Shown here in pieces: positions 1 through 64,000 of a stretch of DNA of 64,000 bases. Position numbers and translations under genes: made by a program. Where the stretch lies: NCBI GenBank assembly GCA_035308025.1, contig DATGHL010000047.1, positions 430 to 64,429 of the forward strand, given 5' to 3'. Position 1 is the first letter of the stretch. Each line of letters opens with the position of its first letter. This DNA comes from Candidatus Binataceae bacterium (GTDB lineage: Bacteria; Desulfobacterota; Binatia; Binatales; Binataceae). Under the pieces are notes generated by a model. The model ran no database searches. It had not been told where the DNA came from and saw only the letters and a list, made by a program, of their open reading frames with translations.

Positions 1-1
1 T

Positions 2-1741
2 TCAGGATGCGGAACCGTATTCGAGCTGACGCCGCCGTCGGGGTCCGGCGGAGCCTGGACCGAGACGGTGCTTTACGCCTTCAACGGCGGCAGCGACGGA
101 CAGTCTCCAGAGGCGGCGCTCCTCGCGGGACCGAACGGGGTCTTCTACGGCACAACCGCGGGCGACGGCGTCACGACTTTTGGGACCGTGTTCGAGCTGA
201 TGCCGCCATCGATCGCGGGCGGGGCGTGGACTGAGACGGTGCTCTACAACTTCACCGGCGGAATCGATGGCGGAGTTCCGCAGGGCACTCTTGTTTCTGA
301 CAATAATGGTGTGCTCTATGGCGCCACTACAGTGAGCAACCCGGGCCTCGGCGTAATCTTCTCCCTGAGCCCTCCCGCGGTTTCGGGCGGGGCTTGGACC
401 GAAACCGTGCTCTTCCCCTTCAGCCTCGGCGTCGAGGGCTCCGATCCGGAGGCCGGGCTGTTGCTCGACGGCGCGAGCGGCCTCCTGTACGGAACGACGA
501 ATTTCGGCGGGCCGCCGCTTATAGGAGGTGGAGGCGCGACTCTAGGCGCAGCGTTTTCGCTCGCGGCACCCACCGGCGGCGTGAGCCCCACCCCTTGGAA
601 TGAGACGGTATTGCATGGATTCCTGGAAAGTTCCCGCCTGCCCGACGGGTTCCACCCGCACGGGCGTCTTCTGCAGGATGCCGGGGGCGCGCTTTACGGG
701 GTAACCTCTTCGGGCGGTCTGATCGCCGGTTCCGGCGGGACGGTCTTCGAATTGACGCCGCCGACCGTTGAGGGTGGTAGCTGGGGCGAGACCATTCTCT
801 ATTCCTTCGATGACGCGAACAATGGTTCGAGCCCGCTCGGCGGCTTAATCAGCGATGCGAACGGCGTACTCTACGGCACGACTGAACAGGGGGGCGCGTC
901 GGCCGACAACTTCTCGCCAGGGGACGGCACGGTCTTCTCGTTGACGCCGCCATTCCTCGAAGGCGCCGCGACCGAGAGCGTGCTGCACTCCTTTAGCGAC
1001 ACTCCCGATGGCGCGCTGCCCTTTGCCGGCTTGGTGATGGACGACATCGGCCTGTTCTACGGCACGACTGCCAGCGGTGGCGCGTCGGGCTTCGGCACAG
1101 TCTTCGAGATCAATCCGTTCGCCACCCCCACACCTACTCCGACCTCCACGCCGACCCCGACGGTAACGTCAACTCCCACGATCACGCCAATCCCGACTCC
1201 GACGCTCACGCCCACTGTGACACGCACGCCGACGCCGACTATCACTGCAACGTCGAGCCCGACGGCGACGTCAACGCCCACGCCAACGACTACTCAAACC
1301 GCGACGCCGACCACAGTTTCAACGCCGACCTTAACTCCGACACCAACGTCAACCCCTACCCCTACCGCTACCGCAACCGTCACGCCCACGCCGACTCCAA
1401 CTTTGACGCCAACCGCGACGCCCACAGCGATGATCGAACTGACGCCGACAACGGTCGAGCTCAAGACCACCGGCCACAGGAAAGCGATCAAAGTGAAGGC
1501 CGTCAAAGGCGGTATGTCTGTGCTGGGACCGATCACGGTCTCACTCGATCAGCCCAGTCTGTTTGAAATTACGAAGAACAAATGCGCGACGCTGACGATT
1601 CTCAAGCCCAACCATAAGTGCAAAGTCTATGTGGCGGCCTATGCAGGCGCGGGCGGTCAGAGCGCCTCGATCGCGGTCAGCGCGGCGAACGCGGCGCAGC
1701 AGACCGCGGTCCTGTCGGCGTCGGCGCCGACCACAAAGTAG
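2..1741 (+). CDS. Secreted/surface tandem-repeat protein (Gloeo_Verruco 'GloVer'-type repeats, Thr/Pro linker, C-terminal beta-domain). The 5' end is truncated by the window edge.
   Basis: The frame is open from position 2, and the first residues ([20 protein letters not shown]) already match the internal repeat. There are at least 9 repeats of about 47 aa with the motif G.LYGTT..GG..G.GTVFEL.PP..GG.WTETVL. A 103-aa TP-rich linker follows, then a 103-aa C-terminal domain with 2 Cys. Confidence 0.7.
1121..1429 (+). repeat. Low-complexity ACN/CCN codon repeat encoding the (T/S/I/V)-P-T linker of the upstream repeat protein
   Basis: The translation [31 protein letters not shown]... runs for about 103 aa. 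It generates antisense ORF artefacts (VGVGV...). Confidence 0.85.
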
Positions 1742-1915
1742 CCCGCCGCGCGTCTGCCCTCCCCTGCGAACGCTCGCTAAGCAACGGAGCCCTTGAAAGG
1801 GCACGGGCGGCGTCGCTATCGTGGCGCGTGTTCGACACGGCGCCCATCTCGATGCGGGATTGAATAGTGGCGTGCGCCTCAGCCAGGCCTAACGTGCTCA
1901 ATCGCCAGGTGGATT

Positions 1916-3319
1916 ATGACACTGTGGAAAGCTGACCAGACCTTCTATCCGTCGCCGCGCATGGCGATGCAGGCGCCGCGCGAAAAGCTGGCCTACGTGG
2001 CGGCCTTCACTCCGGCGGCGGCGCAAACCGCCAGTTCTCCCAGGCGCGACGCAATGTGCGTGCTCGATCTCGATCCCGCCTCGTCGAGCTACAGCCAGGT
2101 CGTCGGGCGGCTCGAGATGCCGGTCGCCAGCGACGAATTGCATCACTTTGGCTGGAACGCCTGCAGCGCGGCGCTCTGCCCGTATGCACCGCATCCGCAT
2201 GTCGAGCGGCGTTACCTGATCGTGCCGGGACTGCGTTCGTCGCGAATTTACATAATCGACACCAAGCCCGATCCGCGCGCGCCGAAAATCGTCAAGATAA
2301 TCGAGCCGGAAGAGATCGCGTCGCGCACCGGGTACAGCCGTCCGCATACGATTCACTGCGGACCCGACGCGATTTACGTCAGCGCACTGGGAGCACCTAA
2401 CGGCGAGGGGCCCGGCGGCCTGTTCCTGCTCGACCACGAAAGCTTTGACGTGCTGGGGCGTTGGGAGGTCGATCGCGGACCGCAGTATCTGGCCTACGAC
2501 TTCTGGTGGCATCTCGGACACGACGTCGCGATTACCAGCGAGTGGGGCACGCCCAACATGATCGAGAAGGGGTTGCAGCCGGATCTGCTGATGGGCGGAA
2601 AGTATGGCCACGCGTTGCATCTGTGGGATTTGCGCCGCCGGCGCCATCTGCAAACGCTCGAAATGAGCGCCGAGTACCAGATGGCGCTCGAACTGCGGCC
2701 GGCGCACGATCCGACCAAAACCCATGGCTTCGTCGGCGTGGTGATCTCGACGAAGGATCTGTCGGCGTCGATCTGGTTGTGGCATCGCGATAAGGGCAAC
2801 TGGGGCTTGCGGAAAATTATCGATGTGCCGGCCGAATTGGCTGATCCGGATCTGCTGCCGCCGGCGCTCAAGCCCTTCAAGGCCGTGCCGCCGCTGATCA
2901 CCGACATCAATCTGAGCCTCGACGACCGCTATCTTTATCTCGCCTGCTTTGGCACCGGCGACCTGCAACAGTGGGACGTGAGCGATCCGTTCACGCCGAA
3001 GTTAACCGGCAAGGTGCGGCTGGGCGGAATCGTTGCCCACGCGCCGCATCCCAAGGCGGGTGCGTTGAATGGCGGCTCGCAGATGCTCGAACTGAGCCGC
3101 GACGGCAAGCGCATCTATCTGAGCAATTCGCTTTACGGCTCGTGGGATGAGCAGTTCTACCCGGAGGGGGTGCGCGGCTGGGTTACAGTGGTCAACGCAA
3201 ACCCGGCCGGTGGCCTCGAAATTGACCCGAAATTCTTTGTGCCCTTCAGTGGCGAACGGGCTCATCAGGTGCGGCTCGAAGGGGGCGACTCCTCCTCGGA
3301 TTCCTATTGCTACCCGTGA
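1916..3319 (+). CDS. Selenium-binding protein (SBP56) family protein / methanethiol oxidase homolog
   Basis: 467 aa. It aligns along its full length with eukaryotic SELENBP1, with shared motifs DELHHFGWN, SRIY.IDT, PRAP.I.K.IEP, GYDFWW, LITDI.LSLDDR.LY, GG.QM..LS.DGKR.Y..SLY..WD.QFYP and GGD.SSD. Confidence 0.85.
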   Translation: MTLWKADQTFYPSPRMAMQAPREKLAYVAAFTPAAAQTASSPRRDAMCVLDLDPASSSYSQVVGRLEMPVASDELHHFGWNACSAALCPYAPHPHVERRYLIVPGLRSSRIYIIDTKPDPRAPKIVKIIEPEEIASRTGYSRPHTIHCGPDAIYVSALGAPNGEGPGGLFLLDHESFDVLGRWEVDRGPQYLAYDFWWHLGHDVAITSEWGTPNMIEKGLQPDLLMGGKYGHALHLWDLRRRRHLQTLEMSAEYQMALELRPAHDPTKTHGFVGVVISTKDLSASIWLWHRDKGNWGLRKIIDVPAELADPDLLPPALKPFKAVPPLITDINLSLDDRYLYLACFGTGDLQQWDVSDPFTPKLTGKVRLGGIVAHAPHPKAGALNGGSQMLELSRDGKRIYLSNSLYGSWDEQFYPEGVRGWVTVVNANPAGGLEIDPKFFVPFSGERAHQVRLEGGDSSSDSYCYP

Positions 3320-3975
3320 GCCGGGCGTGGCCCTGGGTCGCGATTACGCTGCTCGGCGCGTATCACGGCTTCGACCCGTCGATGGGGTGGCTGTTCGCCG
3401 TTGCGTTGGGCTTGCAGGAGAGGCGCCGGAGAAAAGTGATCGCGGCACTGTTCCCGATCGCGGCCGGGCATTTCATCTCGATCGCGCTGGTGGTGGGACT
3501 AATCGCCGGCGCGATGTCGAGCGCTTGGTGGATTATCCGTCCGGCCGGGGCCGCTGCCTTGATCCTGTTCGGGTTGTTCCGGCTTATCCGGCCGCGCGCC
3601 CATCCGCGCTGGGTTGCGATGAAGGTCAGTGCTTTTGATCTGGTTATCTGGTCATTCCTGATGGCGACGGCGCACGGCGCCGGCCTGATGCTTTTCCCGA
3701 TCCTGCTCAAGCTACCGTCGTCTCCGGCGATGCCGATGGCGATGATGCATCACCATCACGCGCTGCCGGCGATCGGCGGCGGGGCGATCGGGCTGGTCGA
3801 GAGCCTCGCGGTGGTGCTTTTGCACACGGGCGCGATGTTCCTGACAATGGGCACGATCGCGATCGTGGTGTACGAATGGATCGGATTGCGCATCCTGCGC
3901 AGCGCGTGGATCAATCTCGATGCGATCTGGGCCGGCGCGCTAATCGCTGCGGGCGCGCTGTCGATCGTGATCTAG
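3307..3975 (+). CDS. Integral membrane protein with a His-rich loop (MPMAMMHHHH); possible metal transporter (HupE/UreJ- or NicO-like)
   Basis: 222 aa with about 6 predicted hydrophobic helices and a His/Met-rich loop. It overlaps the 3' end of the SBP56 gene by 13 nt, which suggests co-transcription. The start is uncertain; an alternative ATG lies near 3382. Confidence 0.4.
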   Translation: MLPVSRAWPWVAITLLGAYHGFDPSMGWLFAVALGLQERRRRKVIAALFPIAAGHFISIALVVGLIAGAMSSAWWIIRPAGAAALILFGLFRLIRPRAHPRWVAMKVSAFDLVIWSFLMATAHGAGLMLFPILLKLPSSPAMPMAMMHHHHALPAIGGGAIGLVESLAVVLLHTGAMFLTMGTIAIVVYEWIGLRILRSAWINLDAIWAGALIAAGALSIVI

Positions 3976-4039
3976 CAGAGCGAGGACTGAGTCGTCCGGT
4001 GCGGAGCTTTTGCAGTAAAGACCAGCACGGAGCTAAAGA

Positions 4040-5575
4040 ATGTTGATGGACTACGACGACATCGTGGTTGGCGCGGGTTCGTCCGGCGCGGCGCTGGCGG
4101 CGCGGCTGAGCGAAGATCCCGATCGCGCAGTGCTGCTGCTCGAGGCCGGTCCGGATTATCCGGTTATTGCCGAGAGCCCGGACGACCTCCTGCACTCGTG
4201 GGTCTCGATGGGTCCGCACGATTGGGGCTACGCCGCCGAGGTCGTGCCTGGGCGCGAGATCGCCTTTCCGCGCGGCAAAGTGACGGGCGGCTCTTCTGCG
4301 GTCAACGGCCATATCGCGCTGCGCGGCACGCCCGAGGATTTCGACGAATGGGCGGCGCTCGGCAATCCGGAGTGGAGTTTCGAGAAGGTCCTGCCGGCCC
4401 ATCGCAAGCTCGAGAACGATCGCGACGCGCATGGCGACTTTCACGGCGCCAACGGGCCCATCTGGATTGAGCGTCCGCAACCGGCCGCCTGGCAGCCGAT
4501 CAATCGAGCCTTTTACGAGGCTTGCTGCGCGCAGGGCTATCCCGAAGTCTGGGATCACAATGATCCGCGCTCGACCGGCATCGGGCCATGGCCGCGCAAT
4601 CGGCGCGAGGGCGTGCGCATCTCGACCGCGATCGGGTATCTCGCCGCAGCGCGTCCGCGGCTCAACCTGACGATCCGCGCCAACTGTAATGTCAATCGCG
4701 TAATCGTTGAGAACGGGCGGGCGACCGGCCTGCAAGTGGAGTGTGGCGGGATGGTTCAGCGCCTGCGCGCGCGGCGGATTACGCTCTCGGCCGGCGCGAT
4801 CAATTCGCCGGCGATCCTGCTGCGCTCGGGTGTCGGACCGCGCGCCGAACTCGCGGCGCTGGGAATCGAGTCTGTCGTGGACGCGCCGGGCGTCGGCCGC
4901 AATCTAATCGATCATCTGCTGGTCTTCGTCGCCGGGACGCCGATGCCCGGTATTCCGCACGATCCGGCCGTGACCAATCCGATCGGGATTCGTTACACCG
5001 CGGACGGCTCGCGCGAATTCAACGACATGCAGATGTACATCTTCAACTTCTTCGATCCCAAAGTTGCGCCAGGCCTGAATCTCGATCTGCCGTTGCCGAG
5101 CGTCTCGGTGGTGCCCGGTCTGCAGCGTCCGCGCTCGCGCGGGCGCCTGACTTTGCGCAGCGCCGACCCGAATGTGCCGCCGCGGATCGAACTCAATTAC
5201 CTCGATGATCCTGAAGACCTCCGCCGCATGATCGATGGGGTGCGGCTGGCATGGCGTCTAATGCATCGCGCGCCGTTCGCCGCCTATCTCAAGGAGATCG
5301 TCAATCTCACTCAGGAGGTGGTCGACTCGGATGCGGCCCTCGCGGATTTCGTACGAACCAATTGTAGCACGATCTACCATCCGGTAGGGACGGCTAAAAT
5401 GGGCCCATCCAGCGATCCGCTGGCGGTGGTCGATCAGTTCTGCCGGGTGCGTGGGGTCGCCAACCTACGCGTGGTTGACGCCTCGGTCATGCCGAATATC
5501 GTGCGCGCGAACACCAACCTGACCTGCATCATGATCGGCGAGCGGGCCGCCGAGTGGATGCGCGCGGAGCCTTAG
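4040..5575 (+). CDS. GMC-family FAD-dependent oxidoreductase (choline-dehydrogenase-like)
   Basis: It has an N-terminal GxGxxG Rossmann motif (DIVVGAGSSGAALAARLSED...LLLEAG). The length (511 aa) and C-terminal motifs are typical of GMC oxidoreductases. Confidence 0.8.
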   Translation: MLMDYDDIVVGAGSSGAALAARLSEDPDRAVLLLEAGPDYPVIAESPDDLLHSWVSMGPHDWGYAAEVVPGREIAFPRGKVTGGSSAVNGHIALRGTPEDFDEWAALGNPEWSFEKVLPAHRKLENDRDAHGDFHGANGPIWIERPQPAAWQPINRAFYEACCAQGYPEVWDHNDPRSTGIGPWPRNRREGVRISTAIGYLAAARPRLNLTIRANCNVNRVIVENGRATGLQVECGGMVQRLRARRITLSAGAINSPAILLRSGVGPRAELAALGIESVVDAPGVGRNLIDHLLVFVAGTPMPGIPHDPAVTNPIGIRYTADGSREFNDMQMYIFNFFDPKVAPGLNLDLPLPSVSVVPGLQRPRSRGRLTLRSADPNVPPRIELNYLDDPEDLRRMIDGVRLAWRLMHRAPFAAYLKEIVNLTQEVVDSDAALADFVRTNCSTIYHPVGTAKMGPSSDPLAVVDQFCRVRGVANLRVVDASVMPNIVRANTNLTCIMIGERAAEWMRAEP

Positions 5576-5608
5576 CGCTGCTTTTTCAAAGACGGTCGAG
5601 GGCTATTC

Positions 5609-7207
5609 ATGGAAGCGGCCAGTACGGCGCCGGCACTCGCCTCGGAGGCGGCTCTACCAACCCACAAGTGGCTGATCGCGTTGGCGGTGATGCTCGGGAC
5701 GGCGCTCGAAGTGCTCGACACCTCGATCATCAACGTGGCGTTGCCGCACATGCAGGGCAGCTTCTCGGCGAGCGTGGACGAGATCGCCTGGGTGCTGACA
5801 AGCTATCTGGTCGCGAACGGGATCATGCTGCCGATGACCGCGTGGATCTCGTCGCGGTTCGGCCGCAAGCGCTATTTTCTCGTTTCCGTGTTCGCCTTCG
5901 TCGCGGCGTCGGCGCTGTGCGGCGCGGCGGGATCGCTCCGGCAGATGGTGTTTTTTCGGCTGCTGCAGGGGGCCTCCGGCGCCGCGATGATTCCGTCTTC
6001 GCAAGCCATCCTGATGGAGACCTTTCCACCTGACGAGCAGCAGATGGCGATGGCGTTGTGGGGCGTGGGCCTGATGGTCGCGCCGATTCTCGGCCCGACG
6101 CTCGGCGGCTGGATCACGGACAATTGGAATTGGCGCTGGAACTTTTACATCAACCTGCCAATCGGAATGATCGCCTTCGCCATGGTCTCGGCCTTCGTGC
6201 ACGACCCGCCTTTCATGCGCCAGCGCCGCGCCCGCGGCGGCAAGGTGGACTATCCAGGCATCGTGCTGTTGGTCCTGAGCCTCGGTGTGCTCCAGATCGT
6301 GCTGGATCGCGGACAGCGCGCCGACTGGTTCAACTCCTCGTGGGTGATCGCCGCGACGATTCTCTCGGCCGTCGCGTTTGTGGCGCTGGCTTTTCGCGAG
6401 CTGCGCTTCAGCGAACCGATTCTCGATTTGCGGGTGCTCAAATACCGCATCTTCGACGCAGCCATGATGGTAACCGTCGCCTTCAGCTCAATTCTCTTTG
6501 GCACACTACTGCTCAGTCCGGTCTTTCTGCAGGAATTGATGGGCTATGACGCCTGGAACGCGGGTCTCGTTCAGGCGCCGCGCGGCATCGGCTCGATGAC
6601 CTCGATGATGATTGTCGGCAACCTCGCGCGCTTCGGCGTTGACACGACGAAGTTCATCGGTCTGGGCTTCACCCTGATCGCGATCGGATGCTGGTTCTCC
6701 GCGGATTACAGCCTGCAGTCGGCGACCTGGCCGATCGTCTGGCCGATGCTCGTGATGGGTCTCGGCTTCGGCATGATCTTTCCGCCGAGTTCCGCCGCGG
6801 CCATATCATGCGTCTCGCGCGAGCGCATGGGCAACGCCGCCAGTCTCTACAACATGATGCGCAATACGGGCGCGGCCGTCGGCATCGCCTGGATGACGAA
6901 CATGCTGGTGAGCCATCAGCAGCTTCATCAATCGCGACTGGTCGAGCACTTCTCGGCCTTCGATGCGTGGCGGCTGGGCGCCGCCAGGCAAGCGATGCCC
7001 GGGTCGCCGTCGTTCAGCTTCATACCGCAGCTAATCACCGGCCAGAGGCAAGGGCTCGGGATGGTTTACGAGGCGATCCAGGCCCAATCGGCGATGCTGT
7101 CGTTCAACGACATCTATCGCATCCTCGCGCTGATCGCTGTGATCATGATTCCGTCCTTCCTGTTCCTGCGCGGCGCGACGAGCAGCGGCGGCGGCGCAGC
7201 TCATTGA
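5609..7207 (+). CDS. MFS transporter, DHA2 (EmrB/QacA, 14-TMS) drug-efflux family
   Basis: 532 aa. The N-terminal motifs LDTSIINVALP and GRKRYFL and the extra central helices are typical of DHA2 pumps. Confidence 0.8.
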   Translation: MEAASTAPALASEAALPTHKWLIALAVMLGTALEVLDTSIINVALPHMQGSFSASVDEIAWVLTSYLVANGIMLPMTAWISSRFGRKRYFLVSVFAFVAASALCGAAGSLRQMVFFRLLQGASGAAMIPSSQAILMETFPPDEQQMAMALWGVGLMVAPILGPTLGGWITDNWNWRWNFYINLPIGMIAFAMVSAFVHDPPFMRQRRARGGKVDYPGIVLLVLSLGVLQIVLDRGQRADWFNSSWVIAATILSAVAFVALAFRELRFSEPILDLRVLKYRIFDAAMMVTVAFSSILFGTLLLSPVFLQELMGYDAWNAGLVQAPRGIGSMTSMMIVGNLARFGVDTTKFIGLGFTLIAIGCWFSADYSLQSATWPIVWPMLVMGLGFGMIFPPSSAAAISCVSRERMGNAASLYNMMRNTGAAVGIAWMTNMLVSHQQLHQSRLVEHFSAFDAWRLGAARQAMPGSPSFSFIPQLITGQRQGLGMVYEAIQAQSAMLSFNDIYRILALIAVIMIPSFLFLRGATSSGGGAAH

Positions 7208-7244
7208 GGCCGCGCCGCCACGATTCAGGAGTCTGTCCGTCGGC

Positions 7245-7871
7245 TCAGCCGCGGGCTGCGGCGAGCGCCTTCTGCCATGCGGGCAGCGCCGCGAGCGCGG
7301 CATAATAGCGCGTGATTTCGGGATAGTCGGCGACCGGATACTGCGCCGGCTCGGCCGTCGCCATCGGCGCGCCAATTGCGAAGTCGGCGATCGTCAGCTT
7401 GTTGCCGACCAGCCATTCACGCCCCTTGAGCGCGGCGTTCAAAACCTTCGCGCATTTGTGAAACTGCGTCTCGCCCTTGGCGACTTCCGCCGGGTCCGGC
7501 GCGCCCGCGCCGACGAGTTTTTTCACGAACCGCTCGAAGGTGAGAATCGCGCAGGCCGGGAACCAATCGGCGGCGTCCCACGAATGCCAGCGCAAAACAT
7601 CGGCCTGCGCCTTGGCGTCCGACGGCCAGAGCCCGCTCGCCGGTTTCTTCGCCGCCATGTACTGGAGGATCGCGTTCGACTCCCACAGCACGAAGCCGTC
7701 GTCCTCGAGCACCGGCATCCGCTCGTTGGGATTAAGCGCTGCGAATTCTGGTTTGTGCTGTTCACCCGTGAATAGATCGACCATTTTCATCTCGCAATCG
7801 AGGCCTAGATGATACGCGAGCGCCATGGTCTTGGTCGCGCGCGGTGACGGTGGAAATGCGTGCAGTTTCAT
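7245..7871 (-). CDS. Glutathione S-transferase
   Basis: 208 aa, with the thioredoxin-like N-terminal GST domain (LHAFPPSPR...ERMPVLEDDGFVLWESNAILQY). Confidence 0.75.
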   Translation of the reverse strand: MKLHAFPPSPRATKTMALAYHLGLDCEMKMVDLFTGEQHKPEFAALNPNERMPVLEDDGFVLWESNAILQYMAAKKPASGLWPSDAKAQADVLRWHSWDAADWFPACAILTFERFVKKLVGAGAPDPAEVAKGETQFHKCAKVLNAALKGREWLVGNKLTIADFAIGAPMATAEPAQYPVADYPEITRYYAALAALPAWQKALAAARG

Positions 7872-7951
7872 AAGCTACTCCTTGTGCGATGGTTAACTGC
7901 TCAATCCATAGTCGCACGAAGCGGCCTCGGATCGACAATCGGCGTTAGACT

Positions 7952-8374
7952 CTATAGTGTCACTGAACCGGCGTGCGCCTGGTAGTGGCCCAGCACCATG
8001 TCCCAGCCGCTGTCATAGTTCTTGCGCCCTGCGGTGAGCTTCGCGTCCTGCTCCCAGCCGGAGTGTTCGAGCTCGACGCGCGTGCCTGCGCCCTCCGCGA
8101 TGAAGCGGACTTCCACTTGCGTCGGAAAGTCCCAACTCGGCGCGCGGAAAGTGAAGGCCACGAGGGCCGGCGGCTGATAGGCGGTGACGCGGCCAATCTC
8201 GGACTCGGCGCCGTCGGGGCTGCGCTCGAAATAGCGGCTGCCAACGCGTTTTTCGATAAACGCTTTGGTCTCCTTGCCGAAGCCGCCGGGCCACCACTGA
8301 CTCATCTCTTCGCAGAATATCCTGAATGAGACTTCCGGCGAGCGCTCCACCTTGATCGACTTGCGAATCGTCAT
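7952..8374 (-). CDS. SRPBCC / AHSA1 (activator of Hsp90 ATPase-like) domain protein
   Basis: 140 aa. Its start overlaps the stop of the ArsR gene (a 4-nt overlap), forming the common ArsR-AHSA1 pair. Confidence 0.65.
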   Translation of the reverse strand: MTIRKSIKVERSPEVSFRIFCEEMSQWWPGGFGKETKAFIEKRVGSRYFERSPDGAESEIGRVTAYQPPALVAFTFRAPSWDFPTQVEVRFIAEGAGTRVELEHSGWEQDAKLTAGRKNYDSGWDMVLGHYQAHAGSVTL

Positions 8375-8691
8375 GATTTCTCCTCAGCGTAGCGTTTGAA
8401 AGCTTCGAGTGCGGTTTCCCAAAATCGTTCGACATCTTCGAATTCCATAATCAACCGCCTGATTGAGCGGCCTCCCGCCTGTGCCAACTCGTAAATGCGT
8501 TCGCGACCGTGGCGGCGCGCACGGATAAGTCCGGCCCCGGCAAGCAGGCGCGTGTGTTTGCAGATGGCCGGCCGGCTCATCGCAAAGCCTGCGGCGAGAG
8601 CGCTCGCGCGGCGCGGGCCGCCAGCCAGCCGGCGCAGCAGCTCGCGGCGGGTCGGATCCGCCAGCACCGCGATCGTCGCGTCGAGTCTCAT
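8371..8691 (-). CDS. ArsR/SmtB-family metalloregulatory transcriptional repressor
   Basis: 106 aa with a winged HTH (LADPTRRELLRRLAGGPRRASALAAGFAMSRPAICKHTRLL). Confidence 0.8.
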   Translation of the reverse strand: MRLDATIAVLADPTRRELLRRLAGGPRRASALAAGFAMSRPAICKHTRLLAGAGLIRARRHGRERIYELAQAGGRSIRRLIMEFEDVERFWETALEAFKRYAEEKS

Positions 8692-8696
8692 GGAAG

Positions 8697-8720
8697 ATAT
8701 GTAACCGTTCAGTTACATAT
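8697..8720. promoter_or_regulatory. Perfect 9-bp inverted repeat with 6-bp spacer (ATATGTAAC-CGTTCA-GTTACATAT) 6 nt upstream of the arsR start codon; candidate ArsR autoregulatory operator
   Basis: The palindrome was read directly from the sequence. It is AT-rich in a GC-rich genome and immediately abuts the arsR start (CAT at 8689-8691). Confidence 0.55.
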
Positions 8721-8896
8721 TGTCAGCGAGATCGGCAGCAGCCGCGATGCATGGATAATCCGGGATTCTTCGCTCCGGCAGCCTTCGCTCAGAATGACAA
8801 GTGGTTCAATGCTACTGAAAGTAGCGCCGTCATTCTGAGAAGCCGGCGATGGAGTTGCACGAATGGGTATTCGCGACCCACTTGCGCAGAGATTCC

Positions 8897-11293
8897 CTAG
8901 CTTTGGGCTTGCGCGCCGTAGCGGCGTTCGGGCTCGATGTGCGTCAGGAAGTGCGGCCGCATCCACGCAATCAACGCCGGCAGGATGAGCATCGCGGCAA
9001 GCAGATTGGTGACCATCAGGAGAATTAGGATCAGGCTCATCTCGTTCTGAAAGAGCAACGGCGACAAGGCCCACGGCGCAAGGCCGGCGACGATCACGAG
9101 GAAGGTGGCGATGACCCATCGGCCCGCACCGTGAATCGCGTAGCGCACCGCGTCATCGAGCTCGAGTCCCGCCGCCATCGCGTCCTGAATCCCGGCCAGG
9201 AGGTAAACGGCAAAGCAGAGACCGAGCCCCATCCCGAGCGAGATGACCGAGATGGTATCGGTGGTGAGACCGATGGCATTCTGATTCAAGTAGGCGAAGC
9301 CGAGAAAGTTTGCCGCCATCGCGATCAGCACCAGCAGTGCGCCGGCGAGGAACGAACGCGCCATAATTGCGCCGAGGATGAAGATAGCTGAGAGGACGAG
9401 CGCGAGATTCAGTAGATTGAGCCGCTGCGTGACGTCATTGATTGCCAGGTAGAGTCCGGCTTCGCCTCCAAGGTAGAGCAGCTTGACCTGATTGAGACCA
9501 TGGTCCGGCGTCACGCGCTCGCGCACAAAAGTGTCGAGGTCTGCGCGCAGGCGGTTGAGCCGCGCCGCAGTGTGGTCCGGCAGGAGCATCAGGATACGGC
9601 CGTTGCGTGCGGAGGGCTGGTAGGCGAAGTAGGCCTTGGGCTCGTCGGGCGCGGCGGCGCCGAAAAAGAAGCCCCACAGATTCGCACTGAGCATCTCGCT
9701 GTCGGGAATCGCCATGAACTTGGGAAAACCGTTGTGCAGCAACATGTTCATCGGCTTTTCGGCGACATTGCCGAAGCCGAGCACGGCCGAGGCGTCGCCG
9801 CGTTCGAGCAGATAATCTGCGAGGTCGTCGCCCATCCGCATCGTCGCGGTGCCCATCGTAGATTGAGGGCTGGGGAACTCCGGTGTTTCGAGCACCACCC
9901 AGGCGGTATTGGTTGGAACAAAGCGGGCGATTTCAGCGGTGTCCCGATTGATTTTCGCATCTTCCCGATAGATCGGAGTGCCTGGGGTCTGATAGCCGAT
10001 AAGCACGCGTTGCTCGGCGACGAGGCCCACAATCAGGGCAACGACGGCGGCGCCGATCAGGACGAGGCGCGGCCAGCCGGCGCTAATCGTGAGATTGGTG
10101 AGGCGATCGCGCCATCCGCGGCGCACGCCAACCGGAGCGCGATGCAGCTCCGGTGACGGCAGATAGCTCACGAGAATCGGCTGACCGGCGAAAACCACGA
10201 CGAGACTCGCGCCCATCCATACCGCGCCGCCGATTCCGAGTTGCCGCAAGACCGGGATACTGCCCACCGCGACGAAGGCAATGCCCGCGATACTGATCAG
10301 CACGGCGATCAGGCCCGGCCGCCACAGCGCATCGGCGGTGGTCACGCAGGCTCCAATCTTATCGTCCTGGCGATCGAGCTCGTGATAAAAATGTCCCTGC
10401 CATTGGATGCCGTGACCGAGATCCCGCGCGGTCATGATCAAGGGTAGGACCAGCATCGCCGGGTCGAAGTTGTAACCCTTGAGGCTCATAAAGCCGACGC
10501 CCCATATGGCGGAACAGACCCCGGTCACGACCGGCGCCCACCAGCCGCGCCGCCGTCCGAGGCAGAGCCAGGTCAACAACAGCATCAGGGCGAATGACGC
10601 GCCGAAGATCTTCTCGATGCGCGGCAGATAATGGTAGCCCCAGGCCGCGAACATCAGAGGGCCACTGGCATAAATCGTCGTGTTGGCGTCCTGATGATCG
10701 CGAATGATTTGCTGAACGCCATCGAAGACCCCCACATAATCGAGCGTGCCTTCATTGAAACTCGCGACCACGAGTGCGCCCTTGAGATCTTCGGTGACGA
10801 GGCCCGCGAGCTGCTCGCGATGCACCAGGACATTAGCCTTGAGCTCGGCGATACCGGCAGCCGTCGCCGGGACCTTGGGCCACATGAAGGGTTCCGACTT
10901 GAGGACACCGGGCAAGGCGCGAGCGTAAAGCACGCGATAGGAAGCGAGCGAAAAGAGTTCGTTATGGTTGACCCCGGGGAGGGCGTTAACCTTATCGCTC
11001 ATATCCTGGATCGCGTGCAGCGTGCGCGGCGTGAAAATGTCGCCGTCTTTCACCCGCAGCATCAGGACTAGCGTCTGCGCCCCGCCATAGGCTTCGCGAA
11101 ACTGCCGGTAGAGGACGGTGTTGGGGTGCGCCGCCGGAAACAGGTCTTCAAATTTGGTCGCGATCGGAACGTGCATTGCCTGGTAACTCATGAAGGCGGT
11201 CACGGCGAGCAGGAGCAGACCGACCGGCTGGCGAAAGTCGAGCAGCCACGCGCCGTAGCTCCGCTGACGGGTCGAGCTTTTCCGATTCACCAC
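8897..11293 (-). CDS. RND-superfamily exporter of the MMPL/HpnN-like type (two 6-TM bundles with SSD, two periplasmic loops)
   Basis: 798 aa. The topology is TM1, large loop, 5 TM, large loop, 6 TM. It stands alone with no adaptor or OMF adjacent. Confidence 0.6.
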   Translation of the reverse strand: MVNRKSSTRQRSYGAWLLDFRQPVGLLLLAVTAFMSYQAMHVPIATKFEDLFPAAHPNTVLYRQFREAYGGAQTLVLMLRVKDGDIFTPRTLHAIQDMSDKVNALPGVNHNELFSLASYRVLYARALPGVLKSEPFMWPKVPATAAGIAELKANVLVHREQLAGLVTEDLKGALVVASFNEGTLDYVGVFDGVQQIIRDHQDANTTIYASGPLMFAAWGYHYLPRIEKIFGASFALMLLLTWLCLGRRRGWWAPVVTGVCSAIWGVGFMSLKGYNFDPAMLVLPLIMTARDLGHGIQWQGHFYHELDRQDDKIGACVTTADALWRPGLIAVLISIAGIAFVAVGSIPVLRQLGIGGAVWMGASLVVVFAGQPILVSYLPSPELHRAPVGVRRGWRDRLTNLTISAGWPRLVLIGAAVVALIVGLVAEQRVLIGYQTPGTPIYREDAKINRDTAEIARFVPTNTAWVVLETPEFPSPQSTMGTATMRMGDDLADYLLERGDASAVLGFGNVAEKPMNMLLHNGFPKFMAIPDSEMLSANLWGFFFGAAAPDEPKAYFAYQPSARNGRILMLLPDHTAARLNRLRADLDTFVRERVTPDHGLNQVKLLYLGGEAGLYLAINDVTQRLNLLNLALVLSAIFILGAIMARSFLAGALLVLIAMAANFLGFAYLNQNAIGLTTDTISVISLGMGLGLCFAVYLLAGIQDAMAAGLELDDAVRYAIHGAGRWVIATFLVIVAGLAPWALSPLLFQNEMSLILILLMVTNLLAAMLILPALIAWMRPHFLTHIEPERRYGAQAQS

Positions 11294-11390
11294 GTTATCC
11301 TTTCGGAGCCGGGCGGCTGCGGGACTAGACCAAGTACCGTAACCGCCTGACTCGGTTGGGCGGGCCCGTCAGGCACAAGGATCACGGCAA

Positions 11391-12248
11391 TCAGTTCACG
11401 TGTTCCCAGGCATGATAGGAGCTGCGCACGAGCGGACCGGATTCGACGTGGCGAAAGCCCAGAGCGATTCCGATCGCTTTGAGCTCGGCGAACTCGGCGG
11501 GCGGGACGTAGCGCACGACCGGAAGATGATCCGGCGAGGGGCGCAGATACTGCCCGAGCGTCAGGATGTCGCACCCGGCGGCGCGCAGGTCGCGGAGCAC
11601 CTGGATGAGCTCGTCGCGCTCCTCACCGAGGCCCAGCATCACGCCGGCTTTGGTGAGCAACGCGCGGCCGTGCGCCGCCGCCTTGGCGTAAGCGAGGACC
11701 TCGAGCGAGAGCTCATAGCGGCCGCCGGGGCGGCATTTCCGGTAGAGGCTCGGCACAGTCTCGATATTGTGATTGTAGATGTCGACCGGCGCGGCGACCA
11801 CGGTCTCGACGCTCGCGTGCGCGCCCTTGAAATCGGGCACCAGCACTTCGACCCGCGCGCCGGGCGTCGCGGCCTTGATCGCGTGCGCGGTCGCGGCGAA
11901 ATGCGCAGCGCCGCCGTCGGCGAGATCGTCGCGATCCACCGACGTCACAACGACATGTTGCAACCCCAGCCGCGCCACCGCCTCGCCTATACGTCGGGGC
12001 TCGTCGGGATCGAGCGGGCGCACGCGGCCGTGCGCGACTGCGCAGTAGGGACAATTGCGCGTGCAGACATCGCCCATCAGCATGAAGGTGGCCGTGCGAT
12101 GCCCGAAGCACTCACCGATATTCGGACAGCAGGCCTCCTGACAGACTGTGTGCAGCTTGAGCTCGGCGAGCGTCGCGCGCGTGCGGAAGTATTCGGGCGA
12201 GGTGGGCGCGCGAACCTTGATCCACTCCGGATGTTTGCGCTCGCCCAT
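11391..12248 (-). CDS. lipA: Lipoyl synthase
   Basis: It carries the two radical-SAM/auxiliary cluster motifs CQEACCPNIGEC and CTRNCPYC. Confidence 0.9.
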   Translation of the reverse strand: MGERKHPEWIKVRAPTSPEYFRTRATLAELKLHTVCQEACCPNIGECFGHRTATFMLMGDVCTRNCPYCAVAHGRVRPLDPDEPRRIGEAVARLGLQHVVVTSVDRDDLADGGAAHFAATAHAIKAATPGARVEVLVPDFKGAHASVETVVAAPVDIYNHNIETVPSLYRKCRPGGRYELSLEVLAYAKAAAHGRALLTKAGVMLGLGEERDELIQVLRDLRAAGCDILTLGQYLRPSPDHLPVVRYVPPAEFAELKAIGIALGFRHVESGPLVRSSYHAWEHVN

Positions 12249-12251
12249 GAT

Positions 12252-12947
12252 TTATCCGTGAGCAGCGAGGTCGTCGGGCGCGGCGGGAGTTGCGACGAGC
12301 GCGCGGCCGTTGAGAGCTTCAACTTGCTGATAGCCAAAAACCGCAGCGAACGCCTCTGCGATCAGCCCCGAGAATGCGGCCATCGAGACCCCTTCGACTC
12401 CAAGCTTGGCGATCGAGGTCATATGGCAGCCGGCAATTCCGCACGGCACGATCCGCGCGAAGCCGTCGGGGTCGATCGCGACGTTAACCGCGAAGCCATG
12501 CAGCGTCACCCAGCGGCGGATACCGACTCCGATTGAGGCAATCTTCTCAGTCCCAACCCATACGCCGGTCAACCCGGCGCGGCGCTCGGCGGCGATACCG
12601 CAACGCGCGAGCGCCGCGATGATCACCTGCTCGAGCCGGCGCAGGTAGCGCATGACGTCGCGCTCCGCGCCTTCGAGCTTCAGGATTGGATAGCCGACCA
12701 GTTGGCCGGGCCCGTGCCAGGTCACCTGCCCGCCGCGCGATACGCGATGAATCGGCACGCCCGCGGGCGGGTCGAGGAGGAAGCGTTCATCAGCGCCGCG
12801 GCCGAGCGTGTAAGTCGGGGGATGCTCGAGCACGAGCAGCGTATCAGCGCTCGTGTCATGCGATCGTTGCGCGACCAGCGCCTGCTGCAACTCGAGCGCC
12901 GCAGCGTAATCGACGCGGCCGAGGCGGGCGATGCGCAGAATCGACAT
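12252..12947 (-). CDS. lipB: Lipoyl(octanoyl) transferase
   Basis: 231 aa with LipB-like motifs (RGGQVTWHGPGQLVGYPIL). It is tightly linked between lpd and lipA. Confidence 0.8.
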   Translation of the reverse strand: MSILRIARLGRVDYAAALELQQALVAQRSHDTSADTLLVLEHPPTYTLGRGADERFLLDPPAGVPIHRVSRGGQVTWHGPGQLVGYPILKLEGAERDVMRYLRRLEQVIIAALARCGIAAERRAGLTGVWVGTEKIASIGVGIRRWVTLHGFAVNVAIDPDGFARIVPCGIAGCHMTSIAKLGVEGVSMAAFSGLIAEAFAAVFGYQQVEALNGRALVATPAAPDDLAAHG

Positions 12948-14356
12948 CAGAAGTTAATCGCCTCGCCCTCCGCCGCGAGCGCAGCCTCCATGATGGTCTC
13001 GGAGAGCGTCGGATGAGGGTGCACGCTGCGGCCAATCTCGGCGGTGGTCGTTTCGAGTGTCTTTCCGAGCACCACTTCGGAGATCAGGTCGGTGGCATGA
13101 TGGCCGATGATCTGACATCCGAGCACTTCGCCGTATTGTTTGCTGGCGACGATTTTGACGAAGCCCTCGGTCTGATTGACCGCAACTGATTTGCCGTTGG
13201 AGCGGAACGGAATCTTGCCGACCTTGACTTCGATTCCCCGCGCAACCGCGTCCGCTTCGCTCAAGCCGACGGTCGCAACTTCCGGTTCGCAATAGATGCA
13301 GCCTGGGATGGCGAGCAAGTCGAAGCCGGGCTCGCGCACCCCGGCCATGATCTCAACCGCGGCGATACCCTCGGCGGAGGCCTTATGCGCCAGCAACGGC
13401 ATCCGCGCGACGTCGCCGATCGCATAGATAGTCGCGCACGAGGTGCGGAACGAATCATCAATCTTGATAAAGCCGCGCTCGACTTCGATGCCGACGCGGT
13501 CGAGACCGAGGTCGCGGCTGAGCGGGCCGCGTCCGACCGCGACCAGCACTGCCTCCGCCTCGACGGTCTTGGCGGCGCCGGCGACGTCGAGGGTGACGGT
13601 CCATTTGCCGTCGTGGCGCGTCATCGATTTGTAGCCGTGGCCGAGCAGGATATTGGCGCCGCGCTTGACGAAGGCCTTGCGCAGTTCTTCGGCAACCTCG
13701 GCGTCGAAGCCCGGCAGCATCTGCTTTTCTAGCTCGACAATCGTCAGCTTGGCGCCGAAGGCTTGGTAGAAGTATCCAAATTCTAGTCCGATGGCGCCGG
13801 CGCCGATGACAATGATGCTAGCGGGGACGTGATCGTGAAGCAGGGCCTCGCGGCTAGTCATAACGCCGTCGCCGACGGCCATCCCGGGGAAAAGACGCTC
13901 GCCCGAGCCGGTCGCGATGAGGATGCGCTCGGCTTCGACGGCCTCGGCGGGGGGCGCCGGTTTGCCCGGCGCGGGCGTCAGGGCGACGCGGTTCGGCCCG
14001 CTGATCGCGCCGTGAGCTTCGATGTAATCGACCTTGTTCTTGCGCAGTAGAAAGCGCACGCCCTTCGAGAGCTTGTCGGCGGCCTCGCGGCTGCGCGCGA
14101 TGACGCGCTTGAAATCGACGCTGACCTCGCCGACCGCGATCCCGTGCTCCTGCGCCGCGCCGCGAATCGTCTCCATCGCTTCAGCGGAGTTGAGCAGGGC
14201 CTTGCTCGGGATACAACCCCAATTCAGGCAGACGCCGCCCGGCAGATCGCGCTCGATAACTGCGACTTTCATCTTGAGCTGGCTCGCCCGTATCGCGGCG
14301 ACATAACCGCCGGGACCTGAGCCAATCACGACAAGATCATAACGGGAGTTGGCCAA
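12947..14356 (-). CDS. lpd: Dihydrolipoyl dehydrogenase (E3)
   Basis: 469 aa with an FAD motif (VIGSGPGGYVAAIRA), the redox disulfide GGVCLNWGCIPSK, and the C-terminal HAHPT-like motif HPHPTLSE. Confidence 0.9.
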   Translation of the reverse strand: MANSRYDLVVIGSGPGGYVAAIRASQLKMKVAVIERDLPGGVCLNWGCIPSKALLNSAEAMETIRGAAQEHGIAVGEVSVDFKRVIARSREAADKLSKGVRFLLRKNKVDYIEAHGAISGPNRVALTPAPGKPAPPAEAVEAERILIATGSGERLFPGMAVGDGVMTSREALLHDHVPASIIVIGAGAIGLEFGYFYQAFGAKLTIVELEKQMLPGFDAEVAEELRKAFVKRGANILLGHGYKSMTRHDGKWTVTLDVAGAAKTVEAEAVLVAVGRGPLSRDLGLDRVGIEVERGFIKIDDSFRTSCATIYAIGDVARMPLLAHKASAEGIAAVEIMAGVREPGFDLLAIPGCIYCEPEVATVGLSEADAVARGIEVKVGKIPFRSNGKSVAVNQTEGFVKIVASKQYGEVLGCQIIGHHATDLISEVVLGKTLETTTAEIGRSVHPHPTLSETIMEAALAAEGEAINF

Positions 14357-14390
14357 GCTTCACCTCGTGGCGAGCATCATACACGCCGCC

Positions 14391-15902
14391 TTACGAAACT
14401 AGCAGGCTTGCCGGGTTTTCGAGAAAGCGTTTGATCTCGTTGACGAAGCGCGCGCCAACCACGCCGTCGATGATGCGATGGTCGCAGGCCACCGTCAGCA
14501 TCATGGTTTTGCCGACGGCCAACTGGCCGTTTCTCACCACCGGCTTTTCCTTGACCGCGCTGACCGCCAGGATGCCGGCCTGCGGCGGGACGATGACCGC
14601 GGCGAAATGCTCGACCCCGAGCATCCCCATGTTCGAGATGGTGAAAGTCCCACCCGACAGATCGTCGCCGCTGAAGCCGCCGCGCGCCGCCTTGCCGACC
14701 AGCCGATGGGCGGCCGCAGAGATTTCCGGCAGCGTCAGCCGCTCGCATTCGTGAATCACCGGAACGATCAACCCGTCCTCGACCGCCACCGCCATCCCGA
14801 TATTGATATGCGGATAGATGACCACGCCGTCGTCCTGAAAACTCGCATTCATGCGCGTATAGCGCGCCAGCGCCAGCGCAGTCGCTTTGACGATGATGTC
14901 GTTGTAGGTGATGTCCTCTTCGAACAGCTCGGTCACTTCGAGCGACTTCTTGAGCTTGACCGCCTCTTCCATATCGACCTCCACGGTGACGTAGAAGTGC
15001 GGGATTTCGCGCTTGGACTGGGCCATCCGCTGCGCGATCGTGCGGCGCATCTTCGAGAGCTCTTCGCGCGTGCCCGGCAGCCCCTCGCGCGGCGCGACCA
15101 GGCGGCGGAAGCGGAAGAGCTGCTGCTCACGAACGAAATTATCGATATCGCGCTTGGTGACGCGCCCCTCCGGCCCGCTGCCATGGACCTGCGCCAGGTC
15201 GATGCCGGCTTCGTCGGCGGCGCGCCGCGCCAGCGGCGAGGCGCGCAGCTTGCCGTCGTGAGGCGCCGGTGGATGAGGCTCCGTGGTCGCGAGCGCGCGG
15301 GGCGGCGGCGCGGCGATCGCGGTCGGCGTCGCCGACGGATGAGCGCTGAGCGCAGGATGGCTCTCGTGGGATAAGGGAAACGCGCCGCCGTCGTCGGCGT
15401 CCGCCGGCGCTTCGGGATCGTCTTTCGTAAAGACGGAAGCGGGATTCTCCATAGCGTTCGTCGAGGCTTCGGGCGGAGCCTGAGGGGCCGCTTTCTCCGC
15501 GGCGCGGCGTTTGGCGGGACGGATTGGCGTAACGCGCTCGGCGGTTGACGACCGCTTTGCGGTTGAATTTTCCACCGGCGCGAGAGCCTCGGGAGTTGCC
15601 GCTCGAGGCGCCGACGCCGCAGTGTTGCGCGATTCTCCCGCCGTGCCACCTGCCGACGCGCCATCCGCTGCACGCAGCATCGCGATCGTCGCGCCGACCG
15701 GCGCCGATTCGCCCTCCTTGAGCCGAATCTCTTCGAGCACGCCGTCATCGAACGATTCCATCACCATGTCGGCCTTGTCGGTCTCGACTTCGGCCAAGGC
15801 GTCGCCGTGACGAACCTGATCGCCCGGATGCTTGAGCCAGCGAATGATTTTGCCTTCCTCCATCGTGTCGGAAAGCTTCGGCATCGTGATTTCATTGCTC
15901 AT
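14391..15902 (-). CDS. Dihydrolipoamide acetyltransferase (E2) of a 2-oxoacid (pyruvate) dehydrogenase complex
   Basis: It has an N-terminal lipoyl domain (ETDKADMVMESFDDGVLEEI), a long Ala/Pro-rich linker, and a C-terminal catalytic domain with DHRIIDG. Confidence 0.85.
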   Translation of the reverse strand: MSNEITMPKLSDTMEEGKIIRWLKHPGDQVRHGDALAEVETDKADMVMESFDDGVLEEIRLKEGESAPVGATIAMLRAADGASAGGTAGESRNTAASAPRAATPEALAPVENSTAKRSSTAERVTPIRPAKRRAAEKAAPQAPPEASTNAMENPASVFTKDDPEAPADADDGGAFPLSHESHPALSAHPSATPTAIAAPPPRALATTEPHPPAPHDGKLRASPLARRAADEAGIDLAQVHGSGPEGRVTKRDIDNFVREQQLFRFRRLVAPREGLPGTREELSKMRRTIAQRMAQSKREIPHFYVTVEVDMEEAVKLKKSLEVTELFEEDITYNDIIVKATALALARYTRMNASFQDDGVVIYPHINIGMAVAVEDGLIVPVIHECERLTLPEISAAAHRLVGKAARGGFSGDDLSGGTFTISNMGMLGVEHFAAVIVPPQAGILAVSAVKEKPVVRNGQLAVGKTMMLTVACDHRIIDGVVGARFVNEIKRFLENPASLLVS

Positions 15903-15973
15903 GAGTGAATCCTTCAGGTGGTCGCCTGCGCTGACGATGAGGCATGAATCAGATAATCAACCCGCCGGATTGC

Positions 15974-16945
<972 letters not shown>

Positions 16946-16961
16946 CTTAGTCTGTCACCAT

Positions 16962-17981
16962 CTAGGCGTCCCGGTTTTCTTCGACGTAAACATATTTTCC
17001 GAGGGTCTCGAGGCCGGGCTCGGGACTTTCCTCGGCGAACTTCACCGCGTCGTCAATAACCGCGACAACCTCGCGCTCGGCCTCGTCGAGCTGGGCCTCG
17101 CTGACTCGTTGATCGAGCAACATGCGGCGGCGGAGATTCTTGATCGGATCGCGCTCCTGCCAGATGCGCTCCTCGCGGCGCGAGCGGTACTCGGCCGGGT
17201 CCGACATCGAGTGGCCGCGAAAGCGATAGGTCACCGCCTCGATCAGCGAGGGGCCGTCGCCCTCGCGCGCACGCGCCGCAGCTTCGGTCGCCGCGCCATA
17301 AACGTCGAGTACGTTCATCCCGTCCACGCGCACGCCCGGCATCTTGTAGGGCTCGGCGAAACGGTAGAGCTCTTCCTGACAGATGGCGTTCTGCACCATC
17401 GTGCCCATCCCGTAGAAGTTGTTCTCGCAGACGAAAACCACCGGCAGCTTCCAGAGCGAGGCGAGGTTGAGGCTTTCGTGAAAGGCGCCCTGCGGCAGCG
17501 CGCCGTCGCCGAAGAAGCAACACACGACGTCGGGTTCCTCGCGGTACTTGGCCGAGAGGCCGAGGCCGGTCGCGATCGGCAGGCCGCCGCCCACGATCGC
17601 GTAGCCGCCCATGAAGCGCAGATTCGGATCAAACAGATGCATCGAGCCGCCGTGGCCGCGCGAGAGCCCGGTCGCTTTGCCGAAGAGTTCGGCCATCACG
17701 GCGCGCGGCGACGCCCCCTTGGCGAGACAATGGCCATGCTCGCGATAGGTCGAAACCACGTAGTCCTTGCTGTTGAGCGCCGCGATCGCGCCGACCGCCA
17801 CCGCCTCCTCTCCAGCGTACAGATGGCAAAAGCCGGTGATCTTGCCGCGCGAGTACATCTCGGCAGTCTTTTCTTCGAAGCGGCGAATCAGCACCATCCG
17901 CCGGTAAAGGTCGAGCAACTGAACCTCGTCCATCGTGAGCAACGCCCGTTCAGCAATATGTTTGTCCCGTTCGAGGGCCAT
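16962..17981 (-). CDS. pdhA: Pyruvate dehydrogenase E1 component alpha subunit
   Basis: It contains the TPP-binding motif and GFCHLYAGEEAV. The start was trimmed to the ATG at 17981 (MALERDK...), which is preceded by GGGAG. The 5' 83 codons of the tracked ORF are GC-rich read-through. Confidence 0.8.
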   Translation of the reverse strand: MALERDKHIAERALLTMDEVQLLDLYRRMVLIRRFEEKTAEMYSRGKITGFCHLYAGEEAVAVGAIAALNSKDYVVSTYREHGHCLAKGASPRAVMAELFGKATGLSRGHGGSMHLFDPNLRFMGGYAIVGGGLPIATGLGLSAKYREEPDVVCCFFGDGALPQGAFHESLNLASLWKLPVVFVCENNFYGMGTMVQNAICQEELYRFAEPYKMPGVRVDGMNVLDVYGAATEAAARAREGDGPSLIEAVTYRFRGHSMSDPAEYRSRREERIWQERDPIKNLRRRMLLDQRVSEAQLDEAEREVVAVIDDAVKFAEESPEPGLETLGKYVYVEENRDA

Positions 17982-18103
17982 CCAAATACTCCCTTGCGCC
18001 GCGCCGGCGCCGGACCAACTGATCAAAACAGTAACGCAATCCCACTGGCGGAGTAAGGGAGTTAACGATTTAGCGCGCATCAGCCGTGCAAAGCCCAGGA
18101 ACA

Positions 18104-18886
18104 CTATTGCCGATCGACCGCTCGATAGCGGGTGCCGACGACAGCCCAGTCGAGGTGGTCGAGAAATCGCGTCACATAAATCTCGCGACTCCGGTAATCG
18201 ATCGACCAGGCGTGGTCGGCCACATCGCACACTACCAGCGGGTTCGCGCCCGTCCAGCCGCCCGCGTTCTGCGCCCCGGTCGCGACGTTGTGCCAGCGGT
18301 CGTCGTAGGGATCATAGACGAGCATCGCCCATTCCTCGGCGCCGCGCGCGCACGCGCTGAAATCCTCGCGCCAGTCGGCCATCGCGCCCATATGCTCGTT
18401 CATATTCGCGATCAGGTATTGCGAGGGAGTAGTCGGGGCGTCAGCCAGAATGCGAAAATAGAATTCGTGCAAGAGGACGGAATTCGCTGCCGTCATTTGC
18501 GCATTGCGCAGCTCGGCGTATTCCTTGGCCTGAGCGCTGCTGCGCGGCGCGGTGGCAAGTGCGCTCTCTGCAGCCTGAAGCCTGGCAAACTGTTCGCGGT
18601 AAACCGCATAGTTCTGCCCGAGTTGACGCCGTGAAAGAAAGCCCGGAATCTCGGCGCGCGGCAACTGCATCAGGGTGCGCGGCTGAAACCCGGACAGCCC
18701 TTTCAAGAGCCCTTCGAATGACAGGCCCGTCTCCGTCGGCGGCGCCGCAAAGGCGCGCCGCACAATTCCGTTGCTCAGCGCCGAGCCGGCAACTCCGGCT
18801 GTCATCAATGCCGCGGCGCGCAGGAAGCGCCGCCGCGCGCGATTCGCCATTTTGGCGGAAGCTCCCTCTGTTCCCCGCGCCATCAT
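18104..18886 (-). CDS. Tat-signal Fe/Mn superoxide-dismutase-like protein (degenerate)
   Basis: It has a twin-arginine leader (RRRFLRAAALMTAGVAGSA). The SOD-like motifs are LHEFYF (compare NHTFYW) and GWTGANPLVVCDVADHAWSIDYR (compare GWxWL...DVWEHAYYIDYRN). The first metal-ligand His region is not conserved. The start ATG at 18886 is preceded by AGAGGT. Confidence 0.55.
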   Translation of the reverse strand: MMARGTEGASAKMANRARRRFLRAAALMTAGVAGSALSNGIVRRAFAAPPTETGLSFEGLLKGLSGFQPRTLMQLPRAEIPGFLSRRQLGQNYAVYREQFARLQAAESALATAPRSSAQAKEYAELRNAQMTAANSVLLHEFYFRILADAPTTPSQYLIANMNEHMGAMADWREDFSACARGAEEWAMLVYDPYDDRWHNVATGAQNAGGWTGANPLVVCDVADHAWSIDYRSREIYVTRFLDHLDWAVVGTRYRAVDRQ

Positions 18887-20112
18887 CAATTTACCTCTTC
18901 GTCGGCGGGATGCGCCGACCGGAATTGCGCGAGCAGAATCAGGTCGTAAAGTATTTTCAGGCCCCCCGCGCAGATTAGCGGCCAGCCGAAGTTTGAGGCG
19001 TCGAGCAGTGCGCCGGCCGGCAATGGCGCGAAGGCGCTGGCGAGACTGCGCGGGACGTTGGTGACGCTCGCCGCGGCGGCGCGCTCTTCGGGCTCGACGA
19101 TCGCCATCACATACGATTGCCGCGCCGGCACATCCATCGACGACAGCGCCGATCGCGCCAGCAGAAGCGCGATCGCCCGCCTGGCGTTGGGCATCAGGGC
19201 CGCCGCGATCAGCAACGCGTTCGCCGGGATATGCGTATAGGCCATCGTACGGACTCGTCCGATGCGGGCGGCGACAACTGTCGAGAGCAGTTGTGAAAGC
19301 GCGCCGAGCAATCCCGCGGCAAAGAAGAAAGTCCCGGCAACTTCGAGATCGAGATTGAAACGGCGAAACAGCCAAAGCGCCAGCAGCGACTGCACGACGA
19401 AACCGCCGCCGAAGGCGTCGAGGCTGAAGAGCGCCGAGAGCTTGAGCACCATGCGACGCGATTTTCCGAGTGACGCGCCGGCGCCCGTTGGCGGCGCCTG
19501 ATGCGTCGGCTGGCGCAGCTTCGCGTAAACCACGCCGGCTATAATCGCGATTATCGAATAGCCGAGGAAGACCATGCGTTCCGCCGCGACTGGACGGGAA
19601 CCGGCGCGGGCGGCCACTATCGCGGGGATTCCGCTCGCCAACGCACCGAGCGCTCCGGCAATCGCGCCGGCGACGTTGTAGAATCCGAACATCGAGGTCA
19701 GATCGCGGTCTGCGACCGATTCGGCCAGCGCGGTCTGCTCCGCCGGCAGAAAAAGACTGACATCGCCGGCGGAAGGGTTCATCGTCCCGATAACCGCGAC
19801 GGCGAACAGCGTCCAGAAACCGGCGGCGCTAAAAAACCCGATCCCGGTCGCAAACATCAGAACGCTGGCACTGATCAGGATACGCCGCGGCGCGATCCGG
19901 CTGCCGGCAAGGCCAACCCACAGCGTCAGCACCGCCGAACCCAGCAGCGTCCCGAAGACGATCGCGCCAACTTGAAACGAGCCCAATCCGATCGCTGTCA
20001 GATAACTCGGCAGGATGACGCTGACGGCACCGTCGGCGAAGCCGCGCAGCGCACGCGTCGCCAGCAGCAGTTTTGCGTCGGCAGACGCGCGCGCCGAAAA
20101 CCAGCCTGCCAT
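18885..20112 (-). CDS. MFS transporter (12 TMS)
   Basis: 408 aa, hydrophobic and helix-rich. Its TGA stop overlaps the ATG of the downstream SOD-like gene (ATGA coupling). Confidence 0.7.
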
Positions 20113-20149
20113 CCGGTCTTGCCAGCCGATTATCCGCGCTCTCGTGGCG

Positions 20150-21346
20150 CTATGAATGCAAGTCCTTGGAGCCCTTGATCAGGCGGTCCCGCAACGCGAT
20201 GTTGGTTGCGGCGTCGATCATGGTCCAGGCCATTGCGAGCGCGCCATCAAAGACCGCGCGATCAGCCTCTGCCTTGATGCAGTGCGCGGTGAATTCCGGC
20301 TGATGGTTTACCGCCGGCATCGAGCCCAGACCGATCATCGGATGAATCGACGGGATTTTTAGCGAGACGTTGCCCATATCGGTCGAGCCGGCGGCGCGCG
20401 CGAAATCCGAGTTCGGCGGCAATCGCACCGTGTCCAGCAGCTTGCGTCCGGCCGCGGTCGCGTTCGTGCGATAGAGCGCGAGCAGATCCGCGTCATGACG
20501 CATCTCGGCGTAGGGCTTGTCACCACCCGTGATTTTCATCGTCGCGCCGGTGGCGAGAGCGCCCGCCTCGAAACATCGATGCACCCGCGGGAGCAGGCGT
20601 TGCAGTTTTTCGATGGTCTCGGCCCGCGCGATATAGCGCGCCGCGGTATGCGCCGGAATTACGTTGGCCGCGTCCCCGCCTTTGGTGATGATGCCGTGGA
20701 TGCGCTCGGAGTGCCGAATATGCTGGCGCAGCAGCCCAATCGCGGTTTGCGCGATTGTCAGGGCGTCGGCGGCGTTGACCCCGCGTTCGGGGAAAGCCGC
20801 GGCGTGCGCCTCCTTGCCGGTATAGCTGATCTCGAACTGCGCGGCGGCAATGATCGGCGGCTCGGCCAAATCCACCGGCGCCGGATGAATCATCATGGCG
20901 GCATGGGCGCCGTCGAAGCCGCCGCGCTCGAGCAGCTCGATCTTGCCGCCGGCGTTGCACACCTCCTCGGCCGGCGTGCCGATCAGGCTGACGGTCAAGC
21001 CGGCGTCATCGGCGATGCGTGCAGCCGCGATCGCAGCGCCGACACTCATCGCGGCTATGATGTTATGCCCGCAGGCGTGACCGATCCCAGGTAGCGCGTC
21101 ATATTCAGCGCAGATCGCGATATGGAGCGGCCCCGAACCTGCGCGCGCAATCACCGCTGTCGGCAAATCGAAGATGCCGCGGCGAACCTCGAAGCCTTCG
21201 TCCGCCAGCGCTTCCGCCACCCACGTCGAGGATTTCTCCTCCTCCCATCCGAGTTCCGGATGAGCATGGATGCGATGGCTCAGTGCGACGAGCCGGTCCC
21301 GGCGTGAAAGTAAACGTTCGCGGGCGGCGTCCTTGATCTCCATCAT
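20150..21346 (-). CDS. M20-family amidohydrolase (hippurate hydrolase/aminoacylase-like)
   Basis: 398 aa with metal-binding motifs (HACGHN ... GTPAEE). Confidence 0.8.
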   Translation of the reverse strand: MMEIKDAARERLLSRRDRLVALSHRIHAHPELGWEEEKSSTWVAEALADEGFEVRRGIFDLPTAVIARAGSGPLHIAICAEYDALPGIGHACGHNIIAAMSVGAAIAAARIADDAGLTVSLIGTPAEEVCNAGGKIELLERGGFDGAHAAMMIHPAPVDLAEPPIIAAAQFEISYTGKEAHAAAFPERGVNAADALTIAQTAIGLLRQHIRHSERIHGIITKGGDAANVIPAHTAARYIARAETIEKLQRLLPRVHRCFEAGALATGATMKITGGDKPYAEMRHDADLLALYRTNATAAGRKLLDTVRLPPNSDFARAAGSTDMGNVSLKIPSIHPMIGLGSMPAVNHQPEFTAHCIKAEADRAVFDGALAMAWTMIDAATNIALRDRLIKGSKDLHS

Positions 21347-21438
21347 CTACCTCCTTACCGATCTACTTGTTCAATTCGAGCCTTCGTATGGTGGAAAATC
21401 TCTTGTTGAAGTACAAGGCAGGGGCTAAGCCTGAAGCC

Positions 21439-21732
21439 ATGAACAAATGCGACCTTTGCGAGTTGAAAGAATACACCCCGTGGTACGCGAGTTTCACCCA
21501 GCCGTTCAAGTTCACGCTGCTCGAGTGCGACTCCTGCGACACGCCGATGGCGGTGCTCGGCGACCATCGCGTCGCACCTACCGACGAGGAACGCGCCTTT
21601 ATGGTCGAGGCCCTATCGCTGGTAGCGCGTCATAAATACGGCGCGGACGGCTTTATCATCGACGGCGTGATGCGGCAGATTCCCGACCATTGCCATCTCC
21701 ACGCGCGGCCCAAGCGCTGGCCCGGACTGTAA
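21439..21732 (+). CDS. HIT-family-like small protein (N-terminal CxxC, C-terminal H-x-H-x-H)
   Basis: KCDLCELKEY resembles the Hint CIFCKII motif, and DHCHLHARP resembles the histidine triad. The tracked ORF extends upstream to a possible start at 21367. Confidence 0.4.
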   Translation: MNKCDLCELKEYTPWYASFTQPFKFTLLECDSCDTPMAVLGDHRVAPTDEERAFMVEALSLVARHKYGADGFIIDGVMRQIPDHCHLHARPKRWPGL

Positions 21733-21855
21733 TCTGCGTGCGCATCCGCCGGATTTCACCTCGCGGGCAGGGCTCGATGGTAGCGTTTGTTCAGCAGTTG
21801 CGCTAACATTCCGACGGTTCGTACATTACCTGTGCTCATACGACGGAGGTTTTGG

Positions 21856-22260
21856 ATGAGTTCATCATTTATGCGCGCCTGTGCGCCGATCCTATTGGTT
21901 GCGGTCGTTTCGATCGGGCTCGTCGGTGCGGGAACAGCGCTCGCGGCGACACCCGCCACCACAATCAAGATGAGTGATACGCCACCTAAGTTTTTGCCCG
22001 AGAAAGTGACGATCAAAGCCGGCCAGAGCGTCGAGTGGGTCAACAATGCCGCGACGCTCCATTCCGTCGACGCCGACGCCTCGATGGTGCAGAATCCCAA
22101 AGATGTCGTGCTACCGGCCGGCGCCAAACCCTTCGATTCGGGCTTCATGCCGCCGGGCGGCACATTTGATTACACCTTTACGGTTCCCGGCGCCTATCAC
22201 TACACCTGCGTGCCCCACGAGAAAGACGGCATGAAGGGCGAGATCGACGTTACAAAATAA
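21856..22260 (+). CDS. Cupredoxin (plastocyanin/pseudoazurin-like blue copper protein) with signal peptide
   Basis: Cu-ligand motifs are H(S)VD...YHYTCVPHEKDGMKGEIDV (the Cys, His and Met ligands). GGAGG sits 7 nt upstream of the ATG at 21856. Confidence 0.8.
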   Translation: MSSSFMRACAPILLVAVVSIGLVGAGTALAATPATTIKMSDTPPKFLPEKVTIKAGQSVEWVNNAATLHSVDADASMVQNPKDVVLPAGAKPFDSGFMPPGGTFDYTFTVPGAYHYTCVPHEKDGMKGEIDVTK

Positions 22261-22335
22261 CGCGCTGTGCGATTTGATCGATAACCACCGGACCGCTATT
22301 GTGGCGCGCAAGCCGATCGCGATGGGTCAAGACTG

Positions 22336-22998
22336 ATGAAGCCGCGTAACTTGATGAAGATAGTGCTGGCCGGCGCGTTTCTCGGCGCGGCCACGATGGT
22401 TACATCGCAGGCGCGCGCCTTTCCCTGGGCTACCGATATGTATCGCGGCCCGCAGGTTGCGACCTTTGCCGAAGCGCCGCGCCAGATGCCCGACGGCGTG
22501 ATGCCCGTCGATGGTATCCATTACAACGTTCACTATGGTCAGCCGAGCGGCATCGCCGACACGCAGGCCATCCCGCCGATGAAGCTCGAAATGATGACCG
22601 TGAAGATGCAGAATCCGCTCCAGCCGGACGCCGCGAATCTGGCGGCGGGCAAGGAGCGTTTTGAGACCAACTGCTCGCCGTGTCACGGCATGACCGGAGC
22701 GGGTAATGGCACCGTAGCTCATCTGCTGCATCATCCGCCGAAAAATCTTTTGACTGGCGTCAGCAAGAATCTGCCCGACGGTTACATCTACGGCTACATC
22801 CGCAACGGCGGTATCTGGATGCCGGCATACGACGACGCGATGTCCTCGAAGGAGCGCTGGCAGACGGTGCTCTACGTCCGCGAGCTCGAGCGCAAGTACG
22901 GCGGCGAGACCAGCATCGCCGCGGCGCCGCCGCCCGAGGATCGCCACGTGACCGACTCCGACGCCGCTTACACGGAAACCGGCTCGGATAGCCCGTAA
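22336..22998 (+). CDS. Mono-haem c-type cytochrome with signal peptide
   Basis: A single CSPCH haem-binding motif, a downstream Met ligand candidate, and an N-terminal signal. Confidence 0.75.
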   Translation: MKPRNLMKIVLAGAFLGAATMVTSQARAFPWATDMYRGPQVATFAEAPRQMPDGVMPVDGIHYNVHYGQPSGIADTQAIPPMKLEMMTVKMQNPLQPDAANLAAGKERFETNCSPCHGMTGAGNGTVAHLLHHPPKNLLTGVSKNLPDGYIYGYIRNGGIWMPAYDDAMSSKERWQTVLYVRELERKYGGETSIAAAPPPEDRHVTDSDAAYTETGSDSP

Positions 22999-23249
22999 CC
23001 CTCTTCGATAGCAACACAGTCTGCGCATCAGGCAAAATCCTGTGACGGCGCGTTATTCAGATGGATGACGCGCCGTTGATCTGTGCATTGGTAGTGGTGG
23101 AGGGAGCTTCCGGCAGCGTGGGAAAGAGCGTTTAATTCTACCGCAACGTTCCAGACGTCGTGTCGTAAAGATTATTGGCGATGCTAAGCGGATCACTTTC
23201 GAGCTGAAGCGTTTTCCACGGCACATCGTCCGTTATCACGAGGAAAGCA

Positions 23250-24536
23250 ATGCCTCATGAAGCAGCTCGCATGAAGCGCGCGAGCCTCTGGCGCGCCAGC
23301 CTGCTCGCGATAGTCGCCGTCGCCGCGGTGCTCCCGTGCACGGCGTTGGCGCAGGCGATGGCGCTCGCCCAGGTGGTCGCCGAGGTCCAGCGCGTCAATC
23401 CGCAGGTCCGTGGCGCGCGCTTTCGCTGGGAATCGGCGCAGCATCAGATTATTCAGAATTACACCCCCGTCGATCCGCAGTTCGCCTTCTCGAACCTCGA
23501 TAGCTGGCGCGGGGTCAACGACGCCGGCGAACAGAGTATGCTGTTTACGCAGGCGTTGCAGTTTCCCGGCAAAGGCCTGCTGCAGGGTCGCAACGCGCGG
23601 CGCACCGCCGGAATCGCCCATCTGACCTATCTCGCCGCAGTGCGCGACATCACGGCGCAGGCCAAAACCGCCTACTACCAGATTCAGCTCGACCTTGCGC
23701 TCAACGATCTGATGACGGAGAACGTCGCGAATCTCGCGCGGGTGCTGAAGGTGACGCAGATCGCCTACACCGCGAATCTCGCGACCCAGGGCGACTATAT
23801 TAATGCGAAGTTCGCGCTCGAGGCCGACCGCGAACTGGTGCGCCAGCAGGCGGTCGCGATCGCCAACGACAAGACCGCGCTCAATATCCTGCTCGATCGC
23901 AAACCCGATGAGCCGTTGCAGGTTGATCTGAATTTCGATCTCGCGACCTTCGAAACCAGTCTCGATCAGGTGATCGATCGCGCCGTCAGCGCGCGCCAGG
24001 AAATCCTCGAAGCCGCCCTCGCGCAGGACAATCAGAATACTGCGGTGACACTCGCCGAGCTTGAATATGCCCCGGATTACACTTTGGGTCTCGGGTACGA
24101 TCATTTTCTTAGCGCGAACTTTGCGCCTGCGCTTAACCATAACAAAGACTGGAATCTCGAGGTCAGTTTCAATCTGCCGATTTTCTTCTGGGCCAAAAAT
24201 GAGGACATCCGCCGCGCGCATCGCGATCTCGACGCCGCGCGCGAAGACCTCGATTCGATTCGCACGCAAACCGCCGGACAGGTGACCGTGCTCTATCGGC
24301 AAATCCTCCGTGCGCGCGAAACCGCGACGCTCTATCAACACACCCTCATCCCGCTGGCCCATCAGGCCTTCGAGGTGATGCTGATCTCATATCAGGGCGG
24401 CAAGAGCGACTTCACCACGCTCATCAGCACCTTCCGTCAGCAAAGCGACGCGCGCGTGACCTATCTGCAGGCGGTCAACCAGTTGCTCGCGCAAAAAGTC
24501 GCGCTCGAGCAGGCGGCCGGAGGCAGCCTGCAGTGA
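23250..24536 (+). CDS. Outer-membrane efflux protein (TolC/CzcC/CusC family)
   Basis: 428 aa with a signal peptide and two OEP repeats. Its stop overlaps the adaptor start (ATGA at 24533-24536). Confidence 0.8.
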   Translation: MPHEAARMKRASLWRASLLAIVAVAAVLPCTALAQAMALAQVVAEVQRVNPQVRGARFRWESAQHQIIQNYTPVDPQFAFSNLDSWRGVNDAGEQSMLFTQALQFPGKGLLQGRNARRTAGIAHLTYLAAVRDITAQAKTAYYQIQLDLALNDLMTENVANLARVLKVTQIAYTANLATQGDYINAKFALEADRELVRQQAVAIANDKTALNILLDRKPDEPLQVDLNFDLATFETSLDQVIDRAVSARQEILEAALAQDNQNTAVTLAELEYAPDYTLGLGYDHFLSANFAPALNHNKDWNLEVSFNLPIFFWAKNEDIRRAHRDLDAAREDLDSIRTQTAGQVTVLYRQILRARETATLYQHTLIPLAHQAFEVMLISYQGGKSDFTTLISTFRQQSDARVTYLQAVNQLLAQKVALEQAAGGSLQ

Positions 24537-25669
24537 GCGGTTTGACCAGGTTGCTTCGGCCGCTCGCGGGCCTCGCCGCAATTGCCGCCTTGCTCGCGCT
24601 CAGCGCGGCCGGATGCGACAGTGCGCCGCCGGCCGACAGCAGCGACAGTCCGCCGCCGATGGTGAGTCTGATCCATCAGGATCAGGGCGCGGATTTGCTC
24701 CAGTTACCACGCGGCGGCGTGCCGGGCATGACCGAGACGACGCTAGCGGCGGTCGATCTGCCGGGCGTGCTCGAGACCACCGGGCAGATCACCTTCGATG
24801 ATCGCCGCGTCGCCAATATCATCTCGCGCGTCACCGGGCGGATCGAAGAGGTCCGCGTCTCCCAGTGGGACAATGTCCAGCGCGGGCAGCCGATCCTGAC
24901 GCTTTACAGCCCCGACTTCATGACCGCGGAGGCCGAATATCTCCAGGCCAAGGCGGCCGGGCCGGCGCTGGCCCCCGGGGGCGCCGACAGCGATCAGTTC
25001 GCGCGCTCGATGCTCGAGGCGGCGCGCCGCAAACTCGATCTGCTGGGCATCAGCCCCGCGCAGATCGAGAGCATCTGGACCGCCGCGCCAAGCTTCGTGA
25101 TGCGCGCGCCGATCAGCGGCACGATCGTGCAAAACCAGGCGCTGCGCGGCTCCGCGGTCAATCCCGGCGACGTCCTCTACTCCGTCGGCACGCTCGACGA
25201 CGTCTGGGTCGTCGCCGACATCTACGAGGACGAACTGGCCCGCGTGCGGGTCGGCCAGCAGCTCGAAGCCGTCGCGACCGCTTATCCCAGCGAGACCTTT
25301 TACGGCACGATCGCCCGCATCAGCCCGGGCGTCGATCCCAACACGCACACAATTCAGATCCGCTGCGAGGTCAAGAACCCCGGCCTTAAGCTCAAGCCGC
25401 AGATGCTCGCCGTCGTGAAGATCCTCGTCCAGCCCGGGCACGCGCTAGTTGTACCGGTCGATGCGCTCGTCTTTGAAACCGACGCCTATATGGCCTATGT
25501 CGATACCGGCAACGGCCGTATCGAGCAGCGCAAGGTGGCGATCGCCTCCTGGAACCAGCCCGGCTTTGCCCGCGTGGTATCGGGACTCACGGCCGGCGAT
25601 CGCGTCATCACCGGCGAGTCGTTGCAGGTCGATCAGTTGTGGAACCGCGCTCACGGGGCCAAATCCTGA
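24533..25669 (+). CDS. Efflux RND periplasmic adaptor (membrane fusion protein, CusB/CzcB-like)
   Basis: 378 aa with HlyD/biotinyl-lipoyl-like and beta-barrel segments. It sits between the OMF and the RND pump. Confidence 0.8.
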   Translation: MSGLTRLLRPLAGLAAIAALLALSAAGCDSAPPADSSDSPPPMVSLIHQDQGADLLQLPRGGVPGMTETTLAAVDLPGVLETTGQITFDDRRVANIISRVTGRIEEVRVSQWDNVQRGQPILTLYSPDFMTAEAEYLQAKAAGPALAPGGADSDQFARSMLEAARRKLDLLGISPAQIESIWTAAPSFVMRAPISGTIVQNQALRGSAVNPGDVLYSVGTLDDVWVVADIYEDELARVRVGQQLEAVATAYPSETFYGTIARISPGVDPNTHTIQIRCEVKNPGLKLKPQMLAVVKILVQPGHALVVPVDALVFETDAYMAYVDTGNGRIEQRKVAIASWNQPGFARVVSGLTAGDRVITGESLQVDQLWNRAHGAKS

Positions 25670-25715
25670 GCCGCTTTTTTCAACCGCCGGTCAAGAAAAC
25701 GGCGCAGCAACGGCA

Positions 25716-28700
25716 ATGATCCAGTGGCTGATGGACCTCGCGCTGAGCGCGCGAGTGGTGGTGGTGAGCGCGGCCGTGTTGTTGGCGCTCGCCGGACTCT
25801 TTTCCTTCACCCAACTCGACATCGAAGCCTATCCCGATCCGGTGCAGCCGATGACCGAGGTGCTGACCCTGCCCAACGGTCTCAGCGCCGAGGAGGTCGA
25901 ACGCCTGGTCACGGTGCCGACCGAGTACGGGATGAGCGGGATGCTGCATCTGACCGCGATGGAATCGATTTCGCTCTACGGCCTCTCCGACATTCGCCTC
26001 TATTTCGATTGGGATAGCAATTACGAATTCGACCGCACGCAGACCATCAACCAGTTGACCTTCGTCACGCTGCCGCCAGGCATCCAGGCCGGGCTCTCGC
26101 CGCAAAATGCGGTCGGCGAGATTTATCGCTACACCGTCCAGAGTCCCAATCACGATCTCATCAGCGAGAAGGAAATCGAAGACTGGGTTTGCGAAAAGCA
26201 GCTCAAGACCGTCCCCGGTGTCCTCGATGTCGAAGGCTTCGGCGGCTTGACCAAGGAATATCACGTCGATCTTGACCCGCCGAAGCTCAACCACTACGGC
26301 ATCCCGCTCACGCAAGTCATTACGGCGATTCAGAATTCAAACACCAACTCCGGCGGCAGCTACCTCAACCTCGGCGAGCAGGCCTTCGATGTCCGAGGAA
26401 TCGGCCTGATCCAAAACCTCGATGACATTCGCAACATCGTCCTCGCGACCAGCAAATCTACGCCGATCAAGCTCGCAAATGTCGGCGACGTTTCCGTCGG
26501 CTGGGCGCCGCGCCTCGGAATTGTGGGGATGAACTACCAGGACGAGGTGGTCAGCGGCATCGTCCTGATGCGCAAGTACGGCAATACGCTGGAGACTCTG
26601 AAGGGCGTCGAGCAGAAGGTAAATCAACTCAATACGCGGGGCATGCTGCCTGCGGGCTACAAGATCGTCCCCTACTACGACCGCACTGGCCTGGTTTACA
26701 CCACCCTCCACACGGTCTTCGAGAATCTGCTGATCGGGATGATGCTGGTCTTTCTGGTCCTGCTGTTTTTTCTCGGTAATCTGCGCGCCGCGCTGATCGC
26801 CGCAGTCAATATCCCGCTCGCGATGTGCGGGGCTTTTATCCTGCTCCACCTGAGCAACACCCCCGCCAATCTGTTGTCACTGGGCGCGGTCGATTTCGGC
26901 ATCATCATCGATTCGACCATCATCGTAGTGGAGAACATCTTTCGCCATCTCACCTCCAGCGAGCTGCCCAGCGAGGGCAAACGGCAGCGGATTGGCCGGG
27001 CGGCCCGCGAAGTCGGCGGGCCGATGTTCTACTCGACCCTGATCTTCCTCATCGCCTTCCTGCCGCTCTTCACGATGCGCGGGGTCGAGGGCGCGATCTT
27101 CTCGCCGATGTCGCATACCTACGCCTATGCGCTGACGACCGCGATTCTGCTCGCGGTCACGCTCTCGCCGGCGCTGTGTTCTTTCCTCCTGCGCCGGGGG
27201 ATGCGCGAGACGCACAACTTCATATGGGAAGCCTTCTCGCATTCCTATCACGCGCTCTTCGTTCGGGTGCTGCGCTGGCCGCGCGCGACGGTGACGATAA
27301 TCATGCTGCTGGTGGCCGGTGGGCTCGCGCTCTTCCCGCGCCTGGGCGGTGAGTTTCTGCCGAAATTGGAGGAGGGCAATATCTGGGCGCACGCAATCAT
27401 GCCGACCACGATCAACCTGCCTCAGGGCGCCAAACTGGTGAGCCGGATGCGCACCGTTTTTCTCTCCTTCCCCGAAGTGGCGAGTGTTGTCTCGCAGCTC
27501 GGCCGTCCTGACGACGGCACCGAGACGACCAGCTTTTTCAACATCGAATTTGCGGTTGATCTCAAACCCGCCGCGGCTTGGCCCGCAGATGTTACCAAGG
27601 AGAAACTGGTCAATCAGATGGACGAAAAACTGCGCCACCGCTTTCCGGGCGTTGATTTCTCCTATTCACAGAATATCGAGGACAATATCGACGAAGCCCT
27701 GTCCGGCGTGAAGGCGGGCTCGAACGCCGTCAAAATTTTCGGTTACGATCTGAAAAGCGACGAGACCCTTGCCGGCCAGATCACCCGGGTGCTTGGCCGG
27801 GTGCGCGGCGTCACCGACGTCTTCATGTTCCGCTCGCTCGGCCAGCCCAACATTGTCATCCGGCCCGACCGCGCGGCCGCGGCCCGTTACGGCCTCAATT
27901 CCGGCGACGTCGCGGCGATCGTGCAGGCCGCGATCGGCGGCCAGGCGGTCACCCAGGTCTACGAAGGTGATCGCACTTTCAATCTGGTGGTGCGCTGGAT
28001 GCCCCAGTATCGCCAGACCGTCGCAGCGATGCGCGGGATTCGCGTCAATGTGCCGGGTGGCGGGGTCGTCCCGCTCGGCCAGATCGCGCAAATCGCGGCC
28101 TCGGAGGGCGCGTCGTTCATCTATCGCGGCAATTTGCAGCGCTACGTGCCGGTGCGTTTCTCGGTTACCGGCCGCGATTTGCAGGGCGCCGTCGCCGAGG
28201 CCAAACGGCGCGTTGCCGACGAAGTCCATCTCCCTGAAGGCACCCATCTGGAATGGGCGGGCGAGTACGGCGAACTCCAGGCCGCCAATCATCGGCTCGC
28301 CATCGTGGTGCCCATCGCGCTGATTCTGATCATGGGCGTCCTCTTTGCGGCTACGCAATCGGTCGTCAACACGCTCATCCTGATGGCGCAAATTCCGCTC
28401 GCCTGTCTGGGTGGCGTGTTGGCCCTGGTCGTGACGCATACGCCCTTCAGCGTCTCTGCCGGGGTCGGCTTCATCTCAATTTTCGCGATCGCGATCATGG
28501 ACGGCATCCTGCTCAACTTTTACATTCACCAGCTTTGGGAACAGGGCTATTCGGCGATGGATGCGATCGTAATGGGCGCGGATCGGCGCTTCCGCGCGGT
28601 CATGATGACGGCGCTGGTCGATGGCCTCGGGCTGTTGCCGGCGGCGCTCTCGACGCGCATCGGTGCGCAGACTCAGCGCCCGCTCGCGATCGTCGTGATC

Positions 28701-28853
28701 GGCGGCGCGCTCTCGATCGCCTTGCTGACGCGGGTTTTTCAACCCACCCTGATGTTCCTCTTCCGCCGCTACATCGGGCTCTCCGAGGAGCGTCGCACGA
28801 TGGCCAATGGCGGACCGGATCCGACGGCCGCGGCTCCCGGCATGAGCGTATAG
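25716..28853 (+). CDS. Heavy-metal-efflux (HME) RND permease, CusA/CzcA family
   Basis: 1045 aa. TM4 has GAVDFGIIIDSTIIVVENIFRH (compare CzcA GAIDFGIIVDGAVVIVEN). The start was trimmed to the ATG at 25716 (MIQWLMDLALS...). Confidence 0.85.
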   Translation: MIQWLMDLALSARVVVVSAAVLLALAGLFSFTQLDIEAYPDPVQPMTEVLTLPNGLSAEEVERLVTVPTEYGMSGMLHLTAMESISLYGLSDIRLYFDWDSNYEFDRTQTINQLTFVTLPPGIQAGLSPQNAVGEIYRYTVQSPNHDLISEKEIEDWVCEKQLKTVPGVLDVEGFGGLTKEYHVDLDPPKLNHYGIPLTQVITAIQNSNTNSGGSYLNLGEQAFDVRGIGLIQNLDDIRNIVLATSKSTPIKLANVGDVSVGWAPRLGIVGMNYQDEVVSGIVLMRKYGNTLETLKGVEQKVNQLNTRGMLPAGYKIVPYYDRTGLVYTTLHTVFENLLIGMMLVFLVLLFFLGNLRAALIAAVNIPLAMCGAFILLHLSNTPANLLSLGAVDFGIIIDSTIIVVENIFRHLTSSELPSEGKRQRIGRAAREVGGPMFYSTLIFLIAFLPLFTMRGVEGAIFSPMSHTYAYALTTAILLAVTLSPALCSFLLRRGMRETHNFIWEAFSHSYHALFVRVLRWPRATVTIIMLLVAGGLALFPRLGGEFLPKLEEGNIWAHAIMPTTINLPQGAKLVSRMRTVFLSFPEVASVVSQLGRPDDGTETTSFFNIEFAVDLKPAAAWPADVTKEKLVNQMDEKLRHRFPGVDFSYSQNIEDNIDEALSGVKAGSNAVKIFGYDLKSDETLAGQITRVLGRVRGVTDVFMFRSLGQPNIVIRPDRAAAARYGLNSGDVAAIVQAAIGGQAVTQVYEGDRTFNLVVRWMPQYRQTVAAMRGIRVNVPGGGVVPLGQIAQIAASEGASFIYRGNLQRYVPVRFSVTGRDLQGAVAEAKRRVADEVHLPEGTHLEWAGEYGELQAANHRLAIVVPIALILIMGVLFAATQSVVNTLILMAQIPLACLGGVLALVVTHTPFSVSAGVGFISIFAIAIMDGILLNFYIHQLWEQGYSAMDAIVMGADRRFRAVMMTALVDGLGLLPAALSTRIGAQTQRPLAIVVIGGALSIALLTRVFQPTLMFLFRRYIGLSEERRTMANGGPDPTAAAPGMSV

Positions 28854-28925
28854 TTAATTCGCCCCGTGCAACTCTGCCCGGCGGGCGGGAAACGTGCTAA
28901 ACGCCATCGTGGAGGGCATCCCATC

Positions 28926-29780
28926 ATGGCGGAGCTCGAAACCTTAGCCACAGGATTTGGACTACTGGAAGGTCCGCGTTGCGACGCTCGCGACCGGCTC
29001 TATTTCAGTGACGTCCCTAACGGCGGCGTTTACCGGCGCAGTCCCGACGGTGCGATCGAAACGCTGATTCCGAAACGGCGCGGCGTCGGCGGCATCGCGC
29101 TGAACGCCGGCGGCGGCATCGTCTGCACGGGCCGCGGCCTGATCCACTGGAACGAAGCGACGCGCACCAGCCGCGATCTCTTCACTCATTGGGAGGGGCG
29201 GCCGCTCAACGGCCTCAACGACCTCCAGCCCGACGACCACGGCTCGATCTTCGTCGGCTCGCTCGAGCATAACGCGCTCGAAGAAGGCGCCAAGCGGATT
29301 CCGGGCAGTCTCTACCGCGTCGATCCCGACGGCACCGTGCTCAAGCTCTACGAAGGCATTGAGACTACCAACGGGATGGGCTTCAGTCCCGATCGCAAAT
29401 ATCTCTACCACGCCGACTCGACCACCAAGTCAGTATGGGTCTACGACGTGCAGCCCGATCGCACCGTCAAGGATCGCCGGGTCTTCGCGCGGATGCCCGC
29501 CGGATGGCCCGACGGGCTTGCGATCGACGCCGACGGCGGCGTTGTCGTCGCAATCGTGAACCACGGCGAGGTCGTCCGCTTCAAGCCCAACGCCACCCTC
29601 GATTGGCGCCTCGACGTGCCCGCGCAGATGGTCACGAGCCTGACCTTTGGCGGCAAGGATTTCCGCGACCTCTATATCGTTACGGCGGACAATACCGAGG
29701 ACAAAGCAAAGAAGGGCACGGTCTTCCGCACGCGCGTCGAAATTCCGGGTCTGCCGATTCCGCTCGCGCGCTTCAATTGA
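28926..29780 (+). CDS. SMP-30/gluconolactonase/LRE-family protein (six-bladed beta-propeller lactonase)
   Basis: 284 aa with family motifs (LEGPRCDA...LYFSDV, NGMGFSPD, DGLAIDADGG). Confidence 0.75.
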   Translation: MAELETLATGFGLLEGPRCDARDRLYFSDVPNGGVYRRSPDGAIETLIPKRRGVGGIALNAGGGIVCTGRGLIHWNEATRTSRDLFTHWEGRPLNGLNDLQPDDHGSIFVGSLEHNALEEGAKRIPGSLYRVDPDGTVLKLYEGIETTNGMGFSPDRKYLYHADSTTKSVWVYDVQPDRTVKDRRVFARMPAGWPDGLAIDADGGVVVAIVNHGEVVRFKPNATLDWRLDVPAQMVTSLTFGGKDFRDLYIVTADNTEDKAKKGTVFRTRVEIPGLPIPLARFN

Positions 29781-29894
29781 TCGCGTCCGCTCGGCTATGC
29801 TTCCTGTTCCTGCCGCGTCAGGACAGGTTAGCGGCAGGATAAGTTAAACCGGGAAAACTTCCCACCAACATCGGTAGATAAAGGAGAACTCGTA

Positions 29895-30362
29895 ATGGCA
29901 CTGCAAGTTGGATCGCCGGCACCGGACTTTGCGCTTAAATCGAACAAGATGGCGGATGTAAAGCTCTCCGAGCTGCGCGGCAGCAAGGTGCTGCTGCTGT
30001 TCGTCCCGCTCGCCTTCACCCGCGTCTGCACCGGCGAACTCTGCAGCATGCGCGATTCGCTCAAGGATTATGAGGGCATGGACTGCAAGGTCTTCGGCAT
30101 CTCGACCGACAGCCCCTTTGCACTCGACGCCTGGGCCAAGGAGCAGAATTATCAGTTCCCGCTCCTGTCTGATTACAACAAGACCGTCGCTGCGGCCTAC
30201 GATACGCTCTACGCCGATCTCATGGGCTTCAAGGGCGTGTGCAAACGCTCGGCCTTCGTCATCGATCGCGAGGGCAAAATCCGCTACGCCTCGGTCGCCG
30301 AAGACGCGACCAAGGTGCCCAATTTCGACGAGATCAAAGCCTGCCTGCAGCAGCTTCAGTAG
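29895..30362 (+). CDS. Peroxiredoxin (AhpC/TSA-redoxin family, AhpE/PrxQ-like)
   Basis: 155 aa. The peroxidatic Cys lies in the context PLAFTRVCTGELC, within a thioredoxin fold. Confidence 0.8.
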   Translation: MALQVGSPAPDFALKSNKMADVKLSELRGSKVLLLFVPLAFTRVCTGELCSMRDSLKDYEGMDCKVFGISTDSPFALDAWAKEQNYQFPLLSDYNKTVAAAYDTLYADLMGFKGVCKRSAFVIDREGKIRYASVAEDATKVPNFDEIKACLQQLQ

Positions 30363-30371
30363 GTAATGAAC

Positions 30372-30405
30372 CCGGGGCGAGGGAAGTGAATCACCTTCGC
30401 CCCGG
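30372..30405 (+). terminator. GC-rich stem-loop (9-bp stem CCGGGGCGA/TCGCCCCGG) 10 nt after the peroxiredoxin stop; possible terminator (no U-tract)
   Basis: The inverted repeat was read from the sequence. Confidence 0.3.
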
Positions 30406-30704
30406 CGCCACCGCCGTCCACGCCATCGCCTCGCCCTGCAACAACCTGTCAAGTTCGTTTGACAAAGACTGATCAAAGTCCTATGTAAATGTTGACGCTG
30501 GGAACAGCTTCCAGAGTGCGAAGTCGCGGCGGCAGTGCGCTGAATACTCCTGTACGGTCATTGCGAAGCTGAGGTCATCACCCTTCGAGAACGGCAAGTG
30601 CGCCGTCCGTTGGTGCCAAGACTCTCGGTTTGTCGAATCGCTCAGGGAGGCGCTAGTACATCGGATCCGCTTGGGGCGGAGCGCCTAGAGCTAAAGGAGA
30701 GAAT

Positions 30705-32066
30705 ATGAACTCACCAAGGTCTCCAATGCTGCAAACCTTTCAGTGTCGCGAGATTTTACGGGCGCTGGCAATCGTGCCTGTGGTCTGCGCACTACTACTG
30801 GCGGTCAATGGCGGCTCAGCGCGGGCCGAACAGGGCACCCCGCCGCCGCCCGGCACGAAAATCACAATGCAAAATTGGCAGCAATACAAAGACTTCATGC
30901 CTGATGGTTTGGCCGCCCTGTTTGCTGGGAAATTTCAATGGAAGTTGCCTGCAAATGCCGAAATCGACATAGGTCCCACGGTGAACGTTCCGGAGCCCCC
31001 GACCTACCTTGCAGCATCCGAAAAATACGGTAACCAGGTGCAAGTGGTTCACCTACCAAACGGACATTTGGACGTGCGTAATTATGTTGCCGGCGTGCCG
31101 TTTCCAGACCCACAGGAGCCTGACAAGGGCTACAAGGTTCTGGTTAATCTATGGTATTCATACCGACCGCACTTGAACGTCGCCAATATCAAATATCCAG
31201 TTAGAGATTGTATCGTCGATCGCTTTTCGAATATGAATTGCGAATCAATCGATATCGTCTATCGCCAAGAAGGTTATAATACTGATCCGGGAGTGCCCGT
31301 CAGTGAATCAAACAACGTCTGGTACACCGAATATCTAATGGTTGAGGCGCCTGAACAAGCCAAATATACCGCGCAACTGACGCTGTTCTATAAGGATAAT
31401 CAAACCTTTCAAGACGAATATGTCTTCGTTCCAAACCTACGACGCACCCTGCGCCTGTCATCGAGCGCCCGTTGCTCGCCGTTGCTTGGTAGTGATTTAG
31501 CCCAGGATGATGCTCAAGTGTCGGGATTCAATGGCGGAATCGGAGTATTCGACGCGAAGTACTTGGAACGCAAGAAAATAATCGCACTGACGGGTCTGTA
31601 CAACTATTACGCGGTTGGTCATAACTTTCCCATGGGTTTCTACCAACCGCTCATGTTTCCACCGCCATCAATAGGACAGTGGCAGGTGCGTGATGTCGAT
31701 GTACTGGATATTCGACGCGTGCCTTCTGAGGCCCTTGGATACTGCTATGGTAAACGAATCATGTATATCGATACATATTACCATACGGGCCACTGGCAGG
31801 ACCTGTATGATAACAACATGAACCTATGGAAGACGGCTTTGTTAGCGGTGCCTGACGCGGCCAAAGTCCCAGGAGTGCCAGGTGGACATGCCCCCGGACT
31901 CGACGGTTTCTTCACGCTGTGGGACGTGCAGAACGACCACCTGACAATAATAACGGGCCTCAACGAATCAGGTGAGGGCTACTTTGTTAATTCTGATGCA
32001 CCGAAGGAGTTTCAGGACTATAACAGGTTCGGAACACCAGGTGGCCTATCAGAAATTATGCGCTAG
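30705..32066 (+). CDS. Secreted protein of unknown function, probably DUF1329 (LolA-like 'outer membrane lipoprotein-sorting' family)
   Basis: 453 aa with a signal peptide (ALAIVPVVCALLLAVNGGSARA). A strong RBS (AAGGAG) lies 7 nt upstream. The size and composition match the about 450-aa DUF1329 family. The family assignment comes from memory, not from a search. Confidence 0.5.
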   Translation: MNSPRSPMLQTFQCREILRALAIVPVVCALLLAVNGGSARAEQGTPPPPGTKITMQNWQQYKDFMPDGLAALFAGKFQWKLPANAEIDIGPTVNVPEPPTYLAASEKYGNQVQVVHLPNGHLDVRNYVAGVPFPDPQEPDKGYKVLVNLWYSYRPHLNVANIKYPVRDCIVDRFSNMNCESIDIVYRQEGYNTDPGVPVSESNNVWYTEYLMVEAPEQAKYTAQLTLFYKDNQTFQDEYVFVPNLRRTLRLSSSARCSPLLGSDLAQDDAQVSGFNGGIGVFDAKYLERKKIIALTGLYNYYAVGHNFPMGFYQPLMFPPPSIGQWQVRDVDVLDIRRVPSEALGYCYGKRIMYIDTYYHTGHWQDLYDNNMNLWKTALLAVPDAAKVPGVPGGHAPGLDGFFTLWDVQNDHLTIITGLNESGEGYFVNSDAPKEFQDYNRFGTPGGLSEIMR

Positions 32067-32075
32067 CAACTGAAA

Positions 32076-32104
32076 GGCACGCGCCGCTACAAGCGGCGCG
32101 TGCC
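32076..32104 (+). terminator. Perfect 12-bp GC stem with 5-nt loop (GGCACGCGCCGC-tacaa-GCGGCGCGTGCC) 10 nt downstream of the DUF1329-like stop; intrinsic-terminator-like
   Basis: Read directly from the sequence. It is followed by TTCGCCC (a weak U-tract). Confidence 0.5.
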
Positions 32105-32136
32105 TTCGCCCAGACCGAGCGGACACGCCAACTCTA

Positions 32137-33348
32137 GTGCCTGCGCAGCCGCGCGTCCACGCGATCGACTCGCCCTACGCTTGGCGCATGACGGTGATTG
32201 GCTTCGTCACCTGCTTTTTTGTCTTCGGCATAGTCTACAGTTTCGGGGCCTTCTTCAAGCCGCTCGCCGAGGAGTTCGGCGCCAACCGCGCTGGCACCTC
32301 GACCATCTTCGCGATCACCGCGGCAGTCTACAACGCGCTCGGCTTCGCCAGCGGATGGCTCAGCGATCGCTGCGGCCCGCGCCGCGTGATGCTGGTCGGC
32401 GCGCTCGCGATGGGCGCCGGACTTTGCGCCACCGCAGTCGCCCCCACGCTCGGGGTCGCCTACCTCACTTACGGTCTCGGCGTCGGCGTCGGGGTCGCCT
32501 TCACTTACATCCCGGCCCTCGCCCTCGTTGGCGGATGGTTCGCGCGCCGCCGCAACACCGCGATGGGCCTCGCGGTCTCGGGCACCGGCGTGGGCACGCT
32601 GCTTCTCGTGCCGCTGGTTGCTGCGATGATCGGCTGGTGCGGATGGCGGCAGTCCTACGTTCTGATGGGTATCGTCGCGATGCTCGCGCTGGGCAGCTGC
32701 GCGATGCTGGCCGAGGCCGCGCCGCCATCCCCAGTCTCGACGATGGCGCAGCGTAACCATCACTTGATCCGTTCCGCCGATTTCGCGCGGCTCTACCTCG
32801 CGTTCGTCCTGGCCTCGATTTCGATTTACGTCCCGTTCGTATATCTACCTGACTTTGCCGAGTCGCGCGGGGTCTCGACGGTCGCCGCCGCGGCCTTGGT
32901 TGGTTTCGTTGGCGGCGCCAGCATCGTCGGCCGCCTCGGTCTCGGCCCCATCGCCGATCGCGTTGGTATCTTCCCGATCTTCAAAGCGAGCCTGTTGATG
33001 CTGGCCGGCAGCTTTGCGATCTGGCCGCTCGCGCATTCCTACGCGACGCTTGTGCTCTTCGCCGTCGTGATGGGCGCTGCATACGGCGGTATGGTCTCGC
33101 TCTCGCCGACGCTCGCCGCCGAGCTCTTCGGGGTCGAAGATTTGGGCACTACGCTCGGGGCGCTCTACAGCAGTTCCGCGATTAGCGCACTCGCCGGACC
33201 GCCGCTGGTCGGCTACGCAATCGATCACGGCGGCAGCTATCTCTGGGCCGCCGCGATGGGTGGCGGGGCTGGCCTGATCGGCTTCTGCATCCTGATCCCT
33301 TTGCGATCAAGTGAAACGCTCGCGCCCGTTTTGCTTCCGGTAAAGTAA
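32137..33348 (+). CDS. MFS transporter, oxalate/formate-antiporter (OFA)/monocarboxylate-like family
   Basis: 403 aa with 12 TMS. It shares the motif FGIVYSFGAFF.P...EFGA.R...S.IFAITA with the paralog at 58799-59974. An alternative start lies at 32188. Confidence 0.75.
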   Translation: MPAQPRVHAIDSPYAWRMTVIGFVTCFFVFGIVYSFGAFFKPLAEEFGANRAGTSTIFAITAAVYNALGFASGWLSDRCGPRRVMLVGALAMGAGLCATAVAPTLGVAYLTYGLGVGVGVAFTYIPALALVGGWFARRRNTAMGLAVSGTGVGTLLLVPLVAAMIGWCGWRQSYVLMGIVAMLALGSCAMLAEAAPPSPVSTMAQRNHHLIRSADFARLYLAFVLASISIYVPFVYLPDFAESRGVSTVAAAALVGFVGGASIVGRLGLGPIADRVGIFPIFKASLLMLAGSFAIWPLAHSYATLVLFAVVMGAAYGGMVSLSPTLAAELFGVEDLGTTLGALYSSSAISALAGPPLVGYAIDHGGSYLWAAAMGGGAGLIGFCILIPLRSSETLAPVLLPVK

Positions 33349-33450
33349 CCTTATGTGGCTATAGTTAGGTTAAGAATTAAGTGCCGAGAATGCATCTTAT
33401 AGCGCGAATATACATCCGATATTGTCTCACGATTTCCCGCTCGCTAGGCT

Positions 33451-34155
33451 TTGACTAATCATCGTCATGAGCGTCATCCTGAATTGAACACGATCGCCAC
33501 CACGTCAACGCAGCCTTCGCGCTTCTCACGTTTCGCGACGGGAAAGTTGAATCGCGCCAGCCTCAGCCACACCGCCTCCAACCTCGGCGTCGCGCTGCTC
33601 TTTTTCGCCACGTTGATTCCGCATGCCGCGAATTTCGGCGGCGCTCCCGCCAACTGGATCTGGATCGTCGGCGCCGCCCTGATGGGCGTGCTGTCACTCG
33701 TCCGCCTCCCGCCCATCGCGACCGCGATTAATCTGCGCTCCGTGACGGCGACTGCGATCATGATGCTCGCGCCGCCTTTGCTCTTGAACAACGCCGCGCC
33801 CTCCAGCGGCGTGCTCGCAGTCGCGGCGCTGATCGTCGAACTCGTCGGCGTGATCATTACCCAGAGCGCGCGGCTCTATCTCGGACGCAAGTTTGCGCTG
33901 CTGCCGGCCAATCGCGGAATCGTTAGCCGCGGACCTTTCGCCTTTATTCGCCATCCGATTTACGCCGGCTGGCTGATTCTTTCGGTCGGTTATGTGATGG
34001 CCTATCCCAACGCGCGCAACCTCCTCGCGCTCGCGGTGACTGTGCCGTTCATGATCTGGCGCATCCAGCTTGAAGAGCAGCTCCTGCAGCAGGACGCCGC
34101 GTATCGCGCCTACTGCGCCGTCACTCCATATCGTCTGCTGCCGCTGATCTTCTGA
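33451..34155 (+). CDS. Membrane methyltransferase of the ICMT/PEMT (isoprenylcysteine carboxyl / phospholipid methyltransferase) family
   Basis: The C-terminal motif is GPFAFIRHPIYAGWLIL...EEQLL, and there are several TM helices. The start is uncertain; the tracked ORF begins at a TTG and an internal ATG lies at 33682. Confidence 0.6.
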   Translation: MTNHRHERHPELNTIATTSTQPSRFSRFATGKLNRASLSHTASNLGVALLFFATLIPHAANFGGAPANWIWIVGAALMGVLSLVRLPPIATAINLRSVTATAIMMLAPPLLLNNAAPSSGVLAVAALIVELVGVIITQSARLYLGRKFALLPANRGIVSRGPFAFIRHPIYAGWLILSVGYVMAYPNARNLLALAVTVPFMIWRIQLEEQLLQQDAAYRAYCAVTPYRLLPLIF

Positions 34156-34182
34156 CCTGAGCGACCCTTAGCTGCCCATCTC

Positions 34183-34215
34183 GAATTTCTTTTGAGCACC
34201 GCCCCATCGGGCTGT
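34183..34215 (+). terminator. Imperfect hairpin followed by a T8 run (..GCACCGCCCCATCGGGCTGTTGCATTTTTTTT) after the methyltransferase gene
   Basis: Read from the sequence. Such a T-run is rare in this GC-rich window. Confidence 0.35.
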
Positions 34216-34339
34216 TGCATTTTTTTTGAACTCGGTCAGCGAGGATTCGGAACTGATAATCTTTACAACCGTGGCTAATACGGAAGGAGGAGCAATAGAA
34301 AAAGCGGCTGCGTAGTTATCCGTCTGTCTGGGTTCTGAG

Positions 34340-35470
34340 GTGTTGGGGACGCCTGCACGGGTCATCACGATTATAGCTGCGGCGATGCTGGGGATAGCAT
34401 TGGCGGCAGCGAAGAGCTCTGCGGGCGACGTCACGACGTCATCTGCGGACGGGCTCGACATCACCAATTCATCGACCAGATTGCTGCCCGACGATCAGGT
34501 TAATCTGAGTCAGACGTTCGGCATGTGGCAGAATCTGCACGCCACGCATGAGTGGACGCACAGCTCCAACGCGCTCGCGGTGTCGCGGACCCTGCTGCAG
34601 GTCGACGAGAACTACCGGCTGAACGAGAACAACACGTTTTTCGCCCGTGAGTGGTTCGTCTACGAGCCGCCTACGCCTTCAACAGTTCGATCAACACGGT
34701 TCGATTCTGCCGTGCAGAACGCCTACTTGACCCCGTTCTGCGGCAAGACCGGACGTCCTCGAGCAATGCCTGTAAGACTGATCGCGAAGTGGCGCCGAGC
34801 ATCGGCCACTTCCAAAACGATTTTACAACAACTATTCAGTGCGCGGCGTCTGGTGGGAGAACAAGACCGGCCCGCTGACGACTTTCGTCGGCAACCAGAT
34901 CGTGGTGTGGGGCCAGTCGCTGGCGTTCCGCATCGGCGACGTCATCAATCCGCAGGATTTTGTCTGGAACTTTGGTTTCGCCAACCTCGAGCAATCGCGC
35001 AACGCGCAGTGGATGATCCATCCGATTCTGAACCTGCCGGAGTGGGGTCCGCTGCAGTCGAATTTCCTCGAAGTGGTGGTCCAGTCGGGCTTCCAGCCGC
35101 AATGGTGGGAAAACAGCTTCGGCGACGGCCGCTTCGAAGCGCCCGGCGGCGCCGTCAAGGATGGCCGTGCCGGGACCTTTGGCTCGCACACCCTGAGCAT
35201 GCGGTTTGACGTCGCCTACGACAATCAGTCGCGACCCCAGGAGAATTTGACCGCCAACAGCGGCCCGGGCCGTTCTTCGGCTTCGCCACGCAGTTCAGTT
35301 CGCCCGGTAATAATACGCTGATTTGGAAGCCAAGTTTCTATTTGCGCTGCAATACCAAAAATGCTGTCTCGGCGGGCAGCGCCCCGTTCGCCTGCTGGCA
35401 AGGTGGCAGCATCATCGGTGCGCCCTTGCTGCACACCTTCTGGAACTGCCTCGCTGCGCTCATGGGCGCA
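34340..35470 (+). pseudogene. Frameshifted, internally deleted and 3'-truncated tandem duplicate of the downstream 693-aa secreted-protein gene (35811-37892)
   Basis: Three ORF fragments in different frames (34340-35209, 34651-34878, 34839-35321) align in order with residues of about 1-375 of the intact protein. There is an approximately 13-aa deletion. Some stretches are near-identical at the nucleotide level, for example the WWENKTGPLTTFVGNQIVVWGQSLAFRIGDVINPQD block. The RBS AAGGAGGAG is retained at about 34273 but the ATG is lost. Nothing corresponds to the C-terminal half. Confidence 0.85.
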
Positions 35471-35810
35471 TGATGGCGGCCCCACGCCCGACCAACAATA
35501 AAACGCGGTGGTATCAGTCCCGATTTTTGTTGCGGGGGGGTATTGCGTTCACCTCACCGGTTAGCTAAATCCTGCCAGAATCAGTCCGTCAGGCGAGGCG
35601 CGACTGAGGAGGAGGACCGGAAAGCAAGCCCCGCAGCAGCAGTAGCGACAAATTGTCGCGGGCTTGACAAATTAATTTTTGTGCGCAAGTAAGGTTCGTT
35701 GCGCGAGCGGGATTCGTCACGATCCCGGAGGAGTTGGACTGGGATCAGCAACGTGACGCATAGCGGTCGGGACTACCGCCAGGCGTCACATGCAGCGAGA
35801 AGGAGGAGTT

Positions 35811-37892
35811 ATGGGAGCAAGTTTCGGGGGAGCGAAAAAGTTTCTCGGAGTGGCCGCGGCGGCGATGCTCGCGGTAGCATTGGGCGCTGCAAATAGCTCC
35901 GCGGGCGACGTCACGGCGTCACCTGCGGACGGTCTCGACATCACCAATTCATCGACCAAGTTGTTGCCCGACGGTCAGGCCTCGGAGTCGAGCTGGCTGA
36001 GCGGCTTTCACATGTCGGGTTATGCAACCCAGACCTTCGGCATGTGGCAGGATCCCTCGAGCACGCACGCTTGGACCCGCAGCTCGAACCAGTTGGCGGT
36101 CTCGCGCACGCTGCTGCAGGTGGACGAGAACTACCGGCTGAACGAGAACAACACCTTCTTCGCCCGCGAGTGGTTCGTCTACGAGCCGGTGTATGCCTAC
36201 AACTCGTCGAACAACACCAACATCTCGGCAATCGACAACGCCTTCTTGTCGCCGTTCTGCGGGAAGACGGGCACGCCGTCTTCCGACCGCTGCAAGATCG
36301 GTCGCGAGACGGCGACGAGCCCGGGCCATTTCTACAATGACATCTACAACAACTACCAGGTGCGCGACGCCTGGTGGGAGAACAAGACCGGCCCGCTGAC
36401 GACCTTTGTCGGCAACCAGATTGTCGTCTGGGGTCAGTCGCTGGCGTTCCGCATCGGCGACGTCATCAATCCGCAGGATCTGCTGTGGAACTTCGGTTTC
36501 GCCAACTTGGAGCAGTCGCGCAACGCGCAGTGGATGGTCCATCCGATCCTGAACCTGCCGGAGTGGGGACCGCTTCAGTCGAATTTTCTGGAGCTGGTAA
36601 TCGAGCCGGGCTTCCAGCCGCAATGGTGGGAAAATAGCTTCGGCGACGGCCGTAACAACGGCCCCGGGGCCGACACGAAGGCCGGTCGCTACGCGACCTA
36701 CGCGCCACACGGCAATCCCAGCCTGCGCTTCGACATCGGCTACGACCATGCGTTCGACCCGAGCATGAACGTTACGACCGGCCCCGGGCCTTGGAACGGG
36801 ATCGCCACGCCTTTCTATTCTGCGGGCAACAACACCATGCCGTGGAAGCCGATCGGCTACGTTAATTGCGGCAACCACCCGACGCCCTTCAGCCCGCACG
36901 GCGGTAACTGTCTAGTCAGCGGCTCAATTGTCGGACCGCCGCTGCAGCATATCTTCTGGGAGTGCCTCAGCGGTGCCCCGGGGACCTACGCGAAGACAAA
37001 TCCGCTGCCGGCGGGTCTGCGCAAAGCCCCATTTGGCCCTGGGGGCTGCAACCTGACCCTGTCGCACAACAATCTGTCCTTCGGCGCGGCGGGCGACTAC
37101 GCCTTGTGGGACACCGGTCCGTACCACATTCCCGGTATGCAGCCGTCGAACTGGAATGACGGCGCGCGTTTTCACACGCTCATCGGTTCAACTGAACTGA
37201 CGGCGTTGTACTACAACGACAACCTCAACGGCGGCTTTCCGGCCTTCCGGTTCGGCGGCAATGGGCTGCCCTACTATACGAATCTGGATCAGATTTACTT
37301 CCCAGACATCCAGATCGTGGGTGTGACCGCGGATCGGCCGCTGCCGGTGCCGGCCTCGGTCAGCGAGTTTCTGCCGATTGTCGGCCGCGCGGAAGTGACC
37401 TACACCAATCACGAGCAGTTCTACGACAGCCGGCCGACGGCCTTCAGCGGCGTGCGCTACTCGGACGTGGTGAAGGAGATGGTGGCGCTGGACATCGACC
37501 AGGCCTACGCGCCGTGGCTGACCAAGACCGGCAATCTGACGGCCTTCTTCGAGGTCTTTGACGACATCACGATGGACAATTCGAAGCTGACGCCGGTGAC
37601 GGCATTGGACTCGAAGCGCAACGACAAGAATGAAGTCTACGCCTTGGCGAGCATCGGAACCGGCTACTACAACGAAGACATCGAGCCGACCTGGACGATG
37701 ATCTATCAGCCCAAGGGGACGACCTTCGCGCTGTTCCCGACGCTGGTGCTGAATCCGCCTTGGACCAAGAAGTACTTCGTCAAGTTGCAGGCGATCGATG
37801 TGTTCGGCAGCGATCCGTTGCACGGCCTGGGCCTGTTCAAGGGTCAGAATCTGCTGACCGCCCAGTTCCAGTACAACTTCAACGTGCTCTAG
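35811..37892 (+). CDS. Large secreted Trp/Asn/Gly-rich protein of unknown function, possibly DUF1302-like outer-membrane protein
   Basis: 693 aa with a signal peptide (FLGVAAAAMLAVALGAANSSAG). AAGGAGGAG lies 5 nt upstream of the ATG at 35811. It has 8 Cys and two WWEN motifs. The C-terminus (QFQYNFNVL) is beta-rich, as expected for a barrel-like protein. It co-occurs with the DUF1329-like gene. The DUF1302 assignment is an inference. Confidence 0.5.
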   Translation: MGASFGGAKKFLGVAAAAMLAVALGAANSSAGDVTASPADGLDITNSSTKLLPDGQASESSWLSGFHMSGYATQTFGMWQDPSSTHAWTRSSNQLAVSRTLLQVDENYRLNENNTFFAREWFVYEPVYAYNSSNNTNISAIDNAFLSPFCGKTGTPSSDRCKIGRETATSPGHFYNDIYNNYQVRDAWWENKTGPLTTFVGNQIVVWGQSLAFRIGDVINPQDLLWNFGFANLEQSRNAQWMVHPILNLPEWGPLQSNFLELVIEPGFQPQWWENSFGDGRNNGPGADTKAGRYATYAPHGNPSLRFDIGYDHAFDPSMNVTTGPGPWNGIATPFYSAGNNTMPWKPIGYVNCGNHPTPFSPHGGNCLVSGSIVGPPLQHIFWECLSGAPGTYAKTNPLPAGLRKAPFGPGGCNLTLSHNNLSFGAAGDYALWDTGPYHIPGMQPSNWNDGARFHTLIGSTELTALYYNDNLNGGFPAFRFGGNGLPYYTNLDQIYFPDIQIVGVTADRPLPVPASVSEFLPIVGRAEVTYTNHEQFYDSRPTAFSGVRYSDVVKEMVALDIDQAYAPWLTKTGNLTAFFEVFDDITMDNSKLTPVTALDSKRNDKNEVYALASIGTGYYNEDIEPTWTMIYQPKGTTFALFPTLVLNPPWTKKYFVKLQAIDVFGSDPLHGLGLFKGQNLLTAQFQYNFNVL

Positions 37893-38018
37893 AATCGAGA
37901 TCGACGAGCAAAACGGCGGCGGGCGCTCATCGCGCCCGCCGCTCATGTTTTGGAGAATCGGCAGGGGTTCCGCCCCCCAAGTCAATCCGCGCTGCGTAGG
38001 AAGCGCGCTGGCCGCGCC

Positions 38019-38513
38019 TCAAGCCTCGCGATAGGCGCGCAGCGCTTCGCCCGCCAACTCGTAGTTCGGATGTCCGCTCGCGGAATTGAGTTCACCCGTC
38101 GCCTTGAAACCGATGCTCAGATAGAGCCGTGCGGCCTGTTGGTTGTCGGCGTGGCAGCTCAGCTTGACCACCGCGCAACGCGGATACTCGCGCCGCGTCA
38201 GCCGGATTACTTCCACCATCGCCGCGCGACCATAGCCGCGCCCTTGATAGTGCTCATCGATCAGAATGTCGTCGATCCAGTATTCCTCAGTGGTGGTGGG
38301 GTCGCAGACTGTGCAGACAAAACCGACTGCCGCCGGGCCGTCGCAAATCAGATGCGACGCGTACACATATTCGTCACCCCAGCGCCGCACTAAAGCCGCG
38401 GCGAGCGAAAAGATCGGCGTTGCGACGAAGGCTCTCTGTTCGGGTAAAACTTTTAACTCAATCGCGGCCAGCCAGTTGCTGCGGTCGATTTTCGCGAGTT
38501 TAACTTCCATCAC
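38019..38513 (-). CDS. GNAT-family N-acetyltransferase
   Basis: 164 aa with the acetyl-CoA-binding motif (QGRGYGRAAM). Confidence 0.75.
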   Translation of the reverse strand: MMEVKLAKIDRSNWLAAIELKVLPEQRAFVATPIFSLAAALVRRWGDEYVYASHLICDGPAAVGFVCTVCDPTTTEEYWIDDILIDEHYQGRGYGRAAMVEVIRLTRREYPRCAVVKLSCHADNQQAARLYLSIGFKATGELNSASGHPNYELAGEALRAYREA

Positions 38514-38560
38514 GCTAGCGTCCGCAGTGCCTGCTTTGGACGGATTCGCCGTCGGCCGCG

Positions 38561-39712
38561 CTACTGCGCCTGCTCCGCGGTCATCGGACGGACCGGTTCG
38601 CCGTCGCGCGCCGCCTGTCCGACGTTCAACGCGACCAGGTCCTGCGCGGCCACGCCCTTGGTCACTTCGACGTTGATCCCGTCGTCATAGCCGAGCGCTA
38701 CCGCGGCGAGCCGCAAACGGTTGTCCTGGACCAACGGGACGAAAGGTTTGCCGTCGCGAAACACCAGCGCGTCGTCGGGCACCAGCGGCGGCCCTTCCGG
38801 CACCGTCGCGCGAAAATTCAGCTTGGCGTACATCCCGGGCAGCAGCGCGTGGTCGTCGTTGGGCAGATCGACCTCGATCAGCATCGTGCGCGTCGCGCTG
38901 GTGAGCGCCTGCGGATGGCGCGTGACGTTGCCCTCAAAGACCCGCCCGGGATATTCCGTCACCGTGATTGTGGCCGCGTCGCCGTCTTTGACGAAGGGTG
39001 CGACGCTCTGCGGCACGTCGGCGTAAATTCGCAGCGGCGACAACGTCGCCAACGCGATTAGCGCGGTATTCGCGCTGGTCGGCGCGGTCGATTGCGGAAT
39101 CAGCGCGCCCGGATCGACGTAGCGCGCCGTCACCACGCCGTCCATCGGCGCGCGAATCTGCTCGTAATCTCGCGTCGCGGCCAATTGATCCAGCGTGGCC
39201 TTGGTCTCGAGCAGATTCGCGTGTGTCTCGTCGGCGGTCTGTCGTGCGATTACGCCGCTGCGCAGCAGTTCCTGGTTGCGCCGATCGGTGACTTGCGCGA
39301 GCCGGTAAGTCGCGATTGCATTGGCGACCTGATGATCGAGTTCAGGTGATTCGAGAGTCGCCAGCAACTCGCCCGTATGAACGCGATCGCCCTTGTCCAC
39401 CTTGATCGATTTGAGGTAGCCGGCGACCTTCGCATAGACCGGCGTCTCGATAAAGCCGTGAATCGTCCCCGGCAGTTCGAGGGTGCGCGTCTGCGGCGCC
39501 TGCCCCACCTGCGCGACCAGCACGCGCGGCCCGAGCGCGAGTTCGTTCGCGCGGTCAGCAGTTTCTCCCCGCAGGCGCGAGCCGTGCACGAGGATCAACC
39601 CGATCGTGGCGCAGAGCACGACGATGATCAGGATGATCCAGCCGGCCAGATAGAAACGGCCCGGTTGGTGTGGCTGGTAGTTCTTCAGATCGCCACTAAT
39701 TGGTTCGGACAT
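38561..39712 (-). CDS. Multidrug efflux RND periplasmic adaptor (AcrA/MexA-like)
   Basis: 383 aa with an N-terminal TM/lipid anchor region and a coiled-coil hairpin. It lies directly upstream (minus strand) of an HAE1 pump. Confidence 0.8.
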   Translation of the reverse strand: MSEPISGDLKNYQPHQPGRFYLAGWIILIIVVLCATIGLILVHGSRLRGETADRANELALGPRVLVAQVGQAPQTRTLELPGTIHGFIETPVYAKVAGYLKSIKVDKGDRVHTGELLATLESPELDHQVANAIATYRLAQVTDRRNQELLRSGVIARQTADETHANLLETKATLDQLAATRDYEQIRAPMDGVVTARYVDPGALIPQSTAPTSANTALIALATLSPLRIYADVPQSVAPFVKDGDAATITVTEYPGRVFEGNVTRHPQALTSATRTMLIEVDLPNDDHALLPGMYAKLNFRATVPEGPPLVPDDALVFRDGKPFVPLVQDNRLRLAAVALGYDDGINVEVTKGVAAQDLVALNVGQAARDGEPVRPMTAEQAQ

Positions 39713-39731
39713 CGCTTGGAAACTGCTCCGC

Positions 39732-42700
39732 TTATGCTCCCGGCATCGTGATCGCTTCGATTTCGGCGTCGCGCTGATGCTTGCCTTTCACGTTGCGGCC
39801 GAAGATCGAGTACACCGCCGGCACCACGAACAACGTCATCAGGGTCGCGACAATCAGCCCGCCGATCACCGCGCGGCCCAGCGGCGCATTCTGTTCGCCG
39901 CCCTCGCCCAGCGCCAGCGCCATCGGCAGCATCCCGAGAATCATCGCCAGCGCCGTCATGATTACCGGGCGCAACCGCGTCCGTCCCGCCATCACCGCCG
40001 CCGCGACCGGCGAGTAACCCTGCTCGCGCAATTCATTGGCGAAAATTATGATCAGATTGCCGTTGGCGACGCCCACGCCCACCGCCATGATCATGCCCAT
40101 CAGTGATTCAACATTGATCGTTGTGCCGGTGAGGGTCAGCATCCAGAGCACGCCGGCGATCGTGCCGGGCACGGCCAGCATGATCACAAACGGCTCGAGC
40201 CACGATTGGAAATTCGCCACCATCAAGACGTAAACCAGGATAATCGCGACGATGATCCCGAGTCCGAGTGAGCCGAAGGATTCGTGCATCGCCTGGCTCT
40301 GCCCGCGAATTATGATCCGCATGCCGGGCGGCAGTTGGCCCAGGCGATTAATCGCCGACTGCACCGCGGTCGAGGCGCCGCCAAGGTCGCGCCCCTCGAC
40401 GCCGGCATCAACGTCGATCACCCGCTGCACGTCATAGTGATTCACGATTGCCGGTTCGACGCCCTGTCGCACGGTCGCGACATTCGCCAGCAACTGCGGC
40501 GTCACCGCCGCGCCGTCGAGGTTGGCGGGCGTCAGCGGCGTCGCGCCCAGCGCCTGCACCGAGTCGATCAGATGTTGTGGCACCTGTTCGAGCACACTGT
40601 AATTGACCCCATTTTTTGTATCGAGAAAATAGTTGGGCGCGATAATCGCGTTGGTGGCGAGTGAGGTCAGCAGGCTCGACGCCAGCGATCGTTGATCAAT
40701 GCCCAGCTCGAGGGCCTTGGCGCGATCTACTTTAACCGTCAACGTCGGATAATCGAGCACCTGCGCGATCCGCACGTCGGTCAGGCCCGGAATAAGCTGC
40801 ATCGCGTCCTGCAGCATGCGGCCGTAATCATAATTTTGATCGAGGTTTTGTCCGGAAATCTGCGCGTCGATCGGCGCCGAGAGGCCGAAATTCAAAACCT
40901 GGCTCACGATATCGGGCGCCTGAAAATAAACCTCGACGCCTGGGAAATCTCGCTCCACCATCCGCCGAATCTGATTCTGATAACCGAAGATCGAATGATG
41001 CTTGGGCTTGAGCGAAATCAGAATATCCGCATCCTGCGGCCCGGTACTGTCGGTCTGATAGAAGGCCAGCACGTAAGCGAAGGTGGGCAGCCCGATATTG
41101 TCGCTGATCTGATCGAGTTCGCCCGGCGGCACGATCCGGCGCACGGCCCGCTCGAGCTGATCGACGACCACTTCCGTCTGCTCGACGCGGGTTCCCGAGG
41201 GCGCCCGCAGATGCATCTTCATCATGCCGGCGTCGACGCGCGGGAAGAAATCCTCGCCGACCGTGGAAAACAGGATCAGTGACAAGCCCACCACGATCGC
41301 TGCGCACACCAGCGAGAAGGTCCGCCGCGCGATGAACATGCCGAGCAGATCGCGATAGCCGTCGGCGAAACGCTCGAAGCCGCGCTCGAAACTCGCGGCA
41401 AAGCGCGACCACCGCCCGCTCACCGCCCGCTCCGCATGATTCTCGGGGATCAGGTAGCGCGTCATCGAAGGCACCAGCGTGCGCGACAGCAGATACGACG
41501 TCAGCATCGCGTAGACCACCGCCAGCGCGAGCGGCGTGAAGAGAAAGCGCGCGACTCCGTAGAGCAGCACCACCGGAAAAAATACGATGCAGATCGCCAG
41601 CGTGCCGATGAAGGCCGGCGAGGCGATTTCGCGTGAACTGTCGAGGATCGCCACCAGTAGCGGTTTGTGCATCGCGTGATGGCGATGGATGTTCTCGATC
41701 TCGACTGTCGCGTCGTCCACCAGCATCCCGACCGCCAGCGCCAGCCCGCCCAGCGTCATGATGTTGATCGATTGTCCCGAGAGCTTGAGCCCGACGATCG
41801 CGGTCAAAATCGACAACGGGATCGACAGTACGACGATAAACATGCTGCGCGGCGAGCCCAAAAATATCAAGATCATCAGGGCGACCAGCGCGGCCGCCAG
41901 GGTCGCCTCGCGGACGACTCCCCACAGCGCCGCGCGCACAAACACCGATTGGTCGAACGCGAGCTTGAGCTTCATCCCCTTGGGCGCGGTCTCGAGGATC
42001 AGCGGAATCATATTGCGCACGCTATCGATCACGCTGAGCGTCGAGGCCGCCGCGTGCTTGAAGATCGGCAGGTAGGTGGCGCGCTTGCCGTCGATGCGGA
42101 CGACGTTGGTCTGCACCAGGTGCGAATCGGTTACCGGCGCGACATCGCCGAGCAGCACCGGCGTGCCGTTGACGACCTTGAGCGGCAACTGGTCAAAGCT
42201 CGCCACCTTATCCGGGCTGCCATTTAACTCGACCCGGTACTCGCGATTACCGATCTTGACTGAACCCGCCGGAATAATCACGTTCGTCGCGTTCAGCGCA
42301 TTGCCGACGTCCTGCGCCGACAGCCCGTTGGCGTAAAGCTGCGCCGGATGCAGGTTCACCATGATTGCGCGATTGCGCCCGCCAAAGGGCGACGGCACCG
42401 AGATGCCCGCGATACTGTAGAGCCGCACGCGAATAAAATTGAGGCCGTAATCGAAGAGCTTTTGCTCCGACAGCGTCTCGCTCGAGACATTAAGCTGAGC
42501 CACCGGCACATTGGCGGCGTTGTAATCGACGATATTCGGCGCCTGCATCCCCGGCGGGAAAATCTGCAGCAGCGATTGCGACAGCGCCGCCATCTGGGCG
42601 ATGCCGGAGGCGGTCGTGTTGCCCGGATGGAAATAGACCTTGATCAGGCCCACCCCCGCGATCGACTCCGACTCCATGTGCTCAATATCGTTGACCACGC

Positions 42701-42917
42701 TCGCGGTGGCGCGCTCGCTGATGATCACGACGCGCCGCTCCATGTCAATCGCCGAGAGGCCCGGGTAGCCCCAGACCATAATCACAACCGGCATATCGAT
42801 CGCGGGAAAGATGTCCACATTCATTCGCGTGAAGGACAGACCGCCCAGCACGGTCATCAGCAGCACCATCACTGCGACTGACAGGGGGCGGCGGAGCCCA
42901 AAACGGACGATCCACAT
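39732..42917 (-). CDS. Multidrug efflux RND permease (AcrB/HAE1 family)
   Basis: 1061 aa with 12 TMS and two large periplasmic loops. The N-terminus (MWIVRFGLRRP) is typical of AcrB. Confidence 0.85.
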   Translation of the reverse strand: MWIVRFGLRRPLSVAVMVLLMTVLGGLSFTRMNVDIFPAIDMPVVIMVWGYPGLSAIDMERRVVIISERATASVVNDIEHMESESIAGVGLIKVYFHPGNTTASGIAQMAALSQSLLQIFPPGMQAPNIVDYNAANVPVAQLNVSSETLSEQKLFDYGLNFIRVRLYSIAGISVPSPFGGRNRAIMVNLHPAQLYANGLSAQDVGNALNATNVIIPAGSVKIGNREYRVELNGSPDKVASFDQLPLKVVNGTPVLLGDVAPVTDSHLVQTNVVRIDGKRATYLPIFKHAAASTLSVIDSVRNMIPLILETAPKGMKLKLAFDQSVFVRAALWGVVREATLAAALVALMILIFLGSPRSMFIVVLSIPLSILTAIVGLKLSGQSINIMTLGGLALAVGMLVDDATVEIENIHRHHAMHKPLLVAILDSSREIASPAFIGTLAICIVFFPVVLLYGVARFLFTPLALAVVYAMLTSYLLSRTLVPSMTRYLIPENHAERAVSGRWSRFAASFERGFERFADGYRDLLGMFIARRTFSLVCAAIVVGLSLILFSTVGEDFFPRVDAGMMKMHLRAPSGTRVEQTEVVVDQLERAVRRIVPPGELDQISDNIGLPTFAYVLAFYQTDSTGPQDADILISLKPKHHSIFGYQNQIRRMVERDFPGVEVYFQAPDIVSQVLNFGLSAPIDAQISGQNLDQNYDYGRMLQDAMQLIPGLTDVRIAQVLDYPTLTVKVDRAKALELGIDQRSLASSLLTSLATNAIIAPNYFLDTKNGVNYSVLEQVPQHLIDSVQALGATPLTPANLDGAAVTPQLLANVATVRQGVEPAIVNHYDVQRVIDVDAGVEGRDLGGASTAVQSAINRLGQLPPGMRIIIRGQSQAMHESFGSLGLGIIVAIILVYVLMVANFQSWLEPFVIMLAVPGTIAGVLWMLTLTGTTINVESLMGMIMAVGVGVANGNLIIIFANELREQGYSPVAAAVMAGRTRLRPVIMTALAMILGMLPMALALGEGGEQNAPLGRAVIGGLIVATLMTLFVVPAVYSIFGRNVKGKHQRDAEIEAITMPGA

Positions 42918-43212
42918 ATCGGAACTACTACTTCTCGACTACTTACGGATGCGGACCCGCCGCACGACTCGATAAGGAAGCGGATCGGTCGGCCTAAAAT
43001 AGGCCAGCTTCAACGCCTCGGCAAGTTCCCGGAATCTGTTCAGTACCTATCGAAATAATCTTTCTGAGAAACTTCAGTAGCCGTAACGCTCGGTCAGAAT
43101 TGGTCGGATTAGAGTATTATGTTGTAATTTCGCTTTTATTTCGTCACGAAGCTGGCAATAGACATTCCGTGACCGCCTTTGGGATGAGCTTTCTCTTGAC
43201 CTGTTACTGGAC

Positions 43213-43260
43213 AAAGTGGAAAGTAGTGGGGTCTGGCGGAGAAAAGTGGTGCTCAGTGGA
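43213..43260 (+). promoter_or_regulatory. Array of five direct repeats nnnnnGTGGn with exact 10-bp periodicity (GTGG at 43216, 43226, (GCGG) 43236, 43246, 43256); candidate MraZ operator (MraZ boxes) overlapping the mraZ start
   Basis: Read from the sequence (AAAGTGGa / AGTAGTGGg / tctGGCGGa / AAAAGTGGt / ctcAGTGGa). MraZ is known to bind GTGG-type direct repeats upstream of its own operon. Confidence 0.5.
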
Positions 43261-43701
43261 AGACATGACCTTGCTTTGGACGAAAAAGGGCGGATCACTC
43301 TTCCGGTCAGGTTTCGCGACGTATTTAGGTCCGATGACCACAACTTTCCTTATATCACAAATCATCTTTACGCGCACGAGCGCTGTCTGGCCTTGTACTC
43401 GCACAGCGAATGGATGCGGCTGATTGACCGCGTCGAGAATAAGGAGCGTTTCGATCCCGACGTCCAACGCTTTCGGATTTTCTATATCGGCGGTGCGCAT
43501 GAGGTCGAGTTGGACAAGCAGGGGCGGATTTTAATTCCGCCGGATTTGCGCGAGTTTGCGCGGTTGGATCGCGAGGTGACGTTCACGGGCCAGCTCGATC
43601 ATTTCGCGCTGTGGGATCGGGCGGCGCTGCGACGCGTGCTGCAACAGACGGAAGAAGAGTTGATCAGTAACCCGGGGATGTTCAGCAAGTTGGGTTTGTA
43701 G
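43249..43701 (+). CDS. mraZ: Division/cell-wall cluster transcriptional regulator MraZ
   Basis: Two DxxGR repeats (LDEKGRITLP, LDKQGRILIP). A GTG start at 43249 gives 150 aa, the usual MraZ length. The tracked ORF begins at 43216. Confidence 0.8.
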   Translation: MLSGRHDLALDEKGRITLPVRFRDVFRSDDHNFPYITNHLYAHERCLALYSHSEWMRLIDRVENKERFDPDVQRFRIFYIGGAHEVELDKQGRILIPPDLREFARLDREVTFTGQLDHFALWDRAALRRVLQQTEEELISNPGMFSKLGL

Positions 43702-43704
43702 TCG

Positions 43705-44625
43705 GTGCAGTTGCAAGAGGCAAAGGTTTTGAGCGCGGCGGGTCCCGAGCATGTGGCGGTGATGGTGGCGGAGGTGGTGGGACTCGTGCGCGCTTGTAAT
43801 CCGCTGGTCGTGGTCGACGCGACGGTGGGGACGGGCGGCCATGCCGAGGCGCTTTTGGAAGCGACCGGAGCTCATCTGATAGGCCTCGATCGGGATTGCG
43901 GCGCGCTGCAGGTTGCGGCGCGCCGCCTCGAGCGTTTCGGTGCGCGCGCGAGTCTCCATCGGGGCAATTTCGCTGAGTTGTCGGCGATCCTCGATCATGT
44001 CGGGACGCCGGCGGTCGGCGCGATCGTCGCCGACCTCGGGATGAGCAGTTTTGCTCTGAACGATCCCGCGCGTGGTTTCAGCTTTGCTGCGGAGGGACCG
44101 CTTGACATGCGGATGGACGATCGCCAGCCGCTGCGCGCCTATGACCTGGTGAACGAAGAGAGCGAGGATGAAATCGCCCGCTTGATCCAGACTTACGGCG
44201 AGGAGCGTCATGCGCGGCGGATTGCGCGGGCGCTCGTCGCGGCGCGACGGCGGCGGCCGCTCGAAACCACCGGGGAGCTGCGCGCCGCGATCGAAGGGGT
44301 GATGGGCGGGCGACGGCACGGCGGGATCAATCCGGCGACGCGAACTTTTCAGGCCTTGCGCATCGCCGTCAACGACGAGAGCGCGAACCTGACGGCGCTG
44401 CTCGCAGCGGGGCCGGCGCGCCTGACCGCGGGCGGCCGCATGATCGTAATGGCCTATCACTCGCTGGAGGATCGGCCGGTCAAGCAGCGTTTTCGCGAAC
44501 TCGCCGGCGCGGCCGGCTTCGCACTGATCACACGGCGGGCGGTGCGTCCGGCCGCGGCAGAGATCGCGCGCAATCGGCGCGCGCGGAGCGCACGCTTACG
44601 ATGCCTCGAGAAAACGCTCGGCTGA
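43705..44625 (+). CDS. rsmH: 16S rRNA (cytosine1402-N4)-methyltransferase
   Basis: 306 aa with SAM-binding motifs (VDATVGTGGHA, DLGMSS). Confidence 0.9.
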   Translation: MQLQEAKVLSAAGPEHVAVMVAEVVGLVRACNPLVVVDATVGTGGHAEALLEATGAHLIGLDRDCGALQVAARRLERFGARASLHRGNFAELSAILDHVGTPAVGAIVADLGMSSFALNDPARGFSFAAEGPLDMRMDDRQPLRAYDLVNEESEDEIARLIQTYGEERHARRIARALVAARRRRPLETTGELRAAIEGVMGGRRHGGINPATRTFQALRIAVNDESANLTALLAAGPARLTAGGRMIVMAYHSLEDRPVKQRFRELAGAAGFALITRRAVRPAAAEIARNRRARSARLRCLEKTLG

Positions 44626-44909
44626 AACGACGGCCGCCGCTGACGGTCAAGGCGTCGCGCTGGTGGCCGGCGATTCTGGGACTCGCGGCGGTGGTCGCGG
44701 GCTTCGCCGCGCTGATGGCGCGGCTCGAAGTGACGCAGGAAGGGCTGCGGCTTTCGGCCCTGCGTGACGAACAGCGGGACCTGGAAGAACGCAACCGGCG
44801 CCTGCGGCTGGAGGTAGCGGAACTCGGGTCACACGAGCGGCTGCGCGCGATCGCCGCGCAGGACGGACTGGGGCCGCCGGCGGCCGGTCACGTCACGACG
44901 ATGCCATGA
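44601..44909 (+). CDS. ftsL: Cell division protein FtsL-like (single TM + coiled coil)
   Basis: 102 aa, positioned between rsmH and ftsI. Confidence 0.6.
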   Translation: MPRENARLKRRPPLTVKASRWWPAILGLAAVVAGFAALMARLEVTQEGLRLSALRDEQRDLEERNRRLRLEVAELGSHERLRAIAAQDGLGPPAAGHVTTMP

Positions 44910-46981
44910 ATGCGGTGTTCAAACAGCGGCGCGCGCGGATTGGCGTCCTGACGGCGGCACTCGGGGCGATGCTCGCGGTGGTCGCCGTCCGCCTCATGAT
45001 GCTGGTTTTGATCGACGGGCCGCGGTTGGCCTCGATGGCGACGAACGAGCAGAGCGGAGAACTCGAGCTGGCCGCCGTGCGCGGCGATATCGTCGATCGC
45101 AACGGCAGACTGCTGGCCTCGATGCAGCCCTGCCGCTCGGCGTACGTACGGCCGCGCCAGCTGCTGGAAAAGAGCACGAGCGCAGAGCGCGCGCGCCTGG
45201 CCGCGGCGCTTGGAGTGGATGCCGACGCCCTGGAAGCGCGGCTCAAGAGTCCGGCGCCGTTTGTATGGCTGTCGCGCCGTTTAGAGAGCGCGCAGGCCGA
45301 TGAAATCGAAGGACTCCATCTTGCGGGCGTCAGTTTAGCGCCCGAGAACGTAAGGGCTTATCCGGAGGGTTCCCTGGCCGCGGCGGTGGTTGGTCAGGCG
45401 GGGCTGGACGGTCAGGGGCTCTCCGGCCTCGAACTCCAATACGATCGGGTGGTGCGCGGCGAGGCCGTTAAGCTGCGCTTCTACCACGATGCGCATAACC
45501 ATCCGATCTTTGATTCGCCGGTTGAGCTCAGCAGCGCGCGGCCCGGCGCGCGCCTGGAGTTGACGATCGACGCTGCTATCCAAGCCGATGCGGAGAACTC
45601 GCTGCGAGCAGAGGTGCGCAGCAGTGGCGCGCGTCACGGCACCGCGATCGTGCTCGACCCTTTTACCGGCGAAGTGCTCGCGCTGGCCGGCGCGAGCGCC
45701 GATCCCGCGCGTGATGGTGAGCGGCTCCACGACGCCGCGGTCGAGGACGCCTTCGAGCCGGGCTCGACTGTGAAGGGACTGCTCGGCGCGATTGCGCTTG
45801 ACGATCATGCCATCGACACGCGGCAGCAGTTCTACTGCGAGAACGGGGCATGGCAGTTCGGCGGCAAGACGATTCATGACGACAGTCCCCATGGCTGGCT
45901 GGATCTCGCCGGCATTGTCGAAGTATCGTCGAATATCGGCGCCGCGAAGATCGCGCGGACACTCGGCGCCGAGCGCTATTACGCGGGGCTGCAGGCTTTC
46001 GGAATCGGCCGCCGGAGCGGAATCGATCTGCCCGGTGAGAGCGCAGGTTTAATTCGCTCGCCCGCGCATTGGCGTCCGGTTGATCTCGCCGATCACGGCT
46101 TTGGCCAGGGGATCGGGGTGACCCCGATTCAGCTCGCCGTGGCCTACGCCGCGATCGCCAATGGCGGCGTGGTGATGCGTCCGTATGTCGTGAAGTCGAT
46201 CACCGACGCGTCGGGTACTTTGCGCCATACGCCGCAGGTTTTGCGTCGGGCGGTGTCGCCGGCCGCGGCGCATACGATGAATGATCTCCTGCGCAACGTG
46301 GTCAGCGCGCCCGACGGCACCGGCCGGCTCGCGCAGGTGGCGAATTTCACGGTCGCCGGCAAGACTGGCACGGCGCAGATGGTGAATCCTGCGACCGGCG
46401 CATACTACCAGAACCGCCTGGTTGCTTCGTTTGTCGGCTTTGTCCCGGCGAAGGATCCGCGCTTGGTCATCCTGGTGGTGCTCTACGACGTGCCTGACCG
46501 TCATTTCGGCGGACTCTATGCCGCACCTATCTTCAGCCAGATTGCCACGGCTGCGCTAGGGCATCTTGACGTTGAGCCGGAGCGGCCCGCCACGACGCTG
46601 GCGAGTATTCTGCCGTTGCCGGGCAATCTCGATGGTGCGTTCGAGGATGCGCGTAAAGATGCACCGGACCGATCGTCTGCGAGCGGTTCCGATGATCAAT
46701 TTCAAACCGCGCGCGCGGGCCGCGCCGCGGCGAGCGGGCTGACGCCGAATTTCCTCGGTCTAAGTCTGCGCGGCGCGCTGGCGCTGGCGCGCGCCGAAAG
46801 CCTCAATCCGGAGATCGAGGGCGCAGGATACGTGACGGCGCAAACGCCGGCGCCAGGACTACCGGTCGGTAGTGCGATGAAACTGGTGTTGGCCGACGCC
46901 GCCGAGACATCTTCTATGCGATTGCGTGCGCAGCGCAGCGTCCGCGCCGCAAGCGAGCTCGCGTCACGGAGGCGCCGATGA
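44906..46981 (+). CDS. ftsI: Peptidoglycan D,D-transpeptidase FtsI (PBP3) with C-terminal PASTA-like domain
   Basis: 691 aa with the transpeptidase motifs STVK, SSN and KTGT. Residues 46739-46900 code for LTPNFLGLSLRGALALARAESLNPEIEGAGYVTAQTPAPGLPVGSAMKLVL, which matches the PASTA consensus. Confidence 0.85.
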   Translation: MNAVFKQRRARIGVLTAALGAMLAVVAVRLMMLVLIDGPRLASMATNEQSGELELAAVRGDIVDRNGRLLASMQPCRSAYVRPRQLLEKSTSAERARLAAALGVDADALEARLKSPAPFVWLSRRLESAQADEIEGLHLAGVSLAPENVRAYPEGSLAAAVVGQAGLDGQGLSGLELQYDRVVRGEAVKLRFYHDAHNHPIFDSPVELSSARPGARLELTIDAAIQADAENSLRAEVRSSGARHGTAIVLDPFTGEVLALAGASADPARDGERLHDAAVEDAFEPGSTVKGLLGAIALDDHAIDTRQQFYCENGAWQFGGKTIHDDSPHGWLDLAGIVEVSSNIGAAKIARTLGAERYYAGLQAFGIGRRSGIDLPGESAGLIRSPAHWRPVDLADHGFGQGIGVTPIQLAVAYAAIANGGVVMRPYVVKSITDASGTLRHTPQVLRRAVSPAAAHTMNDLLRNVVSAPDGTGRLAQVANFTVAGKTGTAQMVNPATGAYYQNRLVASFVGFVPAKDPRLVILVVLYDVPDRHFGGLYAAPIFSQIATAALGHLDVEPERPATTLASILPLPGNLDGAFEDARKDAPDRSSASGSDDQFQTARAGRAAASGLTPNFLGLSLRGALALARAESLNPEIEGAGYVTAQTPAPGLPVGSAMKLVLADAAETSSMRLRAQRSVRAASELASRRRR

Positions 46982-48492
46982 AGTTGTCAGCGTTGATCGC
47001 CGGTGGGGAATCGCGGTGGGTGGCGGGCGATCGCGACCCGGAGATCCGCGGATTGGCCTATGATTCGCGGCGGGTTACGGCCGGCGAGCTATTCTTTGCA
47101 ACGACGCGCGAGCCGGCGGCCGCGCAAGCTTATGCTGAGGAGGCATTGAACCGCGGAGCGCGCGCAGTGGTGGTGCGGGATTGGGCTGGCGGCGGCGCGC
47201 GCTCCGCGGCGACTATTATTGAATGCGCTCATCCGCGCCAGCTGATGGGTGTGGCGGCGTCGCGTTTTTTTGGCGCACCCAGCCGAAGCCTCGATCTGAT
47301 AGGTGTAACCGGCACCAGCGGCAAGACCACGACGACCTATTTGCTCAAAGCGATCTTTGAAGCGGCGGGACTCTCCGCGGGGATACTCGGCACGATCGGC
47401 ATTTTCATCGGCGCGCAAAAGCTTTACAGCGGCCTGACGACTCCCGAATCGATCGACTTCGAAAGTGCGCTGGCGACGATGAGAGACCAGGGAACGCGCG
47501 CGGCTGCGGCTGAGATCTCCTCGATTGGACTGGCCGAGGGGCGGGTCGAGGAACTGAGTTTTCGCGCCGCCCTGTTCACCAATCTCGGGCGCGACCATCT
47601 GGATTATCATCACAACGCCGAGAACTATTTCGCGGCGAAGCTGCGGCTGTTCAGCGAAATTCTGCCGCGCAGCCGTCATCCCGATCCGATCGCCGTGGTT
47701 AATGGCGACGACCCCTGCGGCGCGGCGGTGATCGACGCGACGCCGACGGCGAAACTGAGTTTCGGACTCGGCGCGGAGCGCGACGTGCGTGCGCTCGACG
47801 CGAAGTTCGGCGCCGACGGGATTCACGCGACGATCGAGGCCTGTGGACGGCGCTTTGTAATCGCTTCGCCGATGCTGGGTGAGATCAATCTGCGCAACAT
47901 TCTCGGGGCCTCCGCCGTGTCGGTGGCCCTGGGTATCGAGGTGGCGGCGGTGGCGGAGGGGGTGCGGCGATGCCCGGGGGCCCCCGGCAGGCTGGAGGCG
48001 GTCGGCGGGCCGCCCGGGGTCAAGGTGCTGGTCGATTATGCGCACAAGCCGGACGCGTTGGCGGCGGTGCTGGCAACCCTGCGCGCGCTCGGGCCGCGGC
48101 GGCTGGTTTGCGTCTTCGGCTGCGGCGGCGATCGCGATCGTGGCAAGCGTCCGCTCATGGGCGCGATTGCCGGCCGCCTGGCCGACCTCGTGATTCTGAC
48201 CTCCGATAATCCGCGCAGCGAAGCGCCGGGCCGGATCATGGCAGAGATCGAGACCGGCCTCGCGGCGACGGCGCTGAAACGGATCGATGAGGCCGCGGCG
48301 CGCAACGGCGCCGGTTACATTTTCGAACCCGAGCGGCGGGAAGCGATTGCGATCGCGCTCCGCCTCGCGAGGCCGAGGGACACCGTGGTGATCGCGGGCA
48401 AGGGCCACGAAGATTACCAGCTCGTCGGCGACAAGCGCTTAGACTTCGACGATCGCGCCGTGGTGCGCGAGTTGATCGCCGCAAGGCCGTGA
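46978..48492 (+). CDS. murE: UDP-N-acetylmuramoyl-L-alanyl-D-glutamate--2,6-diaminopimelate ligase
   Basis: 504 aa with N-terminal YDSRRVTAGELFFA, GTSGKTTT, and the DAP-specific region. Confidence 0.8.
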   Translation: MKLSALIAGGESRWVAGDRDPEIRGLAYDSRRVTAGELFFATTREPAAAQAYAEEALNRGARAVVVRDWAGGGARSAATIIECAHPRQLMGVAASRFFGAPSRSLDLIGVTGTSGKTTTTYLLKAIFEAAGLSAGILGTIGIFIGAQKLYSGLTTPESIDFESALATMRDQGTRAAAAEISSIGLAEGRVEELSFRAALFTNLGRDHLDYHHNAENYFAAKLRLFSEILPRSRHPDPIAVVNGDDPCGAAVIDATPTAKLSFGLGAERDVRALDAKFGADGIHATIEACGRRFVIASPMLGEINLRNILGASAVSVALGIEVAAVAEGVRRCPGAPGRLEAVGGPPGVKVLVDYAHKPDALAAVLATLRALGPRRLVCVFGCGGDRDRGKRPLMGAIAGRLADLVILTSDNPRSEAPGRIMAEIETGLAATALKRIDEAAARNGAGYIFEPERREAIAIALRLARPRDTVVIAGKGHEDYQLVGDKRLDFDDRAVVRELIAARP

Positions 48493-48519
48493 GCGCCGGG
48501 CCAAAGGCAGAGCCGCACG

Positions 48520-49599
48520 ATGCTATACCTGTGGTTGTATCCGCTGCACGTGCGCTTTCCGGCGTTCAACGTTTTGCGTTACGAGACGTTTCGCTCGGTG
48601 CTTGCGGGGTTGACCGCGCTCGCCCTGTCATTGGCGCTGGGACCGCTGCTGATTCGGCGCTTTCGTTCGGCCGGGATTGGCCAGACGATTCGCGAGGAAG
48701 TTCCGCAGGGCCATCGGAAAAAGGCCGGGACGCCAACGATGGGCGGCCTGCTGATCGTTGCTTCATGCCTGGCGGCGACGCTGTTGCTGGCCGATCCGCG
48801 CGACGCCTACGTCTGGATCGCGTTGTTTGTGACGGTGAGCTTCGGCGCGATCGGCTTTGCCGATGACTATCTCAAGCTCAAGCGCGGACGCGGCCGCGGA
48901 CTAAGCGGTCCGCAGAAACTGGTCGCGCAGTTCGGCTGCGCGCTCGTTGCCGCCGCCGTGCTCTTCGGCCTGATGGCCTTCAACCGCACGCTCAACTTTC
49001 CATTTCTCAAACGGCTCCATCCGTTTTTGCCGATCTGGGTTTACGTGCCGCTGGCCGCGGTCGTGATCGTCGGTTGCTCGAACGCGGTCAACCTGACCGA
49101 CGGGCTCGACGGTCTCGCGATCGGTCCGGTGATGACGACCAGCTTCTGCTACTGGGTCTTCACTTATGTCGCGGGCAATCTGAAGTTCGCGCGCTATCTC
49201 GACGTGCCGCACGTGGAGGGCGCCGGCGAGATCGCGATCTTCTGCGCGGCGCTGATCGCGGCGTCGATGGGCTTCCTCTGGTACAACGCCTATCCGGCCT
49301 CGATGATGATGGGCGATGTCGGTGCGCTCGCGCTCGGCGGGGCGCTGGGCACGGTGGCGCTGCTGGCGAAGCAGGAGATGCTGCTGCCGATCGCAGGCGG
49401 CATCTTCGTGCTCGAAGCGGTCTCAGTGATTATGCAACGCTACTACTACAAGCTCACCCATCAGCGGATTTTCCGGATGGCGCCGATTCACCATCATTTC
49501 GAGCTGGCGGGCTGGCCCGAGACGGTGGTGGTCGTGCGCTTCTGGATCATCTCGATCGTCTGCGCGCTGGTCGCGCTGAGTACGCTGAAACTCCGATAG
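48520..49599 (+). CDS. mraY: Phospho-N-acetylmuramoyl-pentapeptide transferase
   Basis: 359 aa. MraY motifs GTPTMGG, NAVNLTDGLDGLA. Confidence 0.9.
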   Translation: MLYLWLYPLHVRFPAFNVLRYETFRSVLAGLTALALSLALGPLLIRRFRSAGIGQTIREEVPQGHRKKAGTPTMGGLLIVASCLAATLLLADPRDAYVWIALFVTVSFGAIGFADDYLKLKRGRGRGLSGPQKLVAQFGCALVAAAVLFGLMAFNRTLNFPFLKRLHPFLPIWVYVPLAAVVIVGCSNAVNLTDGLDGLAIGPVMTTSFCYWVFTYVAGNLKFARYLDVPHVEGAGEIAIFCAALIAASMGFLWYNAYPASMMMGDVGALALGGALGTVALLAKQEMLLPIAGGIFVLEAVSVIMQRYYYKLTHQRIFRMAPIHHHFELAGWPETVVVVRFWIISIVCALVALSTLKLR

Positions 49600-49614
49600 T
49601 TATTTTGCAGCACA

Positions 49615-50949
49615 GTGGAGCTGAAGGATAAACGGGTGATGGTGATCGGGCTGGGTGTCAGCGGGAGCGCGGCGGCGCAATTTCTCGCGGCGCGCGGCGC
49701 GCGGCTGATCATGACCGATCAGCGCGAGGATTTCCCGTCCGCGCAGTTGCCTGCGGGCGACCTGCGACTGGGGGCGGAGACGGCGTCGTGGCTCGACGGC
49801 GTCGAGCTCGTCGTGGCGAGCCCCGGCGTGGCGCCGGGGTCGACGCTGATGCGTGCGGCGGCGGCGGCGCGGATCGCGGTGATCGGCGAGCTCGAGCTAG
49901 CCGCGCGCTTCGTCACGGCGCCGATTGTCGCGGTGACCGGGACCAACGGCAAGAGCACGGTGACGACGCTGATCGGGGAAATTTTCACGCGCGCCGGACT
50001 CAAGACTTTTGTCGGCGGCAATCTCGGCACGCCGCTCGTGGCTGCGATGGAGGGCGACTTTGCGGTGGTGGTCGCCGAGGTTTCGAGCTATCAGCTCGAG
50101 ACGATCGCGCAGTTCAAGCCGCACGTTGCGGCGCATCTGAATCTCTCCGCCGATCATCTAGATCGCTATCGCAGTCTTGGCGAATACGGCGCCGCCAAGG
50201 CGCGAATTTTCGCGAATCAGAACGCAGGCGATTGGGCGATCCTGAATCGCGACGATCCGCACGTGTGGGCGCTCGCAAAGGGTTTGCAGGCGCGGGTGCT
50301 GAGCTTTGGCCACGAACGGCCGGCGGCGGGAGCGGCGGTCTGGTGCGACGCGGACCAGATCAAATTCGACATCGAATTAGATGGCCGGGTGCGGCGCGGG
50401 GCGATCAGTCTGAAAGACTTTCGCCTGCCGGGGCCGCACAATCGTCTCAATGCGATGGCGGCGAGCGCAGCCGCGCTCGCGATGGAAATTCCGTCGGCCG
50501 TGATCGAAGCGGCGCTGGCGGACTTCAAGGGACTGCCGCATCGCCACGAATTCGTGCGCGAGCGCGCGGGCGTCCGCTACGTTGACGATTCCAAAGGCAC
50601 CAATGTCGGCGCGGTGATCGAGGCGCTCAATGCCGTCGCCGGGCCGGTCGTGCTGATCGCGGGCGGCGTCGACAAAGGCGGCAGCTATGCGCCGCTCCGC
50701 GCGGCGCTCAAGGACAAGGTCAGACTCGTCATCCTGATTGGCGCGGCGCGAGAGAAAATGCGGGAAGCGCTCAGCGGTGCGACGGCGATCACAGCCGTCG
50801 AGACATTGGCTGAGGCGGTAGCGATCGCGGTGCGGGAGGCCGTCGCGGGGGACACGGTGTTGTTGTCGCCGGCCTGCTCGAGTTTCGATCAATTCAAGGA
50901 TTATGCGGAACGTGGACGGATATATCAGGAGCTGGTTCGGGCGCTTTGA
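49615..50949 (+). CDS. murD: UDP-N-acetylmuramoylalanine--D-glutamate ligase
   Basis: 444 aa with an N-terminal Rossmann fold (GLGVSGSAAAQFL) and GTNGKST. Confidence 0.85.
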   Translation: MELKDKRVMVIGLGVSGSAAAQFLAARGARLIMTDQREDFPSAQLPAGDLRLGAETASWLDGVELVVASPGVAPGSTLMRAAAAARIAVIGELELAARFVTAPIVAVTGTNGKSTVTTLIGEIFTRAGLKTFVGGNLGTPLVAAMEGDFAVVVAEVSSYQLETIAQFKPHVAAHLNLSADHLDRYRSLGEYGAAKARIFANQNAGDWAILNRDDPHVWALAKGLQARVLSFGHERPAAGAAVWCDADQIKFDIELDGRVRRGAISLKDFRLPGPHNRLNAMAASAAALAMEIPSAVIEAALADFKGLPHRHEFVRERAGVRYVDDSKGTNVGAVIEALNAVAGPVVLIAGGVDKGGSYAPLRAALKDKVRLVILIGAAREKMREALSGATAITAVETLAEAVAIAVREAVAGDTVLLSPACSSFDQFKDYAERGRIYQELVRAL

Positions 50950-52051
50950 GCGGCTGACGCCGCGCTGCCCCGATCCGTGGCTCGCGGTCCCGGCGGGAGC
51001 GCTGCTGGTGCTCGGCCTGTTGATGGCGCTCGACACGACTTATTTTCTCGGTGAGGCGAAGACCGGAGACGGCTTCCATTACTTCAGGCTGCATCTGGTG
51101 CATATCGCGGCGGGGCTGGCGATCGGGCTGGTGCTCTCGCAGCTTTCGCTCGTTGGACTGCGGCGTCTGGTGATGCCGCTTGGGCTGATCGCGATCGCGC
51201 TGTTGATCATGATCTGGATCCCGGGGCTGGGCGTAGTTCGCGGCGGCGCACGGCGCTGGGTGCGGCTGGGACCGGTGCTCGCGGAACCGTCGGAGCTGGT
51301 CAAATTCGCTCTGGTGTTTTTCCTGGCGGCGCTGCTCGAGCGGCGGCAAGAACGGATGACGACCTTCGCTGAAGGCGCTCTGCCGGCCTTCGCGATCGTG
51401 ACGCCGCTCGCGCTGATGACGCTGCGGCAGCCGGACTTCGGCGCAACGGTGATGATCGCGCTGATCCTGTTTGCGATGCTGTTTGCGGCGGGCGCGCGCC
51501 TCAAGCATCTGGCGCTGGCGGGCGGCGGCGCGCTGGCCGTATTGGCTATACTCGTAGTAGTAAAACCGTACAGATTAAGGCGATTGGCCGGATTCATGGA
51601 TCCGTGGCGGACGGCGCAAGACGCCGGCTTTCAGCTCATGCAGTCGTTTATGGCGCTGGGCGCAGGCGGTATCTGGGGCCAGGGTCTGGGCGGCGGACGG
51701 CAAAAGATGTTTTACCTGCCCGCGGCGCATACGGATTTCGTCTTTGCCGTGGTGACGGAAGACCTCGGTCTGATCGGCGCCGCGGCCGTCCTGGCGCTTT
51801 TCACGATGATCCTGATTCGCGGGATGCGTATCGCGCATGACGAGCCAGATGGTTTCGCGAGCCTGCTGACGATCGGGCTGACGGTGCTGCTGACGCTGCA
51901 GGCGCTGATCAATATGGCGGTGGTGATCGGCTTGGTGCCGACCAAGGGGCTGCCGCTGCCGTTTCTGAGCTATGGCGGAACTTCGACCGTGATGACGCTG
52001 GCGGCGCTGGGCGCGCTGCTGGCCCTGTCGCGGCGGCCGGCGGTGCGATGA
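50903..52051 (+). CDS. ftsW: Peptidoglycan glycosyltransferase FtsW (SEDS family)
   Basis: 382 aa with 10 TMS and SEDS motifs. The 5' end overlaps murD by 46 nt, so the start may lie further downstream. Confidence 0.8.
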   Translation: MRNVDGYIRSWFGRFERLTPRCPDPWLAVPAGALLVLGLLMALDTTYFLGEAKTGDGFHYFRLHLVHIAAGLAIGLVLSQLSLVGLRRLVMPLGLIAIALLIMIWIPGLGVVRGGARRWVRLGPVLAEPSELVKFALVFFLAALLERRQERMTTFAEGALPAFAIVTPLALMTLRQPDFGATVMIALILFAMLFAAGARLKHLALAGGGALAVLAILVVVKPYRLRRLAGFMDPWRTAQDAGFQLMQSFMALGAGGIWGQGLGGGRQKMFYLPAAHTDFVFAVVTEDLGLIGAAAVLALFTMILIRGMRIAHDEPDGFASLLTIGLTVLLTLQALINMAVVIGLVPTKGLPLPFLSYGGTSTVMTLAALGALLALSRRPAVR

Positions 52052-53133
52052 AAGTGATTATCGCAGGCGGTGGCACCGGTGGTCATCTCTTTCCCGCCGT
52101 CGCGGTCGGCGAGGAACTCAAGCGCCAGTCTCCGGCGAATGAGATTCTCTATGTCGGCGCGAGCAACGGGCTGGAGGCGCGCTGGCTGCCGCGCCACGGT
52201 CTGCCGCACGAGCTGCTGCAGGTGCGCGGGTGGACCGGCAAGGGCCAGCTGACGCGAATGCGCGCGCTCGGCGAGTTTGCGGCGGCGGTCGGCCACGCGT
52301 GGCGATTGATCCGCCGCGCGGGGGCCGACCTGGTAGTGGGGGCCGGGGGCTACGCCTCGGCGCCGGTCGCCGTCGCGGCGATTTTAACCCGCACGCCGCT
52401 GGTGCTGCTTGAGCAGAACACCCGGCCGGGGCTTGCGAACCGGCTCCTGTGGCGGTTCGCCAAGAAGATTTGTGTCGGGTTTGCCGAGTCGACGGCGGAT
52501 TTCGCGCCCGGAAAAGTCGCGGTTACCGGCAATCCGGTACGCTTTGAATCGCGCCCGGAGGCTCACCTCGGACACTCGGGCCCACTTCAAATCCTTGTTT
52601 TAGGCGGATCGAGCGGGGCGCATCGGCTCAACATTGGCGTCCTGAAAGCCTTCCAAATTTCGGCAAAAGGTGTTATAAAGTTTGATCTTATCCATCAAAC
52701 CGGCGAAATGGATGCGAAGGCGATAGCGGAGGGCTATGGCAGGCTCGGATGGTCGGCTCAGGTGACGCCATTTATCGACGATATGGCCGCGGCGCTGGCG
52801 TCAGCGGATCTTGTGATCGCGCGCTCTGGGGCAATGACGGTCTCTGAGATGGCGCTGGCGGGCCGGCCCGCGGTGTTTGTGCCGTATCCGTTCCATCGCG
52901 ACCGCCAGCAGGAGTTGAATGCGCGAGTGCTCGAGCGCCTGGGCGCGGCGCGGATCGTGCGCGACGATGAACAATTAGGCGAAAATCTGGCCAAAGTGTT
53001 ACTCGAACTGACGGCGGACCGCGCCGCGCTGGCGGCGATGGGCCAGCGCGCGGCGGCCGCGGCGATGCCGCGTGCGGCGCAGGCGATCGCACAGATTTGC
53101 GTCAAAGCGGCGCAGGCTGGAAGGTCCGCGTGA
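52048..53133 (+). CDS. murG: UDP-N-acetylglucosamine--N-acetylmuramyl-(pentapeptide) pyrophosphoryl-undecaprenol GlcNAc transferase
   Basis: 361 aa with N-terminal GGTGGHLFPA. Confidence 0.9.
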   Translation: MKVIIAGGGTGGHLFPAVAVGEELKRQSPANEILYVGASNGLEARWLPRHGLPHELLQVRGWTGKGQLTRMRALGEFAAAVGHAWRLIRRAGADLVVGAGGYASAPVAVAAILTRTPLVLLEQNTRPGLANRLLWRFAKKICVGFAESTADFAPGKVAVTGNPVRFESRPEAHLGHSGPLQILVLGGSSGAHRLNIGVLKAFQISAKGVIKFDLIHQTGEMDAKAIAEGYGRLGWSAQVTPFIDDMAAALASADLVIARSGAMTVSEMALAGRPAVFVPYPFHRDRQQELNARVLERLGAARIVRDDEQLGENLAKVLLELTADRAALAAMGQRAAAAAMPRAAQAIAQICVKAAQAGRSA

Positions 53134-54551
53134 TGAGCGGCAGCAGCAGATTGCTCGAGCGCAAGCGCCGGCTGCATTTCGTCGGGATCGGCGGCGCGGG
53201 CATGAGCGGCATCGCCGAGTTGTGCCAGCGCCTGGGCTTCGGCGTCAGCGGCTGCGACGTCAAGCAAACCGCGGTGACGACGCGGCTGAGCGCGCTGGGG
53301 ATCGCGATCGCGTACGGACATCATCCGAGCCATCTCGGCGAGGAGCTGGACGCCGTGGTTATCTCGTCGGCAGTGAAGTTTTCGAATCCGGAAGTGGCGG
53401 CGGCGCGGGCAAAAAAGATTCCAGTGATTCCGCGCGCCGAGATGCTCGGCGAGCTGCTGCGGATGGCGCGCGTCGGAATCGCGGTGGCGGGGACTCACGG
53501 CAAGACCACGACGACTTCACTGATTGGGTTGATCCTTGAAGAAGCCGGACTGGATCCGACCGTTGCGGTCGGCGGCAAACTGCGCGCGCAGGAAGCCAAC
53601 GTGCGCCTCGGCCGCGGCGAGTTCATGGTGGCCGAGGCCGATGAGAGTGACGCCTCGTTTCTGTTGCTCGCGCCGACGGTGTCGGTGGTGACGAATATCG
53701 ATCCCGAGCACATGGACCATTACGGCACGATGGAGCGCGTGCGCGAAGCCTATCTCAACTTTATCAATCGGGTGCCGTTTCACGGCGCGGTGGTGCTGGG
53801 GCTCGACAGCGTCAACGTGCGCGGGCTGCTCGACGCGGTGCGCAAACCGCTGGTGACGTATGGCGTGGCGGCGGACGCCGATCTGCGCGCCGAGCAAATC
53901 CGGATCGACGGCCTTTCGACCAGTTTCACGGTGGTGCGCAAGGGTGTGGCGCTGGGCGCGGTGACGATTCCGTCCCCCGGCCATCACGTGGCGATGAATG
54001 CGCTGGCCGCGATCGCGGTCGCGCACGAGCTGGGTGTCGAGTTCGCGGTGGCGGCGGCGGCGCTGGGAAAATTTGGCGGGATCGCGCGGCGCTTCGAAAT
54101 CAAGGGTGAGGCGGCCGGGCGGATTGTGCTCGACGATTATGCGCATCATCCGGCTGAAGTGCGGGCGACGCTGGCGGCGGCGCGGGCCGCTTTCAAGCGG
54201 CGGGCGGTCGTGGTTTTTCAACCTCATCGCTATAGCCGGCTGCGCGATCTGTTCGACGACTTCGTGAAGGCCTTCGATGACGCTGACGTGCTCTACGTGG
54301 ACGAGGTTTACGGCGCGGGCGAAGAGCCGCTGGCGGAGATTTCGGGGCGGCGCTTGTGCGAGGCGATTCGCGCGCGTGGCCATCTGGATGTGCGCTACCT
54401 CGGCGACGAGGCCGATGGCGCGCTCAAGGTCGTCGCCGAGTCGGCCCCGAGCGATCTGATTGTGACGCTCGGGGCGGGCGACATTTACCGTCTGGGCGAG
54501 CGCGTCCTGTCAATGCTCGGCGAAACGGAGAAACCCGATGAGCGGGCTTGA
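53133..54551 (+). CDS. murC: UDP-N-acetylmuramate--L-alanine ligase
   Basis: The start ATG at 53133 overlaps the murG TGA stop. Motifs are HFVGIGGAGMSGIA and GTHGKTTTT. Confidence 0.9.
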   Translation: MSGSSRLLERKRRLHFVGIGGAGMSGIAELCQRLGFGVSGCDVKQTAVTTRLSALGIAIAYGHHPSHLGEELDAVVISSAVKFSNPEVAAARAKKIPVIPRAEMLGELLRMARVGIAVAGTHGKTTTTSLIGLILEEAGLDPTVAVGGKLRAQEANVRLGRGEFMVAEADESDASFLLLAPTVSVVTNIDPEHMDHYGTMERVREAYLNFINRVPFHGAVVLGLDSVNVRGLLDAVRKPLVTYGVAADADLRAEQIRIDGLSTSFTVVRKGVALGAVTIPSPGHHVAMNALAAIAVAHELGVEFAVAAAALGKFGGIARRFEIKGEAAGRIVLDDYAHHPAEVRATLAAARAAFKRRAVVVFQPHRYSRLRDLFDDFVKAFDDADVLYVDEVYGAGEEPLAEISGRRLCEAIRARGHLDVRYLGDEADGALKVVAESAPSDLIVTLGAGDIYRLGERVLSMLGETEKPDERA

Positions 54552-55440
54552 GCGCGAGCTAAGCGAACGCTTCGGGGCGCGGCTGCGCGCCAACTATCGG
54601 TTGGCCGAGTTGACCTCTTTTCAGATTGGCGGGCCGGCCGACCGCTTTCTCCTGGTCGAGGACGCGGCCGAGTTGGCGGCGGCGATGGCCCTCGCTGATC
54701 GGCATTCCGTGCCCTGTTTCTGTTTGGGTTCCGGCACCAACTTGCTGGTCAGCGATCGCGGAATTCGCGGTCTGGTGCTGAAACTCGGCCGCGGCTTTTC
54801 GCGGATTGAATTCAACGGCCTTGAGGTTCGCGCCGGCGCGGCGGCGCAATTCGCCGACCTGGCGGAGCTAACCGTCCAGCACGGACTGGCCGGCCTCGAA
54901 TTCGGCGAGGGCATCCCCGGTTCAGTCGGAGGCGGCCTGGTGATGAACGCCGGGGCGTTCGGTGGCGAGATGGCGCGCGTGGTCGTCGCAGTGCATGGGG
55001 TCGAGGCGAGTGGGGAGTCGCGGAGTTTAAGCCCGGACGAAGTGGGCTTCGCCTATCGGCGCACCGCTCTACCGGCGCGATTTGTGATCGCGGCAGTGGA
55101 TTTTCGGCTGGCCGCCGGTGAGCCGTCGAGCTTGCGCGCGCGGGTCAGCGAGATCCATGCAAAGCGTGTCAGCCGTCAGCCGCGCAACGCGCCCAACGCG
55201 GGATCGATCTTCAAAAATCCGCCGGGCAGGTTCGCCGGGCGCCTGCTCGAAGCTGCAGGTCTTAAGGGCGAGCGCATGGGCCGCGCGGCTTTCTCCGATC
55301 AACACGCGAACTTTATCGTAAATCTGGGTGGGGCGAGTGCAGGCGAAGTGCGGGCGCTGATCGAACTCGCGCGTGAGCGGGTGCAAGCGAGCGCCGGGGT
55401 GACGCTGGAGCCGGAAGTCAGGCTGGTGGGCGAATGGTGA
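54538..55440 (+). CDS. murB: UDP-N-acetylenolpyruvoylglucosamine reductase
   Basis: 300 aa with an FAD-binding domain and the C-terminal MurB domain. Confidence 0.85.
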   Translation: MSGLERELSERFGARLRANYRLAELTSFQIGGPADRFLLVEDAAELAAAMALADRHSVPCFCLGSGTNLLVSDRGIRGLVLKLGRGFSRIEFNGLEVRAGAAAQFADLAELTVQHGLAGLEFGEGIPGSVGGGLVMNAGAFGGEMARVVVAVHGVEASGESRSLSPDEVGFAYRRTALPARFVIAAVDFRLAAGEPSSLRARVSEIHAKRVSRQPRNAPNAGSIFKNPPGRFAGRLLEAAGLKGERMGRAAFSDQHANFIVNLGGASAGEVRALIELARERVQASAGVTLEPEVRLVGEW

Positions 55441-55466
55441 GGTAGGGGTGCGGGGAGACGGCGGCG

Positions 55467-56201
55467 GTGGCGGCGGGGAAGCGGAAAAGAACTAAACCAG
55501 TGGCGGACTGGAGCTGGCGGTTGGCAGGAATCGCGCTCTGCGCATTTTTTGCGCTCGGCGTTTTCGCTGGTCTGAGCCGGAGCGGCCGTTCGCTGGCGCA
55601 GCGGGTCGAGGCGCTGCTGCGAGCGATGCCGCGATTGTCGGCAAACCGGCCGGAAGTAACCGGCGCGGCGGCGGCGCTGCGCGGTGAGCAGGACGCAATC
55701 GCGCTAATCGAGCGCGGCGACGGCTTTTACGCGTTGGACGCGGCCGGCGGCTTACGCGGACCGGTCTCGCCGACGACGGAGAACGACCTGGCGATTATCA
55801 GCGGGCCGGGGGCCAACGCGGCTGCGCCGCAATTGCTCGAGTACGCCCGCGTGATGGTGGAGGCGGAGGCGGCGCTGGGGCTGACGGTTTCCGAGCTGCG
55901 CGTTGGGGTCGGCACGGAAGCTACGCTCTATCTCGAGCGGCCGGCGATTCCGGTCGCGATCGATCTGGGGAATAGCGGAGTCGAGCTCGAACGGGCGGCG
56001 CAAATTCTCGCGCTGTGGCGCAGCCGTCGCGATCTGATTGCCGCGCTCGATCTGACGGTTGCGGATCAGGCGGTGGTGCGCGTGCGCGCCGGCGTGATAG
56101 CGCCGGTCCCGCCTGCAAACTCCGCGCGCGGGCGATTAACCTTTACTAGGCTGCGGCGCGGCTCGACCAAACCCTTGGCGGAGGCCGCGGCGAACCGATG
56201 A
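55467..56201 (+). CDS. ftsQ: Cell division protein FtsQ-like (TM + POTRA)
   Basis: 244 aa with a single N-terminal TM, positioned between murB and ftsA. Confidence 0.6.
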   Translation: MAAGKRKRTKPVADWSWRLAGIALCAFFALGVFAGLSRSGRSLAQRVEALLRAMPRLSANRPEVTGAAAALRGEQDAIALIERGDGFYALDAAGGLRGPVSPTTENDLAIISGPGANAAAPQLLEYARVMVEAEAALGLTVSELRVGVGTEATLYLERPAIPVAIDLGNSGVELERAAQILALWRSRRDLIAALDLTVADQAVVRVRAGVIAPVPPANSARGRLTFTRLRRGSTKPLAEAAANR

Positions 56202-57427
56202 GAAATACACTCAGCGGAGTTGACGTCGGCACGAGCAAGGTCTGCGCGCTGATCGGCGAGGCCGCGGCCGACGGCGCGCTCGCGGTGCTGGGTTACGGCG
56301 TCGCGCCCTGCACCGGCTTGCGCAAAGGGGTCGTGGTCAATATCGAGGCGACCGTCGATGCGATCCGTGCGGCCACCGAGGAGGCGGCGCGCGCCGCCGG
56401 GGTGAAGATCGGCGGCGCGGTGGTCGGCGTGGCGGGCGCGCATATTCGCGGCTTCAACAGCCACGGGATCGTCGCCGTGCGCGGCGGCGAGGTCAGCGTG
56501 CGCGACCGCGAACGGGTGATCGATGCGGCGCGCGCGGTGGCGATACCGCTCGATCGCGAAGTGCTGCATCTGCTGCCGCAGCAATACGCGGTGGATGACC
56601 AGGAGGGCGTGCGCGATCCGCTGGGCATGGCCGGGGTGCGGCTCGAGGCGCGGATTCATCTGGTCACCGCGGCGCAGAGCTACGGCCAGAATCTGATCAA
56701 GTGTTGCGAGCGGGCCTCGATCACGCCGCTGGAGCTGATGTTCGAGCCGCTGGCGTCGGCCGACGCGGCGCTGTTTCCCGAGGAGCGCGAACTGGGTGTG
56801 GCGCTGATCGATATCGGCGGCGGCACGACCGGGGTCGTGGTTTTTCACAACAGCGCGGTGATGCATACGGCGGTGCTGCCGATTGGCGGAAATCATCTGA
56901 CCAGCGATATCGCCGCGGGCCTGCGCACGCCGATGCTGGAGGCCGAGCGGCTCAAAATCAATCATGGCGCAGCGACCAACCAGGTGGTCGGCCGCGATGA
57001 GCTGGTGCAGGTCCCGGGCGTCGGCGGGCGTGATCCGCAGATGATCGCGCGGCGCCTGCTAGGAGAGATTATCGAGCCGCGCATGGAGGAGATCCTGGCG
57101 ATGGCGCAGCGTGAGCTGATCCGCTCGGGCGCCTGCGACAGCCTGGGCTCAGGCGTAGTGCTGGTGGGCGGGACGGCGCTGCTCGAGGGGACGCAGGAGC
57201 TCGCCGAGCGGGTCTTCGGGATGCCGGTGCGGCGCGGCTTGCCGATCAATTTGAAGGGCATCCCGGAGCAGTTGATGAAGCCGATGTACACGACGGCGGC
57301 GGGACTGCTGATGCAGGCGGCGAACGGGCGCGCGAATGGCCGCGTCAATGGCAATGGCGCCATGCGGCACGGACGCTGGGGGCGTATCCGCAGCCGCATG
57401 GGCGATTGGATGAGGGATTTTTTTTAG
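56198..57427 (+). CDS. ftsA: Cell division protein FtsA
   Basis: 409 aa, actin-like ATPase. It has the C-terminal amphipathic helix (WMRDFF). Confidence 0.9.
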   Translation: MRNTLSGVDVGTSKVCALIGEAAADGALAVLGYGVAPCTGLRKGVVVNIEATVDAIRAATEEAARAAGVKIGGAVVGVAGAHIRGFNSHGIVAVRGGEVSVRDRERVIDAARAVAIPLDREVLHLLPQQYAVDDQEGVRDPLGMAGVRLEARIHLVTAAQSYGQNLIKCCERASITPLELMFEPLASADAALFPEERELGVALIDIGGGTTGVVVFHNSAVMHTAVLPIGGNHLTSDIAAGLRTPMLEAERLKINHGAATNQVVGRDELVQVPGVGGRDPQMIARRLLGEIIEPRMEEILAMAQRELIRSGACDSLGSGVVLVGGTALLEGTQELAERVFGMPVRRGLPINLKGIPEQLMKPMYTTAAGLLMQAANGRANGRVNGNGAMRHGRWGRIRSRMGDWMRDFF

Positions 57428-57491
57428 CCGCGCTATCGCAAGATCGCCGGCCGGGCAGAACCAATTCGGAGGAGGGGGCGGAGGAGAGGCA

Positions 57492-58778
57492 GTGATGATC
57501 GAGTTAGTTGAAAGCGCCGACGTCGGTGCGCGGATCAAAGTTATCGGTGCGGGCGGATGCGGCGGCAACGCGGTGAATCACATGATCGCCGCAGGTCTGC
57601 GCAACGTGGATTTTGTCTCAGTGAATACGGATTCGCAGGCGCTGGCCGTCAATACCGCGCCGCTGCGGATGCAGATCGGCCAGCTCCTGACGAAGGGGCG
57701 CGGGACCGGCGGCAATCCCGAAATCGGGCGCAAGGCTGCGCTCGAGGACGAGGACAACCTGCGCGCGGTGCTGGGCGACGCGGAGATGGTCTTCGTGACC
57801 GCCGGGATGGGTGGCGGCACCGGCACGGGCTCGGCGCCGGTAATTGCGCGGCTGGCGCGCGAAAGCGGCGCGTTGACGGTCGGCGTGGTGACCAAGCCCT
57901 TCCAGTTCGAGGGGCGCAAGCGGATGGGGCAGGCCGACGACGGTCTGCGCGAGCTCAAGAATGCCGTGGATACGCTGATCACGATTCCGAATCAGCGGCT
58001 GCTCTCGATCGCGAGCCGCACCACCTCGCTGAAGGAAGCCTTCGAGAAGGCCGACGACGTGCTGCTGCAGGCCGTGCGCGGGATCTCGGAACTGGTGACG
58101 GTCCACGGGCTAATCAATCTCGATTTCGCCGACGTCCGCTCGATCATGGCCGAGATGGGCATGGCGATGATGGGCGCGGCGCGGGCCTCGGGCGAGAACC
58201 GCGCGGTCGAGGCGGCGCAGCGCGCGATTTCGAGTCCGCTGCTCGAAGATGTTTCGATCAAAGGGGCGCGCGGCCTGCTGATCAACGTCACGGGCGGTTC
58301 CGACATGTCGCTCTACGAGGTCAATGAGGCGGCCAGCCTGATCCAAGAAGAAGCGCATGAGGACGCCAATATCATCTTCGGCGCGGTGATCGATGAGAAG
58401 CTCTCGAACGAGCTGCATGTCACGGTGATCGCGACCGGCTTCGGCGAGCGCCAACTCGAACGTCACGCCGCGCGTTACTCGTCTTCGGGCACGGCGGTAA
58501 CGACGCCGATAATGGCCGCGCCGACGCGGCCGATCGATCCGGTGCAGCCGCAGCCGCCGTTGATGCCGCCACCGCCGCCGGCGCAGAATCAGCCATTCAA
58601 CGGCAAGCCGGTGCGCAAGTTGGGATTGCTCGTGGACGACAGCGTGCTCGATATCCCGACCTTCAAGCGGCGCGCGGACGAGAATCGCGGCGGGCCGACG
58701 AAGGTCGGTCAGACCGAGCTGCTGGAGAGCGACGACAAGCTGGACATCCCGGCCTTTCTGCGCAAGCCCGGCGCCTGA
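57492..58778 (+). CDS. ftsZ: Cell division GTPase FtsZ
   Basis: It has the tubulin signature GGGTGTG and a C-terminal peptide LDIPAFLRK. There are two copies of the CTP motif (see findings). Confidence 0.95.
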   Translation: MMIELVESADVGARIKVIGAGGCGGNAVNHMIAAGLRNVDFVSVNTDSQALAVNTAPLRMQIGQLLTKGRGTGGNPEIGRKAALEDEDNLRAVLGDAEMVFVTAGMGGGTGTGSAPVIARLARESGALTVGVVTKPFQFEGRKRMGQADDGLRELKNAVDTLITIPNQRLLSIASRTTSLKEAFEKADDVLLQAVRGISELVTVHGLINLDFADVRSIMAEMGMAMMGAARASGENRAVEAAQRAISSPLLEDVSIKGARGLLINVTGGSDMSLYEVNEAASLIQEEAHEDANIIFGAVIDEKLSNELHVTVIATGFGERQLERHAARYSSSGTAVTTPIMAAPTRPIDPVQPQPPLMPPPPPAQNQPFNGKPVRKLGLLVDDSVLDIPTFKRRADENRGGPTKVGQTELLESDDKLDIPAFLRKPGA

Positions 58779-58798
58779 GTCACGGGCCGCGCCGACGA

Positions 58799-59974
58799 TC
58801 AGGCGTAGGAAGAAGCCGGACGCAGCCGCGTGAGTAACAGGCAGCCAACGATAGTGACCCCGCCGGTGAGCGCGATGGCCGTCGAGTAGCTGCCGGTGCG
58901 ATCAACGATCGCCCCGCAGAGCGGCGGACCCAGCAGCGTGCCGATCGCGCTGCTGGTATAGAGCGTGCCGAGCATCACACCAAGGCCGCGCGTGCCGAAC
59001 AGCTCGGCCATCACGGCCGGGGTCAGCGTGACTGCGCCGCCATAGCTCGCGCCCATCACCAGGGCAAAGATTGCGAGCATCAGATATGAATCGGCGACGA
59101 ACCAGATCGAGAAGCTCAAGCCCAGGGACAGGATACAGAGCCGGTAAAGGTGGATGAGGCCGATGCGGTCGCCGAGCGTGCCGAGGCCCAGACGTCCGAC
59201 CGTGCTCGCGAGACCGATCAAGCTGACTAACGCGGCGGCGCTGACCCTGCCGATGCCATGGCCCTCGGCATACGGCGTCAGAAAAACAAAGGGCACGGCG
59301 GTGGCGATCGTCCAGAGCATCCCGGCCAGATAGAGCATCACGAAATTCGGCGTGCGCAATTGCGGGCCGATGTGGAACGATGCGATTGCGGGCTGATGCG
59401 GCGGGCGCTCGGCGAGCGCGGCGCAGATCATCAGCAGCACCGCCGCAGCCACTCCGAGTCCGAGGTCGGCGTCGCGCCAGCCCCAACGTCCGATCAATTC
59501 CGCGCTCAAGGGCGGAATCGCCAACGTACCCGCGCCGATGCCCGAGACCGCAATCCCCAGAGCAGTGTTGCGCCGCCGCGTGAACCATCCGCTGACCCCA
59601 GAGACCAGCGGCACGTAGCAGCAGGCCACGCCGGCGCCTACGCCCAGACCATAGGTAAGATAGGCCATTTGTAGACGCGCGATGAAGGTGGTGGCGATCA
59701 GTCCCGCAGCCATCGCGAGCGCACCGAAAGCGACAATCGGCCGCGGGCCGAGGCGATCAGAGAGATGGCCCGTAAGCGGCCCCAGCATGAAGTAGATGAA
59801 GGCGGTTATCGCAAATATCGCGGAGGTGGTTTCGCGGCTGGCGCCGAATTCAGTGGCCATCGGCCGAAAGAAAGCGCCGAAGCTATAAACGATGCCGAAG
59901 ACCGTGAACGTCGCGAGGAAGCTGCTCGCGACAATCCGCCAGCCGCGCAGTGAATCGTGCGAGACGCTACCCAC
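58799..59974 (-). CDS. MFS transporter, OFA/monocarboxylate-like family (paralog of 32137-33348)
   Basis: 391 aa with about 55% identity to the other OFA-type MFS in this window (FGIVYSFGAFFRP...EFGASR...SAIFAITA). Confidence 0.75.
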   Translation of the reverse strand: MGSVSHDSLRGWRIVASSFLATFTVFGIVYSFGAFFRPMATEFGASRETTSAIFAITAFIYFMLGPLTGHLSDRLGPRPIVAFGALAMAAGLIATTFIARLQMAYLTYGLGVGAGVACCYVPLVSGVSGWFTRRRNTALGIAVSGIGAGTLAIPPLSAELIGRWGWRDADLGLGVAAAVLLMICAALAERPPHQPAIASFHIGPQLRTPNFVMLYLAGMLWTIATAVPFVFLTPYAEGHGIGRVSAAALVSLIGLASTVGRLGLGTLGDRIGLIHLYRLCILSLGLSFSIWFVADSYLMLAIFALVMGASYGGAVTLTPAVMAELFGTRGLGVMLGTLYTSSAIGTLLGPPLCGAIVDRTGSYSTAIALTGGVTIVGCLLLTRLRPASSYA

Positions 59975-60014
59975 CGCAATTTTTGCGCGATTTGTCTGTG
60001 GCGGTTCGGTGCTG

Positions 60015-61793
60015 TCAGTCGCGGAGGCGGGCCGTGATCTCGCGATGCTGGTCGAGCAGAGTCGCCGGCAAGGTCGGGCCGATTTCGTTCAGGAAGCGGC
60101 CGGCCGATTCCATTTCGCGGCGCCATTCTTCGGCATCGACCGTCAGAGCCTGTTCCAATTGGCGGGGGTTGATCTCGAGGCCGGTCAGATCGAGATCAGC
60201 GCGCGCCGGCACGATTCCGACCGGCGTGCGACGACCCTCGGCGCACCCGTCTATCCGATCGAGCATCCACTTGAGCACGCGCAGATTCTCGCCATAGCCG
60301 GGCCAGAGGAAATGACCGCTGCCGTCCTTGCGGAACCAGTTGACCATGAAGAGACGCGGCGGCTGCGTGATCTTATCGCGCATCGCCAGCCAGTGGCCGA
60401 GATAATCGCCGATGTTGTAACCGCAGAAGGGCAGCATCGCCATCGGATCGCGCCGCACGACGCCGACCTGGCCGGCGGCGGCCGCGGTGGTTTCGGAACC
60501 CATAATCGCGCCCATGAAAACGCCATGCGTCCAGTCTGTCGCTTCGAGGACGAGCGGCATCGTGGTGGCGCGCCGACCGCCGAAGATGATCGCGGAAATC
60601 GGTACGCCCTGAGGATCTTCAGCGTGCGGCGAGAGCACGGGATTGTTGGTCATCGGGGCGGTAAAGCGGCTATTGGGATGGGCGGCCCGTTCGCCGGAAT
60701 CCTTGCGCCACGCGCGGCCGCGCCAGTCGATCAGATGATCGGGCGCGGCGACGTCCATGCCTTCCCACCAGACGTCGCCATCGGGCGTCATCGCGACGTT
60801 GGTGAAGAGCGAATCGCGATGCAACGTGGCGAGCGCGTTGGGATTGGACTTTGCGCTGGTGCCGGGCGCAACGCCGAAGTAGCCGTTCTCGGGATTGATT
60901 GCCCATAGTCCGCCGTCCGCGCCGACGCGCAGCCAGGCGATGTCGTCGCCGACCGTGAAGACTTTCCAGTCGCCAAGAGCGGCGGGCGGCAGGAGCATCG
61001 CGAGGTTGGTCTTGCCGCAGGCGCTGGGAAAGGCGGCGGCGATATAGCGGGTTACACCGGCCGGACTGCGCAGGCCGACGATTAACATATGCTCGGCCAT
61101 CCAGCCTTCGCGGCGGCCGAGACAACTCGCGATTCGCAAGGCGAAGCATTTTTTGCTGAGCAGCGCGTTGCCGCCATAGCCGCTGCCGACCGACCAGATG
61201 GTGTTGTCCTGCGGAAAATGGCAAATGAAGCGCTTCGCCGGATCGAGATCGAGGGTGCAGTGCAGGCCGCGGTTGAAGTCCGCGGAATCGCCGAGCATCG
61301 TCAGCGCCGCGCGGCCCATGCGGGTCATGATGCGCATGCTCAGGGCGACATAGATGCTATCGGTGATTTCGACGCCGACCTTGGCGAAGGGCGAACCGAG
61401 CGGACCCATGACGTAGGGGATGACGTACATCGTGCGCCCGCGCATCGAGTCCTTCAGCAGCGCGCCGAGCTTGCGATAGGCGTCGGCCGGGGCCATCCAA
61501 TTGTTCGTGGCGCCGGCGTCCTCGCGCGTCGGTGAGCAGACGAAGGTAACATCCTCGGTGCGCGCAACGTCATTCGGATTGGAACGATGGAGGTAACAGC
61601 CCGGGCGCTGCGACTGGTTCAACGGGAGCAACACCCCGGCGGCGACTGCGGCCTGCGTCAGGCGCTCGCGCTCGTCGTCGGAGCCGTCGCAGCAGACGAT
61701 CCGATCGGGCCGGGTCAGCCGCGCAGCTTCACTGATCCAGGCGTTGAGCGTGGCGTTGGCGGTTAGTTGCGAGTCGGAGGGGCCTAAGCTCAC
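60015..61793 (-). CDS. pckG: Phosphoenolpyruvate carboxykinase (GTP)
   Basis: 592 aa. The N-terminus has ..PDRIVCCDGSDDE. The kinase-1a/GTP-PEPCK signature motifs are present and the size is right. Confidence 0.85.
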   Translation of the reverse strand: MSLGPSDSQLTANATLNAWISEAARLTRPDRIVCCDGSDDERERLTQAAVAAGVLLPLNQSQRPGCYLHRSNPNDVARTEDVTFVCSPTREDAGATNNWMAPADAYRKLGALLKDSMRGRTMYVIPYVMGPLGSPFAKVGVEITDSIYVALSMRIMTRMGRAALTMLGDSADFNRGLHCTLDLDPAKRFICHFPQDNTIWSVGSGYGGNALLSKKCFALRIASCLGRREGWMAEHMLIVGLRSPAGVTRYIAAAFPSACGKTNLAMLLPPAALGDWKVFTVGDDIAWLRVGADGGLWAINPENGYFGVAPGTSAKSNPNALATLHRDSLFTNVAMTPDGDVWWEGMDVAAPDHLIDWRGRAWRKDSGERAAHPNSRFTAPMTNNPVLSPHAEDPQGVPISAIIFGGRRATTMPLVLEATDWTHGVFMGAIMGSETTAAAAGQVGVVRRDPMAMLPFCGYNIGDYLGHWLAMRDKITQPPRLFMVNWFRKDGSGHFLWPGYGENLRVLKWMLDRIDGCAEGRRTPVGIVPARADLDLTGLEINPRQLEQALTVDAEEWRREMESAGRFLNEIGPTLPATLLDQHREITARLRD

Positions 61794-62044
61794 CTTGTGC
61801 TCCGTGTTTGATCGCCCGGGCCTCTTCGCGACATTCCAGCTTTGCCGTAGTCAGCCAGTGGCGAAATCGCGGATTTTCCGGTTTACGTAAAGTATTAGGA
61901 AACCCCTATTGGAAGCAATGGATAATCCCTTGAGCCCGACGCGCTGATTGGGCCCGATTTTTCCACCCGGAAGCGAACACCAGGCTGATCCCCTCGCATT
62001 ACCGTCCTTAGCGCGCCGTGCTATTTTGTGCTCCGGGCAGCTCG

Positions 62045-63649
<1,605 letters not shown>

Positions 63650-63693
63650 GTGTGCACTCGGAACCAAGAGGCAGCCGCAAAAGCGATGCTCAT

Positions 63694-64000
63694 ATGACAG
63701 TCACCGCCGAAGAGATCCAGAGTCGCGTCGCCGGCATTGCGCCGATCCTCGCCGCGAACGTGCAGGCCTGCATTGAGGCGCGGCGGGTCGTGCCGGCCAG
63801 TCGCGACGCGATGGTTGGTGCGGGACTCTTCCGCATCCCGCAACCTGCGCGTGTCGGCGGTTACGAATTGCCTTTGCGCATCCTGGGTGACGCGGTGACT
63901 GCCGTCTCCGAAGCCTGTCCCGCGAGCGGCTGGGTTCTGATGGTGATGGCGGCGCATCATTTTTGTCTCGGCACGTTTCCCGAGCGCGCGCAGGATGATG
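63694..64000 (+). CDS. Acyl-CoA dehydrogenase-like / flavin-dependent oxygenase family protein. The 3' end is truncated by the window edge.
   Basis: The ORF is open from the ATG at 63694 to the window end. The N-terminus (MTVTAEEIQSRVAGIAPILAANVQACIEARRVVPASRDAMVGAGLFRIPQP) is typical of ACAD/DszC/HpaB-like N-termini. It is absent from the ORF track because no stop lies in the window. Confidence 0.4.
   Translation, partial: MTVTAEEIQSRVAGIAPILAANVQACIEARRVVPASRDAMVGAGLFRIPQPARVGGYELPLRILGDAVTAVSEACPASGWVLMVMAAHHFCLGTFPERAQDD

Follow-up and report, generated by a model that had tools for sequence, protein, structure and literature searches.

A probable mosaic of separate units around a divergent DUF1302-like outer-membrane barrel in Candidatus Binataceae

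We find that a co-directional string of envelope genes in a Candidatus Binataceae genome is probably a mosaic of separate units and not one system; we put the probability of this reading at about 0.7. The string encodes a 453-aa DUF1329 protein, a major facilitator (MFS) transporter, an ICMT/PEMT-like methyltransferase and a 693-aa barrel protein, and lies in a stretch of 64,000 nt that we refer to as the window. The sequence-only reading had taken these neighbours for a novel four-gene envelope system, a proposal that failed at neighbourhood conservation. Judged by comparison with related loci, these genes do not amount to a new envelope machine. Proteins of the DUF1302 and DUF1329 families are common in cell envelopes and have clear effects on fitness with fatty esters, monoterpenes and aromatics; their mechanism is not known, and DUF1302 has no solved structure. 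An uncultured soil phylum holds an entire DUF1302 subfamily that is invisible to Pfam. The case also illustrates that a co-directional neighbourhood in one genome should not be taken as a system.

Table 1. Features of the gene string and its surroundings, in window coordinates
Feature	Position	Strand	Evidence or remark
Solo HAE3/MMPL-type RND transporter	8897-11293	-	NCBIfam HAE3 5e-16, Pfam MMPL 8e-9
OMF-MFP-CzcA-type RND efflux set	23250-28853	+	OEP, HlyD_D23, CusA/CzcA TIGR00914 3e-248; backbone upstream of string
SGL (SMP-30/gluconolactonase-like)	28866-29780	+	Pfam SGL 5e-60; conserved backbone
Peroxiredoxin (Prx)	29895-30362	+	Pfam AhpC-TSA 7e-38; conserved backbone
MFS 5'-end remnant, left copy, left insertion border	30385-30437	+	Aligns to L031 MFS start
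DUF1329/LolA-like periplasmic protein, 453 aa, signal peptide; putative inserted gene	30705-32066	+	PF07044 1e-29
Perfect 15-bp inverted repeat (hairpin), directly 3' of DUF1329 stop codon	32074-32106	+	100% complementary, 3-nt loop
OFA/MCT-like MFS transporter	32137-33348	+	MFS_1 5e-44
ICMT/PEMT-like membrane methyltransferase	33451 (public gene call: 33484)-34155	+	ICMT 6e-9, PEMT 1e-8
Barrel-gene pseudogene, decayed upstream copy	~34283-35467	+	tblastn pieces in different frames; sequence
Structured 5' leader of barrel gene, two hairpins (35721-35746, 35753-35789)	35721-35789	+	RNA fold
Predicted 693-aa outer-membrane beta-barrel, divergent DUF1302 subfamily, signal peptide	35811-37892	+	Shine-Dalgarno site at 35800-35808
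Strong bidirectional terminator-like hairpin between barrel gene and GNAT	37915-37943		12-bp stem, 11 GC pairs
GNAT acetyltransferase	38019-38513	-	Convergent; outside string
MFP + RND multidrug-type pump, non-MMPL efflux set	38561-42917	-	Convergent; outside string

The general layout of the string was as first read. The Prx, DUF1329, MFS, ICMT/PEMT-like and 693-aa genes all lie on the plus strand, with Prx bordering the string on one side and the GNAT gene on the other. Strong Shine-Dalgarno sites, attributed earlier to the string as a whole, precede the Prx, DUF1329 and 693-aa genes; the MFS and ICMT genes have no evident one. Intergenic gaps are 70-340 nt, and therefore the string is not a tight operon. 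Two features had been overlooked. One is a pseudogene of the barrel gene, situated between the ICMT gene and the intact 693-aa gene; it keeps its Shine-Dalgarno site, has ATA at the ATG position, is broken by a deletion and at least two frameshifts, and stops near residue 391. The other is a pair of complete non-MMPL RND efflux sets that directly flank the string, one on each strand. As first read, the RND gene at 8897-11293 is the sole MMPL/HAE3-type one in the window.

Profile comparison and structure prediction identify the 693-aa protein as a beta-barrel channel of the outer membrane and a divergent, full-length DUF1302 homologue. It has no direct Pfam match even at E = 10 and no NCBIfam match; we therefore traced its DUF1302 kinship through homologues and profiles. 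Nine of ten barrel homologues pass the PF06980 gathering score, solely on profile positions 77-212, and a search with the profile of the barrel subfamily returned full-length members of PF06980, at 1e-32 to 1e-16. With hhalign, this profile aligned to DUF1302 at probability 100 and E = 1e-46, over 473 columns (93-671 against 39-526) that reach both C-termini. The label DUF1302-like, given earlier to this protein, thus holds at the level of profiles but not of a direct Pfam match. Residues ~300-440, which include partly conserved Cys, are unaligned to the DUF1302 proteins compared. Since 60-70 template residues are also unaligned in the same gap, the net extra length of the barrel is nearer 70 residues.

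The question of whether this protein is a barrel was addressed by its AF2 model (pLDDT 78.5, pTM 0.79), a predicted barrel of ~18-20 strands. Its best PDB fold matches in Foldseek were chitoporin (7vtz), AlgE, OccAB2-4 and MOMP, all at probability 1.0 and target TM 0.50-0.58. At 6-9% identity, with the query 230-290 residues longer and a query TM of 0.32-0.38, this is a likeness of fold only. OccAB and AlgE have likewise been reported as matches of a canonical 18-strand DUF1302 model (PMC13499233). The predicted signal peptide was borne out by a hydrophobic helix at residues 8-29 followed by SSA/GD, and the two WWEN motifs are present at residues 188 and 272; the cysteines, counted earlier as eight, number six.

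The 453-aa protein is DUF1329 and LolA-like, as had been proposed from its size. It scores 104 bits against PF07044 (cutoff 23.1), and its structure model (pLDDT 88) predicts a LolA-like open barrel fold. The best PDB fold matches, Porphyromonas gingivalis LolA3 (9tp6), 3bk5 and the DUF1329 structure 4z48, superpose on the C-terminal ~240 residues at TM 0.80-0.85; a PDB sequence search returned just a marginal match to 3bk5. Compared with these structures, the protein has an extra N-terminal region of ~150 residues, and the likeness does not imply lipoprotein transport.

The DUF1329 and barrel genes are apparently neighbours here because one gene was inserted recently. The GC3 of the DUF1329 gene is 0.55, against ~0.80 in neighbouring genes. 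The gene lies within a 1.7-kb segment flanked by a duplicated MFS 5' end, marked by a 23-nt direct repeat (30415-30437 and 32154-32176, 91% identical). Four syntenic Binataceae loci (L002, L015, L029 and L031) keep the order SGL-Prx-MFS-(ICMT)-barrel, with SGL and Prx 80-92% identical; the upstream OMF-MFP-CzcA set is syntenic in L015 and L031 as well. In all four, Prx runs straight into MFS and DUF1329 is absent. DUF1329 orthologues (77-81% amino acid identity) have Amidohydro_3 genes on both sides, with TetR regulators nearby. Composition and flanks mark the DUF1329 gene as a foreign, recent insertion that has come to lie near the barrel gene by chance. A gene for a periplasmic LolA-like carrier would have inserted into the first MFS codons, in this lineage only, and the insertion would have duplicated its target. 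Against a purely chance neighbourhood, the inserted gene may have been retained because it works with the nearby barrel. We also considered a defined mobile element and rejected it: outside the mature coding part (30846-32065), flanks included, there is no DNA similarity to the orthologues.

The transporter had been called an OFA-type MFS. It is related to OFA/MCT-like proteins, but its OFA score stays below the cutoff (TIGR00890, 125 bits, cutoff 375), as does its match to the L-lactate MFS model (6e-52; 176 bits, cutoff 320); these were its best NCBIfam matches. For the methyltransferase, the ICMT/PEMT assignment stands, since both Pfam gathering scores are passed (ICMT 36.7 bits, cutoff 24; PEMT 36 bits, cutoff 25); the score against the isoprenylcysteine equivalog model, 34, is far below its cutoff of 160.

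We then surveyed the contexts of 72 barrel loci from the genome collection, together with metagenome loci. The 72 homologues are mostly solo genes or tandem arrays. DUF1329 adjoins the barrel in 7 of the 72 loci, MFS in 4 and ICMT in 3. MFS, ICMT and barrel follow one another in the window, L002 and L031; L015 and L029 have MFS-barrel without ICMT, and L022 and L024 have ICMT-barrel, the remaining neighbours in L024 being unrelated. The full DUF1329-MFS-ICMT-barrel string was found in none of the 72 genome loci and in no metagenome locus; its one recurrence is in another assembly of this strain, which over 22 kb differs by a single 2-bp indel at 35058-35059.

Nearly all MAGs with the barrel subfamily bear the name Candidatus Binataceae or a (delta)proteobacterial label, and there are multiple copies per genome. 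As far as sequence comparison can define it, this is a Pfam-invisible, multi-copy DUF1302 subfamily nearly restricted to Binatota. Tandem copies occur in L002 and L051 (three each), L028, L043 and L046. Decayed copies were seen in the window, L015 and L016, though in L015 and L016 sequencing errors may account for the frameshifts. The closest homologue in the genome collection, L013, is 74% identical and has no MFS or ICMT nearby. Solo genes and tandem arrays probably gain and lose copies, and the window barrel gene would be the last intact copy of an array at the backbone site SGL-Prx-MFS-(ICMT)-barrel(s), its upstream copy being the present pseudogene. For annotation, such Binataceae MAG "hypothetical proteins" can be labelled DUF1302-like outer-membrane barrels.

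Known partnerships of these families involve an RND pump. In AmeABCD of Castellaniella defragrans, AmeA is a DUF1302 outer-membrane protein, AmeB a DUF1329 protein, AmeC a BNR/Ycf48-like protein and AmeD an HAE3 RND; Shewanella Sama_1588-1591 is also of this type. In Pseudomonas putida, PP_0765/PP_0766 (DUF1302/DUF1329) and PP_2018/PP_2019 (BNR/RND) are required for growth on Tween 20 and butyl stearate, and split DUF1302/DUF1329 clusters are still cofit in both P. stutzeri and P. putida. A published AlphaFold-Multimer prediction for a DUF1302-DUF1329 complex of Pseudomonas proteins (ipTM 0.84) docks the LolA-like protein onto the barrel.

Binatota MAGs pair the barrel family with DUF1329 in this ordinary way, next to an HAE3 RND and BNR. 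Five of the 72 loci (L055, L056, L058, L060 and L066) have both DUF1329 and an HAE3 RND next to the barrel, L055 in the order HAE3 RND-BNR/Ycf48-HAE3 RND-barrel-DUF1329, and these Binatota cassettes hold all four Ame components with a barrel subfamily member at the AmeA position. Some members of the family belong to canonical RND/BNR cassettes, and the commoner state is a solo gene present in several copies, which suggests that the barrel can work without an adjacent dedicated pump. The window shares two protein families with AmeABCD and differs from it in arrangement: neither one cassette nor two cofit loci could be recognized, the RND gene stands alone at a distance of 20 kb, there is no BNR, and the barrel and DUF1329 genes are parted by MFS, ICMT and the pseudogene, apparently as separate arrivals. 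With PP_0765/PP_0766 the window shares a beta-barrel, a LolA-like partner and a possible two-locus split. Unlike that pair, which is adjacent and co-regulated by a LuxR-type regulator, the window genes are not adjacent by descent and have no LuxR, and the window barrel is unrecognized by PF06980 and has a long segment unaligned to DUF1302. A hidden Ame cassette around the 8897-11293 RND was also considered and rejected; the neighbours of this gene are lipoate and 2-oxoacid dehydrogenase genes.

Among the alternatives to a mosaic, the one we regard as a genuine if minority possibility is a split Ame-type system, in which the barrel, the inserted DUF1329 protein and the solo HAE3 RND cooperate in trans, joined by a BNR/Ycf48 protein from another locus, much as in the two-locus pseudomonads. 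The cofit split clusters and the predicted complex just described speak for it, and the window RND is 44-47% identical to those of the L055-L066 cassettes. Yet the 64-kb window holds no BNR gene, the barrel and DUF1329 proteins share no more than 41-43% identity with their cassette counterparts, each belonging to a large paralogous family, and this DUF1329 orthogroup normally accompanies amidohydrolases. We consider it unlikely that MFS, barrel and, where present, ICMT form a module of their own, with a carboxylate-type compound passing the outer membrane through the barrel, in or out, and the inner membrane by way of the MFS, and with the ICMT-like enzyme methylating a carboxyl group. The adjacencies found in the window and six other loci fit such a module, as does the modelled resemblance of the barrel to carboxylate channels (OccAB). 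However, the identity of SGL and Prx across the syntenic loci points mostly to shared ancestry of one backbone region; ICMT is missing from L015 and L029, and L013 lacks both genes. The loci hold one to three barrel copies, with gaps of 100-400 nt. A reciprocal search spoke against ICMT as a dedicated barrel partner: it yielded only five short metagenome contigs, with ICMT-ICMT pairs beside an RND gene and no barrel.

That all four genes act as one system, exporting or modifying a lipid-like cargo with the MFS in place of an RND, is very improbable. The genes are indeed co-directional, the family assignments were correct and the string is present in both assemblies of the strain. What weighs against it is the foreign insertion missing from all four relatives, the location of DUF1329 orthologues and most barrel homologues elsewhere, the use of the ordinary RND/BNR partnership in this phylum, and the gaps of 70-340 nt with a hairpin after DUF1329. 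The mosaic reading has its own difficulties: MFS adjoins the barrel in five loci and ICMT does so in five, which may reflect a functional link, and read-through may co-transcribe the co-directional genes. Under the mosaic, each protein would do the generic job of its family, which by analogy with AmeABCD and PP_0765/0766 is presumably the shuttling of hydrophobic or amphiphilic compounds between periplasm and outer membrane. If barrel and DUF1329 do cooperate here, each would be transcribed on its own; the solo HAE3 RND may take part, and MFS and ICMT would stay outside such a machine.

Signals in the DNA suggest that the DUF1329 and barrel genes are transcribed separately. An inverted repeat follows DUF1329, the barrel gene is set off by a gap of ~300 nt that holds a leader hairpin specific to the family, and a strong terminator-like hairpin comes after that gene (Table 1). 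A scan for consensus promoters found none.

The leaders of many barrel genes contain a conserved hairpin whose loop is rich in G; we assessed it by anchored hairpin counts and a covariance model. These hairpins lie just upstream of a strong Shine-Dalgarno site, at a constant spacing, with GGGGA or GGGA in the loop. In the window, the proximal hairpin (35753-35789) has the loop CGGGACU, and one outer-stem pair is A-U here and G-C in L031. Rfam gave no match for the window or for the leaders of L051, and a MAFFT alignment of barrel leaders with RNAalifold predicted no structure because the stems were misaligned. Leaders of DUF1329 orthologues do not share the G-loop hairpin, and a similar 5-bp hairpin before the window DUF1329 gene may be due to chance. 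We entertain, as a rather doubtful proposal, that Binatota DUF1302 barrels are a large family of stand-alone, substrate-specific outer-membrane channels whose copies duplicate in tandem, degrade and shift between loci, many of them under one post-transcriptional control through the G-loop leader, and that the MFS-(ICMT)-linked copies, the window barrel among them, could be a new RND-free route for uptake or export of carboxylates. The ompA mRNA has a stabilizing 5' stem-loop, and CsrA/RsmA sites combine GGA in a hairpin loop with GGA in the Shine-Dalgarno site. The barrel leader resembles such elements in its hairpin near a strong Shine-Dalgarno site, and its sequence has the CsrA/RsmA layout of GGA in loop and Shine-Dalgarno site, a likeness that serves as a lead only; a search of 1.3 Mb of sequence from partial genomes found no CsrA homologue. 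The conserved leader hairpin would offer a testable regulatory handle on the family.

We scanned the 693-aa protein against Pfam and NCBIfam and found no match at any threshold. Its homologues, which number in the hundreds, gave a clearer answer: 9 of 10 tested reached the gathering score of PF06980 (DUF1302), over profile positions 77-212 only. We then built a family profile from 85 members and searched it against 1.84 billion proteins. The resulting 450 cluster representatives include proteins of 505-546 aa that are near-full-length PF06980 members. Profile-profile comparison of the barrel set with the PF06980-member set gave a probability of 100% (E 1.1e-46), with aligned columns that begin at the first barrel strand and reach the "QFQYNF" C-terminus. 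In the window barrel, about 140 residues (about 300-440) have no aligned counterpart in canonical DUF1302 proteins; C385, which is invariant, and C413, which is nearly so, lie in this segment. An AlphaFold2 model of the protein is a large beta-barrel (pLDDT 78.5, pTM 0.79), and its top fold matches in the PDB are chitoporin, MOMP, AlgE and OccAB channels. It shares OccAB and AlgE with the published matches of the canonical 18-strand DUF1302 model, from a family that is without an experimental structure (PMC13499233). The 693-aa protein thus belongs to a DUF1302 subfamily lying beyond the current Pfam model. The sequence-only reading had called it DUF1302-like and had asked whether it is a beta-barrel. 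The predicted model answers the latter, and homologues, profile comparison and model agree on the former, although a direct Pfam match is absent. The two WWEN motifs noted in that reading are present, but the protein has 6 Cys, not 8. A Candidatus Binataceae MAG encodes a hypothetical protein of identical sequence (100%), and an independent JGI soil contig carries the same 22 kb at 99.99% identity. Ahead of the aligned DUF1302 core, residues 32-60 (35904-35990) form a low-confidence extension at the mature N-terminus with conserved L42, L52, P53 and Q54 (family consensus 'L.VTNS...LLPQ'). A periplasmic partner might dock on this peptide.

Canonical cassettes occur in related genomes. Comparison locus L055 encodes, in order, an HAE3 RND, a BNR/Ycf48-like protein, a second HAE3 RND, a barrel (PF06980, 6e-7) and a DUF1329 protein, which is the architecture of AmeABCD of C. 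defragrans and Sama_1588-1591 of Shewanella. The components recur in four more loci (L056, L058, L060 and L066), and L032, L039 and L052 likewise have BNR genes in the vicinity of barrel genes. Cassette membership places the barrel subfamily in the functional position that DUF1302 proteins occupy. The window has no BNR gene. Its only MMPL/HAE3-type RND is the one already recognized at 8897-11293, a solo gene whose product shares 44-47% identity with the RNDs of the cassettes. Our literature search returned no paper linking Binatota with DUF1302 or DUF1329. What is new here is a DUF1302 subfamily that is divergent, expanded and invisible to Pfam, whose genes stand alone or in tandem and which has a conserved leader.

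All ORFs named in the sequence-only reading were found. The 453-aa protein, which like the barrel carries a signal peptide, is a DUF1329 protein with a LolA-like fold, as proposed: it matches the domain at 1e-29, and its predicted model (pLDDT 88, pTM 0.86) retrieved P. gingivalis LolA3, 3bk5 and the DUF1329 crystal structure 4z48 at target TM 0.80-0.85 in a fold search. Strong Shine-Dalgarno (SD) sites had been claimed along the string; one precedes the 693-aa ORF, but the MFS and ICMT genes have none visible. Two things had been overlooked. Complete CzcCBA-type and multidrug-type RND sets directly border the string, and the "gap" between the ICMT and 693-aa genes contains a decayed copy of the latter.

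Coordinates of the string genes and of related features in the window and in comparison loci (L numbers)
Feature	Location	Remark
Peroxiredoxin (Prx)	29895-30362	
453-aa ORF (DUF1329)	30705-32066	
MFS transporter	32137-33348	
ICMT/PEMT-like ORF	33451 (or 33484)-34155	
693-aa ORF (barrel)	35811-37892	start is the second ATG, downstream of SD GAAGGAGGA
GNAT		strand opposite to the string
Low-GC3 DUF1329 orthogroup	window 30705-32066; L006:10001-11371; L008:10001-11368; L011:4504-5856	
Leader hairpin	window 35721-35789; L024:9904-9923; L035:605-626; L051:5158-5179 and 7554-7575; L039:7332-7352	~25 other loci
(GA)CCGTCCTC box	L024:9850-9870; L068; L029; L032; L052; L015	~45-50 nt upstream of leader hairpin
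Tandem ICMT-like methyltransferase pairs	L085:3623-5154; L086:1860-3414; L087; L088; L089	

The sequence-only reading had joined DUF1329, MFS, ICMT and barrel into one envelope system and had itself named missing conservation of the gene string as a ground for rejecting it. We gathered 72 distinct genomic loci encoding barrel relatives, nearly all from MAGs that bear the name Candidatus Binataceae or a (delta)proteobacterial label, and scored each locus for relatives of all window genes. A backbone is conserved in the window and in L002, L015, L029 and L031: a CzcA-type RND, a gluconolactonase-like SGL gene, Prx, MFS, an optional ICMT, followed by between one and three barrel genes; identity is 80-92% for SGL and Prx. 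Each of the four relatives has MFS directly after Prx and carries no DUF1329.

The window DUF1329 gene is an insertion. Its GC3 is 0.55, against 0.70-0.84 in every neighbouring gene. The Prx stop codon is immediately followed by an MFS 5'-end remnant (30385-30437), a 23-nt direct repeat (91% identical; 30415-30437 and 32154-32176) brackets 1.7 kb containing DUF1329, and a perfect 15-bp hairpin lies immediately 3' of the DUF1329 stop codon. Orthologues, 77-81% identical in amino acids, occupy a conserved context unlike that of the window (TetR, Amidohydro_3, DUF1329, then Amidohydro_3 or a hydrolase), and DNA similarity to them covers the mature coding part only. These orthologues have low GC3 (0.52-0.61) in each of several Binataceae genomes whose genes next to them are at about 0.80; cassette-type DUF1329 paralogues have normal GC3. 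Either selection maintains the codon bias of this orthogroup or the gene moves repeatedly between genomes. The first MFS codons are split and duplicated by the insertion (30385-30437 and 32096-32176). Since the present MFS start, GTG 32137, lacks an SD and lies 31 nt 3' of the perfect hairpin, MFS expression may be impaired.

Most barrel homologues are solo genes in unrelated contexts, adjoining a ferredoxin/P450 pair, for example, or lying beside luciferase-like monooxygenase and inositol-phosphate synthase genes, or CoA-transferase and hydantoinase genes. Others form tandem arrays, of three copies in L002 and L051 and of two in L028, L043 and L046. The closest barrel homologue in the genome collection (L013, 74% identical) has no MFS or ICMT nearby, and metagenome ICMT relatives are ICMT-ICMT pairs beside an RND gene, without a barrel. 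Because the relatives lack DUF1329, the window copy is inserted and barrel homologues are mostly solo, the four-gene unit is not conserved; the family assignments are correct, but the system built on them does not hold. A narrower functional link between MFS/ICMT and the barrel may remain, since these genes lie side by side repeatedly, in one case (L024) with otherwise different neighbours. In L086 the ICMT pair directly adjoins a convergent RND pump, an arrangement shared by ICMT and barrel in L024 and the window.

One copy in the barrel array of the window has decayed. The stretch 34283-35467 aligns to barrel residues 5-391 in three different frames and is the counterpart of upstream array copies in L002 and L015. 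It keeps its SD but has ATA at the start-codon position, followed by an early stop; ~13 codons including the first conserved strand are missing, and the C-terminal 300 residues are lost. Over 22 kb, the window and the independent metagenome contig differ only by a 2-bp indel (35058-35059). It lies within this pseudogene, which fits relaxed selection. Frameshifted copies also lie beside intact ones at L015:12780-14846 and L016:8208-9993; these assemblies are MAGs labelled MFD, so sequencing errors may explain the frameshifts and the copies may not be pseudogenes.

Upstream of many barrel genes lies a hairpin with GGGG(A) in its loop and a stem that varies in sequence among paralogues. Its distance from the start codon is nearly fixed (19-33 nt from the hairpin end), and a strong SD lies just downstream of it. 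Stems of at least 6 bp occur in 26 of 62 distinct barrel leaders, compared to a mean of 1.2 in shuffled leaders and about 4 of 325 other SD-bearing ORFs of the same loci. On both strands of 1.32 Mb we counted 104 hairpins of this kind with stems of at least 7 bp, 25 of them in the small pre-barrel zone. A covariance model from 14 leader hairpins gave 24 matches at E<=10, of which 20 are barrel-gene leaders. In an alignment fitted to that model itself, 6 of 9 pairs show double-sided changes, and the covariation score is 0.43, against 0.20 after shuffling and <=0.20 for slid partners. The window copy is a bipartite 7+5-bp hairpin (35753-35789, loop CGGGACU), in which one outer-stem pair is A-U but is replaced by G-C in L031, and a second hairpin lies at 35721-35746. 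There was no Rfam match to the leader hairpin, and it may be a new cis-regulatory RNA motif. Further upstream, some leaders carry additional G-loop hairpins (GGGGG/GGGGA loops) or a (GA)CCGTCCTC box that could pair with the SD GAGGA as well as with GGGGACGG in the hairpin, being complementary to both. This complementarity hints at alternative pairings, i.e., a switch or pseudoknot. The leader may act as a 5' stabilizing stem-loop, as a CsrA-type site or as a switch that sequesters the SD.

Published work suggests that DUF1302 and DUF1329 proteins, with BNR and HAE3 RND, act on the passage of hydrophobic or amphiphilic compounds through the envelope. This view draws on how P. putida grows on Tween 20 and butyl stearate, on the monoterpene tolerance and Nile Red efflux of C. 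defragrans, and on pleiotropic cofitness seen in Shewanella and Pseudomonas; a published AlphaFold-Multimer prediction docks the LolA-like protein onto the barrel (ipTM 0.84). On the reading we favour, the window barrel would be a solo channel of the DUF1302 kind with its own leader and terminator, and the inserted DUF1329 an independent periplasmic carrier. Any cooperation between the two, or with the HAE3 RND, would putatively be in trans.

Elsewhere in the window, three ORFs have no Pfam match at E<=0.001: 68-1741 (+, 557 aa), 15944-16939 (+, 331 aa) and 22327-23028 (-, 233 aa). Some may be spurious, opposite real genes, such as 15944-16939 against 15974-16945 (-). A second OFA/MCT-like MFS (58820-59956, -), 52% identical to that of the string, has ftsZ (57492-58778) on one side and a gene for GTP-dependent PEPCK (60015-61793) on the other. 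The gene at 1916-3319 (+), which adjoins a GMC oxidoreductase and an MFS, matches SBP56, the family of 56-kDa selenium-binding proteins, very strongly (3e-186); bacterial SBP56 homologues include methanethiol oxidases.

Follow-up and report, generated by a model that had tools for sequence, protein, structure and literature searches.

Ordinary bacterial pseudogenes can form when one paralogue of a pair decays, by start loss, frameshifting indels, and internal and terminal deletions. Silent pseudogene cassettes, such as Neisseria pilS, Anaplasma msp2 and Borrelia vls, serve as conversion donors for a surface-protein gene that is expressed. DUF1302 (PF06980) proteins, among them AmeA of Castellaniella defragrans, PP_0765 of Pseudomonas putida and Sama_1588 of Shewanella amazonensis, combine a signal peptide with a large beta-barrel, and usually have a DUF1329 protein as partner. 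The two domain families have been tied to a beta-propeller protein and an RND exporter, with a proposed role in envelope-component export or hydrophobic-substrate handling (bioRxiv 10.1101/072470; bioRxiv 10.1101/2020.07.04.188060; PMC6394551).

The window analysed here, meaning the whole 64,000-nucleotide stretch of DNA, is part of a metagenome-assembled genome from soil, assigned to Candidatus Binataceae, and contains an intact gene for a 693-residue protein that, like DUF1302 proteins, has a predicted signal peptide and large beta-barrel. A damaged homolog that we call psi lies 5' of this gene (the neighbour), and both are members of a divergent DUF1302 branch that is specific to Binataceae and in which tandem arrays are frequent. 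Psi is very probably what remains of a paralogue of the neighbour, of a lineage that we call A, that was formerly full-length and functional and has since decayed. As a pseudogene it is unremarkable; the gene it descends from is an old sister of the neighbour, and related soil bacteria still carry that gene in intact form. It shares with other bacterial pseudogenes the lesions, the inherited low dN/dS and the indel polymorphism within a population, its only extra being a local conversion tract with the surviving neighbour. The features discussed below are collected in Table 1.

Table 1. Features of psi, the intact gene and their surroundings, in window coordinates
Feature	Position	Strand	Remarks
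DUF1329 (LolA-like) gene	30705..32066	+	E 1e-29; 2.3 kb upstream of psi
Pseudogene (psi)	34282-35473	+	5' of intact 693-aa gene 35811-37892
Lost start	34282..34297	+	SD-like GGAAGGAGGAG, then CA-ATA; intact gene has GAAGGAGGAG-TT-ATG at 35799-35813
TAG stop	34313..34315	+	In frame with former start and signal-peptide coding region
Psi body	34316..35452	+	About residues 3-390 of full-length family; paralogue lineage A (tblastn, trees)
Gene-conversion tract	34413..34504	+	Common to neighbour 35893-35984; encodes mature-protein N-terminus
39-nt (13-codon) in-frame deletion	34510..34511	+	Exact; S61-T73 of family numbering lost
Frameshift 1 (-1 nt)	34669	+	
Frameshift 2 (net +1 nt)	34697..34701	+	First frame restored for 19 codons
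Frameshift 3 (-1 nt)	34753	+	
Frameshift 4 (-1 nt)	34821	+	
Conserved core, WWENKTGPLTTFVGNQIVVWGQSLAFRIGDVINPQD ... FQPQWWEN	34824..35123	+	89% identical to 36345-36644
TC dinucleotide	35058..35059	+	Deleted in independent JGI assembly; sole difference in 10 kb
Frameshift 5 (-1 nt)	35264	+	Within variable-loop region
Candidate deletion-junction interval	35453..35536	+	L002/L003 first-copy homology stops at 35452; L053 intergenic homology restarts at 35536
Intergenic motif GGGGGTATTGCGTTCACCTCACCGGTTAGCTAAA	35536..35569	+	Conserved with L053 8162-8195
Intact 693-aa gene	35811..37892	+	Alternative ATG at 35790; predicted signal peptide and outer-membrane beta-barrel
Terminator-like hairpin	37915..37943	+	After intact gene; none after psi

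Used as a tblastn query, the intact protein matched 34346-35470 over its residues 13-390 with a joint E of ~1e-116, the match being spread across frames 2/1/2/1/3/2. A second copy of the 5' half of the gene, as reported in a first-pass annotation of this DNA, is therefore present. That annotation placed the copy about 1.1 kb upstream, which is the length of the copy; its start lies ~1.5 kb 5' of the start of the intact gene. Blastn and repeat searches pair the two as tandem, same-orientation blocks of 627 nt (82%), 300 nt (89%), 127 nt (87%) and 124 nt (86%), spaced 1480-1521 nt start to start. Overall, DNA identity ranges over 82-91%, and exact runs reach 45 nt at most. The segment paired with 36361-36540, earlier called nearly identical, is 90.6% identical with exact runs no longer than that same 45 nt, so that the wording was too strong. 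In the conserved core the exact runs shared with the neighbour measure 45, 33 and 28 nt, and pairs from different genomes are themselves 84-87% identical there; the likeness of psi to its neighbour in this segment is thus mostly family-wide conservation. Past the core (35130-35452) nucleotide identity is 39-67% to the neighbour and 75-88% to the orthologue in L002, and over the psi body as a whole it is 74% and 82%, respectively. In the variable loop (35264-35452; FGFATQFSSPGNNT.IWKPSFYLRCNT...) L002 and P0008 agree with psi almost residue by residue, and the neighbour is at 37%.

Psi combines clear homology to the family with disabling lesions of start, stop, frame, internal deletion and truncation, features by which a pseudogene is recognized. 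The ribosome-binding motif is kept and the start is lost, as had been annotated: GAAGGAGGAG can be read directly at 34283-34292, followed by CA-ATA where the start has changed from ATG to ATA. An in-frame TAG adds to this loss, occupying the place of codon 2 of MRFRVC in intact relatives (5' ends of L042 and L003). The adjoining leader (34316-34345) matches an N-terminus of the MRFRVCLSSDVFGG type, as seen in other lineages and not in the neighbour. The in-frame deletion, previously put at about 13 aa, is exactly 39 nt long and takes out the invariant H67 and G70 at the beginning of the first barrel strand. Five frameshifts were counted, where the earlier figure had been at least three. In all, 5 of 75 family-invariant residues are gone from psi, the other three through the substitutions P82L, D186G and P266S.

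The missing C-terminal half was likewise noted correctly. Homology stops at 35452 and the last reading frame now meets a TGA at 35471-35473; with the closest intact proteins as queries (E = 10, word size 2), no C-terminal-half remnants were found in 35453-35810. The spacer (35440-35830) has no second copy within the window, and its sole match to related loci is a 33-nt motif of L053, which lies ~250 nt 5' of the downstream copy in both loci. These observations point to a deletion of ~1.5 kb, its size estimated from L053, as having taken the 3' half of psi, and we infer that psi was formerly full-length and was cut later, not born partial. Consensus scans detected no terminator after psi and no promoter for psi or for the intact gene, and an Rfam scan detected no RNA families in 34000-36000.

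At the amino acid level the reconstructed psi protein is 80% identical to L002, 76% to L045 and 75% to P0008, all three encoded by intact, full-length genes of other Binataceae, and 66% identical to its neighbour. Trees group psi with these three and the first copy of L003 (bootstrap 98.5-99.5%) and leave the neighbour outside. Taken with a dS of 0.81 to the neighbour, this placement speaks strongly against the description of psi as its recent partial duplicate. Trees of the N-terminal and C-terminal halves conflict; the family has a reticulate history, and the definition of lineage A covers the N-terminal half only.

Synteny adds a position to this descent. The L003 locus reads czcC-czcB-czcA, SGL, MFS, A-type copy, second copy; its lineage-A gene is full-length and immediately follows the MFS gene, the same syntenic position as that of psi. 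Because in L003 a second copy follows the A-type one, we regard the tandem pair as old. L002, L042 and L045, the intact genes most closely related to psi, each occur singly and in a genomic context unlike that of psi, so that L003 is the only locus that speaks for positional orthology. The L053 locus reads RND (83%), SGL (87%), ICMT, two intact copies, and both copies place outside lineage A in the tree; a two-copy array thus occupies the same place, with both members non-A. The comparison of relatives' loci proposed earlier recovers a two-gene tandem with an A-type copy, in L003. Of the description as a decaying tandem partial duplicate, the decay and the tandem arrangement stand and the origin as a partial copy of the neighbour does not. 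Instability of the locus is upheld to the extent that the tandem arrangement is prone to recombination. Its 'accessory' status is doubtful: the flanks (czcCBA-type RND, SGL lactonase, MFS, ICMT-like) are syntenic in L003 and L053, and the dcw cell-division cluster begins 6 kb downstream.

Pairwise substitution rates indicate that psi was a working gene through most of its history. Against L002, dN is 0.078 and dS 0.69 (ratio 0.11); against L042 the ratio is 0.14, and the intact pair L042/L002 gives 0.094. Against the neighbour, dN is 0.24 and dS 0.81 outside the 5' tract, with a dS of 0.50 inside it. Psi also carries three substitutions at family-invariant sites and a frameshifting polymorphism, both of which would fit relaxed selection, its pairwise dN/dS to the orthologues still being 0.11-0.14. 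Relative-rate tests were mixed, with 25 amino acid changes unique to psi and 4 to L002 in one comparison, and 24 and 15 in that with L042; the amino acid rate of psi is weakly raised. Low dN/dS with mixed rate tests fits the pattern expected if inactivation was recent.

Homogenization by gene conversion had been offered as an explanation for the similarity of the two copies, and it holds only locally, over ~90 nt (34413-34504). In this tract 25 of 26 informative sites side with the neighbour, 19 of them as a consecutive run (permutation p < 5e-5), and identity in windows reaches 0.90 with the neighbour vs 0.63 with the orthologue. Nucleotides unique to psi and the neighbour are concentrated likewise, 15 of 28 falling within 67 nt (34429-34495). 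In the core, identity is mostly family-wide as described above; a core dS of 0.44 for psi and the neighbour, vs 0.60-0.66 for psi and its orthologues and 0.60-0.95 for other pairs, is only suggestive of conversion there.

Psi is present in three assemblies (NCBI TPA, ENA, JGI; contigs of 255 kb, 144 kb and 71.8 kb) that are identical over 6.5-10 kb except for one 2-nt indel within psi itself; the third assembly, L061, matches the window sequence exactly. The sequence of the intact gene does not vary among them. The indel, a deletion of TC, disrupts a 160-aa ORF (34839-35321) that has no signal peptide. Gene callers predict 269-289-aa and 160-aa 'hypothetical proteins' in the psi region, and an exact look-up of the products of the two frame-2 ORFs found none on record.

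The second copy in L003 is itself frameshifted, possibly through Nanopore errors. We considered recurrent decay of one tandem copy (L003 copy 2, L004 copy 1) and set it aside because frameshifted copies, the solitary L039 included, are almost confined to MFD long-read assemblies. Some of the indels in these MFD copies fall in short homopolymers.

Other origins of psi have to be weighed against descent from a full-length lineage-A gene. A recent tandem duplication of only the 5' half of the neighbour, now decaying, would read the high identity as recency, and would account for same-orientation copies 1480-1521 nt apart with blocks 86-91% identical, for the common SD-like motif and for a clearly neighbour-like tract at 34413-34504. 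We consider it highly improbable. Genes in other genomes are nearer to psi than the neighbour is, at the bootstrap values given above, and the dS to the neighbour is 0.81 outside the 5' tract, 0.44 in the core and 0.50 in the 5' tract; identity to the neighbour collapses beyond 35130, where that to L002 persists; the leader is of the MRFRVCLSSDVFGG type rather than that of the neighbour; and the full-length trees of L002, L045 and P0008 do not suggest transfer from this genome's neighbour. It is unlikely, too, that psi was born truncated, as an ectopic partial copy or horizontal fragment of a lineage-A gene from elsewhere that never functioned here. A dN/dS of 0.11-0.14 over a dS of ~0.7 indicates purifying selection for nearly all of the divergence, so that any source would need to be a much closer gene that is not in view, and the 14% divergence of the conversion tract from the neighbour argues for long co-residence. 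L003, moreover, has its full-length lineage-A gene at the exact syntenic position, between the MFS gene and the second copy. What such an origin would explain is the solitary state of the nearest intact relatives, in other contexts; recombinant histories among family members agree with it, and with 64 kb of the genome in view a source copy may lie outside.

Two further explanations were weighed. An assembly artefact, with metagenomic paralogues or strains collapsed or mis-joined from short reads, would agree with the short-read origin of the genome (record names with k141), the exact runs between the paralogues and the 2-nt indel that distinguishes one assembly. We judge it very unlikely, with the same structure recovered three times and with five 1-nt indels in 600 nt, a lost start and a clean 39-nt deletion being a combination rare in short-read assemblies; exact repeats of at most 45 nt are far below k=141, so no graph mis-joins are expected. 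The remaining explanation is that psi is kept for a purpose, either as a silent conversion donor for barrel loops or for a short product (the 160-aa ORF). Like pilS, msp2 and vls, psi is promoterless, startless and truncated and sits beside an expressed gene; its variable segment is bordered by conserved blocks, and there is evidence that it took part in at least one conversion. Having lost its start and 3' end, psi retains the core, the lineage-specific variable loop and the ...HTFWNCL block, and recombinant paralogues occur in the family. It differs from those systems in being a single copy, not an array, with many frameshifts, of which that at 35264 lies in the variable segment and would kill a recipient gene. 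The conversion tract is old, N-terminal and outside the variable loop, and the sole population variant breaks the 160-aa ORF. Silent-cassette systems are recognized by several cassettes and traceable variation of the expressed gene, and we find one copy in the window and no variation of the intact gene among the three assemblies. Retention for a purpose is accordingly hard to credit, and so, to the same small degree of belief, is the more specific proposal of a loop reservoir used for occasional conversion that alters exposed parts of the barrel, e.g. under phage pressure. If true, the latter would make the tandem arrays and recombinant paralogues of Binataceae signs that a free-living soil bacterium diversifies its barrel in this way.

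Returning to the decayed lineage-A paralogue, we propose the following sequence of events. An old tandem pair, an A-type gene and then a second family gene, would have stood after the MFS and ICMT genes. While both genes still worked, ~90-125 nt at the 5' end of the mature-coding region were probably exchanged between them; the mosaic is directly visible, and its timing is our reconstruction. The upstream copy would then have been inactivated by loss of its ATG, the TAG, the 39-nt deletion, five frameshifts and three invariant-site substitutions. A further deletion appears to have taken away the sequence that encoded 12 or more barrel strands and the C-terminal end, and with it part of the spacer; the end of homology is observed, and the ~1.5 kb size of this loss is an estimate from L053. 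Judged by its sequence, the remnant could form no barrel; no function is plausible for it, and it is not expected to be translated. It is probably now neutral DNA that is still gathering indels, and its exact matches of up to 45 nt possibly keep it as a substrate for recombination with the intact gene.

In practical terms, 34282-35473 should be annotated as one pseudogene, not as hypothetical proteins of 269-289 aa and 160 aa. The locus also cautions that blocks of ~90% identity between tandem genes may reflect family conservation plus a short conversion tract instead of a recent duplication, and it points to an expanded, recombining DUF1302-like barrel family in Binataceae that current Pfam and NCBIfam models miss. 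We see no wider consequence than these.

The assignment to DUF1302 is transitive. P0001 is 100% identical to the intact 693-aa protein, which matched nothing in Pfam/NCBIfam scans even at E = 10, and P0008 did not match PF06980 even at lenient E (10 or 0.1). By contrast, 27 of 49 aligned homologues match PF06980; those tested score 28.7-32.5 bits (gathering cut-off 23.2) in alignments confined to profile positions 77-212 (~135 of 541), and those passing the gathering score are 49-52% identical to the intact gene. Since homologues match the model and the 693-aa protein does not, we place it in a divergent sister branch by transitive homology, not as a model-defined member. Its surroundings recall described DUF1302 systems in that a DUF1329 gene and RND pumps are nearby, with several differences. 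The DUF1329 gene is parted from psi by two unrelated genes (MFS, ICMT-like) and is absent at the syntenic L003 locus; the RND pump is of the CusA/CzcA type with its own MFP and OMF, not of the COG1033 type; and the beta-propeller is an SMP-30/gluconolactonase, not Ycf48/BNR. For the intact protein, a profile search of PDB sequences yielded nothing beyond chance matches. Its AF2 model (pLDDT 71, pTM 0.74) places ~20 strands after an N-terminal helix (residues 8-28), and the top Foldseek matches of that model in the PDB are chitoporin, MOMP, OccAB and AlgE (E 1e-9 to 1e-7); on this modelled fold, the product of the intact gene is predicted to be an outer-membrane beta-barrel of the divergent DUF1302 branch.

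The pseudogene (34282-35473, + strand) upstream of the intact 693 aa gene (35811-37892, +) is an ordinary one: an old tandem paralogue of this DUF1302-like outer-membrane barrel gene, now reduced to a relic. It bears one short, old gene-conversion tract in common with its surviving neighbour, and would have been inactivated fairly recently and shortened by a deletion. It is the only further copy of the neighbour's product detected by tblastn in the window, matching residues 13-390 at 34346-35470 across frames 2/1/2/1/3/2 (joint E ~1e-116). At the nucleotide level the two align in segments of 627 nt (82%) and 124 nt (86%) by blastn, with ungapped blocks of 300 nt (89%), 127 nt (87%) and 124 nt (86%) at a spacing of 1480-1521 nt (repeat search). 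The first-pass annotation, made by a model from the sequence alone, correctly described a second copy with a lost start, an in-frame deletion of ~13 aa, frameshifts and no C-terminal half, but undercounted the frameshifts, five being needed to stitch the homologous frames, and overstated the near-identity to the neighbour: the segment paired with 36361-36540 is 90.6% identical, and no exact run exceeds 45 nt, the next longest being 33 and 32 nt. Homology to every family member ends at 35452, right after ...HTFWNCL, and no remnants of the C-terminal half were found in 35453-35810. Five of the 75 family-invariant residues in a family alignment are gone, H67 and G70 through the deletion and three by substitution (P82L, D186G, P266S). 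Public gene callers split the pseudogene into hypothetical proteins of 269 aa (JGI record) and 160 aa (ENA record), the annotated fragments lying at window 34340-35209 and 34839-35321 and at L044 2577-3386.

Features of the pseudogene, its intergenic region and the surrounding window
Feature	Position	Remark
OEP of czcCBA-type operon	23250-24536	
CusB-like MFP	24533-25669	
CusA/CzcA RND	25449-28853	ORF start overlaps MFP gene by ~220 nt; listed start probably too far upstream
SMP-30/gluconolactonase beta-propeller	28866-29780	3' of czcCBA-type operon
DUF1329 (LolA-like) gene	30705-32066	
Shine-Dalgarno-like GAAGGAGGAG	34283-34292	followed by CA-ATA in pseudogene, TT-ATG in intact gene
In-frame TAG	34313-34315	pseudogene
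Deletion, exactly 39 nt	between 34510 and 34511	pseudogene
Frame changes (5)	~34669 (-1), 34697-34701 (+1), 34753 (-1), 34821 (-1), 35264 (-1)	stitching homologous frames
Intergenic motif GGGGGTATTGCGTTCACCTCACCGGTTAGCTAAA, 33 nt	35536-35569	conserved with L053 8162-8195
Palindrome 7+1+7, GCGACAA-A-TTGTCGC	35645-35659	~140 nt 5' of intact gene
TTGACA	35664-35669	right after palindrome

An assembly mis-join is unlikely to have created this copy, because the exact repeats it shares with the neighbour (45 nt or less) are far below the assembler k-mer. Across 10,084 nt an independent JGI assembly (L044, 71.8 kb contig) departs from the window at a single place, and a third assembly (L061, ENA, 144 kb contig) is identical to it over 6,483 nt. 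The sole difference in L044 is a 2 nt deletion at 35058-35059, inside the pseudogene; this single population variant is a frameshift that also disrupts the 160 aa ORF (34839-35321) encoding the conserved core, and its confinement to the pseudogene is as neutral decay predicts. Elsewhere in the family, frameshifted copies are nearly confined to MFD long-read MAGs (L003 12780-14846; L004 8157-10070; L028, L033, L036, L038, L039), some of them solitary and broken by as many as seven frame changes. Sequencing error is the probable cause, and not pseudogenisation; the second copies in L003 and L004 could be either.

The proposal that the copy arose by recent partial duplication of its neighbour is contradicted by its tree placement, by its identities to genes of other genomes and by a dS of 0.81 between the two. 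Its reconstructed conceptual product (380 aa) is 80% identical to L002, 76% to L045 and 75% to P0008/L042, versus 66% to the neighbour. These closest intact relatives, from other genomes, are all full-length, mutually orthologous and solitary, and occupy another genomic context. Neighbour-joining trees of the pseudogene's region group it with L002, L045 and P0008, then with the first copy of the L003 array (together lineage A; bootstrap 98.5-99.5%), leaving the neighbour outside with or without the 5' tract (34413-34504). Downstream of 35130 a sliding window gives 39-67% identity to the neighbour and 75-88% to L002, which is why similarity to the neighbour had appeared to fade, and the variable loop (PGPFFGFATQFSSPGNNTLIWKPSFYLRCNTKNAVSAGSAP...) is of the type found in L002 and P0008, the neighbour's being different. 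Excluding the 5' tract, dN and dN/dS are 0.24 and 0.30 against the neighbour; against L002, dN is 0.078, dS 0.69 and dN/dS 0.11, and against L042 they are 0.102, 0.73 and 0.14, compared with 0.055, 0.58 and 0.094 between the intact L042 and L002. These values argue that the pseudogene's lineage was under purifying selection across nearly all its divergence, and that it parted from the neighbour in an old duplication. By a rough calculation from three points, in place of a fitted model, its neutral phase would amount to a few percent synonymous divergence.

Exchange with the neighbour was assessed at informative sites, where the pseudogene agrees with the neighbour or with orthologue L042 and never both. 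Within 34413-34504, 25 of 26 such sites side with the neighbour, 19 of them in one unbroken run whose length was not reached in 20,000 permutations; 15 of the 28 nucleotides common to these two alone among eight sequences fall in 34429-34495. This region, at the N-terminus of the mature protein, is a genuine conversion tract, and its 3' edge coincides with the 39 nt deletion. The event was not recent, since the tract itself is 14% diverged; the sequence the two share there is unlike that of either group of relatives and so gives no direction for the exchange. In the core (34824-35123), five nucleotides are unique to the pair, cross-genome pairs are already 84-87% identical, and a dS of 0.44 lies somewhat below that of other pairs (0.60-0.95); older or patchy exchange is possible there.

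Gene order points to a two-copy array at this site that is older than these species. L003 carries czcC, czcB, czcA (66% aa), an SGL lactonase (85%), MFS (59%), an intact lineage A gene and a second family copy; L053 carries RND (83%), SGL (87%), an ICMT-like gene (53%) and two intact copies. The window matches, with the pseudogene first and the intact gene second, so that the pseudogene corresponds in position to L003 copy 1. The family often occurs in tandem arrays: a survey of 44 loci gave two or three copies at 7. The GGGGGTATTGCGTTCACCTCACCGGTTAGCTAAA motif, a candidate regulatory site, lies ~250 nt 5' of the downstream barrel gene in both the window and L053, and because this shared sequence resumes at 35536, the right edge of the deletion would fall within 35453-35536. 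The loss is estimated at ~1.5 kb (~0.9 kb coding plus spacer), provided that the ancestral locus was like L053.

Neither L053 copy belongs to lineage A. The N-terminal and C-terminal halves give conflicting trees, P0007, P0010 and the L053 copies joining lineage A solely in the C-terminal half (100% bootstrap), which indicates recombinant paralogues; family history is therefore reticulate, and lineage A is defined only for the half the pseudogene keeps. The same pattern (apart by the N-terminal half, within by the C-terminal half, 100% bootstrap) is seen for L053 5324-10539, P0007, P0010, P0005 and P0003.

The neighbour's protein has an identical match in a hypothetical protein from a Candidatus Binataceae metagenome-assembled genome, and nearly all of its hundreds of homologues come from soil genomes assigned to Binataceae or to unclassified 'Deltaproteobacteria'. 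Translation from an in-frame ATG at 35790 would make it 700 aa; this codon lines up exactly with the MRFRVCLSSDVFGG-type start seen in other family members, whereas a strong Shine-Dalgarno sequence within this longer ORF precedes the annotated start (35811). No Pfam or NCBIfam model matched the protein itself, but PF06980 (DUF1302) is hit by 27 of the 49 homologues in the alignment; the ones tested exceed the gathering score, with the match confined to profile positions 77-212 (~135 positions). An AlphaFold2 model built on the homologue alignment has a signal-peptide helix and ~20 beta-strands (pLDDT 71, pTM 0.74), and its closest PDB structures are outer-membrane barrels (chitoporin, MOMP, OccAB, AlgE). 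The 'secreted protein' of the first-pass annotation is therefore an outer-membrane barrel, from a branch of DUF1302 that has diverged. At least 12 model strands (449-691), the C-terminal one among them, lie past the pseudogene's end point, so its product could not close a barrel. Published work associates DUF1302 and DUF1329 proteins with an RND exporter and a beta-propeller protein, with proposed roles in envelope-component export or hydrophobic-compound traffic (bioRxiv 10.1101/072470; bioRxiv 10.1101/2020.07.04.188060; PMC6394551).

The neighbour's family appears as a large, Binataceae-restricted set of 620-740 aa outer-membrane barrels, mostly missed by current Pfam/NCBIfam models, with many paralogues per genome (at least 5 loci in Centralia_MAG_59; three in tandem in L027). 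The intergenic palindrome could be a putative operator beside a -35 box (TTGACA), and a consensus promoter scan called no promoter at 35645-35669. Farther upstream, the SMP-30/gluconolactonase gene follows a complete czcCBA-type heavy-metal RND operon (together 23250-29780), a pump-lactonase pairing kept in L003 and L053 (given as 83-87% aa identity). A dcw cell-division cluster (RsmH/MraW methyltransferase, FtsI-type PBP with PASTA domain; 43705-46981) begins ~6 kb downstream, marking the locus as a chromosomal core neighbourhood and not an obvious island.
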